A stretch of DNA of 32,000 bases, taken from contig NC_014033.1 of assembly GCF_000025925.1 (NCBI RefSeq), positions 3,120,001 through 3,152,000 of the forward strand, written 5' to 3'. Below the pieces are notes generated by a model. It did no database searches, was not told the DNA's origin, and saw nothing but the letters and a program-made list of their open reading frames with translations. Source of the stretch: Xylanibacter ruminicola 23 (GTDB taxonomy: Bacteria > Bacteroidota > Bacteroidia > Bacteroidales > Bacteroidaceae). The translations under genes and the position numbers were made by a program. Shown here one piece after another: positions 1 to 32,000 of this stretch. Each line of letters begins with the position of its first letter. Positions within the stretch are counted from its first letter, which is position 1.

Positions 1-428
1 CCTGCATGCCTGCCGATTCGCTCGATTATGAGTGCCATGTGATTAACACGGTGTGGTCGAGCCAGTTGCAGAAATGGCTTTATATCGACCCCACGATGGA
101 TGCCTGGGTGACTGATGAGAACGGCACGCTGCTTAGCATCGCCGAAGTGCGCGAACGACTCATTAACGACCAGCCCTTGGTGCTTTGTGAAACAGCCAAC
201 TGGAACCATGAGTCGCAGCAGACAAAGGAATACTATTTGGAAACCTATATGGCGAAGAACCTGTACTACTTTGTGTGCAAGAAGCTTAACCGCTTTAATC
301 CTGAGAGCGTCTATCGCGACAACGATCCTGAAGGTGACGTCAGACTTATACCAGTAGGCTTCGTTAACAACAATTGGAAGTGTGATACCACAACCGACCC
401 AGAGGTATTCTGGGCAAAACCAGAATAA
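1..428 (+). CDS. Transglutaminase-like superfamily protein, C-terminal fragment; the 5' end lies outside the window
   Basis: The open frame runs to the window edge. The tail ...CHVINTVW...WLYIDPT fits the His/Asp part of a transglutaminase-core Cys-His-Asp arrangement. The next gene starts 10 nt after the stop. Confidence 0.5.
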   Translation, partial: CMPADSLDYECHVINTVWSSQLQKWLYIDPTMDAWVTDENGTLLSIAEVRERLINDQPLVLCETANWNHESQQTKEYYLETYMAKNLYYFVCKKLNRFNPESVYRDNDPEGDVRLIPVGFVNNNWKCDTTTDPEVFWAKPE

Positions 429-437
429 ATAGTTACA

Positions 438-959
438 ATGGCGATAACAAGTGAGAGATTGAACCAGACTTTTAGTGAGGGCGGAGCTCAGGAGATATAC
501 CAAGAGATTAAGGCGAAAGGGGATTTTCTGGGCTTTGCCCAACGCTATGCCTTCGACACCGACTATCGTGTGGCGAGAACTGCTTTGTGGGGTCTGACCA
601 AAGCTAAGGACGAAGAGTTGTCGGAATTGAAGGTGATATACAATGAGCTGATAGATCAGGCCATGCAGACGGAGAATTCGTCGGTGAGGCGGCTAACGCT
701 GAACATCATCGAAAAGCTGAAAATGAACGAGGATGATTTGCGGACTGACTTCCTTGATTTCTGTTTCGAGCACATGGTCAGCATCGAAGAGTTTCCTGGC
801 ATCCAAACGCTCTGCATGAAACTCGCCTTTCGCATGTGCACCTTCTATCCAGAACTGATGGACGAGTTGAAACGTACCCTCGAAGCGATGGAGATAGATT
901 ATTATAAACCCGCCATAAAGTGTCTGCGTAAAAGGATTTTCTGTGGGCGATACAAATAA
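438..959 (+). CDS. Hypothetical all-helical (HEAT/armadillo-like repeat) protein, function unknown
   Basis: A 173-aa ORF with an ATG start, tightly packed between same-strand genes. Its composition is helix-rich and I recognise no catalytic motif. Confidence 0.55.
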   Translation: MAITSERLNQTFSEGGAQEIYQEIKAKGDFLGFAQRYAFDTDYRVARTALWGLTKAKDEELSELKVIYNELIDQAMQTENSSVRRLTLNIIEKLKMNEDDLRTDFLDFCFEHMVSIEEFPGIQTLCMKLAFRMCTFYPELMDELKRTLEAMEIDYYKPAIKCLRKRIFCGRYK

Positions 960-986
960 AATAGATTTTTGAGTACAAAAGAGAAT

Positions 987-1556
987 ATGAACATTCTGAT
1001 TATAAATGGCAGTCCTCGGAAGAAGGGGCTGATTTCCCAGATGCTAGGCATCATGCAGGAGGAGGCTGAAACGCGAGGCGATACGGTGGAGATGGTCTAT
1101 ACCAACGACCTGACCGTGAAGCCTTGCAAAGGCTGTATGGCGTGTCGCACGAAGCAGAAATGCGTTCTCGCAGAAGATGATTCGCAGCGGGTGTTGAAGA
1201 TGATGCAGCAGGCTGATGCGATCATCATGGGTGCACCTTGCTACTGGGGCAACATCCCTGGACAGATGAAACTGATGTTCGACCGTCAGGTGTATGGCAT
1301 GATGCGTGATACTAATCGTTTTCCAGAACCGCTGATGAAAGGTAAGAAGGGTATCCTTATCAGCACCTGCACTACGCCATGGCCTTGGAACATTCTGTTC
1401 AAACAGTCGCGCGGAGCTATCCGTGCCATGCGTGAGATAGCCCGCTATGCAGGTTTCAAAATCGTAAGTACCATCGAGCGTGGCGGAACAGCCATGCATC
1501 CCGCGCTGACCGAGAAAGACAAACAAAAGTGCCGTAAGGCTATCAATAAGTTGTAA
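987..1556 (+). CDS. Iron-sulfur flavoprotein (Isf)-like NAD(P)H-dependent FMN reductase / flavodoxin-fold protein
   Basis: The N-terminus MNILIINGSPRKKG is a flavodoxin-like FMN reductase signature. A compact Cys motif, CKGCMACRTKQKC (CX2CX2CX5C), is typical of Isf 4Fe-4S proteins. I prefer the ATG at 987 over the TTG at 969 in the ORF track. Confidence 0.8.
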   Translation: MNILIINGSPRKKGLISQMLGIMQEEAETRGDTVEMVYTNDLTVKPCKGCMACRTKQKCVLAEDDSQRVLKMMQQADAIIMGAPCYWGNIPGQMKLMFDRQVYGMMRDTNRFPEPLMKGKKGILISTCTTPWPWNILFKQSRGAIRAMREIARYAGFKIVSTIERGGTAMHPALTEKDKQKCRKAINKL

Positions 1557-1578
1557 ATAATTAAAATCAAAAATAACA

Positions 1579-2469
1579 ATGATTATTAGATTAGAAGATA
1601 CAAAAGACTATCGTGAGGTAGAGAACCTGACGCGTGAGGCATTCTGGAACGTATATCGTCCTGGATGCACAGAGCATTACGTGCTCAATCATTATAGAAC
1701 CAATCCCGACTTTATATCAGAGCTGGATTTTGTGATGGAGGTAGATGGAAAGATCATCGGTCATGTGATGTTTTCGAAGGCCGAACTTGTGCTTGATGAT
1801 GGCTGCAAGAAAGCTTCGTGGACATTCGGCCCCATCAGCATTCATCCTGCCTACAAGCGCAAGGGCTATGGTCAGAAGTTGCTGCAATATGCCTTGGATA
1901 AGGCTCGCGACATGGGTATCGGATTTATCTGTATGGAGGGTAACATCGAGTTTTACAAACATGCAGGCTTCGACCTTGCCAGCAAACTGAACATTCACTA
2001 TCATGCCGAGCCGAAAGATGCCGAAGTGCCTTATTTCCTGGCTCAGGAACTAATTCCTGGTTGGCTTAAGAACAATGGTATCGCCGAGGCAACCTATTGC
2101 CCTCCCAAGGGCTATTTTGTAGCCGATGAAAACCCAGAGGCTTTCGAGGCTTATGAAGCCAGCTTCTCTCAGAAGGAGAAAGCATTCCAAGAGGGCCAAC
2201 TGCCACAGTTCTGCCAGAGTTGCGGCATGCCATTGACGCGTATCGAGGATTGCGGTACAAACGAAAACGGCAGTACCAATTTTGATTATTGCCAGTATTG
2301 CTACAAGGATGGCAAGTTTGTGCAGGACTGCAACATGGACGAGATGATTGAGCATTGCACCCAGTTTATTGATGAGGTAAACAAGAACATGCCCAAGCCT
2401 ATGACCAAAGAAGAGTATAAGCAGATGATGCAAGGTTTCTTCCCGATGCTAAAACGATGGAGAAAATGA
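1579..2469 (+). CDS. GNAT N-acetyltransferase fused to a C-terminal Cys-rich zinc-ribbon domain
   Basis: GNAT motif A is present as HPAYKRKGYGQKLL. The C-terminal ~87 aa (nt ~2206-2466) read FCQSCGMPL...DYCQYCYKDGKF...LKRWRK, a CxxC...CxxC zinc-ribbon-like module. Confidence 0.85.
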   Translation: MIIRLEDTKDYREVENLTREAFWNVYRPGCTEHYVLNHYRTNPDFISELDFVMEVDGKIIGHVMFSKAELVLDDGCKKASWTFGPISIHPAYKRKGYGQKLLQYALDKARDMGIGFICMEGNIEFYKHAGFDLASKLNIHYHAEPKDAEVPYFLAQELIPGWLKNNGIAEATYCPPKGYFVADENPEAFEAYEASFSQKEKAFQEGQLPQFCQSCGMPLTRIEDCGTNENGSTNFDYCQYCYKDGKFVQDCNMDEMIEHCTQFIDEVNKNMPKPMTKEEYKQMMQGFFPMLKRWRK

Positions 2470-2500
2470 TGAGTTATGGCTTAGGTTATGCTAACCCCCA

Positions 2501-2574
2501 TTCGTCACAAATCGATGCTGTTTATCCCAGAAATTTGTTGCTATCTGAAACAATGTGTACTTTTGCAGCGTCAA
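2501..2574 (+). promoter_or_regulatory. Promoter-operator module A: direct repeats, -33 TTTG, -7 TACTTTTG, then GCGTCAA
   Basis: TTCGTCACAAA lies at 2501-2511 and TTTATCCCAGA at 2521-2531, a 20-bp period. TTTG is at 2534-2537, followed by a 20-nt spacer and TACTTTTG at 2558-2565. GCGTCAA is at 2568-2574 and the ATG at 2591. Confidence 0.75.
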
Positions 2575-2590
2575 TAATCAACATAAGAAT

Positions 2591-3328
2591 ATGAATAAAG
2601 AACAAAGATTTTGTCAGAGTTGCGGAATGCCACTCACAGAGGAAGTCCTCGGTACTAATGCCGATGGCAGTAAGAACGAAGATTACTGTATGTATTGCTA
2701 CAAGGATGGAAAATTCTTGCAGGACTGCACGATGGAAGAGATGATTGAACATTGTGCACAGTTTGTTGGCGCAGTAAACGAGGGATTGGAGAAACCCATT
2801 ACAAAAGAGGAATATATCGGTATGATGAAATCGTACTTTCCCCAGTTGAAGCGCTGGCGCCAAACGTTGGATGTTAGTAACGATGAAGTGATGAATGTTA
2901 ACCCTGCTTTGGCAGGCGTTAAAGAACTTATTGCACAGATGGCCGACAAACAGCCCATCGCTTACATCTCATCGGTCGATCAGGACGGATTCCCTTGGAC
3001 CAAGGCCATGTTGAAGCCACGCAAGCGTGAGGGTATCAAAACCTTCTACTTTACAACCAACACATTCTCAATACGTGTGGCTCAATACAAGGCCAATCCC
3101 AAGGCAAGCATCTATTTCTGCGATGCTAAAGGATTTAAGGGCATGATGCTCAGAGGTACAATGGAGGTGCTGACGGATGCAGCCTCGAAGGAGATGATCT
3201 GGCGCGATGGCGACACAGAGTACTATCCAGGCGGCGTCACCGATCCTAATTACTGCGTGTTGAAGTTCACTGCTACCGATGGCCGTTTCTACAGCGATTT
3301 CTATCCACGTAGTTTCGTAATTGAGTAA
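2591..3328 (+). CDS. N-terminal zinc-ribbon domain fused to a pyridoxamine 5'-phosphate oxidase-like (general stress protein 26-type) FMN-binding split-barrel domain
   Basis: MNKEQRFCQSCGMPL...DYCMYCYKDGKF...LKRWRQ is paralogous to the C-terminus of the upstream gene. It is followed by IAYISSVDQDGFPWTKAM..., typical of the PNPOx family. The ATG at 2591 lies downstream of the -7 box at 2558-2565, so the GTG at 2555 in the track is rejected. Confidence 0.8.
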   Translation: MNKEQRFCQSCGMPLTEEVLGTNADGSKNEDYCMYCYKDGKFLQDCTMEEMIEHCAQFVGAVNEGLEKPITKEEYIGMMKSYFPQLKRWRQTLDVSNDEVMNVNPALAGVKELIAQMADKQPIAYISSVDQDGFPWTKAMLKPRKREGIKTFYFTTNTFSIRVAQYKANPKASIYFCDAKGFKGMMLRGTMEVLTDAASKEMIWRDGDTEYYPGGVTDPNYCVLKFTATDGRFYSDFYPRSFVIE

Positions 3329-3345
3329 ATGATGAACAACAAAGC

Positions 3346-3966
3346 ATGAAGGTTGTTGAATTAAATATTGACTCTACGCCGGCGCTGATTATTGGCGAGA
3401 AGAGCGAGAAAGTGTTCCTGTTTGTGCATGGGTTGCATGGACGCAAGGAAGAGGCATTGGCCTTTGCAGAGGTGGCTGTGCCCAAAGGTTATCAAGTTCT
3501 GGGTATCGACCTGCCTGTAGAGCGCAAGCCTTGGGAGGTACTGCCTTTGCTGAATGAGATACGTGATTATCTATATGATAATTGGCAATCGGTATCTGTT
3601 CGTGCTAACAGTATAGGTTCGTGGTTTACGTTGTTGGCTTTCCAGAGCAAGAAAGTGGAGCAGGCATTGCTTGTTTCTCCAATTCTCGACATGAAGCGGT
3701 TTATTGAACTGATGCCACAGCGCGAGGACGACTATTACGAGTGGGTTGTTAATAATCCAATTACAAGTTGGGTTGCGCCCACATACATTCTTCGCCCAGA
3801 AGTGGATCTGATTGTCAACGAGGAAGTAGGTTACGACTTCATCAGTCAGCATCAGTGTCAGGTCACCATCATGCCTGATGGAGAACATTGGTTTCATACG
3901 CCAGAACAGCTTGCTTTCCTGAAAGCATGGGAAGAGAAAACGATAGAAAAACATTGTATAAAATGA
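3346..3966 (+). CDS. Alpha/beta hydrolase
   Basis: It has an HGLHG oxyanion region, an ANSIG nucleophile elbow (AxSxG), and a C-terminal GEHWFH containing the catalytic His. Its stop overlaps the next start as ATGA. Confidence 0.75.
   Translation: MKVVELNIDSTPALIIGEKSEKVFLFVHGLHGRKEEALAFAEVAVPKGYQVLGIDLPVERKPWEVLPLLNEIRDYLYDNWQSVSVRANSIGSWFTLLAFQSKKVEQALLVSPILDMKRFIELMPQREDDYYEWVVNNPITSWVAPTYILRPEVDLIVNEEVGYDFISQHQCQVTIMPDGEHWFHTPEQLAFLKAWEEKTIEKHCIK
3922..3945 (+). repeat. 24-bp perfect direct repeat, copy 1 (AAAGCATGGGAAGAGAAAACGATA)
   Basis: It is identical to 5337-5360. In frame it encodes KAWEEKTI near the C-terminus of the alpha/beta hydrolase. Confidence 0.95.
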
Positions 3967-4982
3967 TGAAAGAAATATTGTACATATTGCTGGATAATTA
4001 TGCCGAGCACGAGATCGGTTTTATGCCAGGTGCAGTGAGCACCAATGCCACAGGCTTTCGTAAGGAACCAAAGTATATTAACAAGATGGTAGCCCCAACG
4101 ATGGAGCCTGTAAAATCGATTGGTGGTATGCGAACCCTGCCCGACTATTCGTTCGAAACCATGCCTGAAGATTATGCTGCCTTGGTACTGATAGGCGGTT
4201 TTGGTTGGATGAATTCCGAAGCTGAGCGTGTATTACCCATTGTTAAGGATGCGCTGAGCAAAGGTGTTGTTGTGGGAGCTATCTGTAATGCCGCTTCGTG
4301 GATGGCCAAACAGGGATTGCTGAACAACATCAAGCATACAGGAAATGGTATCAACCAACTGAAATTGTGGGGTGGCAACAACTATACCAACGAGACCGGT
4401 TATGTGAACGAGCAGGCTGTAACAGATGGTCGTATCGTTACAGCCAATGGTTCGGGATATCTTGAGTTTACACGCGAGTTGCTGAAACTGCTTGAGAACG
4501 ATACGCCAGAAATGATTAATGGCTGGTACACGTTTATGAGCGACGGACTGGTAAAGTTGTACTCGCCACGTCCTCGATTCAAATTCAACACCGTTGGCCT
4601 TTTTACCAGTAATAATAAGGCTACTGTTGATTTCTATACAAAAGCTTTTGGTTTTACCACCGACTGGGATGGCATTCAGCCAAACGTGGAGATGATGTTG
4701 GGCGACATGCGTATCATTCTCTATCCTCGTAGTGATTTCGAACAGATGGTGTCTTACAAATTTCAATATCCTATGGGGCTCAACGGCACTGTAGAATTAG
4801 CATTCGATGTTCCTTCGTATGCCGATGTTGACAAGGAATATCAGCATGCACTCCGCCATGGAGCAATATCTGTTCTTCCTCCCACCACAGAGCCATGGGG
4901 CCAGCGCACATGCTATGTGGCCGACCCTGATGGAAACCTGATAGAGATTGGCTCGTTTACAATCGAGCAGAATAATCATTGA
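3963..4982 (+). CDS. DJ-1/PfpI (class I glutamine amidotransferase-like) domain fused to a VOC (glyoxalase/bleomycin-resistance) domain
   Basis: The N-terminal half contains the nucleophile-elbow Cys in VVVGAICNAASW. The C-terminal ~125 aa (FTSNNKATVDFYTKAFGF...DPDGNLIEI) is a typical VOC fold signature. The ATG at 3963 forms an ATGA overlap with the upstream stop, and the longer track ORF from 3888 would overlap the hydrolase. Confidence 0.75.
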   Translation: MMKEILYILLDNYAEHEIGFMPGAVSTNATGFRKEPKYINKMVAPTMEPVKSIGGMRTLPDYSFETMPEDYAALVLIGGFGWMNSEAERVLPIVKDALSKGVVVGAICNAASWMAKQGLLNNIKHTGNGINQLKLWGGNNYTNETGYVNEQAVTDGRIVTANGSGYLEFTRELLKLLENDTPEMINGWYTFMSDGLVKLYSPRPRFKFNTVGLFTSNNKATVDFYTKAFGFTTDWDGIQPNVEMMLGDMRIILYPRSDFEQMVSYKFQYPMGLNGTVELAFDVPSYADVDKEYQHALRHGAISVLPPTTEPWGQRTCYVADPDGNLIEIGSFTIEQNNH

Positions 4983-4991
4983 TTAGAGATA

Positions 4992-5375
4992 ATGAAGTCT
5001 ATCCGTATTTTTGCGATGGCGCTTGCAACAATGGGTGTCATCCATATCGTAGCTACTTTTACTCCATTAATTAATGGTGGTTTGGAGTTGCTAAGTCCGG
5101 CCAAGCAGCAGGCTATAATTTATATGAGTCTAATGTGTGGCATGCTATTAATAGTGTGCGGCTTGCTTATAGCAATGCTACATAAGAAAGTAAAAGAACA
5201 TCCGTTTCTACGTAGGCCATATATGTTGATATATGGTGCACTGAGCGTTGATGGCATAGCGGCTGTCGCTTTCATGCCTCATAACCCGTTTGCGTGGCTG
5301 GTGTTTATACTTATTTGCTGTTTGGCTATTTCCCAAAAAGCATGGGAAGAGAAAACGATAATATCAAATGAATAG
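4992..5375 (+). CDS. Small integral membrane protein (about 4 TM helices), function unknown
   Basis: A 127-aa ORF with four hydrophobic stretches. Its last 12 codons include the 24-bp repeat that also ends the hydrolase gene, and it overlaps the next gene start by 8 nt. Confidence 0.55.
   Translation: MKSIRIFAMALATMGVIHIVATFTPLINGGLELLSPAKQQAIIYMSLMCGMLLIVCGLLIAMLHKKVKEHPFLRRPYMLIYGALSVDGIAAVAFMPHNPFAWLVFILICCLAISQKAWEEKTIISNE
5337..5360 (+). repeat. 24-bp perfect direct repeat, copy 2
   Basis: It is identical to 3922-3945. In frame it encodes KAWEEKTI near the C-terminus of the small membrane protein. Confidence 0.95.
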
Positions 5376-5922
5376 AATTACAATGGAAACAAATCGTATC
5401 ATATTGCGCCCTTGGCGCGAATCGGATGCGGAGACACTGTATAAATGGGCTTCTGATCCTGATGTGGGGCCTCGTGCAGGATGGCCACCTCATCAGAATG
5501 TGGAGGAGAGTCTGGAGATTATTCGCACTGTATTTAATGACGTGCTGCACACATGGGCTATCGTTCTAAAAGAGACTGACGAGCCTATTGGCGCTATGGG
5601 GTACGGCCCGTCGTGCGAGTGCGATCTGCCGGCCCGCGAGGGTGAACCGCTCATTGGTTATTGGGTGGCCAAGCCCTATTGGAATAAGGGCATCTGCACA
5701 GAGGCACTGCGCCTGATGTTAGACCACATCCGAGAATCGACGGACATCCAATCGCTCATTAGCGGCCACTTCGTAGATAATCCAGCTTCTGGTAGAGTAA
5801 TGGAAAAGTGTGGTTTCGTTCCCACAGGCGAGATTTGCATAGACGAAAACCAGTATCAAGGTGAGAACAGGCCTATCAGAGTGTTGAGATTAGAATTGTC
5901 ATCATTGCATGGTGCTACATAG
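5368..5922 (+). CDS. GNAT N-acetyltransferase (RimJ/RimL-like, Acetyltransf_3 type)
   Basis: TNRIILRPWRESDAETLYKWASDP is the characteristic N-terminus of RimJ/RimL-like GNATs, with NKGICTEAL as motif A. An alternative start at 5383 is possible. Confidence 0.85.
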   Translation: MNRITMETNRIILRPWRESDAETLYKWASDPDVGPRAGWPPHQNVEESLEIIRTVFNDVLHTWAIVLKETDEPIGAMGYGPSCECDLPAREGEPLIGYWVAKPYWNKGICTEALRLMLDHIRESTDIQSLISGHFVDNPASGRVMEKCGFVPTGEICIDENQYQGENRPIRVLRLELSSLHGAT

Positions 5923-5957
5923 ATGCGCGCTCCTGTAACTCACGATTAGCGCTCCCT

Positions 5958-6031
5958 TTCGTCACAAATAACTGCGTTTTATCCCAGATATTTGGCTGTC
6001 TCAGCAATTATGCGTTCCTTTGCAGCGTCAA
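5958..6031 (+). promoter_or_regulatory. Promoter-operator module B, with the same architecture as A
   Basis: TTCGTCACAAA lies at 5958-5968 and TTTATCCCAGA at 5978-5988. TTTG is at 5991-5994, followed by a 20-nt spacer and TTCCTTTG at 6015-6022. The GCAGCGTCAA block ends at 6031 and the ATG is at 6055. Confidence 0.75.
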
Positions 6032-6054
6032 ATCATATTAAATAAAATATAATA

Positions 6055-6756
6055 ATGAAAGTATTAGTCATTAACGCATCAGCAAATAAGGAGCGCAGCA
6101 CAACGCTTAAACTTACCAAAACATTTCTGGAAGGTCTCGAAGTAGAGGCTTCGGAAGTGGAGTTTGTAACAACCATTGGTCTTAATATCAATCCCTGCAG
6201 AGCTTGCTATGCCTGTTGGTTTAAGACATCAGGCGAGTGTGTGCAGAAGGACGATGCAACAGAAGTGATGGAGAAAATTCGCCAAGCCGACCTGGTTATC
6301 TGGTCGATACCTCTCTATGCCTATGGCGTACCCTCTCATTGTAAGGCACTGATGGATAGAACAGTATCGTTTAACTCGCCTTTGATGTATATCGATTCTG
6401 ATGGCATTGCCCATCACTATGGTTATGAGGAAGGCACCAAGAAAACGGTACTGATTTCGACAGCAGGACTGCCTAACATGAGGGGAAACTTCGATGGACT
6501 TCTGTTTGCCATGCGCCACATGTATGGCAAGAATATCAGTTACATCTGTTGTGCTGAGGGTTCGCTCTTCATGAATCCCGATACCGAGATTTTTACTGCT
6601 CCTTACTTAAAAAAAGTAAAGCAAGCCGGTGCAGAGTACAAGGAAACAGAAAGAATCTCTGACGAGACACAGGCGTATCTTGATACACCGATGCTCCCTG
6701 CAGATGCATTCGTCAAGACCGTGAATGGCATTTTTGAAGGAATGCTGGCACGCTAA
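6055..6756 (+). CDS. Iron-sulfur flavoprotein (Isf)-like NAD(P)H-dependent FMN reductase / flavodoxin-fold protein (second paralog)
   Basis: It begins MKVLVINASANKERSTT and carries the Cys motif CRACYACWFKTSGEC (CX2CX2CX7C). It is the first gene after promoter module B. Confidence 0.8.
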   Translation: MKVLVINASANKERSTTLKLTKTFLEGLEVEASEVEFVTTIGLNINPCRACYACWFKTSGECVQKDDATEVMEKIRQADLVIWSIPLYAYGVPSHCKALMDRTVSFNSPLMYIDSDGIAHHYGYEEGTKKTVLISTAGLPNMRGNFDGLLFAMRHMYGKNISYICCAEGSLFMNPDTEIFTAPYLKKVKQAGAEYKETERISDETQAYLDTPMLPADAFVKTVNGIFEGMLAR

Positions 6757-6778
6757 CTAGTTTTGTAATTGAATAATT

Positions 6779-7498
6779 ATGAAGAGGATGATTAAATCAA
6801 GAATTGATACAATAGAAATACAAAGCCGAACTTTAGGTAAGACTATGGTTGTTACGATTTATATGCCAACCAATTTTTGCGAGGGATTACCTGTTCTCTA
6901 TTTTATGCACGGGCGTAGTGGCGACGAGTCTATTATTCATGCTTTGTATATACAAACCGTTGCAGACAGAATGATTGCAGATGGCAGGATGAAACCAATG
7001 CTAATTGTCTGCCCAAGGATGGAAGATGCGCTAGGATTAGGTGCTTTCGAAGATTATTTCTTTAACGAGGTGATGCCAATTGTAGAGAAACAATACAAAA
7101 CGAGTGTACGTTGCATTGGAGGGGTTTCGGCTGGAGGCTTCATTGCCTTGAACTACGCTTTCCGCCATCCTTATTTATTTGAGCGAGTAGGCGGTCACAT
7201 GCCTGCCATCGAAGACGTATTGGATGATGACGACCTGCATTATTTCGGAACCAGTGAGCAATGGAAAGCAAATAATCCGCTTTTTCTGGTTCAGAAGTGT
7301 ACTTTGCCTTCAACTATGGAGATTTATCTTGACGCAGGAAGTGAGGACGAAGGTGGATTTTATCGAGGATGTGCGCAACTGGCAGAAAGATTGGCAGTCC
7401 GTGGCGTTCTGGTTCAGAATCATTTAAACGAAGGACATCATACCATTGATTATATCAAAGCTCATTTGGAGGAATATCTTATGTTTTATGCAAAATAA
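6779..7498 (+). CDS. Esterase-family alpha/beta hydrolase (putative esterase / esterase D-like)
   Basis: It has HGRSGDE near the N-terminus, a GGVSAGGF GxSxG nucleophile elbow, and a C-terminal NEGHHT His. Confidence 0.75.
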   Translation: MKRMIKSRIDTIEIQSRTLGKTMVVTIYMPTNFCEGLPVLYFMHGRSGDESIIHALYIQTVADRMIADGRMKPMLIVCPRMEDALGLGAFEDYFFNEVMPIVEKQYKTSVRCIGGVSAGGFIALNYAFRHPYLFERVGGHMPAIEDVLDDDDLHYFGTSEQWKANNPLFLVQKCTLPSTMEIYLDAGSEDEGGFYRGCAQLAERLAVRGVLVQNHLNEGHHTIDYIKAHLEEYLMFYAK

Positions 7499-7525
7499 AT
7501 AGACTATGAGTGATCTAATAGAAAT

Positions 7526-7987
7526 ATGATGAAAGACAGTATCAGTAAGGCCAACATGGACGATTTGCAGGAGATTCTCAATCTGCAATACCTTGCTTAT
7601 CAGAGTGAGGCTGCCTTATTTGGCAACAAAGATATACCACCCTTAAAGCAAACACTAGATGAGGTGATTGAGGAATACCACAAAGGTATTATCCTGAAGA
7701 TGGTGGATACAGATAATCTCATTATAGGTTCTATTCGTGCATGGGAGATGAAAGAAACCGTCTTTGTAGGAAAACTGATGGTTCATCCCGATTACAGACA
7801 TCGTGGCTATGGCACGAAACTTCTGAGTGAGATAGAGAAGTATTGCCCTCAAAAGAGATATGAGCTGTTTACGAGCACCCGTAGCATTGACAACATCCGA
7901 CTGTATCAGAAGATGGGCTATCAAGAGTTTGACCGTAGGCGCGTTGATGATCAATTAGAATTTGTATATATGGAGAAAATTGTATGA
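7526..7987 (+). CDS. GNAT N-acetyltransferase
   Basis: Motif A is present as HPDYRHRGYGTKLL, and the 153-aa size is typical of a single-domain GNAT. Confidence 0.8.
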   Translation: MMKDSISKANMDDLQEILNLQYLAYQSEAALFGNKDIPPLKQTLDEVIEEYHKGIILKMVDTDNLIIGSIRAWEMKETVFVGKLMVHPDYRHRGYGTKLLSEIEKYCPQKRYELFTSTRSIDNIRLYQKMGYQEFDRRRVDDQLEFVYMEKIV

Positions 7988-8154
7988 TGAGAACATTAGA
8001 CAATTAGATACGCCAGAGATGGGCACTTACGCTCGCTGGCAAAAAGGCATAACCAACCACATTCCCGTTTACCATTGCCACTATCCAGGGATATCATTGA
8101 GGATATCAGTAATCACGCCCTCACCGTAAATATAGGGTTCGTTTTTTAACGTAA

Positions 8155-8228
8155 CTCATCACAAATATGTGTAATTTATCCCTAATGTTTGTTTGTCTCG
8201 GCAACAATTCGTAATTTTGTAGCGTCAA
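8155..8228 (+). promoter_or_regulatory. Promoter-operator module C, with the same architecture but a degenerate first repeat
   Basis: CTCATCACAAA lies at 8155-8165 and TTTATCCCTAA at 8175-8185. TTTG is at 8188-8191, followed by a 20-nt spacer and TAATTTTG at 8212-8219. The GTAGCGTCAA block ends at 8228 and the ATG is at 8248. Confidence 0.7.
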
Positions 8229-8247
8229 AACATTAAAAAGAAAGAAA

Positions 8248-8784
8248 ATGCAAGATTTCATGACACCCCCGAAGCACGTAAACTGTCGTGCCAAAAAATC
8301 ATCATTAGATATGACTCTTCGACCATTTCTGTCTGATGATGCAGCAACAATTCTGAGTTGGTGTAAGGATAAGCATGCCTTCCGACTTTGGAGTGCCGAC
8401 AGGTATAAGGATTTTCCTGCCAAGCCTGAGGAGATGATGGCGCAATACAATGGCGACAACATATATCCACTGACGGCAGTAGTGGGTGATACGATTATCG
8501 GCCATATTCTGTTACGACGTCCTTCTGAGGATAAAAGCATCATCCGTTTCGGCTTTGTGATTGTAGATAATACGAAGCGAGGCTATGGATATGGTAAGCA
8601 GTTGTTACGACAGGCTATCGAATATGCAAGGGAGAAACTCGGCGCTAAGCAGATTACGCTCGGTGTGTTTTGCGAGAATATTTCTGCCGTAGAATGCTAC
8701 AAATCGGTAGGCTTCCGCATCAAAGGCGACGGTTCCTATTTGATCGACGGTGATAAATGGAAAGAATTTGAAATGGAATTATAA
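8248..8784 (+). CDS. GNAT N-acetyltransferase
   Basis: Motif A is present as NTKRGYGYGKQLL. It is the first gene after promoter module C. Confidence 0.8.
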   Translation: MQDFMTPPKHVNCRAKKSSLDMTLRPFLSDDAATILSWCKDKHAFRLWSADRYKDFPAKPEEMMAQYNGDNIYPLTAVVGDTIIGHILLRRPSEDKSIIRFGFVIVDNTKRGYGYGKQLLRQAIEYAREKLGAKQITLGVFCENISAVECYKSVGFRIKGDGSYLIDGDKWKEFEMEL

Positions 8785-8795
8785 AAGTAAAGACT

Positions 8796-9917
8796 ATGTA
8801 TCAATCTCGTCATCTGGCAAACACTCGAATCGATGTGGCTGATGCTCTGAGAGGCATCGCTGTAGCCGGCATTATCCTGTATCACTCGGTGGAACACTTT
8901 AATATCTTTACGCAGGAGCCGATAACCCATACGCTAGCGACTGACCAGATGGTGGCCGATGTACTGGCTTGGCTGCTGTCTGGCAAGATGTACGGTATCT
9001 TCGCCATGCTCTTCGGCTTGAGTTTCTTCATCATGAACGATAATCAGCAGCAGAAAGGCAATAATTTCTCTGGGCGCTTTGCTTGGCGCATGTGCCTGTT
9101 GTTCCTCTTCGGCATAGTCAATGTGGCTTTCTACGATGGCGACATCCTGATGCTTTATGCCTGTTATGGTCTGCTGCTCATCCCAATCAGTTATCTGCCG
9201 TCGAAGTGGGTGTGGTGTATAATTGCCTTATTAGCCATCCAGCCTGTAGAACTATTCTGCCTGCTGACTGGCACCACCATCGACCACAGCACCTTGTGGG
9301 AAGTGTACAGCAAGATCAACAGTGCCCATGAGCATGGTACATTCTGGGAGAATACCCTTACCAACCTGCGATATGGATTTGAGGTGAATTTCCGCTTCAA
9401 TATCTTCAGCGGGCGACTGACCCAGCTGCTGTGCCTGTTTATTTTAGGTATGCAGTTGGGCCGCCAGCGTATGTTTTATAACGAAGGGCGTAATTTGCAG
9501 ATATGGCATCAACTGTTATGGCGATCGGCGTTGGTGGTAGTTGTGCTGAGTATTGTGGATTTTAGCGAGATAGCCTCGTGGCTTAACCCGATCTACAATC
9601 TGATGATATTGATGATGATTGTGTCGGCCATCGTTTCGGCATGGTATGCTTCTGAGGGCGTGCGCAAGGTGTTGCATCATTTGTGTATTTTCGGACGTAT
9701 GAGTCTTACCAACTATCTGCTCCAGTCCATCATCGGCTGTGCTATCTTCTGCGGCTATGGCCTGGCTTGCTATCGCCATTTAGGTGTTACCTATGCTGTG
9801 ATGGTTGGATGTGGCATGGTTGTTTGTCAGTATCTCTTTGCCAGATATTGGTTCTCCAATCATCCTCGCGGTCCGTTAGAGGGGCTTTGGAGAAAACTGA
9901 CATGGATGAGGTTGTGA
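8796..9917 (+). CDS. DUF418 (YeiB-like) polytopic membrane protein
   Basis: The N-terminus RIDVADALRGIAVAGIILYH and the C-terminus SLTNYLLQSI...HPRGPLEGLWRKLTW match the DUF418/YeiB pattern, and there are many TM segments. Confidence 0.75.
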   Translation: MYQSRHLANTRIDVADALRGIAVAGIILYHSVEHFNIFTQEPITHTLATDQMVADVLAWLLSGKMYGIFAMLFGLSFFIMNDNQQQKGNNFSGRFAWRMCLLFLFGIVNVAFYDGDILMLYACYGLLLIPISYLPSKWVWCIIALLAIQPVELFCLLTGTTIDHSTLWEVYSKINSAHEHGTFWENTLTNLRYGFEVNFRFNIFSGRLTQLLCLFILGMQLGRQRMFYNEGRNLQIWHQLLWRSALVVVVLSIVDFSEIASWLNPIYNLMILMMIVSAIVSAWYASEGVRKVLHHLCIFGRMSLTNYLLQSIIGCAIFCGYGLACYRHLGVTYAVMVGCGMVVCQYLFARYWFSNHPRGPLEGLWRKLTWMRL

Positions 9918-10075
9918 CTGCTGACGGATGTTTTACCAACCGTTCCGACCTTTCACTGCAGTATATGATCGACCATGGGTTACGTGGCCGTTCCGACATT
10001 CCCAATCCCTTCCATCCGGGAAGCACTTACGATAATTCCCAGGCTTCTCGCATCGTGCCTGATGCTGTCAAGACA

Positions 10076-10975
10076 TTAGAGAGGCTGGGCTATCTGTATC
10101 GCAGCTCTAACTTGTGCCATATTGCTGCGCGAAACGGGGAGTGATTCGTGACAATGCTTGATGAGCAGCTGGGTAGTGCCAGAATGTGAGATAATCTGCT
10201 CTACCTGACCTAGGTTGACCATGAAAGCGCGGTGGCAACGGACTATCATTGGATAGGACTCAAGCGTTTCCTCCATGAGTTTCATCGTGGCGCGAAGCAT
10301 GTCGGTATGTACCTGATTGTTGCGCAGATGACTGACCCTGACGTAATTGCCCACAGCCTCTATATATAATAGATCGGAAATCTGTAACGTCACCGATTCG
10401 TTAGTGGTACCAGTGAGTGTGAGCTCTTGCGGTTGAGAATTCTCAACGGAGTGTTCTGCTTCGTTCGGCAATGATTGTTCGGGCTCCTGCATCTTCTTCA
10501 ATTCCTCGTTCAGCAGTCGCGTATCTTCCAGTTCTATCGCTAAATATTTGCTACGGTATTTGAAGCGCCAATAGAGTCCGATGGCGAACGAGCAGAAGGC
10601 AATGATGGCAAGGGTTTCAAGGAAATTGACAACTGAAAGCTGGTTGCCTGCATCATGTTCGTTCAGCACGAAATGGCGATAGAGGCAGATGCTCAATGCC
10701 ACGAGCGGTGTATTGATAAGTTGAAATCTGAGGTTGCGGCGGATGATGTATTCAGCGCCTTTCTTGAATGACCTCGGCATCTTGACAACATATTTCAGGA
10801 TGATGTCCGTCATCATGCAGATGAGGAAGCCAATCACTCCCAACACTATCAGATGTGCATATCCCTGCCATTGCCAATCCGACATCCAGAAAGGCTTGAA
10901 CACTGCCAGTGCCACTACTGTAAACGTAGTGCTGATAATTCTCGTTGTTATCGTTTCTTTGCGTCCTTGTTTCAT
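10076..10975 (-). CDS. Membrane-anchored LytTR-domain DNA-binding protein with no receiver domain
   Basis: The N-terminal ~165 aa contain about 4 TM helices, followed by a coiled-coil linker (LEDTRLLNEELKKMQ). The C-terminal ~100 aa form a LytTR domain (ISDLLYIEAVGNYVRVSH...RCHRAFMVNLGQV). I prefer the ATG at 10975 because a TATCTTTG -7 box (10984-10991, minus strand) lies inside the longer GTG-initiated track ORF. Confidence 0.8.
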   Translation of the reverse strand: MKQGRKETITTRIISTTFTVVALAVFKPFWMSDWQWQGYAHLIVLGVIGFLICMMTDIILKYVVKMPRSFKKGAEYIIRRNLRFQLINTPLVALSICLYRHFVLNEHDAGNQLSVVNFLETLAIIAFCSFAIGLYWRFKYRSKYLAIELEDTRLLNEELKKMQEPEQSLPNEAEHSVENSQPQELTLTGTTNESVTLQISDLLYIEAVGNYVRVSHLRNNQVHTDMLRATMKLMEETLESYPMIVRCHRAFMVNLGQVEQIISHSGTTQLLIKHCHESLPVSRSNMAQVRAAIQIAQPL

Positions 10976-10983
10976 ACAAGCCG

Positions 10984-10991
10984 CAAAGATA
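10984..10991 (-). promoter_or_regulatory. Bacteroidota -7 box TATCTTTG for the LytTR gene
   Basis: The minus strand reads TATCTTTGcggcttgtATG, placing the box 8 nt upstream of the ATG at 10975. Confidence 0.5.
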
Positions 10992-11068
10992 CAAAGAAGC
11001 GAGTAAAAAAACAAACAAATTCTCACATTTTTAAAAATTGTCGTACTCTCTGTTGCATTTCCATGCTG

Positions 11069-11153
11069 TTATCCCTGTTATTCGTCACAAAAAGTTGCAA
11101 TTCGTCCCAAAATAGGGGAGGATTGCAACTTTTTAATAACTGTGTGCCGTCAA
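11069..11153 (+). promoter_or_regulatory. Module D, a divergent variant lying between the LytTR gene and the outer-membrane receptor gene
   Basis: TTATCCCTG lies at 11069-11077, TTCGTCACAAA at 11081-11091 and TTCGTCCCAAA at 11101-11111, the last two with a 20-bp period. A -7-like TAACTGTG is at 11137-11144 and CCGTCAA at 11147-11153. The -33 position is GGGG rather than TTTG. The ATG is at 11182. Confidence 0.65.
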
Positions 11154-11181
11154 ACAGACAAAAAATAAATTGAATTGAAAA

Positions 11182-13551
11182 ATGAAACAGATTAGTTTGA
11201 AAATGGTAGCTTTGATAGCTGCAATGATGATGTGTTTATCAGCCGAGGCTATGACCGAGGATGTAGGCGGACGAGTAATTGACGCGCATGGTGAACCTTT
11301 GCCATTTGTGAGTGTGGCACTGCTTACAGCCGACTCTACTTATATACAAGGTGCAACGAGCGATGTGGATGGTTTCTTCCAGATTAAAGTCTCTGAGGTC
11401 TGTTGCATTCTACGATTCTCGTATATCGGATATCGTACCAAGTATGTTGACGTAAAGGGAATGGAAATCGGTACCATCCAGATGGAGGAAGATCAGGCGA
11501 TGCTCAGTGAGATAGTGGTGAAGGGCCAAATGCCTAAAACCAAACTGACAGGCAACTCGATGATAACCACCATTCAGGGTACTGTCTTGGGCAAGTCGGG
11601 TACTGCTCAGGAAATGCTGGCCAAGGTACCAGGTATGACGCTGAAAGGTGAAGACTTGGAGGTGCTGGGAAAGGGTACACCTATCTTTTATATTAATGGA
11701 AGAAAGATGCAGGATAAGGATGAACTGAAACGACTGCGTTCAGAAGAGATACAGAGCGTAGAGGTGATTACTAATCCTGGTGCGCAGTACGATGCCACCA
11801 TTTCGGCTGTAGTACGTATCAAGACTGTTCGCCGGGAGGGAGCTGGTTTGGGTTTCGACCTGATGGCTGCCAACAACCAGAACCTGACGTTCGGCTTCAG
11901 CGATCCCAGTAGCACGCTAAACCTGCGTTATCGTCACAACAATCTGGACCTGTTTGGTATGGTTAACTATTGGAAATGGGATAGTCCTAACGATCTGCGT
12001 ATTACGCAATCTACCTTCCTTAAGACTGATGAAGGCATTAGGAATATTCTTCAAGATAGCTACATTCGCAATGACTGGCAGGGGCAGGGCTTGAATTATA
12101 ATTTCGGATTCAACTTGCAGATTAACGACAAGCACTCGCTGGGTGCCAGAGTGGAACGTCACAACCAGTTTAAAACGCATAATGATATGTGGGTGAATAC
12201 AGAGAACAATCTTACTGGCCACGACCTCTCGCATCAGGATGATCATACCCATTATCCATATAACTGGCAGAGCAATGCCTATTATAACGGTCTGGTGGGC
12301 AAACTGAACATCGACTTGAATGTAGATTTTGCAACAGCTAAGGAAACTACCGACAACCAGATAGATGTGTATTTGCCTGAAGCCCAAACCATGCAGCAGA
12401 ACTCGCATACATGGTCACGCCTCTGGGCTGCTAAACTGGTGTTGAGCTATCCTGTGTGGAAAGGACAGTTGCAGGCGGGAACGGAGATGAGTTTCGTGAA
12501 GCGACAGAGCAGTTCGGCTATCACAAATTACCCTCTCCCTTCTACTGATACGGATGTAAAAGAAAACAATGTGGCTGCTTTTGTGGCTTACAATGCCAAC
12601 CTGGATAAATTTGGTACCGTAAGCGCCGGACTGCGTTATGAGCATGTGGGTTTTGACTATATGGACAATCTGGATGCCAATAATAATATGACACGCTATC
12701 AGGATGAGTTCTTCCCCAATATCACCTGGGCAAAGCAGTTTGGTGCTATCCAGACTTCGCTGAGCTATACTATGAAAACCGTTCGCCCGAACTATAGTGC
12801 ACTGAGCGACCATATTTATTATCTGAATTCGTTTACCCTGCAACAGGGCGACTCGAAACTGAAGAATGCTACGATGCAGGAGGTGAGCATCAATGCCAGA
12901 TGGAAGTGGATCAACCTGTTTGCTGCCTACGAGCGTCGCGACAACACCATCACTCAGGTACCAATGGCTTATAACAACGAAGGTATCATGCTACTGAAGC
13001 AGGCCAATCTGCCTGACCCCGTTCGCAATTTGGCCATCTTCCTGTCGGCCAATCCCACATGGGGCGTATATAGCCCAAGCTGGACTATCGGCGGGCAGAA
13101 GTTCTGGAACACGATGACGTTCGACGATCCTCGTAGTGATACAGGTAAGACGGATGTGACCTTCACTAAGCCTATCTTCTTCTTCGATCTGAATAACACT
13201 TTCCGCTTCAAGTATAGTTGGCAGTTGGAGGCCAATACCAACATCCAGACCAAAGGTGACGTGCTGAACTTCCGTATGCTCTCACCCTCGTATAATGTTT
13301 GTTTTGTGGTACAGAAGTGCTGGCTGAAAAACGATGCTTTGTGCTTGCGTGCCAGCATCAGCGATGTGTTCCAACGTAGCGTACAGGATGTAGCACAGGA
13401 CTGTGGTTTCTTCTACGGTGTGCAGAAAACACGAAGCCGTAGCCATCGTCTTGACATCTCTATCCGTTACACTTTCAATGCCCAGAAGAGTAAGTATAAG
13501 GGAACTGGCGCAGGTAAAGCCGAGCAGCAGCGCATGAGCAACAGCAACTGA
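11182..13551 (+). CDS. TonB-dependent-receptor-like outer membrane beta-barrel protein (CarboxypepD_reg-like N-domain, plug, then barrel); no SusD partner
   Basis: It has a signal peptide (MKQISLKMVALIAAMMMCLSAEA), a carboxypeptidase-regulatory-like domain (GRVIDAHGEPLPFVSVALL...DGFFQIKV), a plug, about 600 aa of beta-rich sequence, and a C-terminal aromatic-rich barrel end (IRYTF). Confidence 0.8.
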   Translation: MKQISLKMVALIAAMMMCLSAEAMTEDVGGRVIDAHGEPLPFVSVALLTADSTYIQGATSDVDGFFQIKVSEVCCILRFSYIGYRTKYVDVKGMEIGTIQMEEDQAMLSEIVVKGQMPKTKLTGNSMITTIQGTVLGKSGTAQEMLAKVPGMTLKGEDLEVLGKGTPIFYINGRKMQDKDELKRLRSEEIQSVEVITNPGAQYDATISAVVRIKTVRREGAGLGFDLMAANNQNLTFGFSDPSSTLNLRYRHNNLDLFGMVNYWKWDSPNDLRITQSTFLKTDEGIRNILQDSYIRNDWQGQGLNYNFGFNLQINDKHSLGARVERHNQFKTHNDMWVNTENNLTGHDLSHQDDHTHYPYNWQSNAYYNGLVGKLNIDLNVDFATAKETTDNQIDVYLPEAQTMQQNSHTWSRLWAAKLVLSYPVWKGQLQAGTEMSFVKRQSSSAITNYPLPSTDTDVKENNVAAFVAYNANLDKFGTVSAGLRYEHVGFDYMDNLDANNNMTRYQDEFFPNITWAKQFGAIQTSLSYTMKTVRPNYSALSDHIYYLNSFTLQQGDSKLKNATMQEVSINARWKWINLFAAYERRDNTITQVPMAYNNEGIMLLKQANLPDPVRNLAIFLSANPTWGVYSPSWTIGGQKFWNTMTFDDPRSDTGKTDVTFTKPIFFFDLNNTFRFKYSWQLEANTNIQTKGDVLNFRMLSPSYNVCFVVQKCWLKNDALCLRASISDVFQRSVQDVAQDCGFFYGVQKTRSRSHRLDISIRYTFNAQKSKYKGTGAGKAEQQRMSNSN

Positions 13552-13631
13552 TATGGATTAATAAAATGAGCGAAACGCTATAAAGGTGTCTTAAAAATGG
13601 CAAAAAGGGATGGATATTAAAATGTTTTTAC

Positions 13632-13639
13632 TATCTTTG
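13632..13639 (+). promoter_or_regulatory. Bacteroidota -7 box TATCTTTG for the GH3 gene
   Basis: It matches the TAnnTTTG consensus and lies 30 nt upstream of the ATG at 13670. Confidence 0.5.
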
Positions 13640-13669
13640 CAGGCAGAATTCATTAACTCAACACAATTT

Positions 13670-16141
13670 ATGAAGAAAACAATTTTATCGATTACAATGA
13701 TTTGTGCTGCAACCATGATGCAAGCACAGCAGCCTGCCATCCCCCGTGATGCGGTGCTGGAGGCGAAGATTGAGAAGACTCTGGCTAAGATGACACTCGA
13801 CGAGAAGATCGGTCAGATGCTGGAACTTAACCTCGACATTATTGGCAAGATGACTGTAGAGAATGCCAAGGTGGATCGTGAAAAGGTTCGTTCAGTGATG
13901 CAGCAGTATGGCAGATCGGAAGCAGAAATCAAGGATCTGCTGAAGATGACCGACCAGCAGATTATCGACAAGTTGGGTGGATTCCCAGTAGATATCTATC
14001 AGGGTGATACCAAGCGTGTTTGGAAACTGAACGAGCAGATGCTCGATACACTTATCTCTAAGTGGAAGGTGGGATCTATCCTGAATGCACCAGGCACGAA
14101 GGCTCCAACAGTAGCCCAGTGGCAGCAGTGGATTCAGCTGATTCAGAAAAAGTCGATGAAGTATCTGGGTATTCCTGATATCTATGGACTGGATCACAAC
14201 CACGGCGTAACCTATACTCAGGGTGGAACACTCTTCCCACAGCCCATCAACTTAGGTGCATCGTTCAATACCGAACTGGCTCGCAGAGGTGCTGAGATTA
14301 CAGCTTACGAGAGTCGTGCAGCTAACTGTCCTTGGGTGTATAACCCAGTGGTTGACCTGAGTCGTGACCCACGTTGGCCTCGTGTATATGAGAGCTTTGG
14401 CGAAGATGCTATCGTAAACTCAAAGATGGTTACTGCTGAGATTAAGGGTTATCAGGGCGATGATAATAACCACATCGACCAGTATCACGTAGGTACCAGC
14501 ACCAAACACTACTTTGCCTATGGTGCCCCCTGGACTGGAAAGGATCGTACTCCAGCCTACCTCTCGCCACAGATGATTCGCGAGAAGTATTTTGAGCCAT
14601 TCAAGGCAGCTGCTTTGGCTGGTACACTCACCATGATGGTTAATTCGGCTTCAGTCAACGGCGTGCCTGTTCATGCCAGCTACGAGTATCTGACCAAGTG
14701 GCTGAAGGAAGACCTGCAGTGGGATGGATTCCTGGTTACCGACTGGGCTGATATCAACAATCTGTTCTCTCGTGAGCATGTAGCTAAGGATAAGAAAGAT
14801 GCCATCCGCATTGCTATCAATGCTGGTATCGATATGTCGATGGATCCCTATAGCGTTGAGTTCTGTATCCTGCTGAAGGAGCTGGTACAGGAGGGTAAGG
14901 TGAAGATGAGTCGTATTGATGATGCTGTTCGCCGTATCCTGCGTGCCAAGTATCGTCTGGGCCTCTTCGAGAAGCCAAACACAGGTGGAAAGGGCTTTGA
15001 GAAGTTTGGTAGTGCTGAGTTTGCAGCCGCTTCGTTGAAGGCTGCTGAGGAGAGCGAGGTGCTGCTGAAGAACGAGGGCAATATTCTGCCTCTGGCAAAG
15101 GGTAAGAAGATTCTGTTGACTGGTCCTAACGCCAACCAGATGCGTTGTCTGCATGGTGGTTGGAGCTACACCTGGCAGGGTTCGAAGGCAGAGGAACTCT
15201 CAGAGAAGTACAACACCATCTACGAGGCTCTGTGTAATAAGTATGGTAAGGAGAACATCATTCTGGAGCAGGGTGTGACCTATAATGAGAATGGAGCTTA
15301 CTATGATGAGAACGAGCCACAGATTGACAAGGCTGTAGCCGCTGCCGACAAGGCCGATGTGATTATCGCTTGTATCGGTGAGAACTCATATACCGAGACA
15401 CCTGGTAACCTGAACGACCTGTGGCTGTCGGCAAATCAGCGCAACCTGGTAAAGGCACTCGCCAAGACTGGCAAGCCCATCGTCATGGTGCTGAACGAGG
15501 GTCGTCCTCGTCTGATTGCTGATATCGAGCCATTGGCTAAGGCTGTGGTAGATATCCTGATTCCTGGTAACTACGGTGGCGACGCGCTGGCTAACCTGTT
15601 GGCTGGCGATGCTAACTTCTCGGCAAAGATGCCTTACACCTATCCTCGCGAGATTAACTCGCTGAACACCTATGATTATAAGGTATCAGAAGAGGTGGGC
15701 ACCATGGCTGGCGCTTACAACTACGATGCAAAGGTAAGTTTGCAGTGGCCCTTCGGCTATGGCATCAGCTACACCACCTACGAGTACAGCAACCTGAAGG
15801 TTGACAAGAAGCAGTTTACTGCCGCTGATGTGCTGACAGTAAGCGTAGATGTAAAGAACACTGGCGCCAAGGCCGGTAAGGAGGCTGTTCTGCTTTACAG
15901 CAGCGATCTGGTTGCATCTATCGTACCTGACAACAAGCGTCTGCGCGACTTCACTAAGATTGAGTTGCAGCCAGGCGAGGTAAAGACTGTTACCTTCCAG
16001 TTGCCTGCCAAGAACTTAGCCTTTGTAGGCGCCGATGGTAAGTGGACCCTTGAGGAGGGCGACTTTATCCTTAAGGTTGGCAACCAGACCGTAGGTACTG
16101 CTTGCACACAGACAAAGATCTGGGACGAGCCTAATATTTAA
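13670..16141 (+). CDS. Glycoside hydrolase family 3 (BglX-like beta-glucosidase/exo-glycosidase), secreted
   Basis: It has a signal peptide ([21 protein letters not shown]), [17 protein letters not shown], and the nucleophile motif GFLVTDW. The ATG at 13670 lies downstream of the TATCTTTG -7 box at 13632-13639. Confidence 0.9.
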
Positions 16142-19100
16142 TCTCGTCCTGAGTAATATAGTTCCGATTAAGGGGCAGGGAGTTTGGCGTTATCGTAAAC
16201 TTCCTGCCTTTTTCCATGTTCAGTGTTACCTTCTGGAATCTGGGGGCGGCTAACATATAACGATCGGTAGCCGGACAAACAGGATAGAATCCGATAGAAC
16301 CAAACACATACCAAGCCGACATCTGACCAGCATCGTCGTTACCCGACAAGCCGCCTGGGGTATCGTTATACTCTGTATCAAGGATATGGGCTACACGCTC
16401 GATGGTCTTTTCGCGCTTGTCGATAAAGTCGTAAAGCCAGGCTATCTGATGACAAGGCTCGTTGCCGTGCCAGTAGCGACCTTCTGAGAAGAGTGAGTCG
16501 AGCTTGGCCTCGAACTTCTCCTTGCCACCAAGCACATCGATGAGGCCTTCTACATTCTGTGGTACATACCAGGTATAGTGACAGGTTGCCCCCTCGGTAA
16601 TGTACGACTTGCGATGGATAAAGTCGGTGTTGTTCTCAAACTTTCCGTTCTGATGGCGACCGTCGCAATAGCCTGTCTTGGGATTGATCACGTTGCGCCA
16701 GTTTTCCGAGCGACGCATCAGTTCCTTGTAATCCTGCTCCTTACCCAAAGCCTTAGCCAACTGGGCTACAGCAAAATCGTCGAACGCATATTCAAGGGTT
16801 CGTGAGGTCTGCTCATCCTGGTGGAAAGCCTCTTTCACACCATCCTCCAAGGGGATATAACCGTATTTCAGGTACGAGGTGAGGGCTCTGCGACCCATGC
16901 CGTTCTTGTAGTCGTTGAAGTTGGCAGGTGTTTCAAACGCATTCTTACGCATGGCCTCGTAGGCTTTTTCGTAGTCGAAGTTCCTGATACCTTTGATATA
17001 GGCATCGGCCAGTACAGCGCTACAATGGTCGCCAATCATAGCGGCGGTATATGAGTTCCAGCAGGGGAATATGGGTAGCCAACCGCCTTCGGTGTACATG
17101 GTTACCAGCGATTGCATCATGTCTGCCGCCTTATCGGGTGCTATCAGCGTATAGAGCGGGTGCAGGGCACGATAGGTGTCCCACATCGAGAAGTCGCCGT
17201 AATAGGTAGGGTGATGGGTGGCAGGTGATGGGTGTTGGATGCTACCATCAGCAAACTTGGGATAAGCGCCATCCACATCGCTCATCTCGCGGGGGAGGAA
17301 CGAGCAGCGATAGAGGGCACCATAAAACTGATTGATGCGTGCTGTGTTGCTATCCTCTACATCGATGGTATGCAAGCGGTCGATCCATTGCTGGGCTGTT
17401 TGCGCCATTATGGTTTCAAAGTCGAAAGCTTCTACTTCTGTAGCGAAGTTTTTCTCGGCGCCTTGTTGGTTGGTAAACGAGGTGGCGGCCTTCAGGATGA
17501 TGGGCTGATAGGCTTTGCCCTCGAAGGTAAACCAGGCGCAAAGGCTATCTACACCACAGTCCTTTATTTCATCGTAAGCCTTTAGCAGATAGTGCCCATC
17601 GAAGCCAGCCTGCTCGCCCCAACCTTGATAAATACGATGCACAGGGTTGCGGCCATAGATAGTCTTCGTCTGCGGGTCAATCTGCAGATAGCCCACCTTC
17701 TCGTCGCTATTATGATTCAGTACGATGTGTACTGGTCCGTCCTGCTCAGGTGTGATGCGGAAGATGGCTGCATGGCTGCTACCTGTCATCTCTATCTTCA
17801 GATGTTCCTTGGGCAGACGTACGGCATAGTAATGGGGATGCGATATCTCTTGCTGATGCGAGAATGGGGTGGCGCGTTGTTCGGGCTTTAAACGAAGTTG
17901 ACCGCTGAGAACGGCCAAAGTAAACGATCCATAATCCTGTGTGCAACCACCTACTATCCAATGACTGTTGCGAATACCCTGAAACAGCGAGTCGGTATAA
18001 TAATAAGGTGCAATGCACTTCTGCTCAGTATCGCGGGTCTGGGGTGTCCAGAAGTTCTGTCCGTTGGGTACGAGTACTGCTGGCAGTGTTTGCCCGTGCT
18101 CTTCCGATCCTTTGCCAAACAATCCTGCAGTCTTAGTGTTGGCAGGCGCTGTGCCCACCATGGTGTTTAAGGCACATAGCTGGCGCAGATGCTCAAAGTG
18201 GTGCAGGCGGTCGGCTACCTGTTGCTTCAGCGCCTGCCAGTTCATAAAGCCTATCGAGTGCTCGTTATGCAGCAGTTGCACCTGCACGTCGCCCTGTGCA
18301 TTCTTGTAGAATATCATCTGCAGGTTAGCCGCCATGGGCAGAATCTCGTCCATGTAGTTATAATGCTCGCCTCTGAACTTAATACCCATCAAAGAAAGCA
18401 GACGGTACAGGTTTGAGTCGTGTCCGAATCGCAAGTCGGCACCCACGCCGCCACGGGCGATGGCTGCATCAGCATCGGCCTCGATACGTTGCCAAAGCGA
18501 GATGGCGCTGCGGGCAGCTATGCCATTGTTCTCAATCACGTCGCCATGAACAATCGTCATGCTCTTATTGTTCTTCTCGTAAACAGCCTGAAATTCTTCG
18601 GCTGTAAAGATATCGTAGAGCGATACGTTCAGCTCAACATCCTGCATATCCGATGCGATGGTGTGTATCTCCATCAGCAACTTGGCTGGCTCTTTTATTT
18701 TCGAGGCATCTATGAACAGGGCTTTGATAAATCTGTCGGGCGAGATGGTGAGTGGCACGTTGGTGCTGTTCTCTAACGCTTTTTCCTCTGGCGAGGTATA
18801 GGCTATCCATGCCATATCTTCTTCGCGGGTGATAGGTGTAAGGTGTTGGGTGTTGGATAATAGTTTTAGTTCATCCACAAAATTCTCCATGCTCACCTTG
18901 CATCTGTTTACGGTACTGCTATGTGCCGTTAAGTGGGCATCGTTAGTAAACAGTTGGGGGAAGTTCTGGTACATTCTGCGGGCTATGCCACGATGCTGTC
19001 GGGCACCAAGTGTTGTAAGCTGTCCGCCGTTGCCTTTGGCGTTCTTCCATATTTTTTCCAGTCGCTTACGCACATCCTTACCTAACTTTGTCAGGTTCTT

Positions 19101-19355
19101 GGTGTCGGCAAAATGCTCGTTCACCCAGGTGTAACGTGCATCGTTGGTAAGCCAGCGTGAACCATGCCTGCCATAATGCGAAATGTAGAACGGCTCGTAA
19201 CCAGCAGGGGCCGACTGTAACTGAGGCTTATCTGTACCCGTTTCGATGGGATAGGCATAATACACGCCGCCCCATTTCTCGTATTGTGCAAACACGGGGT
19301 TAGCTATCATGCATGCCAACCCTATCAACATCATTGTATATAGTACTTTCTTCAT
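16131..19355 (-). CDS. Fusion protein: N-terminal histidine acid phosphatase domain joined to a C-terminal GH92 alpha-mannosidase
   Basis: A signal peptide is followed by the RHGSRW catalytic motif (aa 63-68) and GHDSN (the HD motif) of branch-2 histidine phosphatases. From about aa 395 onward it is GH92, with [14 protein letters not shown] and [17 protein letters not shown]. At 1074 aa it exceeds the typical ~750 aa of a GH92. Confidence 0.88.
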
Positions 19356-19367
19356 ATCTTAATTATA

Positions 19368-21209
19368 TCAGTATCTTAGTAGTTCAAAAATAAAACGTGC
19401 ACCTTGCTTATAATCGGTGTCAACCCGCAGGTCGCCGCCCAATCGCAGGGCAACAGAGCGTGCTACAGTAAGTCCGATGCCAGTACCATCGGCAAACTCG
19501 TTCAGTTGTACAAACTCGTCAAAAATATGTTCGCTCTCATCAGCAGGAATGCCGATGCCTGTATCTTCTACGATAAAACGAACCAGACCATCGATAGCCT
19601 CGGCTTGGAGGCTGATGGTGCCCTCGTGTGTAAACTTTGCGGCATTCTCCAGCAGCTGTGCAAGAAGTCGTGAGGCATGCAACTTGTGGGTTAGCACACT
19701 AAGTGCATTGGTAGCTGCATCTATCTGTACTTTGAGCGTTACAGCAGCCTCTTTGTTTGTGGGGCGTGTGCGCTGTTCGATGCCAGAGTAACTAATAGCC
19801 TGAGCCACAATGGTTTGAATGTCGGTGTGGTCCTCGCGTTCAATCTTTGCATCGCTGTGAATGTTGCTTATCATCAGCATGCGGTCTATCAGCTTGGTAA
19901 TGCGGTCGGTATTCTCGGTTACCCGCTCCTGAATATCTTTCTTTTCCGTCTTAGGCAGATCCATTTCGGGCGAGGTGAGTACCTGGGTAAAGCCCGATAC
20001 GATGTTAAGCGGCGTACGTATTTCGTGAGAGATATTACGGATAAACTCGCTTTTCATCTTTGATGATACTTCGGCTTTCTCGTTGGCTATGCGCAGTTTG
20101 TCGTTTATGCGCTTTAGTTTGATAGCTGTTCGCCAGCCAAACAGCATCAGTATCAGGAGTGCAACCACCACAGTAGCTGAGGCCAGCACGGTATAGAAGA
20201 ACTTGGCGTGCTGCTGCTCTTCCTTGAGCTCATCTACTTGGAAGATGGTGTTCAACTCGTCGAGGTGTTGACGTGCTTCGTGACTGAACACCGAGTCTTT
20301 TTCCTGATACAGGCGCTGATAAATCTGTGCCGCGTCGTTCCCTCGTCCTAACTGCATCAGGGCCTGGGCTCTTATCTCGTCGTTATGATCGTCCTTTTCG
20401 TTGGTAATAAACTTTACGCTGTCGGTATAAAGGAGTGCGTTGGCTGCATCGCCTGCTGCCATATAGTAGCGGGCCTGCATTTTATAATAGTGGTGCAGAC
20501 TGAGCGAGGTGTTAATCAGGTGGGCATGATGATGGGCGGTGTCAAGCGCCATTTGGGCATCATGAAGTCTGTTCAGTCCGATAAAGGCGGCAGCACGGGC
20601 CAGATAGCAGGCGTTATAGCATTCGCGAACATGTGGTTTCTTAACCTTGCCAACCTTGGTAAGCAGAAAGTGCATCCATTCGTTGGTTTCCTGCAGTTCC
20701 TGCTTGTATTGCTTGTTATAATCGTAGGCCTTGGCAATGCGGTAGTAGATGTTGCTGATAGAATTAAAGTCGTCCTCGTCCTTCATCAGTTCGGCATAGT
20801 GCTTCAGTGCCTCAACGGCAGGCTCAGTCTGTTTCATGTTCAGATAAATCACACCTATCTGTTTATAGGCCATCGCACGTCCTAACTTGTTGTCGCGCTC
20901 CTGGGCATCGCTCAGCATGCGCTGTGTTTCCTGCAATGCTGTCTGTAGTTTGCCTTGTGCACTCAGGGCGTTGGCTTTTAGTTGCCAGGTACGATAGTAG
21001 TTGTCCCACTCGTCATGCGAGCCGAACCACTCCATTTGAGCATTGGCCTCTTGGGCCAGCTGTTGGGTTTGCGATGAGTTCTTAAGTGCCACAATCTTCT
21101 GCCATCGCGCTTCACTCTCTTGTTTTACATCCGTAGCGCCGCCACGAACAGCATAGAGTGCAAAGCCCCATGTTAGCAGAGCGATAACTATTAATAGCCG
21201 TTTTGTCAT
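19368..21209 (-). CDS. Sensor histidine kinase with a TPR-like extracytoplasmic domain (HisKA + HATPase_c); no receiver domain and no cognate response regulator nearby
   Basis: An N-terminal TM segment is followed by about 320 aa of helical TPR-like repeats and a second TM (FFYTVLASATVVVALLILMLFGW). The H-box is FIRNISHEIRTPLN, and the G-boxes are DTGIGIP and GTGIGLTVA. The ATG at 21209 forms an ATGA overlap with the GH92 stop, whereas the track start at 21221 is TTG. Confidence 0.85.
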   Translation of the reverse strand: MTKRLLIVIALLTWGFALYAVRGGATDVKQESEARWQKIVALKNSSQTQQLAQEANAQMEWFGSHDEWDNYYRTWQLKANALSAQGKLQTALQETQRMLSDAQERDNKLGRAMAYKQIGVIYLNMKQTEPAVEALKHYAELMKDEDDFNSISNIYYRIAKAYDYNKQYKQELQETNEWMHFLLTKVGKVKKPHVRECYNACYLARAAAFIGLNRLHDAQMALDTAHHHAHLINTSLSLHHYYKMQARYYMAAGDAANALLYTDSVKFITNEKDDHNDEIRAQALMQLGRGNDAAQIYQRLYQEKDSVFSHEARQHLDELNTIFQVDELKEEQQHAKFFYTVLASATVVVALLILMLFGWRTAIKLKRINDKLRIANEKAEVSSKMKSEFIRNISHEIRTPLNIVSGFTQVLTSPEMDLPKTEKKDIQERVTENTDRITKLIDRMLMISNIHSDAKIEREDHTDIQTIVAQAISYSGIEQRTRPTNKEAAVTLKVQIDAATNALSVLTHKLHASRLLAQLLENAAKFTHEGTISLQAEAIDGLVRFIVEDTGIGIPADESEHIFDEFVQLNEFADGTGIGLTVARSVALRLGGDLRVDTDYKQGARFIFELLRY

Positions 21210-23818
21210 TCCATACGCCAATTGATACCTAAAGGATTATTACGCATTTCGAGCACGAGAGGCAGATTGTGTTTCAGTGAGATACACATTTCTGTAAGAT
21301 CGATATCAGCACGTACTTTTATTGTATCGTTTGTTGAGGCTGTTTTTCGCCAGGTAATACCATCGTAGATAAAGTAGCCTTTTTCCTGTAATGTTTTTAA
21401 GGCCTTCTGCGAGATAAAGGCAAACGTACCTTTGGCCTCGTAGATGGCACCATCGGCAGATGGCATCTCCCAGCAGAACCCGTTACCATTCTCTACCACA
21501 GCACGAGGTATCTTGTAAGTAGCTTCTTTGCAGGTAAATATTAAGGTGTCGGCCTGCCAGGCGTAGGCCCAAGGCCAGGTACGGTGCTGCTGGTTGAGTG
21601 TAAAGCTGATGTTGCCGCAGGGGGCGAGGGTAGCTTTTAAGTTGTTTCCAACTTGGAAACTGGTTGTTTCTGTCTTGGAAACACTTTGTTTCTTACTTGG
21701 AAATACTTTGTTTTCCCCTTCTACACGCTTCTTCGATACATAGAACACCAGCTCGCCACCTTGCATCAGGTCGGCGTGTTCCAATCGGGCATCGTTAAGC
21801 AGTTGGCCATTCAGGGTTACCTTCTCAAAGTGGGTGCCCTTGCCTTTCAGTACACCATGCAGTGTTTTGCCATTGGATAACTGCAGGGTCCATTCTGGTA
21901 TCAGTGGGGCGTGCAGCAGATAGTAGCTCTGACCGGCATTGGGGTAGAGGCCCATCATGTGGAAGGCTAACCACGACGACATGGCACCGCTATCATCGTT
22001 GCCAGGCAGACCATCGGGCTTATCGTTATAGTTTTCGCTGATAATCTGGCGGACACGATCCGAAGTCAGGTCGGGTCTGCCAATCCAGTGATACAGACAA
22101 GGTGTAAGGAACGAGGGCTCGTTACCCACATTGTAACGCTTGCGATCAAAGAACATATCCAATCGCTTGCGGAAGGTGGCGGCGCCGCCACAAGCCTCTA
22201 TCAGTCCTGGCACATCGTGAGGGATGCTGAGCGAATACTCGGCTGAAAGCGCCTCGTAGAAGAAAGTGCTCCACCAAGGCAGATACCAAGGTGCCACTTT
22301 GGTGATAGGGGTATAAGGTATGAGTGGATGATAAACCTTTGATTTGCCCCAGGGTACCGAATCGAGCCATTGGCCGTTGGCATCCTTGGGCATGATATAA
22401 CCTTTCACATCGTCCCACTCATAGTCGGCACGCCACAGGTTCTTCCAGTTCTGCGACTGTTTCATATAACGGTCGTAAACATCCATGCGGCCTAAGCCTT
22501 TGGCCACCAGTGCAATGCAATAATCGTTGTAGGCATACTCAATGGTACGCGTGCCAGCACGATCGATTCCATAAGGCAGATAACCATATTTCAGGTATTC
22601 GTGCAGTCCACCACGACCATGTTTCTCGTGGTCGGCACCAGGATCCACTTCGGCATCCTTCAGCATGGCCTGTAGGGCGTAGTTATAATCAATGCCCTCT
22701 ACACCTTTGGCAAAGGCGTCGGCAATCACCACCTCGGCATTCGAACCGCCTTGGGTGCGTCCGTTGCAATCGCCGCTGCGGGCATCGGGCATATAACCTT
22801 CGCGTTTATAGATGTTCAGCAGCGCATTGACGATGTCCGCCTCGCGCTGAGGGTCAATCAGGGTGATCAGTGGTGAGCTGGAACGATAAGTATCCCAGAT
22901 AGCATAGTAATCGTCGTAGTAAGGTTTCTCAGTCCACTTGGGGTTTTCGCCCGATTTGTCCACAGGCATAATCATGGTGTGATAAAGGGCTGTGTAGAAC
23001 ATGCGCTTATCAGCCTCTGTGCCTTTTATCTGGATACGACTCAGCAGTTGCTCCCAGCTGTTGCGCAGGGTGCTTAACTGGGTGTCGAAATTGTTATCAG
23101 GAATATTACGTTTGGCTTGCTGCTCGCTCACGTACGATATGCCTATCTTGATGTTTATTAGGGTATCGGTAAAAGCGATGGTATTTTCGCTCGCCTGCTT
23201 AAAAGCCTTATCTGTTACCAAGCAGAAGTACACCGTATAGGCGTCGCCATTGTTCCAACCGCCACGAACCCTTGTGTAGCCGCGTACCTCGTGATTGCTC
23301 ACCACTTCTATCTCGCCACCAATAAACTGCTGTTGCTCGCGCTGGTCGGGGATAGGGCTCTTACCCAGGTAATGTGTGGCATCAATCAGCAACGAACCAT
23401 TTGTAGGGTAGTGTATGCGATAAAAGGCGCAACGCTCCGAGGTGGTAATCTCTGTGCGGATACCATTCTCAAAGGTGGTGGCATAATAGCCCAGCGCAAA
23501 CTCCTCGTTTGTGCGCTTCTGGGGTGTAACGCCTGGCTGTATCAGTATGTTACCATATTTCTGACCGCCGCCTGTGCCGCTCACGTGGGTTTGCGAAAAG
23601 CCTGTTACCACTTCGGGCATCTTGGCCCAACCGGCATTGGGCTTAACGGTGCAGTCGGGACCTGGTTTGCACATACCAAAAGGCATCGACGGACCAGGGA
23701 ATGTTCTTCCCACACCTTCGCTACCAATACGTGGATCAACATATTGCCAAACGCCAGCCATACTCACCATCGAACACAGCAGCAAGCATACGGTTATCGA
23801 AATTGTTTTTAGTTTCAT
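21206..23818 (-). CDS. GH92 alpha-mannosidase with an extra, uncharacterised C-terminal domain of about 150 aa
   Basis: It has a signal peptide, then YVDPRIGSEG...FPGPSMPFGM, GNEPSFLTPCLYHW and GLPGNDDSGAMSSWLAF, all GH92 catalytic-region motifs. The region from about aa 724 to 870 has no motif I recognise. Confidence 0.9.
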   Translation of the reverse strand: MKLKTISITVCLLLCSMVSMAGVWQYVDPRIGSEGVGRTFPGPSMPFGMCKPGPDCTVKPNAGWAKMPEVVTGFSQTHVSGTGGGQKYGNILIQPGVTPQKRTNEEFALGYYATTFENGIRTEITTSERCAFYRIHYPTNGSLLIDATHYLGKSPIPDQREQQQFIGGEIEVVSNHEVRGYTRVRGGWNNGDAYTVYFCLVTDKAFKQASENTIAFTDTLINIKIGISYVSEQQAKRNIPDNNFDTQLSTLRNSWEQLLSRIQIKGTEADKRMFYTALYHTMIMPVDKSGENPKWTEKPYYDDYYAIWDTYRSSSPLITLIDPQREADIVNALLNIYKREGYMPDARSGDCNGRTQGGSNAEVVIADAFAKGVEGIDYNYALQAMLKDAEVDPGADHEKHGRGGLHEYLKYGYLPYGIDRAGTRTIEYAYNDYCIALVAKGLGRMDVYDRYMKQSQNWKNLWRADYEWDDVKGYIMPKDANGQWLDSVPWGKSKVYHPLIPYTPITKVAPWYLPWWSTFFYEALSAEYSLSIPHDVPGLIEACGGAATFRKRLDMFFDRKRYNVGNEPSFLTPCLYHWIGRPDLTSDRVRQIISENYNDKPDGLPGNDDSGAMSSWLAFHMMGLYPNAGQSYYLLHAPLIPEWTLQLSNGKTLHGVLKGKGTHFEKVTLNGQLLNDARLEHADLMQGGELVFYVSKKRVEGENKVFPSKKQSVSKTETTSFQVGNNLKATLAPCGNISFTLNQQHRTWPWAYAWQADTLIFTCKEATYKIPRAVVENGNGFCWEMPSADGAIYEAKGTFAFISQKALKTLQEKGYFIYDGITWRKTASTNDTIKVRADIDLTEMCISLKHNLPLVLEMRNNPLGINWRME
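21652..21717. repeat. 3 x 22-bp tandem repeat inside the GH92 CDS, preceded by a partial copy and a 17-bp palindrome at 21644-21660
   Basis: The three units are cttggaaactggttgtttctgt, cttggaaacactttgtttctta and cttggaaatactttgttttccc, with about 17/22 identity between neighbours. GTTTCCAA-c-TTGGAAAC is a perfect 8-1-8 palindrome. Confidence 0.9.
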
Positions 23819-23822
23819 GCCG

Positions 23823-23830
23823 CAAAGATA
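23823..23830 (-). promoter_or_regulatory. Bacteroidota -7 box TATCTTTG for the GH92-HK-GH92 operon
   Basis: The minus strand reads TATCTTTGcggcATG, placing the box only 4 nt upstream of the ATG at 23818. Confidence 0.45.
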
Positions 23831-23838
23831 AACAATTT

Positions 23839-23864
23839 TTCGTGTAATTCGTGTAATTCGTGTC
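23839..23864. repeat. Tandem 9-bp repeat TTCGTGTAA x2.9 in the divergent GH92-operon / queC promoter region
   Basis: The sequence reads TTCGTGTAA TTCGTGTAA TTCGTGTC, with a further TTCGTA at 23871-23876. Confidence 0.9.
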
Positions 23865-23874
23865 TTTTTTTTCG

Positions 23875-23882
23875 TACCTTTG
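23875..23882 (+). promoter_or_regulatory. Bacteroidota -7 box TACCTTTG for queC
   Basis: It matches the TAnnTTTG consensus and lies 19 nt upstream of the ATG at 23902. Confidence 0.5.
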
Positions 23883-23901
23883 CATCCAAAATATTAAGAA
23901 G

Positions 23902-24555
23902 ATGAAAGACAGTATCATCATTTTGAGCGGTGGTATGGATTCTACCACACTGCTCTACGACTATCAGGAGCGTATTGCGCTGGCCATATCATTCGATTAT
24001 GGCAGTAATCATAATGCCAAGGAGATTCCCTTTGCCAAGTATCATTGCGAGCAGTTGGGCATCAAGCACCTGGTTATCCCCTTGAAGTTTATGGGAGAGT
24101 ATTTCCGTAGCTCATTGCTGTCGGGTGATGAGGCTATCCCCGAGGGCCATTATGCCAGCGAGAATATGAAATCTACGGTGGTGCCTTTCCGTAATGGCAT
24201 TATGCTGGCCGTTGCCACAGGTATGGCCGAGAGTAACGATCTGCAGTATGTGATGATGGCCAATCATGGTGGCGACCACACCATCTACCCCGATTGTCGC
24301 CCTGAGTTTGTTGATGCTTTCGATAAGACTGCCCAGGCTGGTACCTTTAATGGTGTGCGCTTGCTCTCGCCTTACTGCAATATGACCAAGGGTCAGATTG
24401 CTGCCCGTGGTAAGGAGTTGGGTATCGACTACAGCAAAACCTGGTCGTGCTATCGTGGTGGCGACAAGCATTGCGGCAAGTGCGGCACCTGTGTTGAGCG
24501 CAAGGAGGCCTTGGCCGATGCTGGTATCGACGATCCTACAGAATACGAAGATTAA
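23902..24555 (+). CDS. queC: 7-cyano-7-deazaguanine synthase (queuosine biosynthesis)
   Basis: It has the PP-loop IIILSGGMDSTT and the C-terminal zinc cluster WSCYRGGDKHCGKCGTCVERKEA. The ATG at 23902 lies downstream of the TACCTTTG -7 box at 23875-23882. Confidence 0.92.
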   Translation: MKDSIIILSGGMDSTTLLYDYQERIALAISFDYGSNHNAKEIPFAKYHCEQLGIKHLVIPLKFMGEYFRSSLLSGDEAIPEGHYASENMKSTVVPFRNGIMLAVATGMAESNDLQYVMMANHGGDHTIYPDCRPEFVDAFDKTAQAGTFNGVRLLSPYCNMTKGQIAARGKELGIDYSKTWSCYRGGDKHCGKCGTCVERKEALADAGIDDPTEYED

Positions 24556-24556
24556 T

Positions 24557-25786
24557 ATGGCAAATTACAATACTTATACCCTTGACAATGGCTTGCGCAT
24601 TATCCACAAGCCCTCGGTGGCCGAGGTGGTTTACTGCGGTTACCAGATAGCTGCCGGCACACGCGATGAGTTGCCTGGCGAGGAGGGTATGGCCCATTTT
24701 TGCGAACATCTGACGTTTAAGGGCACCGAGCATCGCAACGCCATCCAGATTATCAATGGTTTGGAGCAGTTGGGTGGCGACCTGAATGCCTTTACCAATA
24801 AGGAGGATACCACGTTTTATGCAGCCATCCAGAAGGAGCATATAGCCAAAGCCATCTCGCTGCTTACCGATATGGTGTTTCACAGCACCTATCCCCAGCA
24901 CGAGATTGATAAGGAGGTAGAGGTTATCTGCGATGAGATTGAGAGTTATAACGACTCGCCTGCTGAGCTGATTTACGATGAGTTCGAGAATATGCTGTTC
25001 GAGGGTCATCCCCTGGGGCATAACATCTTGGGCAATGCCGATCAGCTGCGTACCTATAAAACCGCTGATGCCTTACGATTTGTAAAGCGTAACTACCGTC
25101 CTGACAACGCCATTTTCTTTGTGTATGGCAATGTGGATTTCAAACGTCTGGTAAAAATGGTAGAGAAAGCGCAGACTTTTGGTCAGGCGCCAACCGAACA
25201 GCAACCCACGTTGGTTGACAAGCCCACAGCGGTTCCTGCCAAATCGCTTACCAAGGATATTGGTTCGCACCAGGCACATGTGATGTTAGGCACACGTAGC
25301 TACGACATCCACCATCCTTTGCGTATCCCTTTGTATCTGTTGAATAACATTCTTGGCGGACCCAGCATGAATGCCCGCTTGAACCTGGCTTTACGCGAGC
25401 GTAATGGCTTGGTTTATACCGTTGAGAGTACCATGGTAAGCTACAGCGATACTGGCATGTGGAGCATTTATTTTGGTTGCGACCCACACGATGTACGTAA
25501 ATGCCTCCGCCTGGTGCGCCGCGAATTGGATAAGGTGATGCAGAAACCATTGAGCGACAACGCCTTACAGAAAGCCAAGCAGCAGTTGAAAGGTCAGATA
25601 GCCATTGCCTGCGACAATCGCGAACAGTTTGCACTCGACTTTGGTAAGAGTTTCCTGCATTATGGTTGGGAGAAAAACGTTGAAAAGCTGTTTGACAGTA
25701 TTGATAAGGTAACGGTTGACGACGTACAGAAGGTTGCAAACGAGTTGTTTGCTGCCGATAAGCTTTCAACCTTGATATTTAAATAG
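24557..25786 (+). CDS. M16-family (pitrilysin/insulinase-like) zinc peptidase
   Basis: It carries the inverted zinc motif HFCEH (HxxEH) followed by LTFKGT, and its ~410-aa size fits an M16B-like subunit. The ATG at 24557 is 1 nt after the queC stop, and the longer track ORF from 24398 overlaps queC. Confidence 0.85.
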   Translation: MANYNTYTLDNGLRIIHKPSVAEVVYCGYQIAAGTRDELPGEEGMAHFCEHLTFKGTEHRNAIQIINGLEQLGGDLNAFTNKEDTTFYAAIQKEHIAKAISLLTDMVFHSTYPQHEIDKEVEVICDEIESYNDSPAELIYDEFENMLFEGHPLGHNILGNADQLRTYKTADALRFVKRNYRPDNAIFFVYGNVDFKRLVKMVEKAQTFGQAPTEQQPTLVDKPTAVPAKSLTKDIGSHQAHVMLGTRSYDIHHPLRIPLYLLNNILGGPSMNARLNLALRERNGLVYTVESTMVSYSDTGMWSIYFGCDPHDVRKCLRLVRRELDKVMQKPLSDNALQKAKQQLKGQIAIACDNREQFALDFGKSFLHYGWEKNVEKLFDSIDKVTVDDVQKVANELFAADKLSTLIFK

Positions 25787-26273
25787 CTCGCAAATACTGG
25801 CGCATGGCCTTGCGGGCTGTACCTAAGCGATACTCTACGCTCTTGTAGTTCTCGCCTAAGAAATCGGATATCTCGCTCACCTTCATACCATCGTAGATAT
25901 GAAGACGATACACCTCGCGACAGTTCTCTGGCAGTCGTGCCAGTCCGCGTTCCAGCTGTTCGGTTATCTCTCTGATAGAGTAAACCGAATCGGCCGAAAG
26001 TTCCTCGCTACACACCTCTCGGATATAATGCTCGTAGTCGTTGGCGTAGATACGTCGACGGTAAAAGTCGCATATCATGTGGCGTGCTGTGGTATATGCT
26101 AAGGCTGGTAAGGTGGTTTCGGTGATTAATTTGGTGGAAGTGAGCAGACGCAGAAACACGTTCTGAACCACGTCTTCTGCCTCTGCTCTGCCACCAAGAC
26201 GAGTACTGACGTAAGTCAGCAACTCGTCGCGATGAGTAATGTAATAATTGGTTATAAATTGGTGATTAATCAT
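25779..26273 (-). CDS. ECF-type RNA polymerase sigma-70 family factor
   Basis: Region 2 reads AEDVVQNVFLRLL...ICDFYRR, and the region 4 HTH reads MKVSEISDFLGENYKSVEYRLGTARKAMRQYL. It is 164 aa and overlaps the GH43 stop by 8 nt (ATGATTAA). Confidence 0.85.
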   Translation of the reverse strand: MINHQFITNYYITHRDELLTYVSTRLGGRAEAEDVVQNVFLRLLTSTKLITETTLPALAYTTARHMICDFYRRRIYANDYEHYIREVCSEELSADSVYSIREITEQLERGLARLPENCREVYRLHIYDGMKVSEISDFLGENYKSVEYRLGTARKAMRQYLRAI

Positions 26274-27273
26274 TCACAACCTTTTGAATAGTTCCATCCT
26301 CGTTATAGAACAAACGCTGAACTTTGAGCGAACGCAGATGGGTAATATCGTTAGAAGGTACGCAGTCGTGATAGAACAGGAACCACTCGCCCTTGTACTC
26401 TACGATAGAGTGGTGGGTAGTCCAACCTACAACGGGATCAAGAATCACACCCTGATAGGTGAATGGTCCGTAAGGATTGTCGCCGATACCATAGCACAGC
26501 ATGTGGCTGTCGCCAGTTGAATAGCTGAAGTAGTACTTGCCGTTGTATTTGTGCATCCATGAAGCCTCGAAGAAACGGTGAGGATCGCCAGCCTTCAGGG
26601 GCTGTCCGTCCTTATCTACCACTACTACGCTACGTGGAGCCTCAGAGAACTGCAGCACGTCGTCGCTCATCTTAACTACAAAGCTCGACAGGGCAGGTAC
26701 ATCAGCAGGTGCAAACAGCTGAGTCTTCTTATCAGCAGCAGGGCCCAGGTCAACACCTTCCTTCACCAGTTTCTCAGGAGCCTGATACCACTGCAGCTGT
26801 CCACCCCACAATCCGCCAAAGTAGCAGTAAATCTGTCCGTCGTCGTCTTTAAACACGCTGGGGTCGATAGAGAACGAACCGCGGATAGGTTGATCCTGTG
26901 GAATGAATGGACCTTCGGGTTTATCAGCAACAGCTACACCCAGGTGGAATACACCATTGTAGTCCTTAGCCGAGAAAATCAGGTAGTACTTACCGTCCTT
27001 CTCTACGCAGTCGTTATCCCACATCTGCTTTTCGGCCCACTTTACGTCGGCAACATCCAGAATCTTGCCATAGTCGGTTACCTCGCCATTCTCTACGTCT
27101 TCCATAGAGATAACGTGATAGTCTTTCATCTGGAAGTGACCGCCGTCGTCGTCGAAGGCAGCACCAGCCTCCCAGTCGTGTGAGGGATATACATAAAGCT
27201 TACCATTAAACACATTAGCAGATGGGTCTGCATAATAATCTTTTGGATAAAGATAGCGTGGTTTCATATTCAC
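26266..27273 (-). CDS. GH43 beta-xylosidase/alpha-L-arabinofuranosidase, cytoplasmic (no signal peptide)
   Basis: It has YYADPSANVF (catalytic Asp region), SIDPSVFKDDDG and FFEASWMHKYNGKYYF (catalytic Glu region), consistent with a five-bladed propeller family pattern. Confidence 0.88.
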   Translation of the reverse strand: MNMKPRYLYPKDYYADPSANVFNGKLYVYPSHDWEAGAAFDDDGGHFQMKDYHVISMEDVENGEVTDYGKILDVADVKWAEKQMWDNDCVEKDGKYYLIFSAKDYNGVFHLGVAVADKPEGPFIPQDQPIRGSFSIDPSVFKDDDGQIYCYFGGLWGGQLQWYQAPEKLVKEGVDLGPAADKKTQLFAPADVPALSSFVVKMSDDVLQFSEAPRSVVVVDKDGQPLKAGDPHRFFEASWMHKYNGKYYFSYSTGDSHMLCYGIGDNPYGPFTYQGVILDPVVGWTTHHSIVEYKGEWFLFYHDCVPSNDITHLRSLKVQRLFYNEDGTIQKVVND

Positions 27274-27284
27274 ATTTTTTATAG

Positions 27285-28733
27285 TTAATAATCATTATTC
27301 TGGTTGGCAATCCTGCGGCGTGCCGACAGTTCTGCCTGCATATTCTCGTTATACTCTTTCGATATGGGGTAATAGTGCAGCGCCACCACACCTACCATGA
27401 ACAGCATGGCTGGCACAATGCTCGATACCAATCGGATACCCATAGTGGCACTCTCGTTCTGTATGGTAGTTTCGCCACCAGCTACATAGCCGAACATCGA
27501 AATGATGATGCCTGCGATAGCGCCTCCAAAGCCTAATCCTAACTTCAGGGCCAGCACGATGCCTGAGAAGCAGAAGCCTGTGGCACGGCGATGACTCTCG
27601 TATTCGATATGGTCGGCCACATCGCCAATCATAGCCCACAGCAGTGGGATGGTAGGCGCATAAGCCAATGAGCGCAGGAAGTTAATCACAAACAGCAATC
27701 CTACATCGGTGGGCTCTGGGATATAGAACAGGGCAGTAAGGAATGCCGTCAGACTCAGACATACCTTGAAGGTCTTCTTCTTACCAAACTTGTTGGCCAG
27801 ATAGCGCGACAAGCAGATAACACCTACAAACTGCACGATGGCGCCCGTCATGTTAAAGGCCGAGAAGCCGATAGAGTAGGCATTATTAAAGTCGAGACTG
27901 ATGAAATGCGACATGAAATCGTATAGTGACTTCTGATCCACATTGTATTGGAAGTAGAAGTTCATGGCCGATCCCCACATGGCTAACGTTACGAACAGCG
28001 CAAATGTGAGTAATGCCATTGCATTCCACGATACATTCGAAACCGTATTTTTAATGTCCTCTTTCACACTGAGCTGTTGGCGTGGAGGCGGCTGTATGCG
28101 CTCCTTCGACACAGCAAACGTGATGATAAAGAACACAAAGGCGATGCAGGCAAAGATGGCGATGGTGCAACTCCAGCCATGCTGCAAGGTGTGCCCCTCG
28201 GCAAAGTGATCTACCAAAGGTAATGTAAGACCCTGTACCACGAACTGCGCAATGGTTACTACCACAAAACGGATGGTGGTAATGCTGGTGCGTTCGCGAA
28301 TATCGCTGGTCATCACACCGCCTAAAGAAGAATAAGGTATATTATTAAAGGAGTAGGCCGTCATTAGCAACACATAACTGATGGTTGCGTAGATGGCTAC
28401 CGAACTTTTCTGGTGAATGCCTGGATTATAGAATGCCAACATATAGAATACGCAGAAGGGGATAACGGTCCAAAGCATCCAAGGACGGAATTTACCCCAA
28501 CGGGTGTTGGTATGATCAGTAAGCAAACCGATGGCAGGATCAACGATGATGGCCGAAATGCTGGCTATCATCAGCACCGAACCAGCAACAGCTCCGTCGA
28601 GTCCAAATACATCGGTATAGAACTTCAACTGGAAAATCATCATCATTTGGAATACCAAGTTAGCAGCGGCATCTCCTAACGAATAGCCGACCTTCTCACC
28701 TAATGATACCTGTTGCGATGATAATTTGTTCAT
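27285..28733 (-). CDS. Glycoside-pentoside-hexuronide (GPH):cation symporter, MFS superfamily (xyloside/oligosaccharide transporter-like)
   Basis: It has GEKVGYSLGDAAANLVFQ and the GPH signature DHTNTRWGKFRPWMLW, with about 12 TM segments. A TACCTTTG -7 box on the minus strand lies at 28757-28764. Confidence 0.88.
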   Translation of the reverse strand: MNKLSSQQVSLGEKVGYSLGDAAANLVFQMMMIFQLKFYTDVFGLDGAVAGSVLMIASISAIIVDPAIGLLTDHTNTRWGKFRPWMLWTVIPFCVFYMLAFYNPGIHQKSSVAIYATISYVLLMTAYSFNNIPYSSLGGVMTSDIRERTSITTIRFVVVTIAQFVVQGLTLPLVDHFAEGHTLQHGWSCTIAIFACIAFVFFIITFAVSKERIQPPPRQQLSVKEDIKNTVSNVSWNAMALLTFALFVTLAMWGSAMNFYFQYNVDQKSLYDFMSHFISLDFNNAYSIGFSAFNMTGAIVQFVGVICLSRYLANKFGKKKTFKVCLSLTAFLTALFYIPEPTDVGLLFVINFLRSLAYAPTIPLLWAMIGDVADHIEYESHRRATGFCFSGIVLALKLGLGFGGAIAGIIISMFGYVAGGETTIQNESATMGIRLVSSIVPAMLFMVGVVALHYYPISKEYNENMQAELSARRRIANQNNDY

Positions 28734-28756
28734 ATCTGTTGAAAATAAAACTGCTG

Positions 28757-28764
28757 CAAAGGTA
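28757..28764 (-). promoter_or_regulatory. Bacteroidota -7 box TACCTTTG for the GPH-GH43-sigma operon
   Basis: The minus strand reads TACCTTTGcagcag, about 23 nt upstream of the ATG at 28733. Confidence 0.5.
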
Positions 28765-28810
28765 GTGAAAAATCGGCGAGTTTATATTTTAAATTGTTAC
28801 AGATGTTTTT

Positions 28811-28846
28811 CAAAATGTGTCATTGCATAACAAAATGACTCATTTT
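28811..28846. promoter_or_regulatory. Candidate operator: the 15-bp palindrome AAAATGAcTCATTTT plus an upstream half-related copy
   Basis: CAAAATGTGTCATT lies at 28811-28824 and CAAAATGACTCATT at 28831-28844, matching 12/14 with a 20-bp period. AAAATGA-C-TCATTTT at 28832-28846 is a perfect 7-1-7 inverted repeat. The site sits between two divergent -7 boxes. Confidence 0.4.
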
Positions 28847-28870
28847 GGCGGTTTCATCGCAGATTTTTCT

Positions 28871-28878
28871 TAATTTTG
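28871..28878 (+). promoter_or_regulatory. Bacteroidota -7 box TAATTTTG for the esterase-GPH operon
   Basis: It matches the TAnnTTTG consensus and lies 19 nt upstream of the ATG at 28898. Confidence 0.5.
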
Positions 28879-28897
28879 TGACCTCAAAGCAACAATT

Positions 28898-30850
28898 ATG
28901 AAGAAAATTATATTTTTTTGCGCAACACTATTTTGTTTGTCAGTTGCCGATGCAAAAGTAACCATGCCTAAACTGTTCCAGTCGGGTATGGTGGTGCAAC
29001 GTGGCAAACTCATACCTGTTTGGGGCCATGCCGATGCCGGCGAAGCCGTAACCGTACGCTTCAACAAGAAGGTGTATCAAACTACCGCCGATGCCGATGG
29101 CCGATGGCGTGTTGACCTGCCTAAGATGAAAGCAGGTGGCCCTTATCAGTTAACGGTCAACGATCAAACGATTGATAATATTCTGGTGGGTGATGTATGG
29201 CTGCTCTCTGGTCAGTCGAACATTGATGTAACCATCGAGCGTGTTTATCCGCAGTACACTCAGGAGATTGATAACTACGAGAATAATGAAATCCGCTTGT
29301 TCCGTGTGCAGAACGAAACCAGCACCCATGGTGTAAAGGAGGATATCCGCCATACTAACATCAACTGGAAACCTGTGAACAAGCAGAATGCCTGGTTGTT
29401 CTCGGCTGCCGGCTATTTCTTGGGTAAGCGCATGTTCCAGACCAACAAGGTGCCTCAGGGCATTATTGTTAACAGCTGGGGCGGCACACCCATCGAGGCT
29501 TGGATTAGCGAGGATTCGCTGAAGGCCGACTATCCCATGCTGATTAAAAAGCTGCAGATGTATCAGAACGATAATTATGTACGCGCACAAATGCAGGCCA
29601 ATGGCGCTGCCAACCAGCAGTGGGAAAGCATTCTGAACCAGACCGACCCAGGTTATGCCGATGTGGCTGTAGATGAAACCTCATGGCAGCAGATTGATCA
29701 GAACAACTGGACCTGGCGCGGCACAGGTAGCGTTTGGCTCCGACAGCATATCACGATTGATAAGGAACACGCAGGAAAACCTGCCCGCCTGTTGTTGGGT
29801 ACCCTGTTTGATCGCGATGTAACCTATCTGAACGGCAAGCAGATTGGACAAACGGGTTATCAGTATCCCCCACGCCGCTATGATATCCCCGAGGGTATGC
29901 TGAAAGAGGGCGATAATGTAATTGCCATCCGTTTTATCAATAAGTTCGGCGCTGTACATTTCATTCCCGAAAAGCCTTACATGTTGTGTTTTGGCGACGA
30001 CCGCCTGTCGCAGAACCCCATGCCCAAGGATGTGCAGCCACTCAGTCAGCTGTGGAAGATGAAGGTGGGTGCCGAAATGCCCCAGTGCCCCAGCAGCGAC
30101 GTATCGTTACAGAACCTGCCCACCACACTGTATAATGCCGTGCTGTATCCATTGGCACCTTATGCCATCAATGGCGTGGTATGGTATCAGGGCGAGTCGA
30201 ATACTGGCAATCCTGCCCCCTATGCCGACCATCTGAAAAAGCTGATGGGTAGCTGGCGCGATCGCTGGAACGACCTGCAGATGCCGTTCGTGATTGTGCA
30301 GTTGGCCAACTACGACGGTCGCCAGCAGACAGGCTTCCCACGTCCCATCACCCCACAGACAGAGCCTGTAAACAGCGGTTGGGCACAGTTGCGCGAGGCT
30401 CAGCGTGTAGTGGCTAAGGCCGATGCCAAAGCCGAACTGGCTGTGATTAACGACCTGGGTGAGACGGTTGACATCCATCCCCTTCGTAAAAAAGAGGTGG
30501 CCGAGCGTATCGGCTTGTGTTTTGATAAGCTCTTATATAATAATAAGGTGAAGCTGTCGCCCGAGGTGGTATCTACCCAGGTGAGTGATGCAGCTATCCA
30601 GCTCACACTCGACCAGCCCATACAGGAAGGCGACCTCTATACATTCGAGGTTTGCAACAATGGTAACAATACATACCAGAATGTGCCTGCTGTCGGCAAG
30701 GGTAATGTGATAACCCTTCTCGTACCTCAAGCTTCGCAAGCATCAGCCTTGAAAATCCGCTATGCCTGGAAGGACGATCCCAAGCAGGCCAACGTTCGCT
30801 CGCTGAGCGGACTGCCCATGAGTTCATTCGAATTATCAATTAATAACTAA
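28898..30850 (+). CDS. SASA-family carbohydrate O-acetylesterase (sialate 9-O-acetylesterase-like; plausibly an acetyl-xylan/oligosaccharide esterase in this context), secreted
   Basis: It has a signal peptide, then VWLLSGQSNID (GQSN motif) and GVVWYQGESN, both typical of the sialate O-acetylesterase family. It is 650 aa. Confidence 0.8.
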   Translation: MKKIIFFCATLFCLSVADAKVTMPKLFQSGMVVQRGKLIPVWGHADAGEAVTVRFNKKVYQTTADADGRWRVDLPKMKAGGPYQLTVNDQTIDNILVGDVWLLSGQSNIDVTIERVYPQYTQEIDNYENNEIRLFRVQNETSTHGVKEDIRHTNINWKPVNKQNAWLFSAAGYFLGKRMFQTNKVPQGIIVNSWGGTPIEAWISEDSLKADYPMLIKKLQMYQNDNYVRAQMQANGAANQQWESILNQTDPGYADVAVDETSWQQIDQNNWTWRGTGSVWLRQHITIDKEHAGKPARLLLGTLFDRDVTYLNGKQIGQTGYQYPPRRYDIPEGMLKEGDNVIAIRFINKFGAVHFIPEKPYMLCFGDDRLSQNPMPKDVQPLSQLWKMKVGAEMPQCPSSDVSLQNLPTTLYNAVLYPLAPYAINGVVWYQGESNTGNPAPYADHLKKLMGSWRDRWNDLQMPFVIVQLANYDGRQQTGFPRPITPQTEPVNSGWAQLREAQRVVAKADAKAELAVINDLGETVDIHPLRKKEVAERIGLCFDKLLYNNKVKLSPEVVSTQVSDAAIQLTLDQPIQEGDLYTFEVCNNGNNTYQNVPAVGKGNVITLLVPQASQASALKIRYAWKDDPKQANVRSLSGLPMSSFELSINN

Positions 30851-30858
30851 TAAATAAT

Positions 30859-32000
30859 ATGAGTACATCTAACGAAACCAAAGGCTTCTACAAGCTTTCG
30901 TGGCTCCAGCGCATCGGCTATGGATCGGGCGACCTGGCGCAGAATCTTATTTTCCAGACAGTAGCATGTTACCTCATGCTTTATCTGACTACAGTACTGA
31001 AGATTAATCCGGCATTTGTAAGCGGACTGATTCTTTCTGTCCGACTCATCGACTGCTTCTGGAGTCCTGTAGTGGGTCGTTATATCGACAACCGTAACCC
31101 CAAGTTGGGTAAGTATCGTGCCTATCTGCTGTATGGTGGTATCCCCTTGACGGTTGCTGCCTGCCTGCTTATGCTGCCACAGGCCGCTACCTGGTCGCCC
31201 AGCGTGAAGCTGATTTATGCCACCGTTAGCTATACCGTGCTTAGCATGATCTACTCGGTAGTAAATATTCCTTATGGCTCTATCATGGCCAGTATGACTC
31301 GCGATAACGACGAGGTGCTGAAGCTTACATCTACCCGTATGGTATGTGCCAACATCGGTCAGATTGTGGTTCAGGCTGGTTTCCCCATCGGTTTGGCTAT
31401 GGTAGCTCATACCATGATCGACTGGAACCAGGCTCTGTTCATGGCCATTGGTACCATTCCTGCCTTCGTTATCCTGCCCTCGCTGCCTATGCTGAAGAGC
31501 TGGTTGGGTAAGAAGGGCTTGTATTACCTGCTGCTCACCATTGGTTTTGTAGGTTTTGTCATCCTGTTTACCATTGGTAAGTTCTTCGATGTGGCCGAGC
31601 TCAATACATTGGTACAGACAGCTAAGGTGATGACAGGTGTTGGTTTGCTGGTTGGTTCGCTCATGTGGGCCCTTGTGCCTGAGGTAATTACCGAGGCCGA
31701 GTATCGTACAGGCAACCGTCCTGCTGCTACCGTTAACGCCCTGGCTGGTGTAGCCTTCAAGGCAGGTTTCTCAATCGCTGGTTGGATTACCCCACTGGTA
31801 ATGGGTATGATTGGTTTCGACCTGGCCAGCGAGGAGTCGGCTCTGCCTATCGATCCTACAGCTTGGTTTACCGTTACCTGCGTATTTGCTATTGTAGGTT
31901 TTGTACTGTTGCTTTACTGCTTCACAGGTTGTAAGGAGCGCATTGCCACTACACCCGAAAAGCCTGTTACCTATGGCGAGATGTTTGCCGAGTTCAAGGC
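30859..32000 (+). CDS. Second GPH-family MFS symporter, 3'-truncated by the window edge
   Basis: This is my own translation, since the ORF is absent from the track because no stop falls in the window: MSTSNETKGFYKLSWLQRIGYGSGDLAQNLIFQ...GRYIDNRNPKLGKYRAYLLYG (GPH signature). The frame stays open to position 32000. The minus-strand track ORFs at 30847-31410 and 31524-31760 are antisense shadows. Confidence 0.75.
   Translation, partial: MSTSNETKGFYKLSWLQRIGYGSGDLAQNLIFQTVACYLMLYLTTVLKINPAFVSGLILSVRLIDCFWSPVVGRYIDNRNPKLGKYRAYLLYGGIPLTVAACLLMLPQAATWSPSVKLIYATVSYTVLSMIYSVVNIPYGSIMASMTRDNDEVLKLTSTRMVCANIGQIVVQAGFPIGLAMVAHTMIDWNQALFMAIGTIPAFVILPSLPMLKSWLGKKGLYYLLLTIGFVGFVILFTIGKFFDVAELNTLVQTAKVMTGVGLLVGSLMWALVPEVITEAEYRTGNRPAATVNALAGVAFKAGFSIAGWITPLVMGMIGFDLASEESALPIDPTAWFTVTCVFAIVGFVLLLYCFTGCKERIATTPEKPVTYGEMFAEFK

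What the first reader, a model, noticed from the sequence alone, without database searches (positions are those of the whole stretch)
2501..11153. Four copies of a ~75-bp direct-repeat operator/promoter module partition the island into co-regulated units
**What the sequence shows**
- Every long intergenic gap on the + strand between 2.4 kb and 11.2 kb carries the same architecture. It starts with TTCGTCACAAA, then 9 nt, then a T(T/C)(T/G)(A/T)TCCC(A/T)(A/G)A box.
- The start-to-start spacing of the two boxes is exactly 20 bp in all four copies.
- In copies A-C the second box sits exactly 13 nt before a -33 TTTG. A spacer of exactly 20 nt follows, then a TAnnTTTG -7 box, then a conserved (C/T)AGCGTCAA.
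- Copy D keeps the two boxes and the CGTCAA block within 1 nt of register, but it lacks the -33 TTTG.

**Why it matters**
- Conservation extends well beyond the Bacteroidota promoter consensus, and the register is fixed. That argues for a shared trans-acting factor (a class-II-activator-type site overlapping the -33) or recent duplication of one promoter cassette.
- The genes downstream are PNPOx-like, Isf-like reductase, GNAT/DUF418 and an outer-membrane receptor. This would define a regulon that I cannot match to any described Bacteroidota regulator motif.
Basis: seen in the sequence. Interest (0 to 1): 0.78.

Follow-up and report, generated by a model that had tools for sequence, protein, structure and literature searches.

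The report
Binding sites of a membrane LytTR regulator
Four promoters in this rumen Prevotella-type segment carry the same two-box DNA signal, which across more than 100 related genomes sits beside a membrane-anchored LytTR regulator gene, so it is most likely that regulator's binding site controlling an outer-membrane, efflux and detoxification gene set.

Summary
A matrix built from 103 sites in other genomes finds exactly four hits in the window (2501, 5958, 8155, 11081), all on the + strand. Each has two 11-bp boxes 20 bp apart. In copies A-C the boxes sit 2 bp upstream of a Bacteroidota -33 TTTG / N20 / -7 TAnnTTTG promoter.

- All seven loci fetched through orthologues of this protein carry the motif beside the gene.
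- A 36-bit motif pattern returned at least 120 stretches, nearly all Prevotellaceae, Muribaculaceae or other Bacteroidales.
- About 45 of those 8-kb tiles hold the same LytTR gene.
- 38 of 38 motifs lying 33-316 bp upstream of a LytTR start point away from it.
- More distant Bacteroidota and a Rhodohalobacter show LytTR gene, then motif, then outer-membrane protein gene.
- Box 1 with its flank (CCATTCGTC) matches the AlgR core site at 8 of 9 positions.

Downstream genes recur: LiaF-like/Toastrack proteins, OMP_b-brl_3 receptors, MacB-type efflux, GNAT/CAT acetyltransferases and flavin reductases.

Best reading: an activator site for a transmembrane LytTR regulator, a new variant of "LytTR regulatory systems". 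Binding, activation and signal are untested.

The parts
2498..2531 (+). Site A: CCA flank, box 1 TTCGTCACAAA (2501-2511), 9-nt spacer containing TGC, box 2 TTTATCCCAGA (2521-2531)
   Evidence: PWM score 59.3
2534..2574 (+). Promoter A: -33 TTTG (2534-2537), 20-nt spacer, -7 TACTTTTG (2558-2565), CAGCGTCAA (2566-2574). Predicted start site about 2569-2574. Drives 2591-3328 (Zn_ribbon_2 + PNPOx), 3346-3966, a DJ-1/PfpI-glyoxalase gene ending 4982, 4992-5375 and GNAT 5368-5922.
   Evidence: read; Pfam; fixed offsets 33 and 57 across genomes
5955..5988 (+). Site B: box 1 TTCGTCACAAA (5958-5968), box 2 TTTATCCCAGA (5978-5988)
   Evidence: PWM score 47.7
5991..6031 (+). Promoter B: -33 TTTG (5991-5994), 20-nt spacer, -7 TTCCTTTG (6015-6022), CAGCGTCAA. 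Drives flavodoxin-like FMN reductase 6055-6756, esterase 6779-7498 and GNAT 7526-7987.
   Evidence: Pfam
8152..8185 (+). Site C: box 1 CTCATCACAAA (8155-8165), box 2 TTTATCCCTAA (8175-8185)
   Evidence: PWM score 33.5
8188..8228 (+). Promoter C: -33 TTTG (8188-8191), 20-nt spacer, -7 TAATTTTG (8212-8219), TAGCGTCAA. Drives GNAT 8248-8784 and DUF418 8796-9917.
   Evidence: Pfam
11081..11111 (+). Site D: box 1 TTCGTCACAAA (11081-11091), box 2 TTCGTCCCAAA (11101-11111). It lies 106 bp upstream of the LytTR start codon and points away from it, towards the outer-membrane protein gene.
   Evidence: PWM score 33.2
11086..11134 (.). Long inverted repeat enclosing box 2 of site D: AAAAAGTTGCAAT ... ATTGCAACTTTTT with an inner TCGTCCC/GGGGAGGA stem, followed by a T run. 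A weak -7-like TAACTGTG lies at 11137-11144 and CGTCAA at 11148-11153. There is no -33 TTTG.
   Evidence: RNA fold -27.9 kcal/mol, z = -5.5. The same 'D-type' module precedes orthologous outer-membrane protein genes in at least 11 other genomes, with compensatory arm changes.
10076..10975 (-). Candidate regulator gene: 299 aa, about 4 hydrophobic helices (residues ~11-29, 38-60, 85-105, 112-136), a charged linker, and a LytTR DNA-binding domain (~190-295). No receiver domain.
   Evidence: Pfam PF04397 E = 2e-15; hydropathy; PDB 3d6w E = 1.8e-4 and AgrA 3bs1 E = 0.017; 4498 homologues
10984..11015 (-). The LytTR gene's own promoter on the minus strand: -33 TTTG (11015-11012), 20-nt spacer, -7 TATCTTTG (10991-10984), 8 nt before the ATG at 10975. 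No two-box motif lies in this orientation.
   Evidence: read; PWM scan finds no minus-strand site
11182..13551 (+). Target gene of site D: outer-membrane beta-barrel protein (CarboxypepD_reg + OMP_b-brl_3, TonB-dependent-receptor-like). This is the most frequent class of gene downstream of the motif in other genomes.
   Evidence: Pfam; 25 of 113 first downstream ORFs carry CarbopepD_reg_2 and 21 carry OMP_b-brl_3

Best explanation
**What the copies are**
- The four copies are binding sites for the transmembrane LytTR-domain regulator encoded at 10076-10975.
- Each site is a pair of imperfect 11-bp direct repeats, 20 bp start to start (two helical turns).
- The family consensus is cCATTCGTCACAAA-nnnn-TGCAG-AATATCCCAgA. 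The two boxes share the core RTCMCArA.
- Box 2 ends 2 bp upstream of the -33 TTTG of a standard Bacteroidota sigma-A promoter.

**How it most likely works (inferred)**
- Two LytTR domains bind head to tail, centred near -66 and -46, and recruit RNA polymerase.
- In the window this switches on four transcription units:
  - A: Zn-ribbon/PNPOx, DJ-1-glyoxalase and GNAT genes.
  - B: FMN reductase, esterase and GNAT genes.
  - C: GNAT and DUF418 genes.
  - D: an outer-membrane receptor-like protein gene.
- Across Prevotellaceae and Muribaculaceae the same motif also heads LiaF-like/Toastrack + outer-membrane protein operons, MacB-type ABC/HlyD efflux operons, Acyl_transf_3 genes, CAT-like genes and isochorismatase genes.
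- That gene set suggests an envelope or xenobiotic stress regulon. The regulator's membrane domain and, where present, the divergent LiaF-like membrane protein would set its activity.

**Shown versus inferred**
- Shown: the motif, its register to the promoter, its conservation, and its tight linkage to the LytTR gene.
- Inferred: binding, activation rather than repression, the sensing mechanism and the signal.
For: **Regulator and linkage**
1. A LytTR domain gene lies directly beside site D.
2. All 7 loci fetched through LytTR orthologues (72-100% identity) carry the two-box motif in the divergent intergenic region.
3. In the other direction, motif-selected tiles L008-L127 were examined. About 45 of the 120 8-kb tiles hold an orthologue or paralogue of this protein, and 6 more hold another LytTR-domain gene. 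By my arithmetic, under 1% would be expected for a gene present about once per 3-4 Mb genome.
4. 38 of 38 motifs lying 33-316 bp upstream of a LytTR start codon are divergent from it. The orthologues range from 100% down to 50% identity, and two loci (L010, L017) hold a 24%-identical paralogue.
5. In Flavobacterium, Saccharicrinis, Rhodohalobacter and other Bacteroidota, the order is a TM-LytTR gene, then the motif, then an outer-membrane protein gene.

**Site architecture**
6. The architecture is that of LytTR sites: direct repeats about two helical turns apart, just upstream of the -35 equivalent (Zou et al. 2018, PMC6193735).
7. The box-1 consensus with its flank, CCATTCGTC, matches the AlgR core CCGTTCGTC at 8 of 9 positions (PMC4064291).
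8. Arrays of 3-4 boxes are phased at 20/20/21 bp in L010, L017, L063 and L079.
9. Register to the promoter is fixed: TTTG at offset 33 or 34 in 62 of 126 matches, TAnnTTTG at offset 57 or 58 in 90 of 126. Positions the pattern left free are conserved.

**Specificity**
10. There are exactly 4 sites in the window, all upstream of gene starts on the coding strand.
11. Downstream genes fall into a recurring, non-random set.
Against: - There is no experimental binding or expression evidence.
- The two boxes are only loosely alike; their consensuses differ at about half of the 11 positions.
- The period is 20 bp, not the 21-22 bp typical of characterised LytTR sites.
- The conserved TGCAG in the spacer is not explained by a simple two-half-site model.
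- The regulator appears membrane-embedded, yet would have to reach several dispersed promoters.
- The window has no LiaF-like partner gene in its 32 kb.
- The motif does not point at the LytTR gene itself, unlike the autoregulated LRS operons.
- More than half of the motif hits have no LytTR gene in their 8-kb tile. That is expected for regulon members, but it means linkage is not universal.
- The structure model of the protein was unusable (pLDDT 45).
Confidence: 0.75

Rival explanations
1. The boxes are bound by a different, unlinked transcription factor, for example an AraC/XylS- or MarA-type activator that also uses asymmetric sites abutting the -35. On this view the LytTR gene is merely a conserved neighbour of the regulon's core operon.
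For: - An asymmetric site of about 31 bp abutting the -33 and a detoxification-type gene set resemble MarA/SoxS/Rob-type regulons (own knowledge).
- The two boxes are dissimilar enough to be one composite site.
Against: - No other DNA-binding gene recurs next to the motif in the annotated loci.
- The LytTR gene is adjacent in 38 cases, always divergent, and also in distant phyla with a different gene order.
- Box 1 resembles a proven LytTR site.
- Arrays of 3-4 phased boxes argue for a repeated unit.
Confidence: 0.1
2. The LytTR protein binds the boxes but acts as a repressor or anti-activator, and the promoters are constitutive unless it is bound.
For: - A-C have near-consensus -33/-7 elements that could fire without an activator.
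- A box-less copy of the same promoter cassette exists in L002.
Against: - The site lies wholly upstream of the -33, the usual activator position.
- HdrR and the AgrA/ComE-type LytTR regulators act as activators from this position (for HdrR and the S. mutans LRS; own knowledge for AgrA and ComE).
- D-type promoters lack a -33 element, as activator-dependent promoters often do.
Confidence: 0.1
3. The copies are similar only through descent: one promoter cassette was recently duplicated within this gene cluster, and no dedicated regulator is involved.
For: - A-C also share parts of the -33/-7 spacer (GTCTC.GCAA..AT) and CAGCGTCAA, giving 68-73% identity over 88 nt.
- Related cassettes exist with degenerate or missing boxes.
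Against: - The boxes are the best-conserved part across more than 100 genomes and across promoter classes whose spacers are unrelated.
- Orthologous promoters in other species, such as X. ruminicola D31d (L041), keep them.
- The linkage to the LytTR gene is not explained by duplication.
Confidence: 0.03
4. It is a transcribed RNA element, such as a leader or riboswitch, rather than a DNA operator.
For: Site D and one other outer-membrane-protein promoter class fold into strong hairpins.
Against: - The boxes lie upstream of the predicted -33/-7 promoter, so A-C would not be transcribed from it.
- There are no Rfam hits.
- The inverted repeat is confined to two promoter classes. The mean longest repeat is 5.1 nt against 4.65 nt in chimeric controls.
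Confidence: 0.02

Closest known systems
LytTR Regulatory Systems (HdrRM, BrsRM and others) of Streptococcus mutans (Zou et al. 2018, PMC6193735)
   Same: - The regulator is a LytTR protein without a receiver domain.
- In most orthologous loci it is partnered with a membrane protein carrying DUF2154/LiaF-like_C, the domain found in HdrM.
- The site is a pair of direct repeats about two helical turns apart, just upstream of the promoter.
   Different: - The regulator here is itself membrane-embedded (about 4 TM helices), whereas S. mutans-type LRS regulators are soluble.
- The genes are divergent rather than an autoregulated two-gene operon.
- The motif points away from the regulator gene.
- The repeats are 11 bp with a 9-bp spacer, 2 bp from the -33. 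S. mutans has 9-bp repeats with a 12-bp spacer, 4-11 bp from the -35.
- The regulon is dispersed and multi-operon.
- The window copy lacks the partner gene.
'LRS-like' operons of Bacteroides thetaiotaomicron and B. ovatus (Btheta7330_RS19915/RS19920), noted in silico in the same paper
   Same: - A Bacteroidia LytTR regulator with several TM segments before the DNA-binding domain.
- A DUF2154 membrane partner.
- 11-bp direct repeats upstream of a Bacteroides-type promoter.
   Different: - In Bacteroides the partner also has an NfeD-like domain and lies upstream in the same operon.
- The repeats are TCCGGTATTCA-11 bp-ACCGGAAATCA, 11 bp from the promoter. Their sequence is unrelated and their period is 22 bp.
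- No regulon beyond the operon was proposed, and nothing was tested.
AgrA, ComE, PlnC and BlpR-type LytTR response regulators
   Same: - A LytTR domain (AgrA 3bs1, E = 0.017).
- Activation from tandem direct repeats adjoining the -35 (own knowledge; for the family consensus).
   Different: - There is no receiver domain and no cognate histidine kinase next to the gene.
- The protein is membrane-anchored.
- The period is 20 bp rather than 21 bp.
AlgR binding sites of Pseudomonas aeruginosa (core CCGTTCGTC; PMC4064291)
   Same: The box-1 consensus with its flank, CCATTCGTC, matches at 8 of 9 positions.
   Different: - AlgR sites are single 9-mers at variable distances and orientations.
- AlgR is a two-component response regulator.
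Transmembrane transcription regulators such as ToxR and CadC (survey PMC10269533)
   Same: - A one-component regulator whose DNA-binding domain is tethered to the cytoplasmic membrane.
- Some members have an accessory membrane protein.
- The class is reported as enriched in Bacteroidota.
   Different: - ToxR and CadC have an N-terminal winged-helix domain and one TM helix.
- Here the TM bundle is N-terminal and the LytTR domain is C-terminal.

Membership tests
LytTR-family regulator/operator pair | The regulator carries a LytTR DNA-binding domain (PF04397) | tested here: met
   Pfam E = 2e-15, residues 211-310 of the 316-aa ORF. Weak but consistent hits to PDB 3d6w and AgrA.
LytTR-family regulator/operator pair | The operator is a pair (or array) of direct repeats of about 9-11 bp, spaced about two helical turns start to start | tested here: met
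   11-bp boxes with a 20-bp period in all four window copies and in all 126 pattern matches (imposed there). Free arrays are phased 20/20/21 bp in L010, L017, L063 and L079. Caveats: the repeats are imperfect and the period is 20 bp, not 21-22 bp.
LytTR-family regulator/operator pair | The repeats lie immediately upstream of the -35 (here -33) element | tested here: met
   Box 2 ends 2 bp before TTTG. TTTG sits at offset 33 or 34 in 62 of 126 matches and TAnnTTTG at offset 57 or 58 in 90 of 126.
LytTR-family regulator/operator pair | The repeat sequence resembles known LytTR recognition sequences | tested here: inconclusive
   Box 1 with its flank matches the AlgR core at 8 of 9 positions. Box 2 (AATATCCCAGA) does not. 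LRS repeats are known to diverge from the family consensus.
LytTR-family regulator/operator pair | The protein binds the repeats and changes transcription | not testable with these tools
   Needs EMSA, footprinting, ChIP-seq and genetics.
LytTR Regulatory System (S. mutans type) | LytTR regulator without a receiver domain | tested here: met
   LytTR is the only Pfam domain found. The NCBIfam match to BtsR covers only the C-terminal part and is far below the cutoff.
LytTR Regulatory System (S. mutans type) | Adjacent membrane inhibitor protein (DUF2154 in HdrM) | tested here: inconclusive
   A LiaF-like_C protein with 2 TM helices is the divergent neighbour in many orthologous loci: 22 of 113 first downstream ORFs and 34 loci. 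None is present in the 32-kb window. An inhibitory role is untested.
LytTR Regulatory System (S. mutans type) | Regulator and membrane protein form one operon that is positively autoregulated through the repeats | tested here: not met
   The genes are divergent. All 38 adjacent motifs point away from the LytTR gene. The LytTR gene has its own -33/-7 promoter with no boxes in its orientation.
LytTR Regulatory System (S. mutans type) | Soluble regulator | tested here: not met
   Two strong and two moderate hydrophobic helices lie in residues 11-136.
Two-component LytTR response regulators (AgrA, AlgR, LytR, BtsR) | N-terminal receiver domain and a cognate histidine kinase | tested here: not met
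   No Response_reg hit. The nearest kinase gene is about 8 kb away among GH92 genes.
Bacteroidota sigma-A promoter (-33 TTTG / -7 TAnnTTTG) | Both elements present with a spacer of about 19-21 nt | tested here: met
   A and C match fully. B has TTCCTTTG. D lacks the -33 and has only TAACTGTG. Start sites are not mapped.

The most novel reading that the evidence does not exclude
This would be the first defined operator and regulon of a membrane-embedded LytTR one-component regulator. The module would be conserved from Prevotellaceae and Muribaculaceae out to Flavobacteriia and Balneolales. It would sense envelope or xenobiotic stress through its own TM bundle, with a Toastrack/LiaF-like partner where present. 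From the membrane it would activate an outer-membrane receptor, a MacB-type efflux pump and a battery of small-molecule-modifying enzymes. In the outer-membrane-protein promoters, the operator would be built into a terminator-like hairpin that presents box 2 in its loop, coupling termination of the upstream operon to regulated re-initiation.
Probability: 0.35. Interest if true: 0.7.

Novelty: new variant of a known kind. Interest (0 to 1): 0.6.

Why it matters
- Prevotellaceae dominate rumen and many gut communities, yet almost none of their transcription-factor regulons are defined.
- This finding yields three concrete things:
  - a sequence motif;
  - a named candidate regulator;
  - a predicted regulon of outer-membrane protein, MacB efflux, acetyltransferase, flavin reductase and esterase genes.
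- All three can be tested directly with EMSA or DAP-seq and with a knockout.
- Transmembrane LytTR proteins are common but uncharacterised. The finding gives them a first operator model and extends the "LytTR regulatory system" idea to a divergent, multi-operon, membrane-tethered form.
- If the regulon responds to antimicrobials, bile or plant toxins, it bears on drug and feed-additive tolerance in these bacteria.

Tried and rejected
- **Rfam, gathering threshold, whole window:** no hits. An RNA family was rejected.
- **Sigma-70 and terminator scan:** promoter-like hits were no more frequent than in shuffles, and no terminators were found at the unit boundaries. The scan does not cover Bacteroidota promoters, so the -33/-7 boxes were read by eye and checked statistically across genomes.
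- **General hairpin around box 2:** tested against chimeric controls and rejected as a family-wide feature. The mean longest repeat was 5.1 nt against 4.65 nt in controls. It is real only in two outer-membrane-protein promoter classes.
- **AlphaFold2 of the LytTR protein with 40 close homologues:** mean pLDDT 45 and pTM 0.25. The model was unusable, so no fold search was run.
- **Extra site near 28853:** a single half-site-like TTCATCGCAGA plus promoter similarity. It has no second box and its PWM score is below 8. Rejected.
- **Literature:** no paper holds the box sequences in a relevant context, and nothing on a LytTR regulon was found for Prevotella or Bacteroides beyond the in-silico note in PMC6193735.
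- **Genome-collection scan:** Per-genome site counts and total prevalence could not be obtained.
- **Metagenome scan:** not used.

Full report
**1. The observation**

The four copies exist where stated.
- TTCGTCACAAA is exact at 2501, 5958 and 11081. A one-mismatch copy, TTCGTCCCAAA, lies at 11101. None of 100 shuffles gave 4 matches.
- The repeat finder reports three 88-nt copies at 2502-2589, 5959-6046 and 8156-8243 (68-73% identity). It reports a four-member 33-nt family when 11080-11112 is included.

Reading the sequence gives the following.
- Box 1 and box 2 start 20 bp apart in all four copies.
- In A-C, box 2 starts 13 nt before TTTG. A 20-nt spacer follows, then TACTTTTG, TTCCTTTG or TAATTTTG, then (C/T)AGCGTCAA.
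- D has no -33 TTTG but keeps CGTCAA one nucleotide out of register.
- Small corrections: C begins CTCATCACAAA, and B's -7 box is TTnnTTTG.

The sites occupy the four intergenic gaps longer than 100 bp in this stretch. A matrix built only from sites of other genomes finds these four positions (scores 59.3, 47.7, 33.5, 33.2). Nothing else in the 32 kb scores above 8, and the best of 50 shuffles was 3.8.

**2. Surroundings**

The + strand genes are mostly small-molecule-modifying enzymes.
- Upstream of site A: FMN reductase (969-1556) and GNAT + Zn_ribbon_2 (1579-2469).
- Unit A: Zn_ribbon_2 + PNPOx (2591-3328), an unknown ORF, DJ-1/PfpI + glyoxalase, a second unknown ORF, and GNAT (5368-5922).
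- Unit B: flavodoxin-like FMN reductase (6055-6756), esterase and GNAT.
- Unit C: GNAT (8248-8784) and DUF418 (8796-9917).
- Unit D: a CarboxypepD_reg + OMP_b-brl_3 outer-membrane protein (11182-13551).

There is no receiver domain.

The rest of the window holds glycoside hydrolases, a histidine kinase, QueC, an M16 peptidase, an ECF sigma factor and an MFS transporter, and has no motif.

The locus is 99% identical at the LytTR protein to Xylanibacter (Prevotella) ruminicola Ga6B6 (L105).

**3. Linking the motif to the LytTR gene: from the protein to the motif**

The protein has 4498 homologues in the search. The best 120 are 72-100% identical and all carry PF04397. Seven loci were fetched through four of them (L001-L007). 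All seven carry the two-box motif with 20-bp spacing in the intergenic region next to the LytTR gene. In each case it points at the divergent neighbour, which is either a LiaF-like_C gene followed by an OMP_b-brl_3 gene or the outer-membrane protein gene directly.

**4. Linking the motif to the LytTR gene: from the motif to the protein**

The pattern TYRTCACAAANNNNTGNNNWWYRTCCCA carries 36 bits. By my arithmetic, about 17 chance matches are expected in the 1.2e12 positions of the genome collection.
- Nearly all are Prevotella, Prevotellaceae, Xylanibacter, Muribaculaceae or other Bacteroidales.
- Only about 7 look like chance hits: they lack a promoter, lack an adjacent LytTR-domain gene, and are mostly outside Bacteroidota.

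Among the 126 matches:
- Positions the pattern left free are conserved: C/C/A/T at -2 to +1 (0.69-0.89), C/A/G at 18-20 (0.90/0.76/0.70) and A at 31 (0.79).
- TTTG lies at offset 33 or 34 in 62 matches.
- TAnnTTTG lies at offset 57 or 58 in 90 matches.

The first ORF usually starts 85-120 nt after box 1.

tblastn of the window's LytTR protein finds the following.
- 41 of the 120 8-kb tiles hold an orthologue at 50% identity or more.
- Two more tiles hold partial orthologues cut by the tile edge.
- Two tiles hold a 24%-identical paralogue.
- Six tiles hold another LytTR-domain gene.
- 38 motifs lie 33-316 bp upstream of a LytTR start codon (35 of them in the motif-selected tiles), and all 38 are divergent from it.

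In more distant taxa the order is a TM-LytTR gene, then the motif, then an outer-membrane protein-like gene, all co-directional. This holds for Flavobacterium (L063), Saccharicrinis (L106), Rhodohalobacter (L080), and L059, L100 and L109. The Rhodohalobacter protein has the same architecture of N-terminal TM helices and a C-terminal LytTR domain.

No other DNA-binding gene recurs in these neighbourhoods.

**5. Anatomy of the site**

The consensus is cCATTCGTCACAAA nnnn TGCAG AATATCCCA(g/a)A, followed by (a/t)(a)TTTG.
- The two boxes share RTCMCArA at a 20-bp offset, so they lie on the same face of the helix.
- Some loci carry three or four boxes, with cores at 4/24/44/65 (L010, L017) or -16/4/24 (L063, L079). 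That argues for one repeated recognition unit.
- Box 1 with its flank matches the experimentally defined core site of the LytTR regulator AlgR, CCGTTCGTC, at 8 of 9 positions (PMC4064291).
- Direct repeats about two turns apart just upstream of the -35 are the hallmark of the family and of LytTR regulatory systems (PMC6193735).

If the start site lies a few nucleotides after the -7 box (published Bacteroides promoter geometry; own knowledge), the boxes centre near -66 and -46. That is an activator position.

The LytTR gene has its own TTTG-N20-TATCTTTG promoter, 8 nt before its ATG, with no boxes in its orientation. Classical autoregulation is therefore not evident.

**6. The regulon**

First ORFs downstream of 113 sites:
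- CarbopepD_reg_2 in 25 and OMP_b-brl_3 in 21.
- LiaF-like_C in 22.
- ABC ATPase in 9, of the MacB/LolD-like kind.
- Zn_ribbon_2 in 8 and PNPOx in 6.
- Acyl_transf_3 in 4, GNAT in 4 and Flavodoxin_2 in 3.

Second to fourth ORFs:
- MacB_PCD in 13, FtsX in 11 and HlyD in 5.
- OMP_b-brl_3 in 11.
- GNAT in 11, CAT-like in 6, isochorismatase in 5, BamE in 3 and DUF418 in 2.

The window's units A, B and C have orthologous motif-headed promoters in other species, for example X. ruminicola D31d (L041). The gene set suggests an envelope, antimicrobial or xenobiotic stress response. That is an inference from annotation only.

The LiaF-like partner is 186 aa with two TM helices and a LiaF-like_C domain. 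It is present in 34 loci but absent from this window. No terminator-like sites separate units A-C, so the sites may act as internal promoters.

**7. Comparison with what is known**

- Zou et al. (PMC6193735) defined LytTR regulatory systems. These pair a soluble LytTR regulator with a membrane inhibitor (HdrM carries DUF2154). They form an autoregulated operon headed by 9-bp repeats with a 12-bp spacer.
- The same paper noted in silico 'LRS-like' operons in B. thetaiotaomicron and B. ovatus. These have TM-containing LytTR regulators, an NfeD + DUF2154 partner, and 11-bp repeats with an 11-bp spacer, 11 bp from the promoter.
- The present system shares the TM-LytTR regulator and the DUF2154 partner.
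- It differs in gene order (divergent), repeat sequence, spacing (9-bp spacer, 2 bp from the -33), lack of evident autoregulation, and a dispersed multi-operon regulon.
- Toastrack-LytTR association (PMC11237479) and the abundance of transmembrane regulators in Bacteroidota (PMC10269533) are reported only in general terms.
- I found no description of this motif or regulon.
- The N-terminal TM module is lineage-restricted: 99 cluster representatives at E <= 1e-3 among 1.84 billion proteins.

**8. Verdict**

I file it as a new variant of a known kind: a LytTR regulator with a direct-repeat operator. Binding, direction of regulation, sensing mechanism and signal remain inferred.

Noticed in passing
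window 11086-11134; also L015, L030, L031, L051, L052, L058, L068, L071, L093, L122 and L003 near 5315: In the 'D-type' outer-membrane-protein promoters, box 2 sits in the loop of a long inverted repeat (AAGTTGCAAT / ATTGCAACTT) followed by a T run. The window copy folds at -27.9 kcal/mol, z = -5.5. Arm changes are compensatory in L052. In L052 and L031 the repeat begins 23-41 nt after the stop of a co-directional gene, so it looks like a terminator fused to the regulated promoter. In the window nothing co-directional precedes it.
   Followed up: partly
L020, L025, L034, L044, L056, L087, L104, L112 and L001 near 3130: A second class of outer-membrane-protein promoter has a different inverted repeat round box 2 (AAACCCCTGCATAA tatcccac TTATGCAGGGGTTT), with a compensatory change in L087. 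It usually lies between the LiaF-like gene and the outer-membrane protein gene. Its purpose is unknown.
   Followed up: partly
positions 16-20 of every site (e.g. window 2516-2520, 5973-5977, 11096-11100): TG was imposed by the search pattern, but the following C, A and G (0.90/0.76/0.70) were not. A conserved TGCAG in the spacer between the boxes is not explained by a two-half-site model.
   Followed up: no
L010 1790-1870; L017 7742-7825: Four phased boxes (cores at 4, 24, 44, 65) lie upstream of a -7 box and next to a TM-LytTR paralogue only 24% identical to the window protein. This may be a sister system with a related operator.
   Followed up: partly
L002 about 12060-12150 (minus strand); L003 about 570-650 (site found at index 20300 of the reverse complement): Copies of the A-C-type promoter cassette (TTTGGCAGTCTCGACAACAATTCGTAATTTTGCAG) occur with box 1 missing or both boxes degenerate, upstream of a flavodoxin/GNAT operon. 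The spacer GTCTC.GCAA..AT is conserved within this promoter subfamily and could be a second operator, or just shared descent.
   Followed up: partly
window 3922-3945 and 5337-5360: A 24-nt identical stretch (AAAGCATGGGAAGAGAAAACGATA, encoding KAWEEKTI) ends two otherwise unrelated ORFs of unknown function (3346-3966 and 4992-5375). Each lies about 10-25 nt before the start codon of the next gene. This may be a translational-coupling or ribosome-loading element.
   Followed up: partly
window 2209-2469 and 2609-2860: Site A is flanked by two copies of a Zn_ribbon_2 domain, one at the C-terminus of the GNAT gene 1579-2469 and one at the N-terminus of the PNPOx gene 2591-3328. A 29-nt stretch is 83% identical between them.
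   Followed up: no
window 10973-10991 (minus strand): The -7 box of the LytTR gene's own promoter ends only 8 nt before the ATG, so the mRNA is probably leaderless or nearly so.
   Followed up: no
window 3888-3966: The listed ORF 3888-4982 (DJ-1/PfpI + glyoxalase) starts at a TTG that overlaps the preceding ORF by 79 nt. The AAAATGATGA junction at 3960-3969 suggests the true start is an ATG near 3963-3966.
   Followed up: no

Follow-up and report, generated by a model that had tools for sequence, protein, structure and literature searches.

A membrane-anchored LytTR protein without a receiver domain and its predicted direct-repeat operators in Xylanibacter ruminicola 23

A receiver-less membrane LytTR protein of Xylanibacter ruminicola 23 probably binds four promoter-proximal direct-repeat modules, A to D, as its operators, and would through them control the four gene units that they precede. 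All four lie in the window analysed here, a stretch of 32,000 nucleotides (NC_014033.1, positions 3,120,001 to 3,152,000; coordinates below count from its first letter). The pairing of protein and modules, put forward in an earlier note on this DNA, is favoured by a module beside the LytTR gene in 68 of 80 related loci, by the recurrence of this regulator and no other in a motif-first scan, by clusters of related boxes near distant relatives of the gene, and by the likeness of the box to a site of AlgR. Membrane LytTR proteins acting on direct repeats are a known concept; what is distinctive here is an unusually well-defined predicted regulon.

The LytTR protein and its membrane domain

The longest reading of the regulator gene (10076-11026, complementary strand, 316 aa) begins with a GTG codon at 11026. 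The conserved start is the ATG at 10975, which yields a protein of 299 aa: in every one of the 80 related loci, the alignment begins with the first residue of the ATG form, and the promoter of the gene is located downstream of the GTG. These loci, assembled from the closer of two alignments (A3; the broader one, A2, holds 48 sequences), come from rumen Prevotellaceae and carry LytTR orthologs of 59-100% identity, and thus represent kin rather than independent samples; loci with 99-100% identity occur in Xylanibacter ruminicola and Prevotella sp. MA2016. Gut and rumen metagenomes contain thousands of proteins of this clade. Several LytTR paralogs within one genome have boxes in common (L032/L064 and L018/L035), so that any of them might act on a given promoter.

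LytTR (PF04397) is the sole Pfam domain of the regulator (57.2 bits, curated threshold 22.6; E = 2e-15). No REC domain (Response_reg) was detected by Pfam, the N-terminus being made up of four membrane helices, and residues 1-190 gave no Pfam match, MHYT included. The NCBIfam BtsR model is matched over its positions 97-237 of 238 only. A profile search of the PDB with the regulator retrieved LytTR domains (3d6w, 9e-11; ComE, 3e-5), and the AlphaFold model (pLDDT 92.4) comprises long helices at residues 2-26, 37-63, 74-103 and 115-163 followed by the LytTR beta fold, consistent with the hydropathy profile. The earlier description of a four-helix membrane protein with a LytTR domain and no receiver is thus borne out. 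According to Foldseek, the modelled LytTR fold matches AgrA, ComE and 3d6w with TM-scores of 0.72-0.79 over the target; the fold search of the PDB returned no counterpart for the four-helix membrane domain. This domain is marked by a conserved FxPF(G) motif that closes TM1 (hydropathy and the 48-sequence alignment A2), by very short outer loops and by positively charged inner loops, and the linker at residues ~165-183 combines low pLDDT (59-79) with the low-complexity sequence PEQSLPNEAEHSVENSQPQ. Proteins that unite a DNA-binding domain and at least one transmembrane segment in a single polypeptide are known as transmembrane transcription regulators (TTR; PMC10269533), and the present regulator falls within this definition.

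There is no cognate histidine kinase adjacent to the gene, the nearest one (TPR + HisKA, 19368-21221) being 8 kb away between GH92 genes, nor is a kinase conserved in the orthologous LytTR loci. No membrane gene follows the regulator; beyond its stop codon lies a convergent DUF418 gene. The earlier note had also called the protein the only one with a DNA-binding domain in the first 19 kb. No other, whether with an AraC or an OmpR domain or among the unannotated ORFs, was detected in this interval at a minimum ORF length of 110 aa; four of its ORFs are unannotated, so the statement is valid solely within these limits of detection.

Architecture of the modules and of the divergent promoter region

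The four modules of the window (2501, 5958, 8155 and 11081) share a common architecture, CCATTCGTCACA, N6, TGC, N4, TATCCCAGA, in which 9-bp repeats with the half-site core TCMCA are separated by an 11-bp spacer and recur with a 20-bp period (Table 1). The boxes abut a Bacteroidetes promoter of the form TTTG-N20-TAnnTTTG, ending 2 nt from TTTG; in module D, the promoter is non-canonical. This geometry, with the repeats abutting the -33 element, fits LytTR operators, to which the earlier note had likened the spacing of the boxes. Module A is predicted to drive a Zn_ribbon_2-PNPOx gene (ATG 2591) and the genes after it to 5922, module B the flavodoxin-like, esterase and GNAT genes (6055-7987), and module C a GNAT gene (8248) together with a DUF418 gene (8796-9917). 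The distance from box 1 to the ATG is mostly 80-110 nt.

Table 1. Features of the regulator gene, the divergent promoter region and the four predicted operator modules
Feature	Position	Strand	Details	Basis
Receiver-less membrane LytTR protein gene	10076-10975	-	299 aa	ORF, Pfam, ortholog alignment, AlphaFold
LytTR DNA-binding domain	10097-10396	-	~aa 194-293	Pfam PF04397, PDB profile, fold
N-terminal four-helix membrane domain	10556-10975	-	~aa 1-140	Hydropathy, alignment A2, AlphaFold helices
LytTR gene promoter	10984-11015	-	-7 TATCTTTG (10984-10991), 20-nt spacer, -33 TTTG (11012-11015)	Sequence, orthologs
Extra box-like element	11020-11027	+	TTCTCACA; abuts -33 of LytTR promoter, overlaps GTG 11026	Sequence
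Degenerate upstream module D0	11050-11077	+	CTGTTGCATTTCCATGCTGTTATCCCTG	Below matrix threshold
Module D, predicted operator	11081-11111	+	Box 1 TTCGTCACA 11081-11089, TGC 11096-11098, box 2 TTCGTCCCA 11101-11109	Matrix, 36.9 bits
Inverted repeat/hairpin	11089-11134	+	Arms 11089-11108 and 11115-11134, enclosing box 2	Sequence, RNA folding
Module D, non-canonical promoter	11123-11151	+	TTGCAAC 11123-11129, 18 nt, CGTC 11148-11151	Sequence
Module D target, CarboxypepD_reg-like + OMP_b-brl_3 outer-membrane beta-barrel protein gene	11182-13551	+		Pfam
Module A	2501-2565	+	Box 1 2501-2509, box 2 2521-2529, -33 TTTG 2534-2537, -7 TACTTTTG 2558-2565	44.0 bits
Module B	5958-6022	+	Box 1 5958-5966, box 2 5978-5986, -33 5991-5994, -7 TTCCTTTG 6015-6022	39.1 bits
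Module C	8155-8219	+	Box 1 CTCATCACA 8155-8163, box 2 8175-8183, -33 8188-8191, -7 TAATTTTG 8212-8219	33.7 bits

Taken by itself, the 11-mer of the box is weak evidence, with four matches versus 0.83 expected and 3 of 100 shuffles reaching four. The 31-nt matrix of the whole module yields 144 matches in 978 kb of sequence (the window and the related loci) versus one in shuffled sequence; its four matches in the window score 34-44 bits, the noise ceiling being ~9 bits. All of them are located within 11.2 kb beside the LytTR gene, and none in the remaining 21 kb. The logo of 124 distinct copies consists of the conserved blocks TTCGTCACA, TGCnG, TATCCCAGA, ATTTG (33-37) and TAnnTTTGCA (58-67), with a 20-nt promoter spacer and variable, nearly random positions between the blocks; the promoter elements TTTG and TAnnTTTG are 78-93% conserved. 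Modules A to C possess near-consensus -33 and -7 elements, which weakens the case for an activator being needed. A scan with the sigma-70 consensus was uninformative, because Bacteroidetes promoters are of the TTTG/TAnnTTTG type.

In the divergent region, only 8 nt separate the -7 box of the LytTR gene from its ATG, a layout shared by the orthologous loci. The box-like element next to this promoter has TTCCTCACA or TTCGTCACA as its counterparts at the same position in the orthologs, from which we infer a putative autoregulatory role. Further upstream, D0 resembles the LytTR-proximal module that drives a LiaF-like gene in other loci. The repeat pair of module D is found where the earlier note had placed it, as the 11-mers TTCGTCACAAA (11081-11091) and TTCGTCCCAAA (11101-11111) with a start-to-start distance of 20 bp. 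Unlike modules A to C, module D lacks canonical -33 and -7 elements and has no good TAnnTTTG; a degenerate -7 sequence, TAACTGTG (11137-11144), overlaps its non-canonical promoter. Genes of the OMP_b-brl_3 type, to which its target belongs, lie downstream of 29 modules in the 80 loci and of 24 in the metagenome sample.

The 8-bp inverted repeat reported around box 2 is exact (GTTGCAAT, 11094-11101, and ATTGCAAC, 11122-11129) and longer than claimed, the perfect arms extending to 13 bases (11089-11101 and 11122-11134) and to 20 nt at 85%. The structure is flanked by an A-run and a T-run, folds as RNA with -25.9 kcal/mol (z -7.2) and is associated with upstream co-directional ORFs; in the L001 ortholog, the hairpin reaches -30.6 kcal/mol and carries compensating changes. 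Judged from the sequence, the repeat, to which the earlier note had assigned no role, looks like a terminator-type hairpin and not part of the operator. A palindromic operator was considered and rejected, because equally long repeats elsewhere differ in sequence and position: other OMP-type modules have inverted repeats of their own sequence, for example CTGCATAA/TTATGCAG and AAACCCCTGCATA, which points to a structure and not to a common protein site.

Association of the modules with the LytTR gene and competing explanations

Of the 80 orthologous loci, 68 have a module on the opposite strand in the 400 bp that precede the LytTR gene, and 12 have no adjacent module. Nearly all matrix matches of at least 14 bits in these loci (121 of 123) are oriented opposite to the LytTR gene, and their density is 1.85 per kb in the 500 bp upstream of it versus 0.02-0.11 per kb elsewhere within 6 kb. 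The adjacency holds whatever gene the module drives, be it a LiaF-like_C gene (39 cases), an OMP gene (15), a GNAT/PNPOx gene (4), a TBDR gene (2) or another gene (6). The LiaF-like_C (DUF2154) gene, absent from the window, is thus module-driven and beside the LytTR gene in 39 of the 80 loci, and where present it is transcribed divergently from the latter. When metagenome contigs were scanned with the motif only, 71 modules with at least 400 bp of sequence behind them were retrieved; a LytTR ortholog is divergent and adjacent in 23 of these and lies elsewhere on the contig in six more. The contigs of the other 42, mostly short, carry no LytTR gene, as expected for a regulon, although this is no proof of one.

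The association extends beyond the orthologs. Three distant loci encode LytTR proteins of which two share 31% (L212) and 35% (L214) identity with the window protein, the third (L215) being a relative of the L214 protein, with the identity figures covering the former two only. In each of the three, a stretch of 70 bp contains at least three related boxes ahead of a TTTG/TAnnTTTG-type promoter; such clusters did not occur in any of 300 shuffles, and their flanks and gene neighbours are different from those in the window. No boxes were found in a further LytTR subfamily with 27% identity (P0158 type) and unrelated gene contexts, and the association of LiaF-like genes, OMP genes and boxes is therefore specific to one membrane LytTR clade. 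The 5' flank of box 1, which lies outside the matrix, is conserved as CCA. With this flank, box 1 reads CCATTCGTC and agrees at 8 of 9 positions with the footprinted core site of AlgR, a LytTR family member (CCGTTCGTC; PMC4064291), and the L212 boxes match this core at 9 of 9. Given the number of registers and known sites tried, the agreement of box 1 could have arisen by chance, with an estimated likelihood of a few per cent.

Direct repeats about two helical turns apart that abut the -35 element are also used by regulators of the AraC/XylS and OmpR/PhoB families. The modules might therefore be bound by a factor encoded elsewhere (AraC/Rob-type, OmpR-type or a soluble LytTR response regulator), with the membrane LytTR gene as a mere member of its regulon; the resemblance of the GNATs, flavin reductases and GyrI-like protein to Mar/Sox/Rob-type regulons and the 42 of 71 scanned modules without a LytTR gene on the contig would fit such a factor. 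However, no second regulator family recurs beside the modules in either search direction (71 metagenome modules and 80 orthologous loci), neither an AraC nor an OmpR domain was detected in the first 19 kb of the window, the box resembles a footprinted LytTR site, and related boxes track the LytTR clade into its distant relatives (31-35% identity where measured) among different neighbours. We consider control by such a factor unlikely.

Alternatively, each module could be a promoter read by an ECF sigma factor (G[CA]AAC, N16-18, CGTC), the boxes being secondary and the LytTR protein not the main controller. Of the OMP-type modules, 22 of 32 contain an ECF-like pair, as do 7 of the 11 GNAT/PNPOx-type modules, window modules A and D included; in module C, a distance of 19 nt separates GCAAC from CGTC, and module D, as noted, offers no good TAnnTTTG; moreover, the window contains an ECF sigma gene (25779-26273), and one module (L064) is upstream of such a gene, although it lacks CGTC at the expected place. 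The G[CA]AAC-N16-18-C[GA]TC element is nevertheless specific to the OMP and detoxification-type modules and missing from 38 of 39 LiaF-type modules, its positions are conserved to ~50% over the 124 modules versus the much higher values for TTTG and TAnnTTTG, and it leaves the strongest conservation, upstream of -33, unexplained. It was accordingly rejected as the main explanation of the whole module and is very improbable as such; at most, it adds a layer of control to the OMP and detoxification-type modules, where another factor may share in the regulation. Common descent from a promoter cassette that was duplicated or mobile and had no regulator of its own would account for the similarity of the four window copies over ~75 bp and for the local clustering of modules, but it is contradicted by conservation in blocks with nearly random positions between them, which indicates selection on sites and not recent copying, as well as by the fixed helical spacing of the blocks and by related boxes with other flanks in distant lineages. 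Such an origin has hardly any likelihood.

Comparison with known systems and a possible mechanism

Transmembrane LytTR regulators with direct repeats have been described in Bacteroides by an in silico study (Zou et al., 2018, PLoS Genet; PMC6193735), which defined 'LRS-like' operons in B. thetaiotaomicron (Btheta7330_RS19920/RS19915) and B. ovatus. Beyond it, we found nothing specific on this protein or motif in Prevotella or Bacteroides, and the searchable literature held no experimental work on a membrane-anchored LytTR factor of Bacteroidota, in agreement with the earlier remark that such proteins are common in this phylum and essentially uncharacterised. The LRS-like regulators resemble that of the window in having several transmembrane segments before the LytTR domain and no receiver, and in both systems a Bacteroides -33/TAnnTTTG promoter is closely preceded by direct repeats. 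The LRS-like repeats are, however, TCCGGTATTCA and ACCGGAAATCA separated by 11 bp, with a 22-bp period and 11 bp from the promoter, compared to CCATTCGTCACA and TATCCCAGA with a 20-bp period and 2 nt from TTTG in the window clade. The DUF2154 (LiaF-like_C) domain of the LRS-like partner membrane protein fits the window clade (39/80 loci) but not the window locus itself; the LRS-like protein has an additional NfeD domain and is encoded upstream in the operon of the regulator, whereas the LiaF-like gene of the window clade is divergent. Finally, the boxes of the window clade are not confined to the promoter of the system itself but recur at many promoters of OMP and detoxification-type genes.

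The one characterised 4TM-LytTR protein is HigX of Caulobacter crescentus (2026; PMC13384398). It is membrane-associated, has no periplasmic domain and consists of four N-terminal transmembrane helices that a low-complexity linker connects to the LytTR domain at the C-terminus. Compared by architecture, it has the same layout as the window regulator, and the enrichment of envelope and transport genes among its targets is a further likeness. HigX belongs to a different phylum, is under SOS control and lies next to higBA. Its binding motif of 19 bp contains an 8-bp inverted repeat, whereas the window sites are direct repeats; as the site of the one characterised 4TM-LytTR protein, this counts against the direct-repeat pairing proposed here. 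In the autoregulated HdrRM and BrsRM systems of Streptococcus mutans (PMC6193735), the activity of a LytTR regulator that has no receiver depends on a component in the membrane, and the repeats, with 11-12 bp spacers and ~10 bp upstream of the promoter, are similar to the window modules; the regulator is soluble there, and a separate inhibitor in the membrane, encoded downstream, sequesters it, whereas the membrane domain is fused in the window protein. AgrA, ComE and AlgR share the DNA-binding fold of the window protein. Their sites, like the window boxes, consist of imperfect 9-bp direct repeats that lie upstream of -35 and are spaced by about two helical turns, albeit with a spacer of 12 instead of 11 bp; the window regulator differs from them in its membrane anchor and in lacking a receiver and an adjacent kinase. 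BcrR of Enterococcus, as discussed in PMC13384398, likewise fuses an integral-membrane sensor to a DNA-binding domain, which is of a different type, and CoxC (PMC11347149) is an MHYT-LytTR fusion of membrane sensor and DNA-binding domain, MHYT being undetected in the window protein. As is proposed for the window regulator, both detect their signal in or at the membrane, to which the promoter has to come.

A mechanism can be proposed on these grounds. The four-helix membrane domain, with almost no periplasmic loops, is joined to the cytoplasmic LytTR domain by a long linker helix, probably a dimerising one. LytTR domains would bind the tandem half-sites 20 bp apart in CCATTCGTCACA, N6, TGC, N4, TATCCCAGA. 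From these repeats, directly upstream of -33 in Bacteroidetes sigma-A promoters, the regulator would most probably activate transcription, although it might instead repress it. Module D would act on the outer-membrane beta-barrel gene and modules A to C on the island of acetyltransferase, flavin reductase, PNPOx and glyoxalase genes, and the additional boxes abutting the -33 of the regulator's own promoter would probably provide feedback. The first target in most related genomes is a LiaF-like (Toastrack) membrane protein, which may serve the regulator as a partner or inhibit it by feedback. Sensing probably takes place inside the membrane, with damage to the envelope or a hydrophobic xenobiotic as examples of a possible signal.

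More tentatively, the four-helix domain might be a receptor for membrane-active xenobiotics or envelope damage that switches on dispersed detoxification enzymes and dedicated outer-membrane barrels, with the LiaF-like protein as feedback partner and an ECF-like layer on part of the regulon. The enzymes in question are GNAT and chloramphenicol-type acetyltransferases, PNPOx, flavin reductases, glyoxalase/DJ-1 and penicillin-acylase/bile-salt-hydrolase-type proteins. If true, this doubtful reading would amount to a Bacteroidota-specific inducible 'intrinsic resistome' circuit under a membrane-bound LytTR factor.

Membrane-anchored LytTR factors are abundant in Bacteroidota, and this locus provides a clean entry point to them, with a sharply defined predicted operator of 30 bp, dozens of predicted target promoters and a recurring three-part core of regulator, LiaF-like membrane protein and outer-membrane barrel. 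Antibiotics, plant toxins or electrophiles are the usual substrates of the enzyme types in the predicted regulon. Should the pairing prove true, the system would offer a compact inducible promoter/regulator pair for Bacteroidota genetics, a testable model for how a membrane-fixed transcription factor reaches several promoters, and another for the way in which membrane-active compounds are sensed and detoxified by rumen Prevotella.

The repeat module and the inverted repeat

The observation of the earlier note is confirmed: module D contains a pair of direct-repeat boxes 20 bp apart and an inverted repeat around box 2 (11094-11101/11122-11129), all at the coordinates that had been claimed. Exact or near copies of the boxes also occur in modules A, B and C, three further repeat units of the window (see table). 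By itself, the number of 11-mer matches in the window is weak evidence (four versus 0.83 expected, with 3 of 100 shuffled sequences reaching four). A 31-nt weight matrix, derived from eleven copies and trained on this lineage, yielded 144 matches in the 978 kb of the window and related loci, versus one in shuffled sequence. The window holds exactly four strong matches (34-44 bits), corresponding to modules A-D, and none above noise between 11.2 and 32 kb.

Alignment of the window copies with those on related contigs delimits a module of 70-80 bp. In the logo of 124 distinct copies, conservation is arranged in blocks, namely, TTCGTCACA at positions 1-9, TGCnG at 16-20 and TATCCCAGA at 23-31, followed, outside the matrix, by ATTTG (33-37), a variable spacer of 20 nt and TAnnTTTGCA (58-67). 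The latter two blocks are known Bacteroides -33 and -7 elements (Bayley et al., 2000, as cited in PMC6193735). Immediately before box 1, and also outside the matrix, lie three bases that are predominantly C, C and A (90, 103 and 107 of the 124 copies, respectively), and the distance from box 1 to the start codon is mostly 80-110 nt. Given the block-wise logo, the promoter blocks and the start codon distance, the module is a predicted operator with two related half-sites (cores TCACA and TCCCA) 20 bp apart. This operator is placed from ~2 nt upstream of the -33 element, the classical position of an activator.

The inverted repeat of module D can be extended to 13 pairs without and 20 pairs with mismatches and, as RNA, reaches -25.9 kcal/mol (z -7.2), with an A-run before and a U-run after it; its ortholog in the related locus L001 reaches -30.6 kcal/mol with compensating changes. 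Equally long inverted repeats of different sequence surround box 2 in other OMP-type modules (classed by the gene driven). A conserved protein site was rejected because the stems differ in sequence among OMP-type modules. Among the 13 modules whose inverted repeat is 8 bp or longer, 11 have a co-directional ORF that ends at most 400 nt upstream, compared to 44 of the 111 others. Our reading is that the inverted repeat forms a hairpin of the terminator type, ending the transcription unit that precedes it, and that its overlap with the operator is incidental. With its A-run and T-run flanks, the hairpin (11089-11134) looks like a bidirectional terminator, as do those in L001 (~5255-5312, minus strand) and in another related locus, L007 (~3040-3095, minus strand).

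Features of the window and of related loci (L-numbers)
Feature	Position	Strand	Sequence or target	Remark
Module A	2501	+	Zn_ribbon_2-PNPOx (true start ATG 2591) through GNAT ending 5922	predicted targets
Module B	5958	+	flavodoxin-like, esterase, GNAT genes	predicted targets
Module C	8155	+	GNAT and DUF418 genes	predicted targets
Module D	11081	+	CarboxypepD_reg/OMP_b-brl_3 barrel	predicted target
Module D, box 1	11081-11091	+	TTCGTCACAAA	from sequence
Module D, box 2	11101-11111	+	TTCGTCCCAAA	20 bp from box 1
Degenerate module D0	11050-11077			resembles LytTR-proximal module of other loci
Box-like site	11020-11027		TTCTCACA	abuts -33 of LytTR gene
LytTR gene, -33	11012-11015	-	TTTG	Bacteroidetes-type promoter, 3' of GTG
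LytTR gene, -7	10984-10991	-	TATCTTTG (reverse complement)	20-nt spacer to -33
Distant-locus boxes	L212		CGTTCGTCAC
Distant-locus boxes	L214		TTTCGTCCCA, TATCCCA
Distant-locus boxes	L215		TTTTGTCACC
7-nt tandem repeats	L016, L020, L047, L050, L057, L061, L070, L072, L081		AGTGAAA/AGTGAAG

Association of the module with the LytTR gene

The window belongs to the Xylanibacter (Prevotella) ruminicola group, with Prevotella sp. MA2016 and X. ruminicola Ga6B6 being 100% and 99% identical, respectively. Co-occurrence of the motif with orthologs of the LytTR regulator, a check proposed in the earlier note, was observed in a protein-first test on 80 species-representative, phylogenetically related loci (ortholog identity 59-100%): in 68 of them, the 400 bp upstream of the LytTR gene contain a module, oriented on the opposite strand. 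Nearly all matrix matches of at least 14 bits in those loci (121 of 123) lie on the strand opposite the LytTR gene, and module density is 1.85/kb in the 500 bp upstream of it versus 0.02-0.11/kb elsewhere within 6 kb. In the 12 loci without an adjacent module, the divergent intergenic region is absent or there is an assembly gap. The target of the adjacent module varies, including a ~190-aa membrane protein with a LiaF-like_C (DUF2154, Toastrack) domain as the first target in 39 loci, OMP_b-brl_3 in 15, GNAT/PNPOx in four, other TonB-type receptors in two and others in six; the genes on the far side of the LytTR gene vary too. Retention of the adjacency despite these changes speaks against simple inherited synteny of a single gene pair.

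In a motif-first test, TCACA-N6-TGC-N4-TATCCCA-N-A-NN-TTTG was searched against metagenome contigs, matching at least 80, mostly short and from the rumen. Among the matches listed, 71 modules have at least 400 bp of contig behind them; a LytTR ortholog is divergent and adjacent in 23 of these and located elsewhere on the contig in six more. When the genes behind the listed modules were clustered, the LytTR protein formed the largest cluster and was the sole recurrent regulator among those matches. Comparative evidence thus supports the LytTR protein as the predicted reader of the module, and the 68 loci and the motif-first scan back the earlier proposal that it would act through modules A-D.

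The LytTR protein and its upstream region

The minus-strand ORF of the regulator (10076-11026) would yield 316 aa from its GTG start. Three observations point to ATG 10975 as the probable start codon (299 aa): residue 1 of this form is the alignment start in 80 of the 80 related loci, the promoter lies downstream of the GTG, and its layout is kept in orthologs. The -7 element ends 8 nt before the ATG (10976-10991), likewise in most orthologs, so that the mRNA would be leaderless or nearly so.

The description of a membrane LytTR protein lacking a REC domain held up. Pfam identifies LytTR (57 bits, E 2e-15) as the single domain, without a receiver, and the confident AlphaFold model obtained from a 48-member family alignment (pLDDT 92.4, pTM 0.80) contains four long helices (2-26, 37-63, 74-103 and 115-163), a poorly ordered acidic/polar linker and a beta fold that superposes on the LytTR domains of AgrA and ComE. 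The NCBIfam BtsR and AgrA models match over the C-terminal half only, and a profile of 48 family members matches the solved LytTR domains 3d6w and ComE; the membrane part of the model has no structural match in the PDB. The charge distribution puts both termini in the cytoplasm, with outer loops of only ~10 residues. Conserved in the family are an FxPF(G) motif at the end of TM1, a linker helix with L-x-E-x-x-x-L-N and the LytTR signatures GNYV, RCHRAFxVN and PVSR. That this is the sole DNA-binding protein in the first 19 kb holds insofar as no other such domain was found in the ORFs, of which four are unannotated.

In most orthologous loci, the intergenic region contains two to four boxes, at offsets of ~10-13 and ~18-21 bp, and one inverted-orientation box adjoins the -33 element of the regulator, from which we infer that the LytTR protein probably binds cooperatively and regulates its own gene. 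No LiaF-like gene was found in the window; D0 may be a remnant of the promoter of such a gene. Five loci (L015, L022, L029, L046 and L077) carry a ~90-nt conserved insert (...GCGATTAAGTGAGTG...CGCATGATTGGCCGAGCGTGAGCAG...) between the LytTR start codon and the -7 box, in the would-be 5' leader of the LytTR mRNA; a small mobile element and an RNA element are both possible identities. Some loci have 3-4 copies of a 7-nt tandem repeat between the LytTR promoter and the boxes; in L014, a TTTTCAAT repeat occupies this place.

Predicted regulon and related systems

All four window modules face plus-strand genes. For two ORFs, the mechanically assigned start is probably too far upstream: GTG 2555 falls within the module A promoter (region 2555-2590), and TTG 3888, the start of a DJ-1/PfpI-glyoxalase fusion, overlaps the preceding ORF 3346-3966 (region 3888-4100). 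Zn_ribbon_2 (PF12674) is fused to a GNAT C-terminus and a PNPOx-like N-terminus in adjacent genes (1579-2469 and 2591-3328), and recurs in module-driven genes of the related locus L004 (1961-2863) and near a distant LytTR relative (L212, 6788-7057). Across loci, the predicted regulon includes GNAT and chloramphenicol-type acetyltransferases, FMN reductases, PNPOx, isochorismatase, GyrI-like, acyltransferase-3 and CBAH-type enzymes, a repertoire suggestive of a xenobiotic or envelope-stress response. In the lineage of L004 (3861-6920, minus strand), a module-driven OMP_b-brl_3 gene is followed by a gene for a Rce1-like/CPBP intramembrane protease, and a LiaF-like gene by an M13 peptidase gene.

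The pair G[CA]AAC-N16-18-C[GA]TC, which looks like a putative ECF-sigma promoter, is present in 22 of 32 OMP-type, 7 of 11 GNAT/PNPOx-type and 1 of 39 LiaF-type modules. Module D contains TTGCAAC-N18-CGTC (11123-11151) and is missing good -33 and -7 elements; similar pairs are found in modules A (2546-2573) and C (8202-8226, elements 19 nt apart). In the related locus L064 (~440-560, minus strand), an ECF sigma factor gene is immediately preceded by a module, which hints at a cascade from LytTR factor to sigma factor. The window also has an ECF sigma gene (25779-26273, minus strand) that overlaps a GH43 gene at the end of the latter and lacks a recognizable anti-sigma gene. An orphan TPR-HisKA-HATPase_c kinase (19368-21221, minus strand) has a GH92 gene on either side and no response regulator in its vicinity; one GH92 alpha-mannosidase-type protein (16131-19355, minus strand, 1074 aa) has an N-terminal extension with a weak match to His_Phos_2 (histidine phosphatase).

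Among distant relatives, one subfamily (27% identity) occurs in unrelated gene contexts and has no boxes. The LytTR proteins of L212 and L214 are 31% and 35% identical to the window protein, respectively; the third locus, L215, encodes a relative of the L214 protein. Near the LytTR gene, all three loci have an intergenic cluster of three or four related boxes, all on one strand and followed by a TTTG/TAnnTTTG-type promoter, and none of 300 shuffles produced such clusters. As in the window, GNAT and Zn_ribbon_2 genes are involved in L212, where they follow the boxes and a small ORF. Box 1 and its flank (CCATTCGTC) agree at all positions but one with CCGTTCGTC, the footprinted core of the LytTR response regulator AlgR (PMC4064291), which the L212 boxes match fully. 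Given the number of registers and known sites open to comparison, this likeness is suggestive only.

The regulator has no REC domain and no adjacent kinase, and thus does not belong with two-component response regulators, nor, not being soluble, does it fit the S. mutans-type LRS. In-silico analysis (Zou et al., 2018; PMC6193735) has described Bacteroides 'LRS-like' operons, in which a DUF2154/NfeD membrane protein is followed by a multi-TM LytTR regulator and a TGTA-19-TATCTTTG promoter is preceded, at a distance of 11 bp, by 11-bp direct repeats. HigX of Caulobacter, studied by experiment, is a membrane-associated 4TM-linker-LytTR factor that depends on its membrane domain and targets envelope and transport promoters through an inverted repeat (PMC13384398), and a survey found transmembrane transcription regulators to be enriched in Bacteroidota (PMC10269533). 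The present system, known from sequence, resembles the 'LRS-like' operons and HigX in architecture and logic, whereas the box sequence and phase differ, the partner genes are divergent rather than operonic, and the regulon is dispersed. Overall, comparative evidence supports the interpretation as a putative regulator with its predicted operator. This kind of system is already known, albeit barely studied; the present member has a well-defined predicted operator and regulon.

Follow-up and report, generated by a model that had tools for sequence, protein, structure and literature searches.

A secreted histidine acid phosphatase-GH92 fusion in a conserved Bacteroidales locus, with plant GIPC head groups as candidate substrate

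Introduction

Among the closest described systems are the yeast-mannan loci of Bacteroides thetaiotaomicron, where the phosphatases BT3783 and BT2630 are Mg-dependent and resemble tyrosyl-DNA phosphodiesterase, and where the Man-1-P bond is cut by GH38 (PMC4978465). The extra domains of characterised GH92 enzymes are CBMs at most (PMC10167667); in BT3990, Glu533 is the catalytic acid and His584 and Glu585 are the alpha-1,2-specificity residues (PMC5930347). MINPPs carry HAE where other enzymes carry HD (PMC3969271). Our literature search returned no paper on a fusion of a histidine acid phosphatase (HAP) to GH92, or on the conserved locus described below, in agreement with a first-pass annotation of this DNA that knew of no characterised example of such an architecture.

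Results

Within the window (the 32,000-nt stretch of DNA analysed), a single unbroken open reading frame encodes a signal peptide, a HAP domain and a GH92 domain, termed GH92a (Table 1). The first-pass annotation had proposed one secreted protein combining these two enzymes, with both branch-2 histidine phosphatase signatures, and we find a real, exported fusion in which both signatures are present. The 'AQ' at the predicted cleavage site is kept in the consensus of 29 orthologues. A signal peptidase I type of signal with Gln at +1 implies a soluble periplasmic or secreted protein; the periplasm is its most likely location. In the AlphaFold model and the alignment, the helix that ends the phosphatase half is followed directly by the first GH92 residues, LNTMVGT (aa 396-402), without a flexible stretch of low complexity to link them. 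The protein was modelled whole (pTM 0.85 over 1074 aa) with a helical junction and no floppy linker, an indirect hint that the arrangement of the domains may be fixed.

Table 1. Features of the fusion gene and its neighbours, in window positions
Feature	Residues	Positions	Strand	Basis
Whole ORF: signal peptide + HAP + GH92 (GH92a)	1074 aa	16131..19355	minus	ORF list, translation
Signal peptide, predicted cut PVFA/QYEKW	1-23	19287..19355	minus	sequence inspection and cleavage rule
HAP domain, branch 2, Minpp-like fold, HD type	29-372	18240..19271	minus	phmmer vs PDB; Pfam PF00328
RHGSRW: nucleophile His64, with Arg63 and Arg67	63-68	19152..19169	minus	invariant 29/29
GHDSN: His312 and proton-donor Asp313; HD, not HAE	311-315	18411..18425	minus	invariant 29/29
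Long C-terminal helix of phosphatase half	373-395	18171..18239	minus	AlphaFold model; junction alignment
GH92 N-terminal beta-sandwich domain	416-626	17478..18110	minus	Pfam PF17678, 1e-30
GH92 catalytic (alpha/alpha)6 domain	632-1068	16152..17462	minus	Pfam PF07971, 2.5e-153
ITEG; Glu921 aligned to BT3990 catalytic acid Glu533	919-922	16590..16601	minus	invariant 29/29
GNEP motif	964-967		minus	motif mapping
GNDDAG; Asp1007/Asp1008, catalytic base and Ca2+ region	1005-1010	16326..16343	minus	28/29 conserved
GH3 gene, convergent; overlaps fusion ORF 3' end by 11 bp		13610..16141	plus	ORF list, Pfam
TPR sensor histidine kinase, between both GH92 genes		19368..21209	minus	Pfam
Second GH92 (GH92b) with C-terminal ~165-aa domain X (21209-21703)		21206..23818	minus	Pfam, related loci

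The phosphatase half is full length despite its weak Pfam match (His_Phos_2, 27.2 bits; cut-off 23.6). When aa 1-398 were searched against the PDB with phmmer, 7R5Y, a 'histidine acid phosphatase', aligned to aa 29-368 (7e-38), and B. thetaiotaomicron Minpp matched at ~1e-25; the half's nearest characterised relatives are inositol-phosphate phosphatases. We scored residue conservation over 29 fused orthologues (52-83% identity), all of which retain R63, H64, R67, R151, H312 and D313. His64 would attack the phosphomonoester, Arg63, Arg67, Arg151 and His312 would hold the phosphate, and Asp313 would protonate the leaving group. The position of BtMinpp Arg183 is Asp in 17 of the 29. With HD instead of HAE and no conservation at the Arg183 position, this half is not a true MINPP, and a preference for inositol phosphates is therefore only putative.

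The GH92 half matches BT2199 (6e-103) and 7ZGM (5e-101) in the PDB. E921 and E966 are invariant across the 29 fused orthologues, and D1007/D1008 are present in 28; Zhu et al. are said to have assigned the GNDD aspartates of GH92 to the catalytic base and Ca2+ region in 2010. This half would be a Ca2+-dependent, inverting exo-alpha-mannosidase in which Glu921 serves as the acid and Asp1007/1008 as the base. It had been called a complete GH92 with intact GNEP and GNDD(A/S)G motifs. Both domains and the motifs are indeed there, but two segments are not: the loop holding His584/Glu585 in BT3990 (13-16 residues absent in alignment with five solved GH92s) and the C-terminal ~40 residues of most orthologues, which three close relatives also lack. 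Since the alpha-1,2-specificity loop is deleted, the +1 subsite is probably unusually open.

The same fusion occurs in 1373 protein clusters and ~36 named species-level genomes of Xylanibacter, Segatella, Hallella and rumen Prevotella, and all 120 of the matches listed share the order signal peptide, HAP, GH92. This census had been proposed as a check, together with the concern that two genes had been joined by faulty assembly. Its recurrence in many independent assemblies, and a host genome that is one closed contig of 3.62 Mb, rule out such an artefact.

In a HAP tree, all 35 fused domains form one clade (support 99/98), nested in a 99/99 clade with the phosphatases, both stand-alone and X-fused, that Bacteroides, Phocaeicola and Mediterranea carry in the same locus; the six other HAP paralogues of the host genome fall outside. 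This topology fits a single old fusion event. HAP and GH92a are separate genes in Bacteroides, Phocaeicola and Mediterranea, and because these unfused copies share one locus, the two are likely to be functionally linked. One Prevotella-type lineage has lost the phosphatase domain again. The 'obligate coupling' of dephosphorylation and demannosylation suggested by the first-pass annotation is therefore too strong. In other lineages, partners from this locus are joined differently, in independent fusions (GH28-HAP-GH92a, GH92a-GH28, GH28-GH88-GH92a, HAP-GH89 and GH92-(X)-HAP).

Gene neighbourhoods indicate that the fusion enzyme is one component of a conserved glycan-utilisation locus of Bacteroidales, carried by gut bacteria of herbivores and omnivores. 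Its core comprises SusC/SusD, a GDPD-type phosphodiesterase, one or two exo-GH28 uronidase-like enzymes, two GH92s, HAP, GH89 (an alpha-N-acetylglucosaminidase) and an HGSNAT-like acyltransferase (AcT3), with GH88 sometimes added. GH28 is the most constant partner, and its nearest solved structures are exo-polygalacturonosidases. GH92b consistently accompanies the fusion gene on its upstream side; in Phocaeicola-type genomes, domain X is joined to the phosphatase N-terminus instead. The order is SusC SusD GH92b-X HAP-GH92a GH89 AcT3 in locus L051, a similar set plus GDPD and GH28 in L068 and L082, and GH89 AcT3 GH92a GH28 HAP in Bacteroides. The GH3 gene adjoins the fusion in the closest relatives only (L040, L041), and the kinase lies between the GH92 genes in just five related loci (L042, L044, L045, L048, L049), being absent from G370 and most others. 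By tblastn, the locus is scattered in the host genome: orthologues of SusC/SusD/GH28 lie 14-19 kb past the right end of the window, GH89 and the acyltransferase lie 0.9 Mb away, and no GDPD was found. GDPD is present in part of the related loci only, and no lipid-acting enzyme was recognised in them.

Discussion

From this gene context, we infer with a probability of about 0.5 that the fusion is a periplasmic enzyme whose two activities are directed at the head groups of plant GIPC sphingolipids. These carry Man, Glc, GlcN or GlcNAc on GlcA on inositol-phosphate, and Hex-HexN(Ac)-HexA-IPC dominates in monocots (PMC12201980). The putative substrate is most likely the head group of (Man, GlcN or GlcNAc, with or without further Man or pentose)-GlcA-inositol-P-ceramide, which the enzyme list of the locus appears to match residue for residue. 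To our knowledge, free-amine GlcN seldom occurs other than in inositol glycolipids and heparan, and it would need the pair of acetyltransferase and GH89. In the proposed pathway, the phosphodiester to ceramide would be cut and the head group imported. The GH92 halves would remove alpha-mannose, the acyltransferase would acetylate GlcN before GH89 takes it off, GH28 would remove the uronic acid, and the phosphatase half would strip the phosphate remaining on inositol. The fusion would thereby unite in a single polypeptide the enzymes that act on the two ends of a small molecule, and would help a Prevotella-type rumen bacterium digest the sugar-inositol-phosphate head groups of plant membrane lipids. 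Against this reading, GH28 enzymes act on galacturonic acid and we know of none that cleaves alpha-glucuronic acid; the patchy occurrence of GDPD, the scattered host locus and the lack of a recognised lipid-acting enzyme also count against it.

The galacturonic-acid linkages for which alone GH28 is known would suit a locus that targets another acidic phosphorylated glycan with mannose, uronic acid and alpha-GlcN(Ac), such as a polymer from the cell wall or capsule of bacteria or fungi, or a structure like the core of lipopolysaccharide. In that case the substrate of the phosphatase, which lacks MINPP-specific features, would be a sugar phosphate rather than an inositol phosphate; glycerol-phosphate diesters of the teichoic-acid type are also cleaved by GDPD enzymes. 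We nevertheless regard this as unlikely: the enzymes of the locus correspond one for one to the parts of GIPC, the locus is found in plant-fibre specialists, and no glycan of such composition is known to us to be abundant in gut or rumen.

Another inositol glycolipid could be handled by the same mechanism, with GPI anchors or protozoal GIPLs (Man3-GlcN-inositol-P) or fungal mannosyl-inositol-phosphoceramides supplied by rumen protozoa, fungi and yeasts. The GPI/GIPL cores suit alpha-mannosidases, a GlcN-acetyltransferase with GH89, a phosphodiesterase and an inositol-phosphate-type phosphatase, and yeast is rich in mannosyl-inositol-phosphoceramide (PMC9246714). None of these head groups contains uronic acid, however, whereas GH28 is the partner that recurs most, even within fusions (GH92a-GH28, GH28-HAP-GH92a), and GH88 is added in one lineage, leaving this source distinctly doubtful.

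Slightly more doubtful still is the substrate favoured by the first-pass annotation, phosphorylated alpha-mannans or high-mannose N-glycans (Man-6-P, Man-1-P-6-Man), from which the phosphatase would clear Man-6-P so that GH92 could proceed. Mannan and N-glycans are classic substrates of GH92s, a second GH92 always adjoins the fusion gene, the GH92 CcMan5 cleaves Man-1-P, and the B. thetaiotaomicron mannan loci do place GH92s together with separate phosphatases (PMC4978465). That analogy fails at the phosphatases themselves, which belong to another family than HAP, and the GH92 half is far from CcMan5 (5e-21, against ~1e-100 for other GH92s). Mannan or N-glycans fit poorly because the conserved neighbours differ from the set found in loci for such substrates: no GH76, GH125, GH38, GH99, GH18 or GH130 occurs among the annotated ORFs of five relatives' loci or in the tblastn-mapped loci, and GH28, GH89, the acyltransferase and GDPD have no role on either glycan.

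A general role in phytate breakdown or phosphate scavenging for the phosphatase half, attached by chance and with no substrate common to both halves, is very improbable. BtMinpp, the closest relative to have been characterised, is indeed a phytase, and the host has six further HAP paralogues. Yet all members of the half's orthologous group lie within the locus, and the group stands apart from those paralogues in the tree; HAP has been fused independently to several locus enzymes, and Arg183 of the MINPP pocket is not conserved.

Comparison with known systems

Lysosomal HGSNAT and NAGLU (GH89) together remove alpha-linked GlcN attached to uronic acid, and the locus likewise pairs an Acyl_transf_3/DUF5009 membrane acyltransferase with GH89. 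Unlike the heparan pathway, the locus is bacterial and has no heparan-type sulfatases or lyases, and in the host genome the pair lies outside the window. The yeast-mannan loci of B. thetaiotaomicron follow the same concept, a phosphatase and exo-mannosidases acting on a phosphorylated glycoconjugate from one locus (PMC4978465), but their phosphatase and GH92 proteins are separate and their companions are GH76, GH125, GH38 and GH99.

BtMinpp (BT_4744) and 7R5Y share with the fusion's HAP its fold, its catalytic core (RHGxRx, a conserved Arg and the second-motif His), export and a Bacteroidales origin, and their matches cover the entire domain. They are just 30-40% identical to it and lie outside the locus-linked orthologous group; the fusion's HAP differs from MINPPs in its HD motif and the Arg183 position, and from both proteins in being joined to a glycosidase within a glycan locus. 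The single-domain GH92s BT2199, BT3990, BT3130, BT3965 and 7ZGM have the same two-domain build, catalytic Glu and GNDD motif as the fusion's GH92 half (E-values about 1e-89 to 1e-103). Compared with these, the fusion has a deleted '580-loop', a shorter C-terminus and an additional N-terminal catalytic domain.

A conserved ORF joins a histidine acid phosphatase to a GH92

The histidine acid phosphatase (HAP) and GH92 regions that the first-pass annotation had placed in a single protein indeed share one unbroken ORF, which lies on the minus strand of the window and encodes 1074 aa. The source genome is a single, closed contig (3,619,559 bp, 99.8% complete), and the same ORF recurs across many independent assemblies and isolates, ruling out the assembly artefact that had been considered as an explanation. 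A search with the phosphatase region as query, covering proteins of at least 590 aa only, found 1373 protein clusters. Among the 120 matches listed, which include proteins from Prevotella sp. P6B1 and ne3005, lengths are ~1025-1105 aa with one exception at 604 aa; GH92 domains are present, and most carry a precomputed His_Phos_2 match. Named carriers in a scan of species-representative genomes include Xylanibacter ruminicola KHT3, X. brevis ATCC 19188, Hallella bergensis, Segatella hominis, S. paludivivens, S. sinensis and S. albensis, together with many rumen and gut MAGs. The two domains share one open frame in ~36 loci.

The protein begins with a signal peptide predicted to be cleaved after the Ala of PVFAQ, and the 'AQ' at this site is kept among orthologues. 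We take this to be a Bacteroidota signal peptidase I-type site, presumably yielding a soluble periplasmic or secreted protein.

Both halves retain their predicted catalytic residues

The phosphatase half matches His_Phos_2 (PF00328) weakly (27.2 bits, cut-off 23.6), and an NCBIfam search gave no match for it. Despite this weak Pfam score, the half is complete as judged by alignment: residues 29-368 can be aligned throughout with 7R5Y, a 'histidine acid phosphatase' (7e-38), and also match the B. thetaiotaomicron Minpp structures (~1e-25). The RHGxRxP-type motif reads RHGSRWL (aa 63-69), with Leu in place of the final Pro, and the second motif, which supplies a His and the acidic proton donor (HD), is GHDSN (aa 311-315). 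Across 29 aligned fused orthologues sharing 52-83% identity, R63, H64, R67, R151, H312 and D313 are invariant (29/29). Because all of the catalytic residues are invariant, we rejected the possibility that this domain is dead. By motifs and similarity it is assigned to the branch-2 histidine acid phosphatases, with predicted phosphomonoesterase activity.

We also rejected membership among the true MINPPs/phytases, as, of the two features that we used to define this group, one is lacking and the other is not conserved among the orthologues. The HAE tripeptide, with Glu as proton donor, marks MINPPs, and HD the classical acid phosphatases (PMC3969271); all 29 orthologues have HD. The position corresponding to R183 in the S2 pocket of BtMinpp (position 177) is Arg here, but among the 29 orthologues it is Asp in 17 and Arg in 9. 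In fold, the phosphatase half is Minpp-like, but it lies outside the true MINPPs. Net charge was uninformative as a comparison between the phosphatase clades and BtMinpp.

The GH92 half consists of an N-terminal beta-sandwich (PF17678, aa 416-626, 1e-30) and an (alpha/alpha)6 catalytic domain (PF07971, aa 632-1068, 2.5e-153), and scores 459 bits against TIGR01180 (cut-off 249). Glu921, the aligned counterpart of Glu533, which is the catalytic acid in BT3990 (PMC5930347), is invariant in 29/29 orthologues, as is E966, and D1007/D1008 (GNDD) are kept in 28/29. The two-domain fold, the predicted catalytic Glu and the Asp pair all characteristic of the family are present. In a PDB search, the closest entries were BT2199, 7ZGM, BT3130, BT3965 and BT3990. 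A GH92 of the CcMan5 type, which 'uncaps' mannose-1-phosphate, was rejected on overall similarity (5e-21 vs ~1e-100 for ordinary GH92s).

In BT3990, alpha-1,2 specificity is set by His584/Glu585 (PMC5930347). The loop bearing these residues is missing from the fusion, whose segment falls 13-16 residues short of those in five GH92s with solved structures, leaving the alpha-1,2 triad (His584, Glu585 and Trp88 of BT3990) incomplete. This deletion is common to all orthologues, fused or unfused. Public records name the fusions 'GH92 family glycosyl hydrolase' or 'alpha-1,2-mannosidase', overlooking the phosphatase, and the latter label is probably wrong.

The two halves meet without a flexible linker: the canonical start of the GH92 directly follows a long helix (aa 373-395). 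AlphaFold models the full-length protein with a pTM of 0.85, which suggests that the halves are held in a defined mutual arrangement. We conclude that the fusion is a real, conserved and uncharacterised protein, predicted to be a bifunctional enzyme.

At their 3′ ends, the fusion ORF and a GH3 gene that converges on it share 11 bp. The protein is without ~40 C-terminal residues present in most orthologues, a truncation also found in the closest relative (G370) and in two sister-genus genomes.

The fusion gene belongs to a conserved locus

The constant upstream partner of the fusion gene encodes a second GH92, GH92b, which here carries a C-terminal domain, X. In Phocaeicola-type genomes, X forms the N-terminus of a phosphatase with its own signal peptide, so that this domain moves between two neighbouring genes. 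Its AlphaFold model is confident (pLDDT 84); a Foldseek search of the PDB returned nothing at E <= 1e-3, and its top hits were weak and LolA-like (TM 0.33).

Pfam searches of the ORFs of five related loci (L021, L022, L030, L037 and L038) identified GH28, GH89, Acyl_transf_3, GDPD (a phosphodiesterase), SusC/D and HTCS, with two ORFs lacking a match. The GH28 partner, at 3164501-3165823 of the source genome, resembles exo-polygalacturonosidases. A SusC/SusD pair adjoins the locus in many relatives (e.g. L051, L060, L063 and L068); none lies within the 32-kb window, and the parts of the locus are dispersed in the source genome (Table). Near the GH28 and SusC/SusD genes are GH51 and GH127 arabinofuranosidases and a PfkB kinase. 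The surrounding stretch reads as a second piece of the same system and also encodes an NMT1-like protein, a Cache-HAMP-SpoIIE sensor phosphatase and a stand-alone phosphatase paralogue.

Of the related loci, just five (L042, L044, L045, L048 and L049) have the TPR histidine kinase gene of the window. In G370 it is missing and the genes for the two enzymes directly adjoin one another, which suggests that the kinase gene entered the operon as a lineage-specific insertion.

Table. Gene orders and coordinates of features of the phosphatase-GH92 locus (GH92a, the GH92 orthologue of the fusion)
Feature	Coordinates	Description
Window operon		minus strand: GH92b with C-terminal X, TPR histidine kinase, fusion gene
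Prevotellaceae locus order		SusC, SusD, (GDPD), GH28, GH92b-X, HAP-GH92a, GH89, acyltransferase
Bacteroides locus order		GH89, acyltransferase, GH92a, GH28 (one or two), HAP
Phocaeicola locus order		GDPD, GH92a, GH28, GH92b, X-HAP
Fusion ORF	window 16131-19355 (-)	HAP-GH92a
Overlap with GH3 gene	window 16131-16141	convergent 3′ ends
TPR histidine kinase	window 19368-21209 (-)	
GH92b	window 21206-23818 (-)	second GH92
Domain X	window 21209-21703 (-)	C-terminal ~165 aa of GH92b
GH89 and acyltransferase	genome 2229390-2232717	
Second piece	genome 3159036-3174912	7-23 kb past the window's right end
GH28 orthologue, SusC/SusD, HAP paralogue	genome 3164501-3174912	
Orthologous SusC/SusD	genome 3165860-3170540	14-19 kb past the window's right end
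X-phosphatase	L037:14109-15848	579 aa; Phocaeicola-type
GH28-GH88-GH92	L032:1003-5718	1571 aa; same GH92a orthologue, other genus
GH92-GH28	L035:7121-10966	1281 aa; same GH92a orthologue, other genus
GH28-phosphatase-GH92	L024:3387-7352	at least 1321 aa; same GH92a orthologue; in-frame TAG before final 289 aa
GH92 without phosphatase	L026:8356-10512	sister genus
GH92 without phosphatase	L027:8638-10788	sister genus

The same GH92 orthologue also occurs in other fusions (Table). For the phosphatase family, further public fusions have the architectures HAP-GH89, GH92-(X)-HAP, HAP-metallophosphoesterase, GH2-HAP and tandem HAP. Fusion entries of this family include P0253, P0193, P0207, P0130/P0266, P0124/P0137 and P0267, with calcineurin-like metallophosphoesterases and a GDSL esterase also among the partners. 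The HAP-GH92 fusion serves as a Rosetta stone for a conserved and as yet undescribed locus, linking its two GH92s, GH28, GH89, acyltransferase, GDPD and phosphatase in Prevotellaceae and Bacteroidaceae of the rumen and human gut.

Origin and loss of the fusion

When 85 phosphatase domains are placed in a maximum-likelihood tree, a single clade (support 99/98) takes in all 35 fused domains; its two further members are a secondary fission and a sequence truncated by the end of its contig. This clade is nested within a larger one (99/99) that includes, from Bacteroides, Phocaeicola and Mediterranea, the stand-alone and X-fused phosphatases adjoining the GH92 orthologue. Outside the larger clade are the source genome's six other paralogues and a group encoded behind a different SusC/SusD pair. 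A single fused clade nested among the phosphatases of the locus is consistent with a single, ancient fusion in the Prevotellaceae lineage.

Two genomes of a sister genus (L026 and L027) encode the GH92, 72% identical, without a phosphatase. There, the signal peptide is followed directly by a stretch matching fusion residues 383-402, and the mature N-terminus retains the last ~17 residues of the phosphatase C-terminal helix. This remnant indicates that the phosphatase domain was secondarily lost in these genomes, and that the fusion is reversible.

Besides the fused copy, the source genome encodes six stand-alone paralogues (frames of 434-471 aa), an unusually large number. In other species, a related clade lies directly behind a different SusC/SusD pair (e.g. 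L088, L092, L099 and L107). A contig labelled 'Lachnospiraceae bacterium' (L053) carries a Prevotellaceae-type locus with GH28, GH92b-X and the fusion; since its phosphatase domain groups with that of Segatella hominis in the tree, this contig is probably mis-binned.

Candidate substrates

Glycosyl-inositol-phosphoceramides (GIPCs) are the most abundant plant sphingolipids. Their head group consists of ceramide-P-inositol-GlcA bearing Man, Glc, GlcN or GlcNAc, to which the B-D series, dominant in monocots, add hexose/pentose (PMC12201980). The enzymes of the locus (alpha-mannosidases, an alpha-uronidase-like GH28, the GH89 alpha-N-acetylglucosaminidase, an HGSNAT-like acyltransferase, phosphodiesterase and phosphatase) would match this head group one to one. 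From this match, we propose that the fusion acts on imported GIPC head groups, from which it would remove both mannose and the inositol-bound phosphate; the locus phosphatase is related to inositol-phosphate phosphatases. At a probability of roughly 0.4, the fusion would be the signature of a previously unrecognised GIPC-head-group locus that is widespread in gut Bacteroidales. The HAP would then be a glycosyl-inositol-phosphate phosphatase, the loop-deleted GH92 would cut alpha-mannose off GlcN(Ac), GlcA or inositol, and the GH28 would be the first alpha-glucuronidase of its family. Several points weaken this proposal: GDPD is present in only part of the loci, an inositol-phosphate preference of the phosphatase half is a candidate property rather than an established one, and we know of no GH28 that acts on glucuronic acid.

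Alternatively, the substrate may be a GPI/GIPL-type or fungal inositol glycolipid, or else some acidic phosphoglycan. The first-pass annotation had proposed that the two activities are coupled on phosphorylated mannan or N-glycans. Coupling of phosphatase and mannosidase stands in principle; judged by the locus neighbours, however, the substrate is probably another than phosphomannan. Neither the Pfam searches of the five loci named above nor our mapping of 80 loci by tblastn with a chosen query panel revealed GH76, GH125, GH38, GH99 or GH18, which excludes a typical yeast-mannan or high-mannose N-glycan locus and makes the phosphomannan model less likely. We consider the probable non-phosphomannan substrate the more interesting prospect. 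If the GIPC proposal is true, the locus provides a concrete, testable gene set for gut GIPC handling and predicts new enzyme specificities.

Comparison with known systems

Our literature search found no paper on the fusion or on a GH89+GH92+GH28 locus, and nothing relevant on a Bacteroides mannose-6-phosphatase or on GIPC together with PULs. Gut handling of GIPC is described as uncharacterised in a 2026 review (PMC13516135). Characterised GH92s are single-domain or carry putative CBMs only (2023 structural paper, PMC10167667). These enzymes are treated as single-activity tools for mannan and N-glycans, and a second predicted catalytic domain goes unannotated across the fusion family. Both 7R5Y and BtMinpp lie outside the orthologous group of the fusion, with identities of at most 40% and 32%, respectively. 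In the B. thetaiotaomicron mannan system, the phosphatases are Mg-dependent and of a different fold from that of the fusion, and it is a GH38 that cleaves the Man-1-P linkage (PMC4978465).
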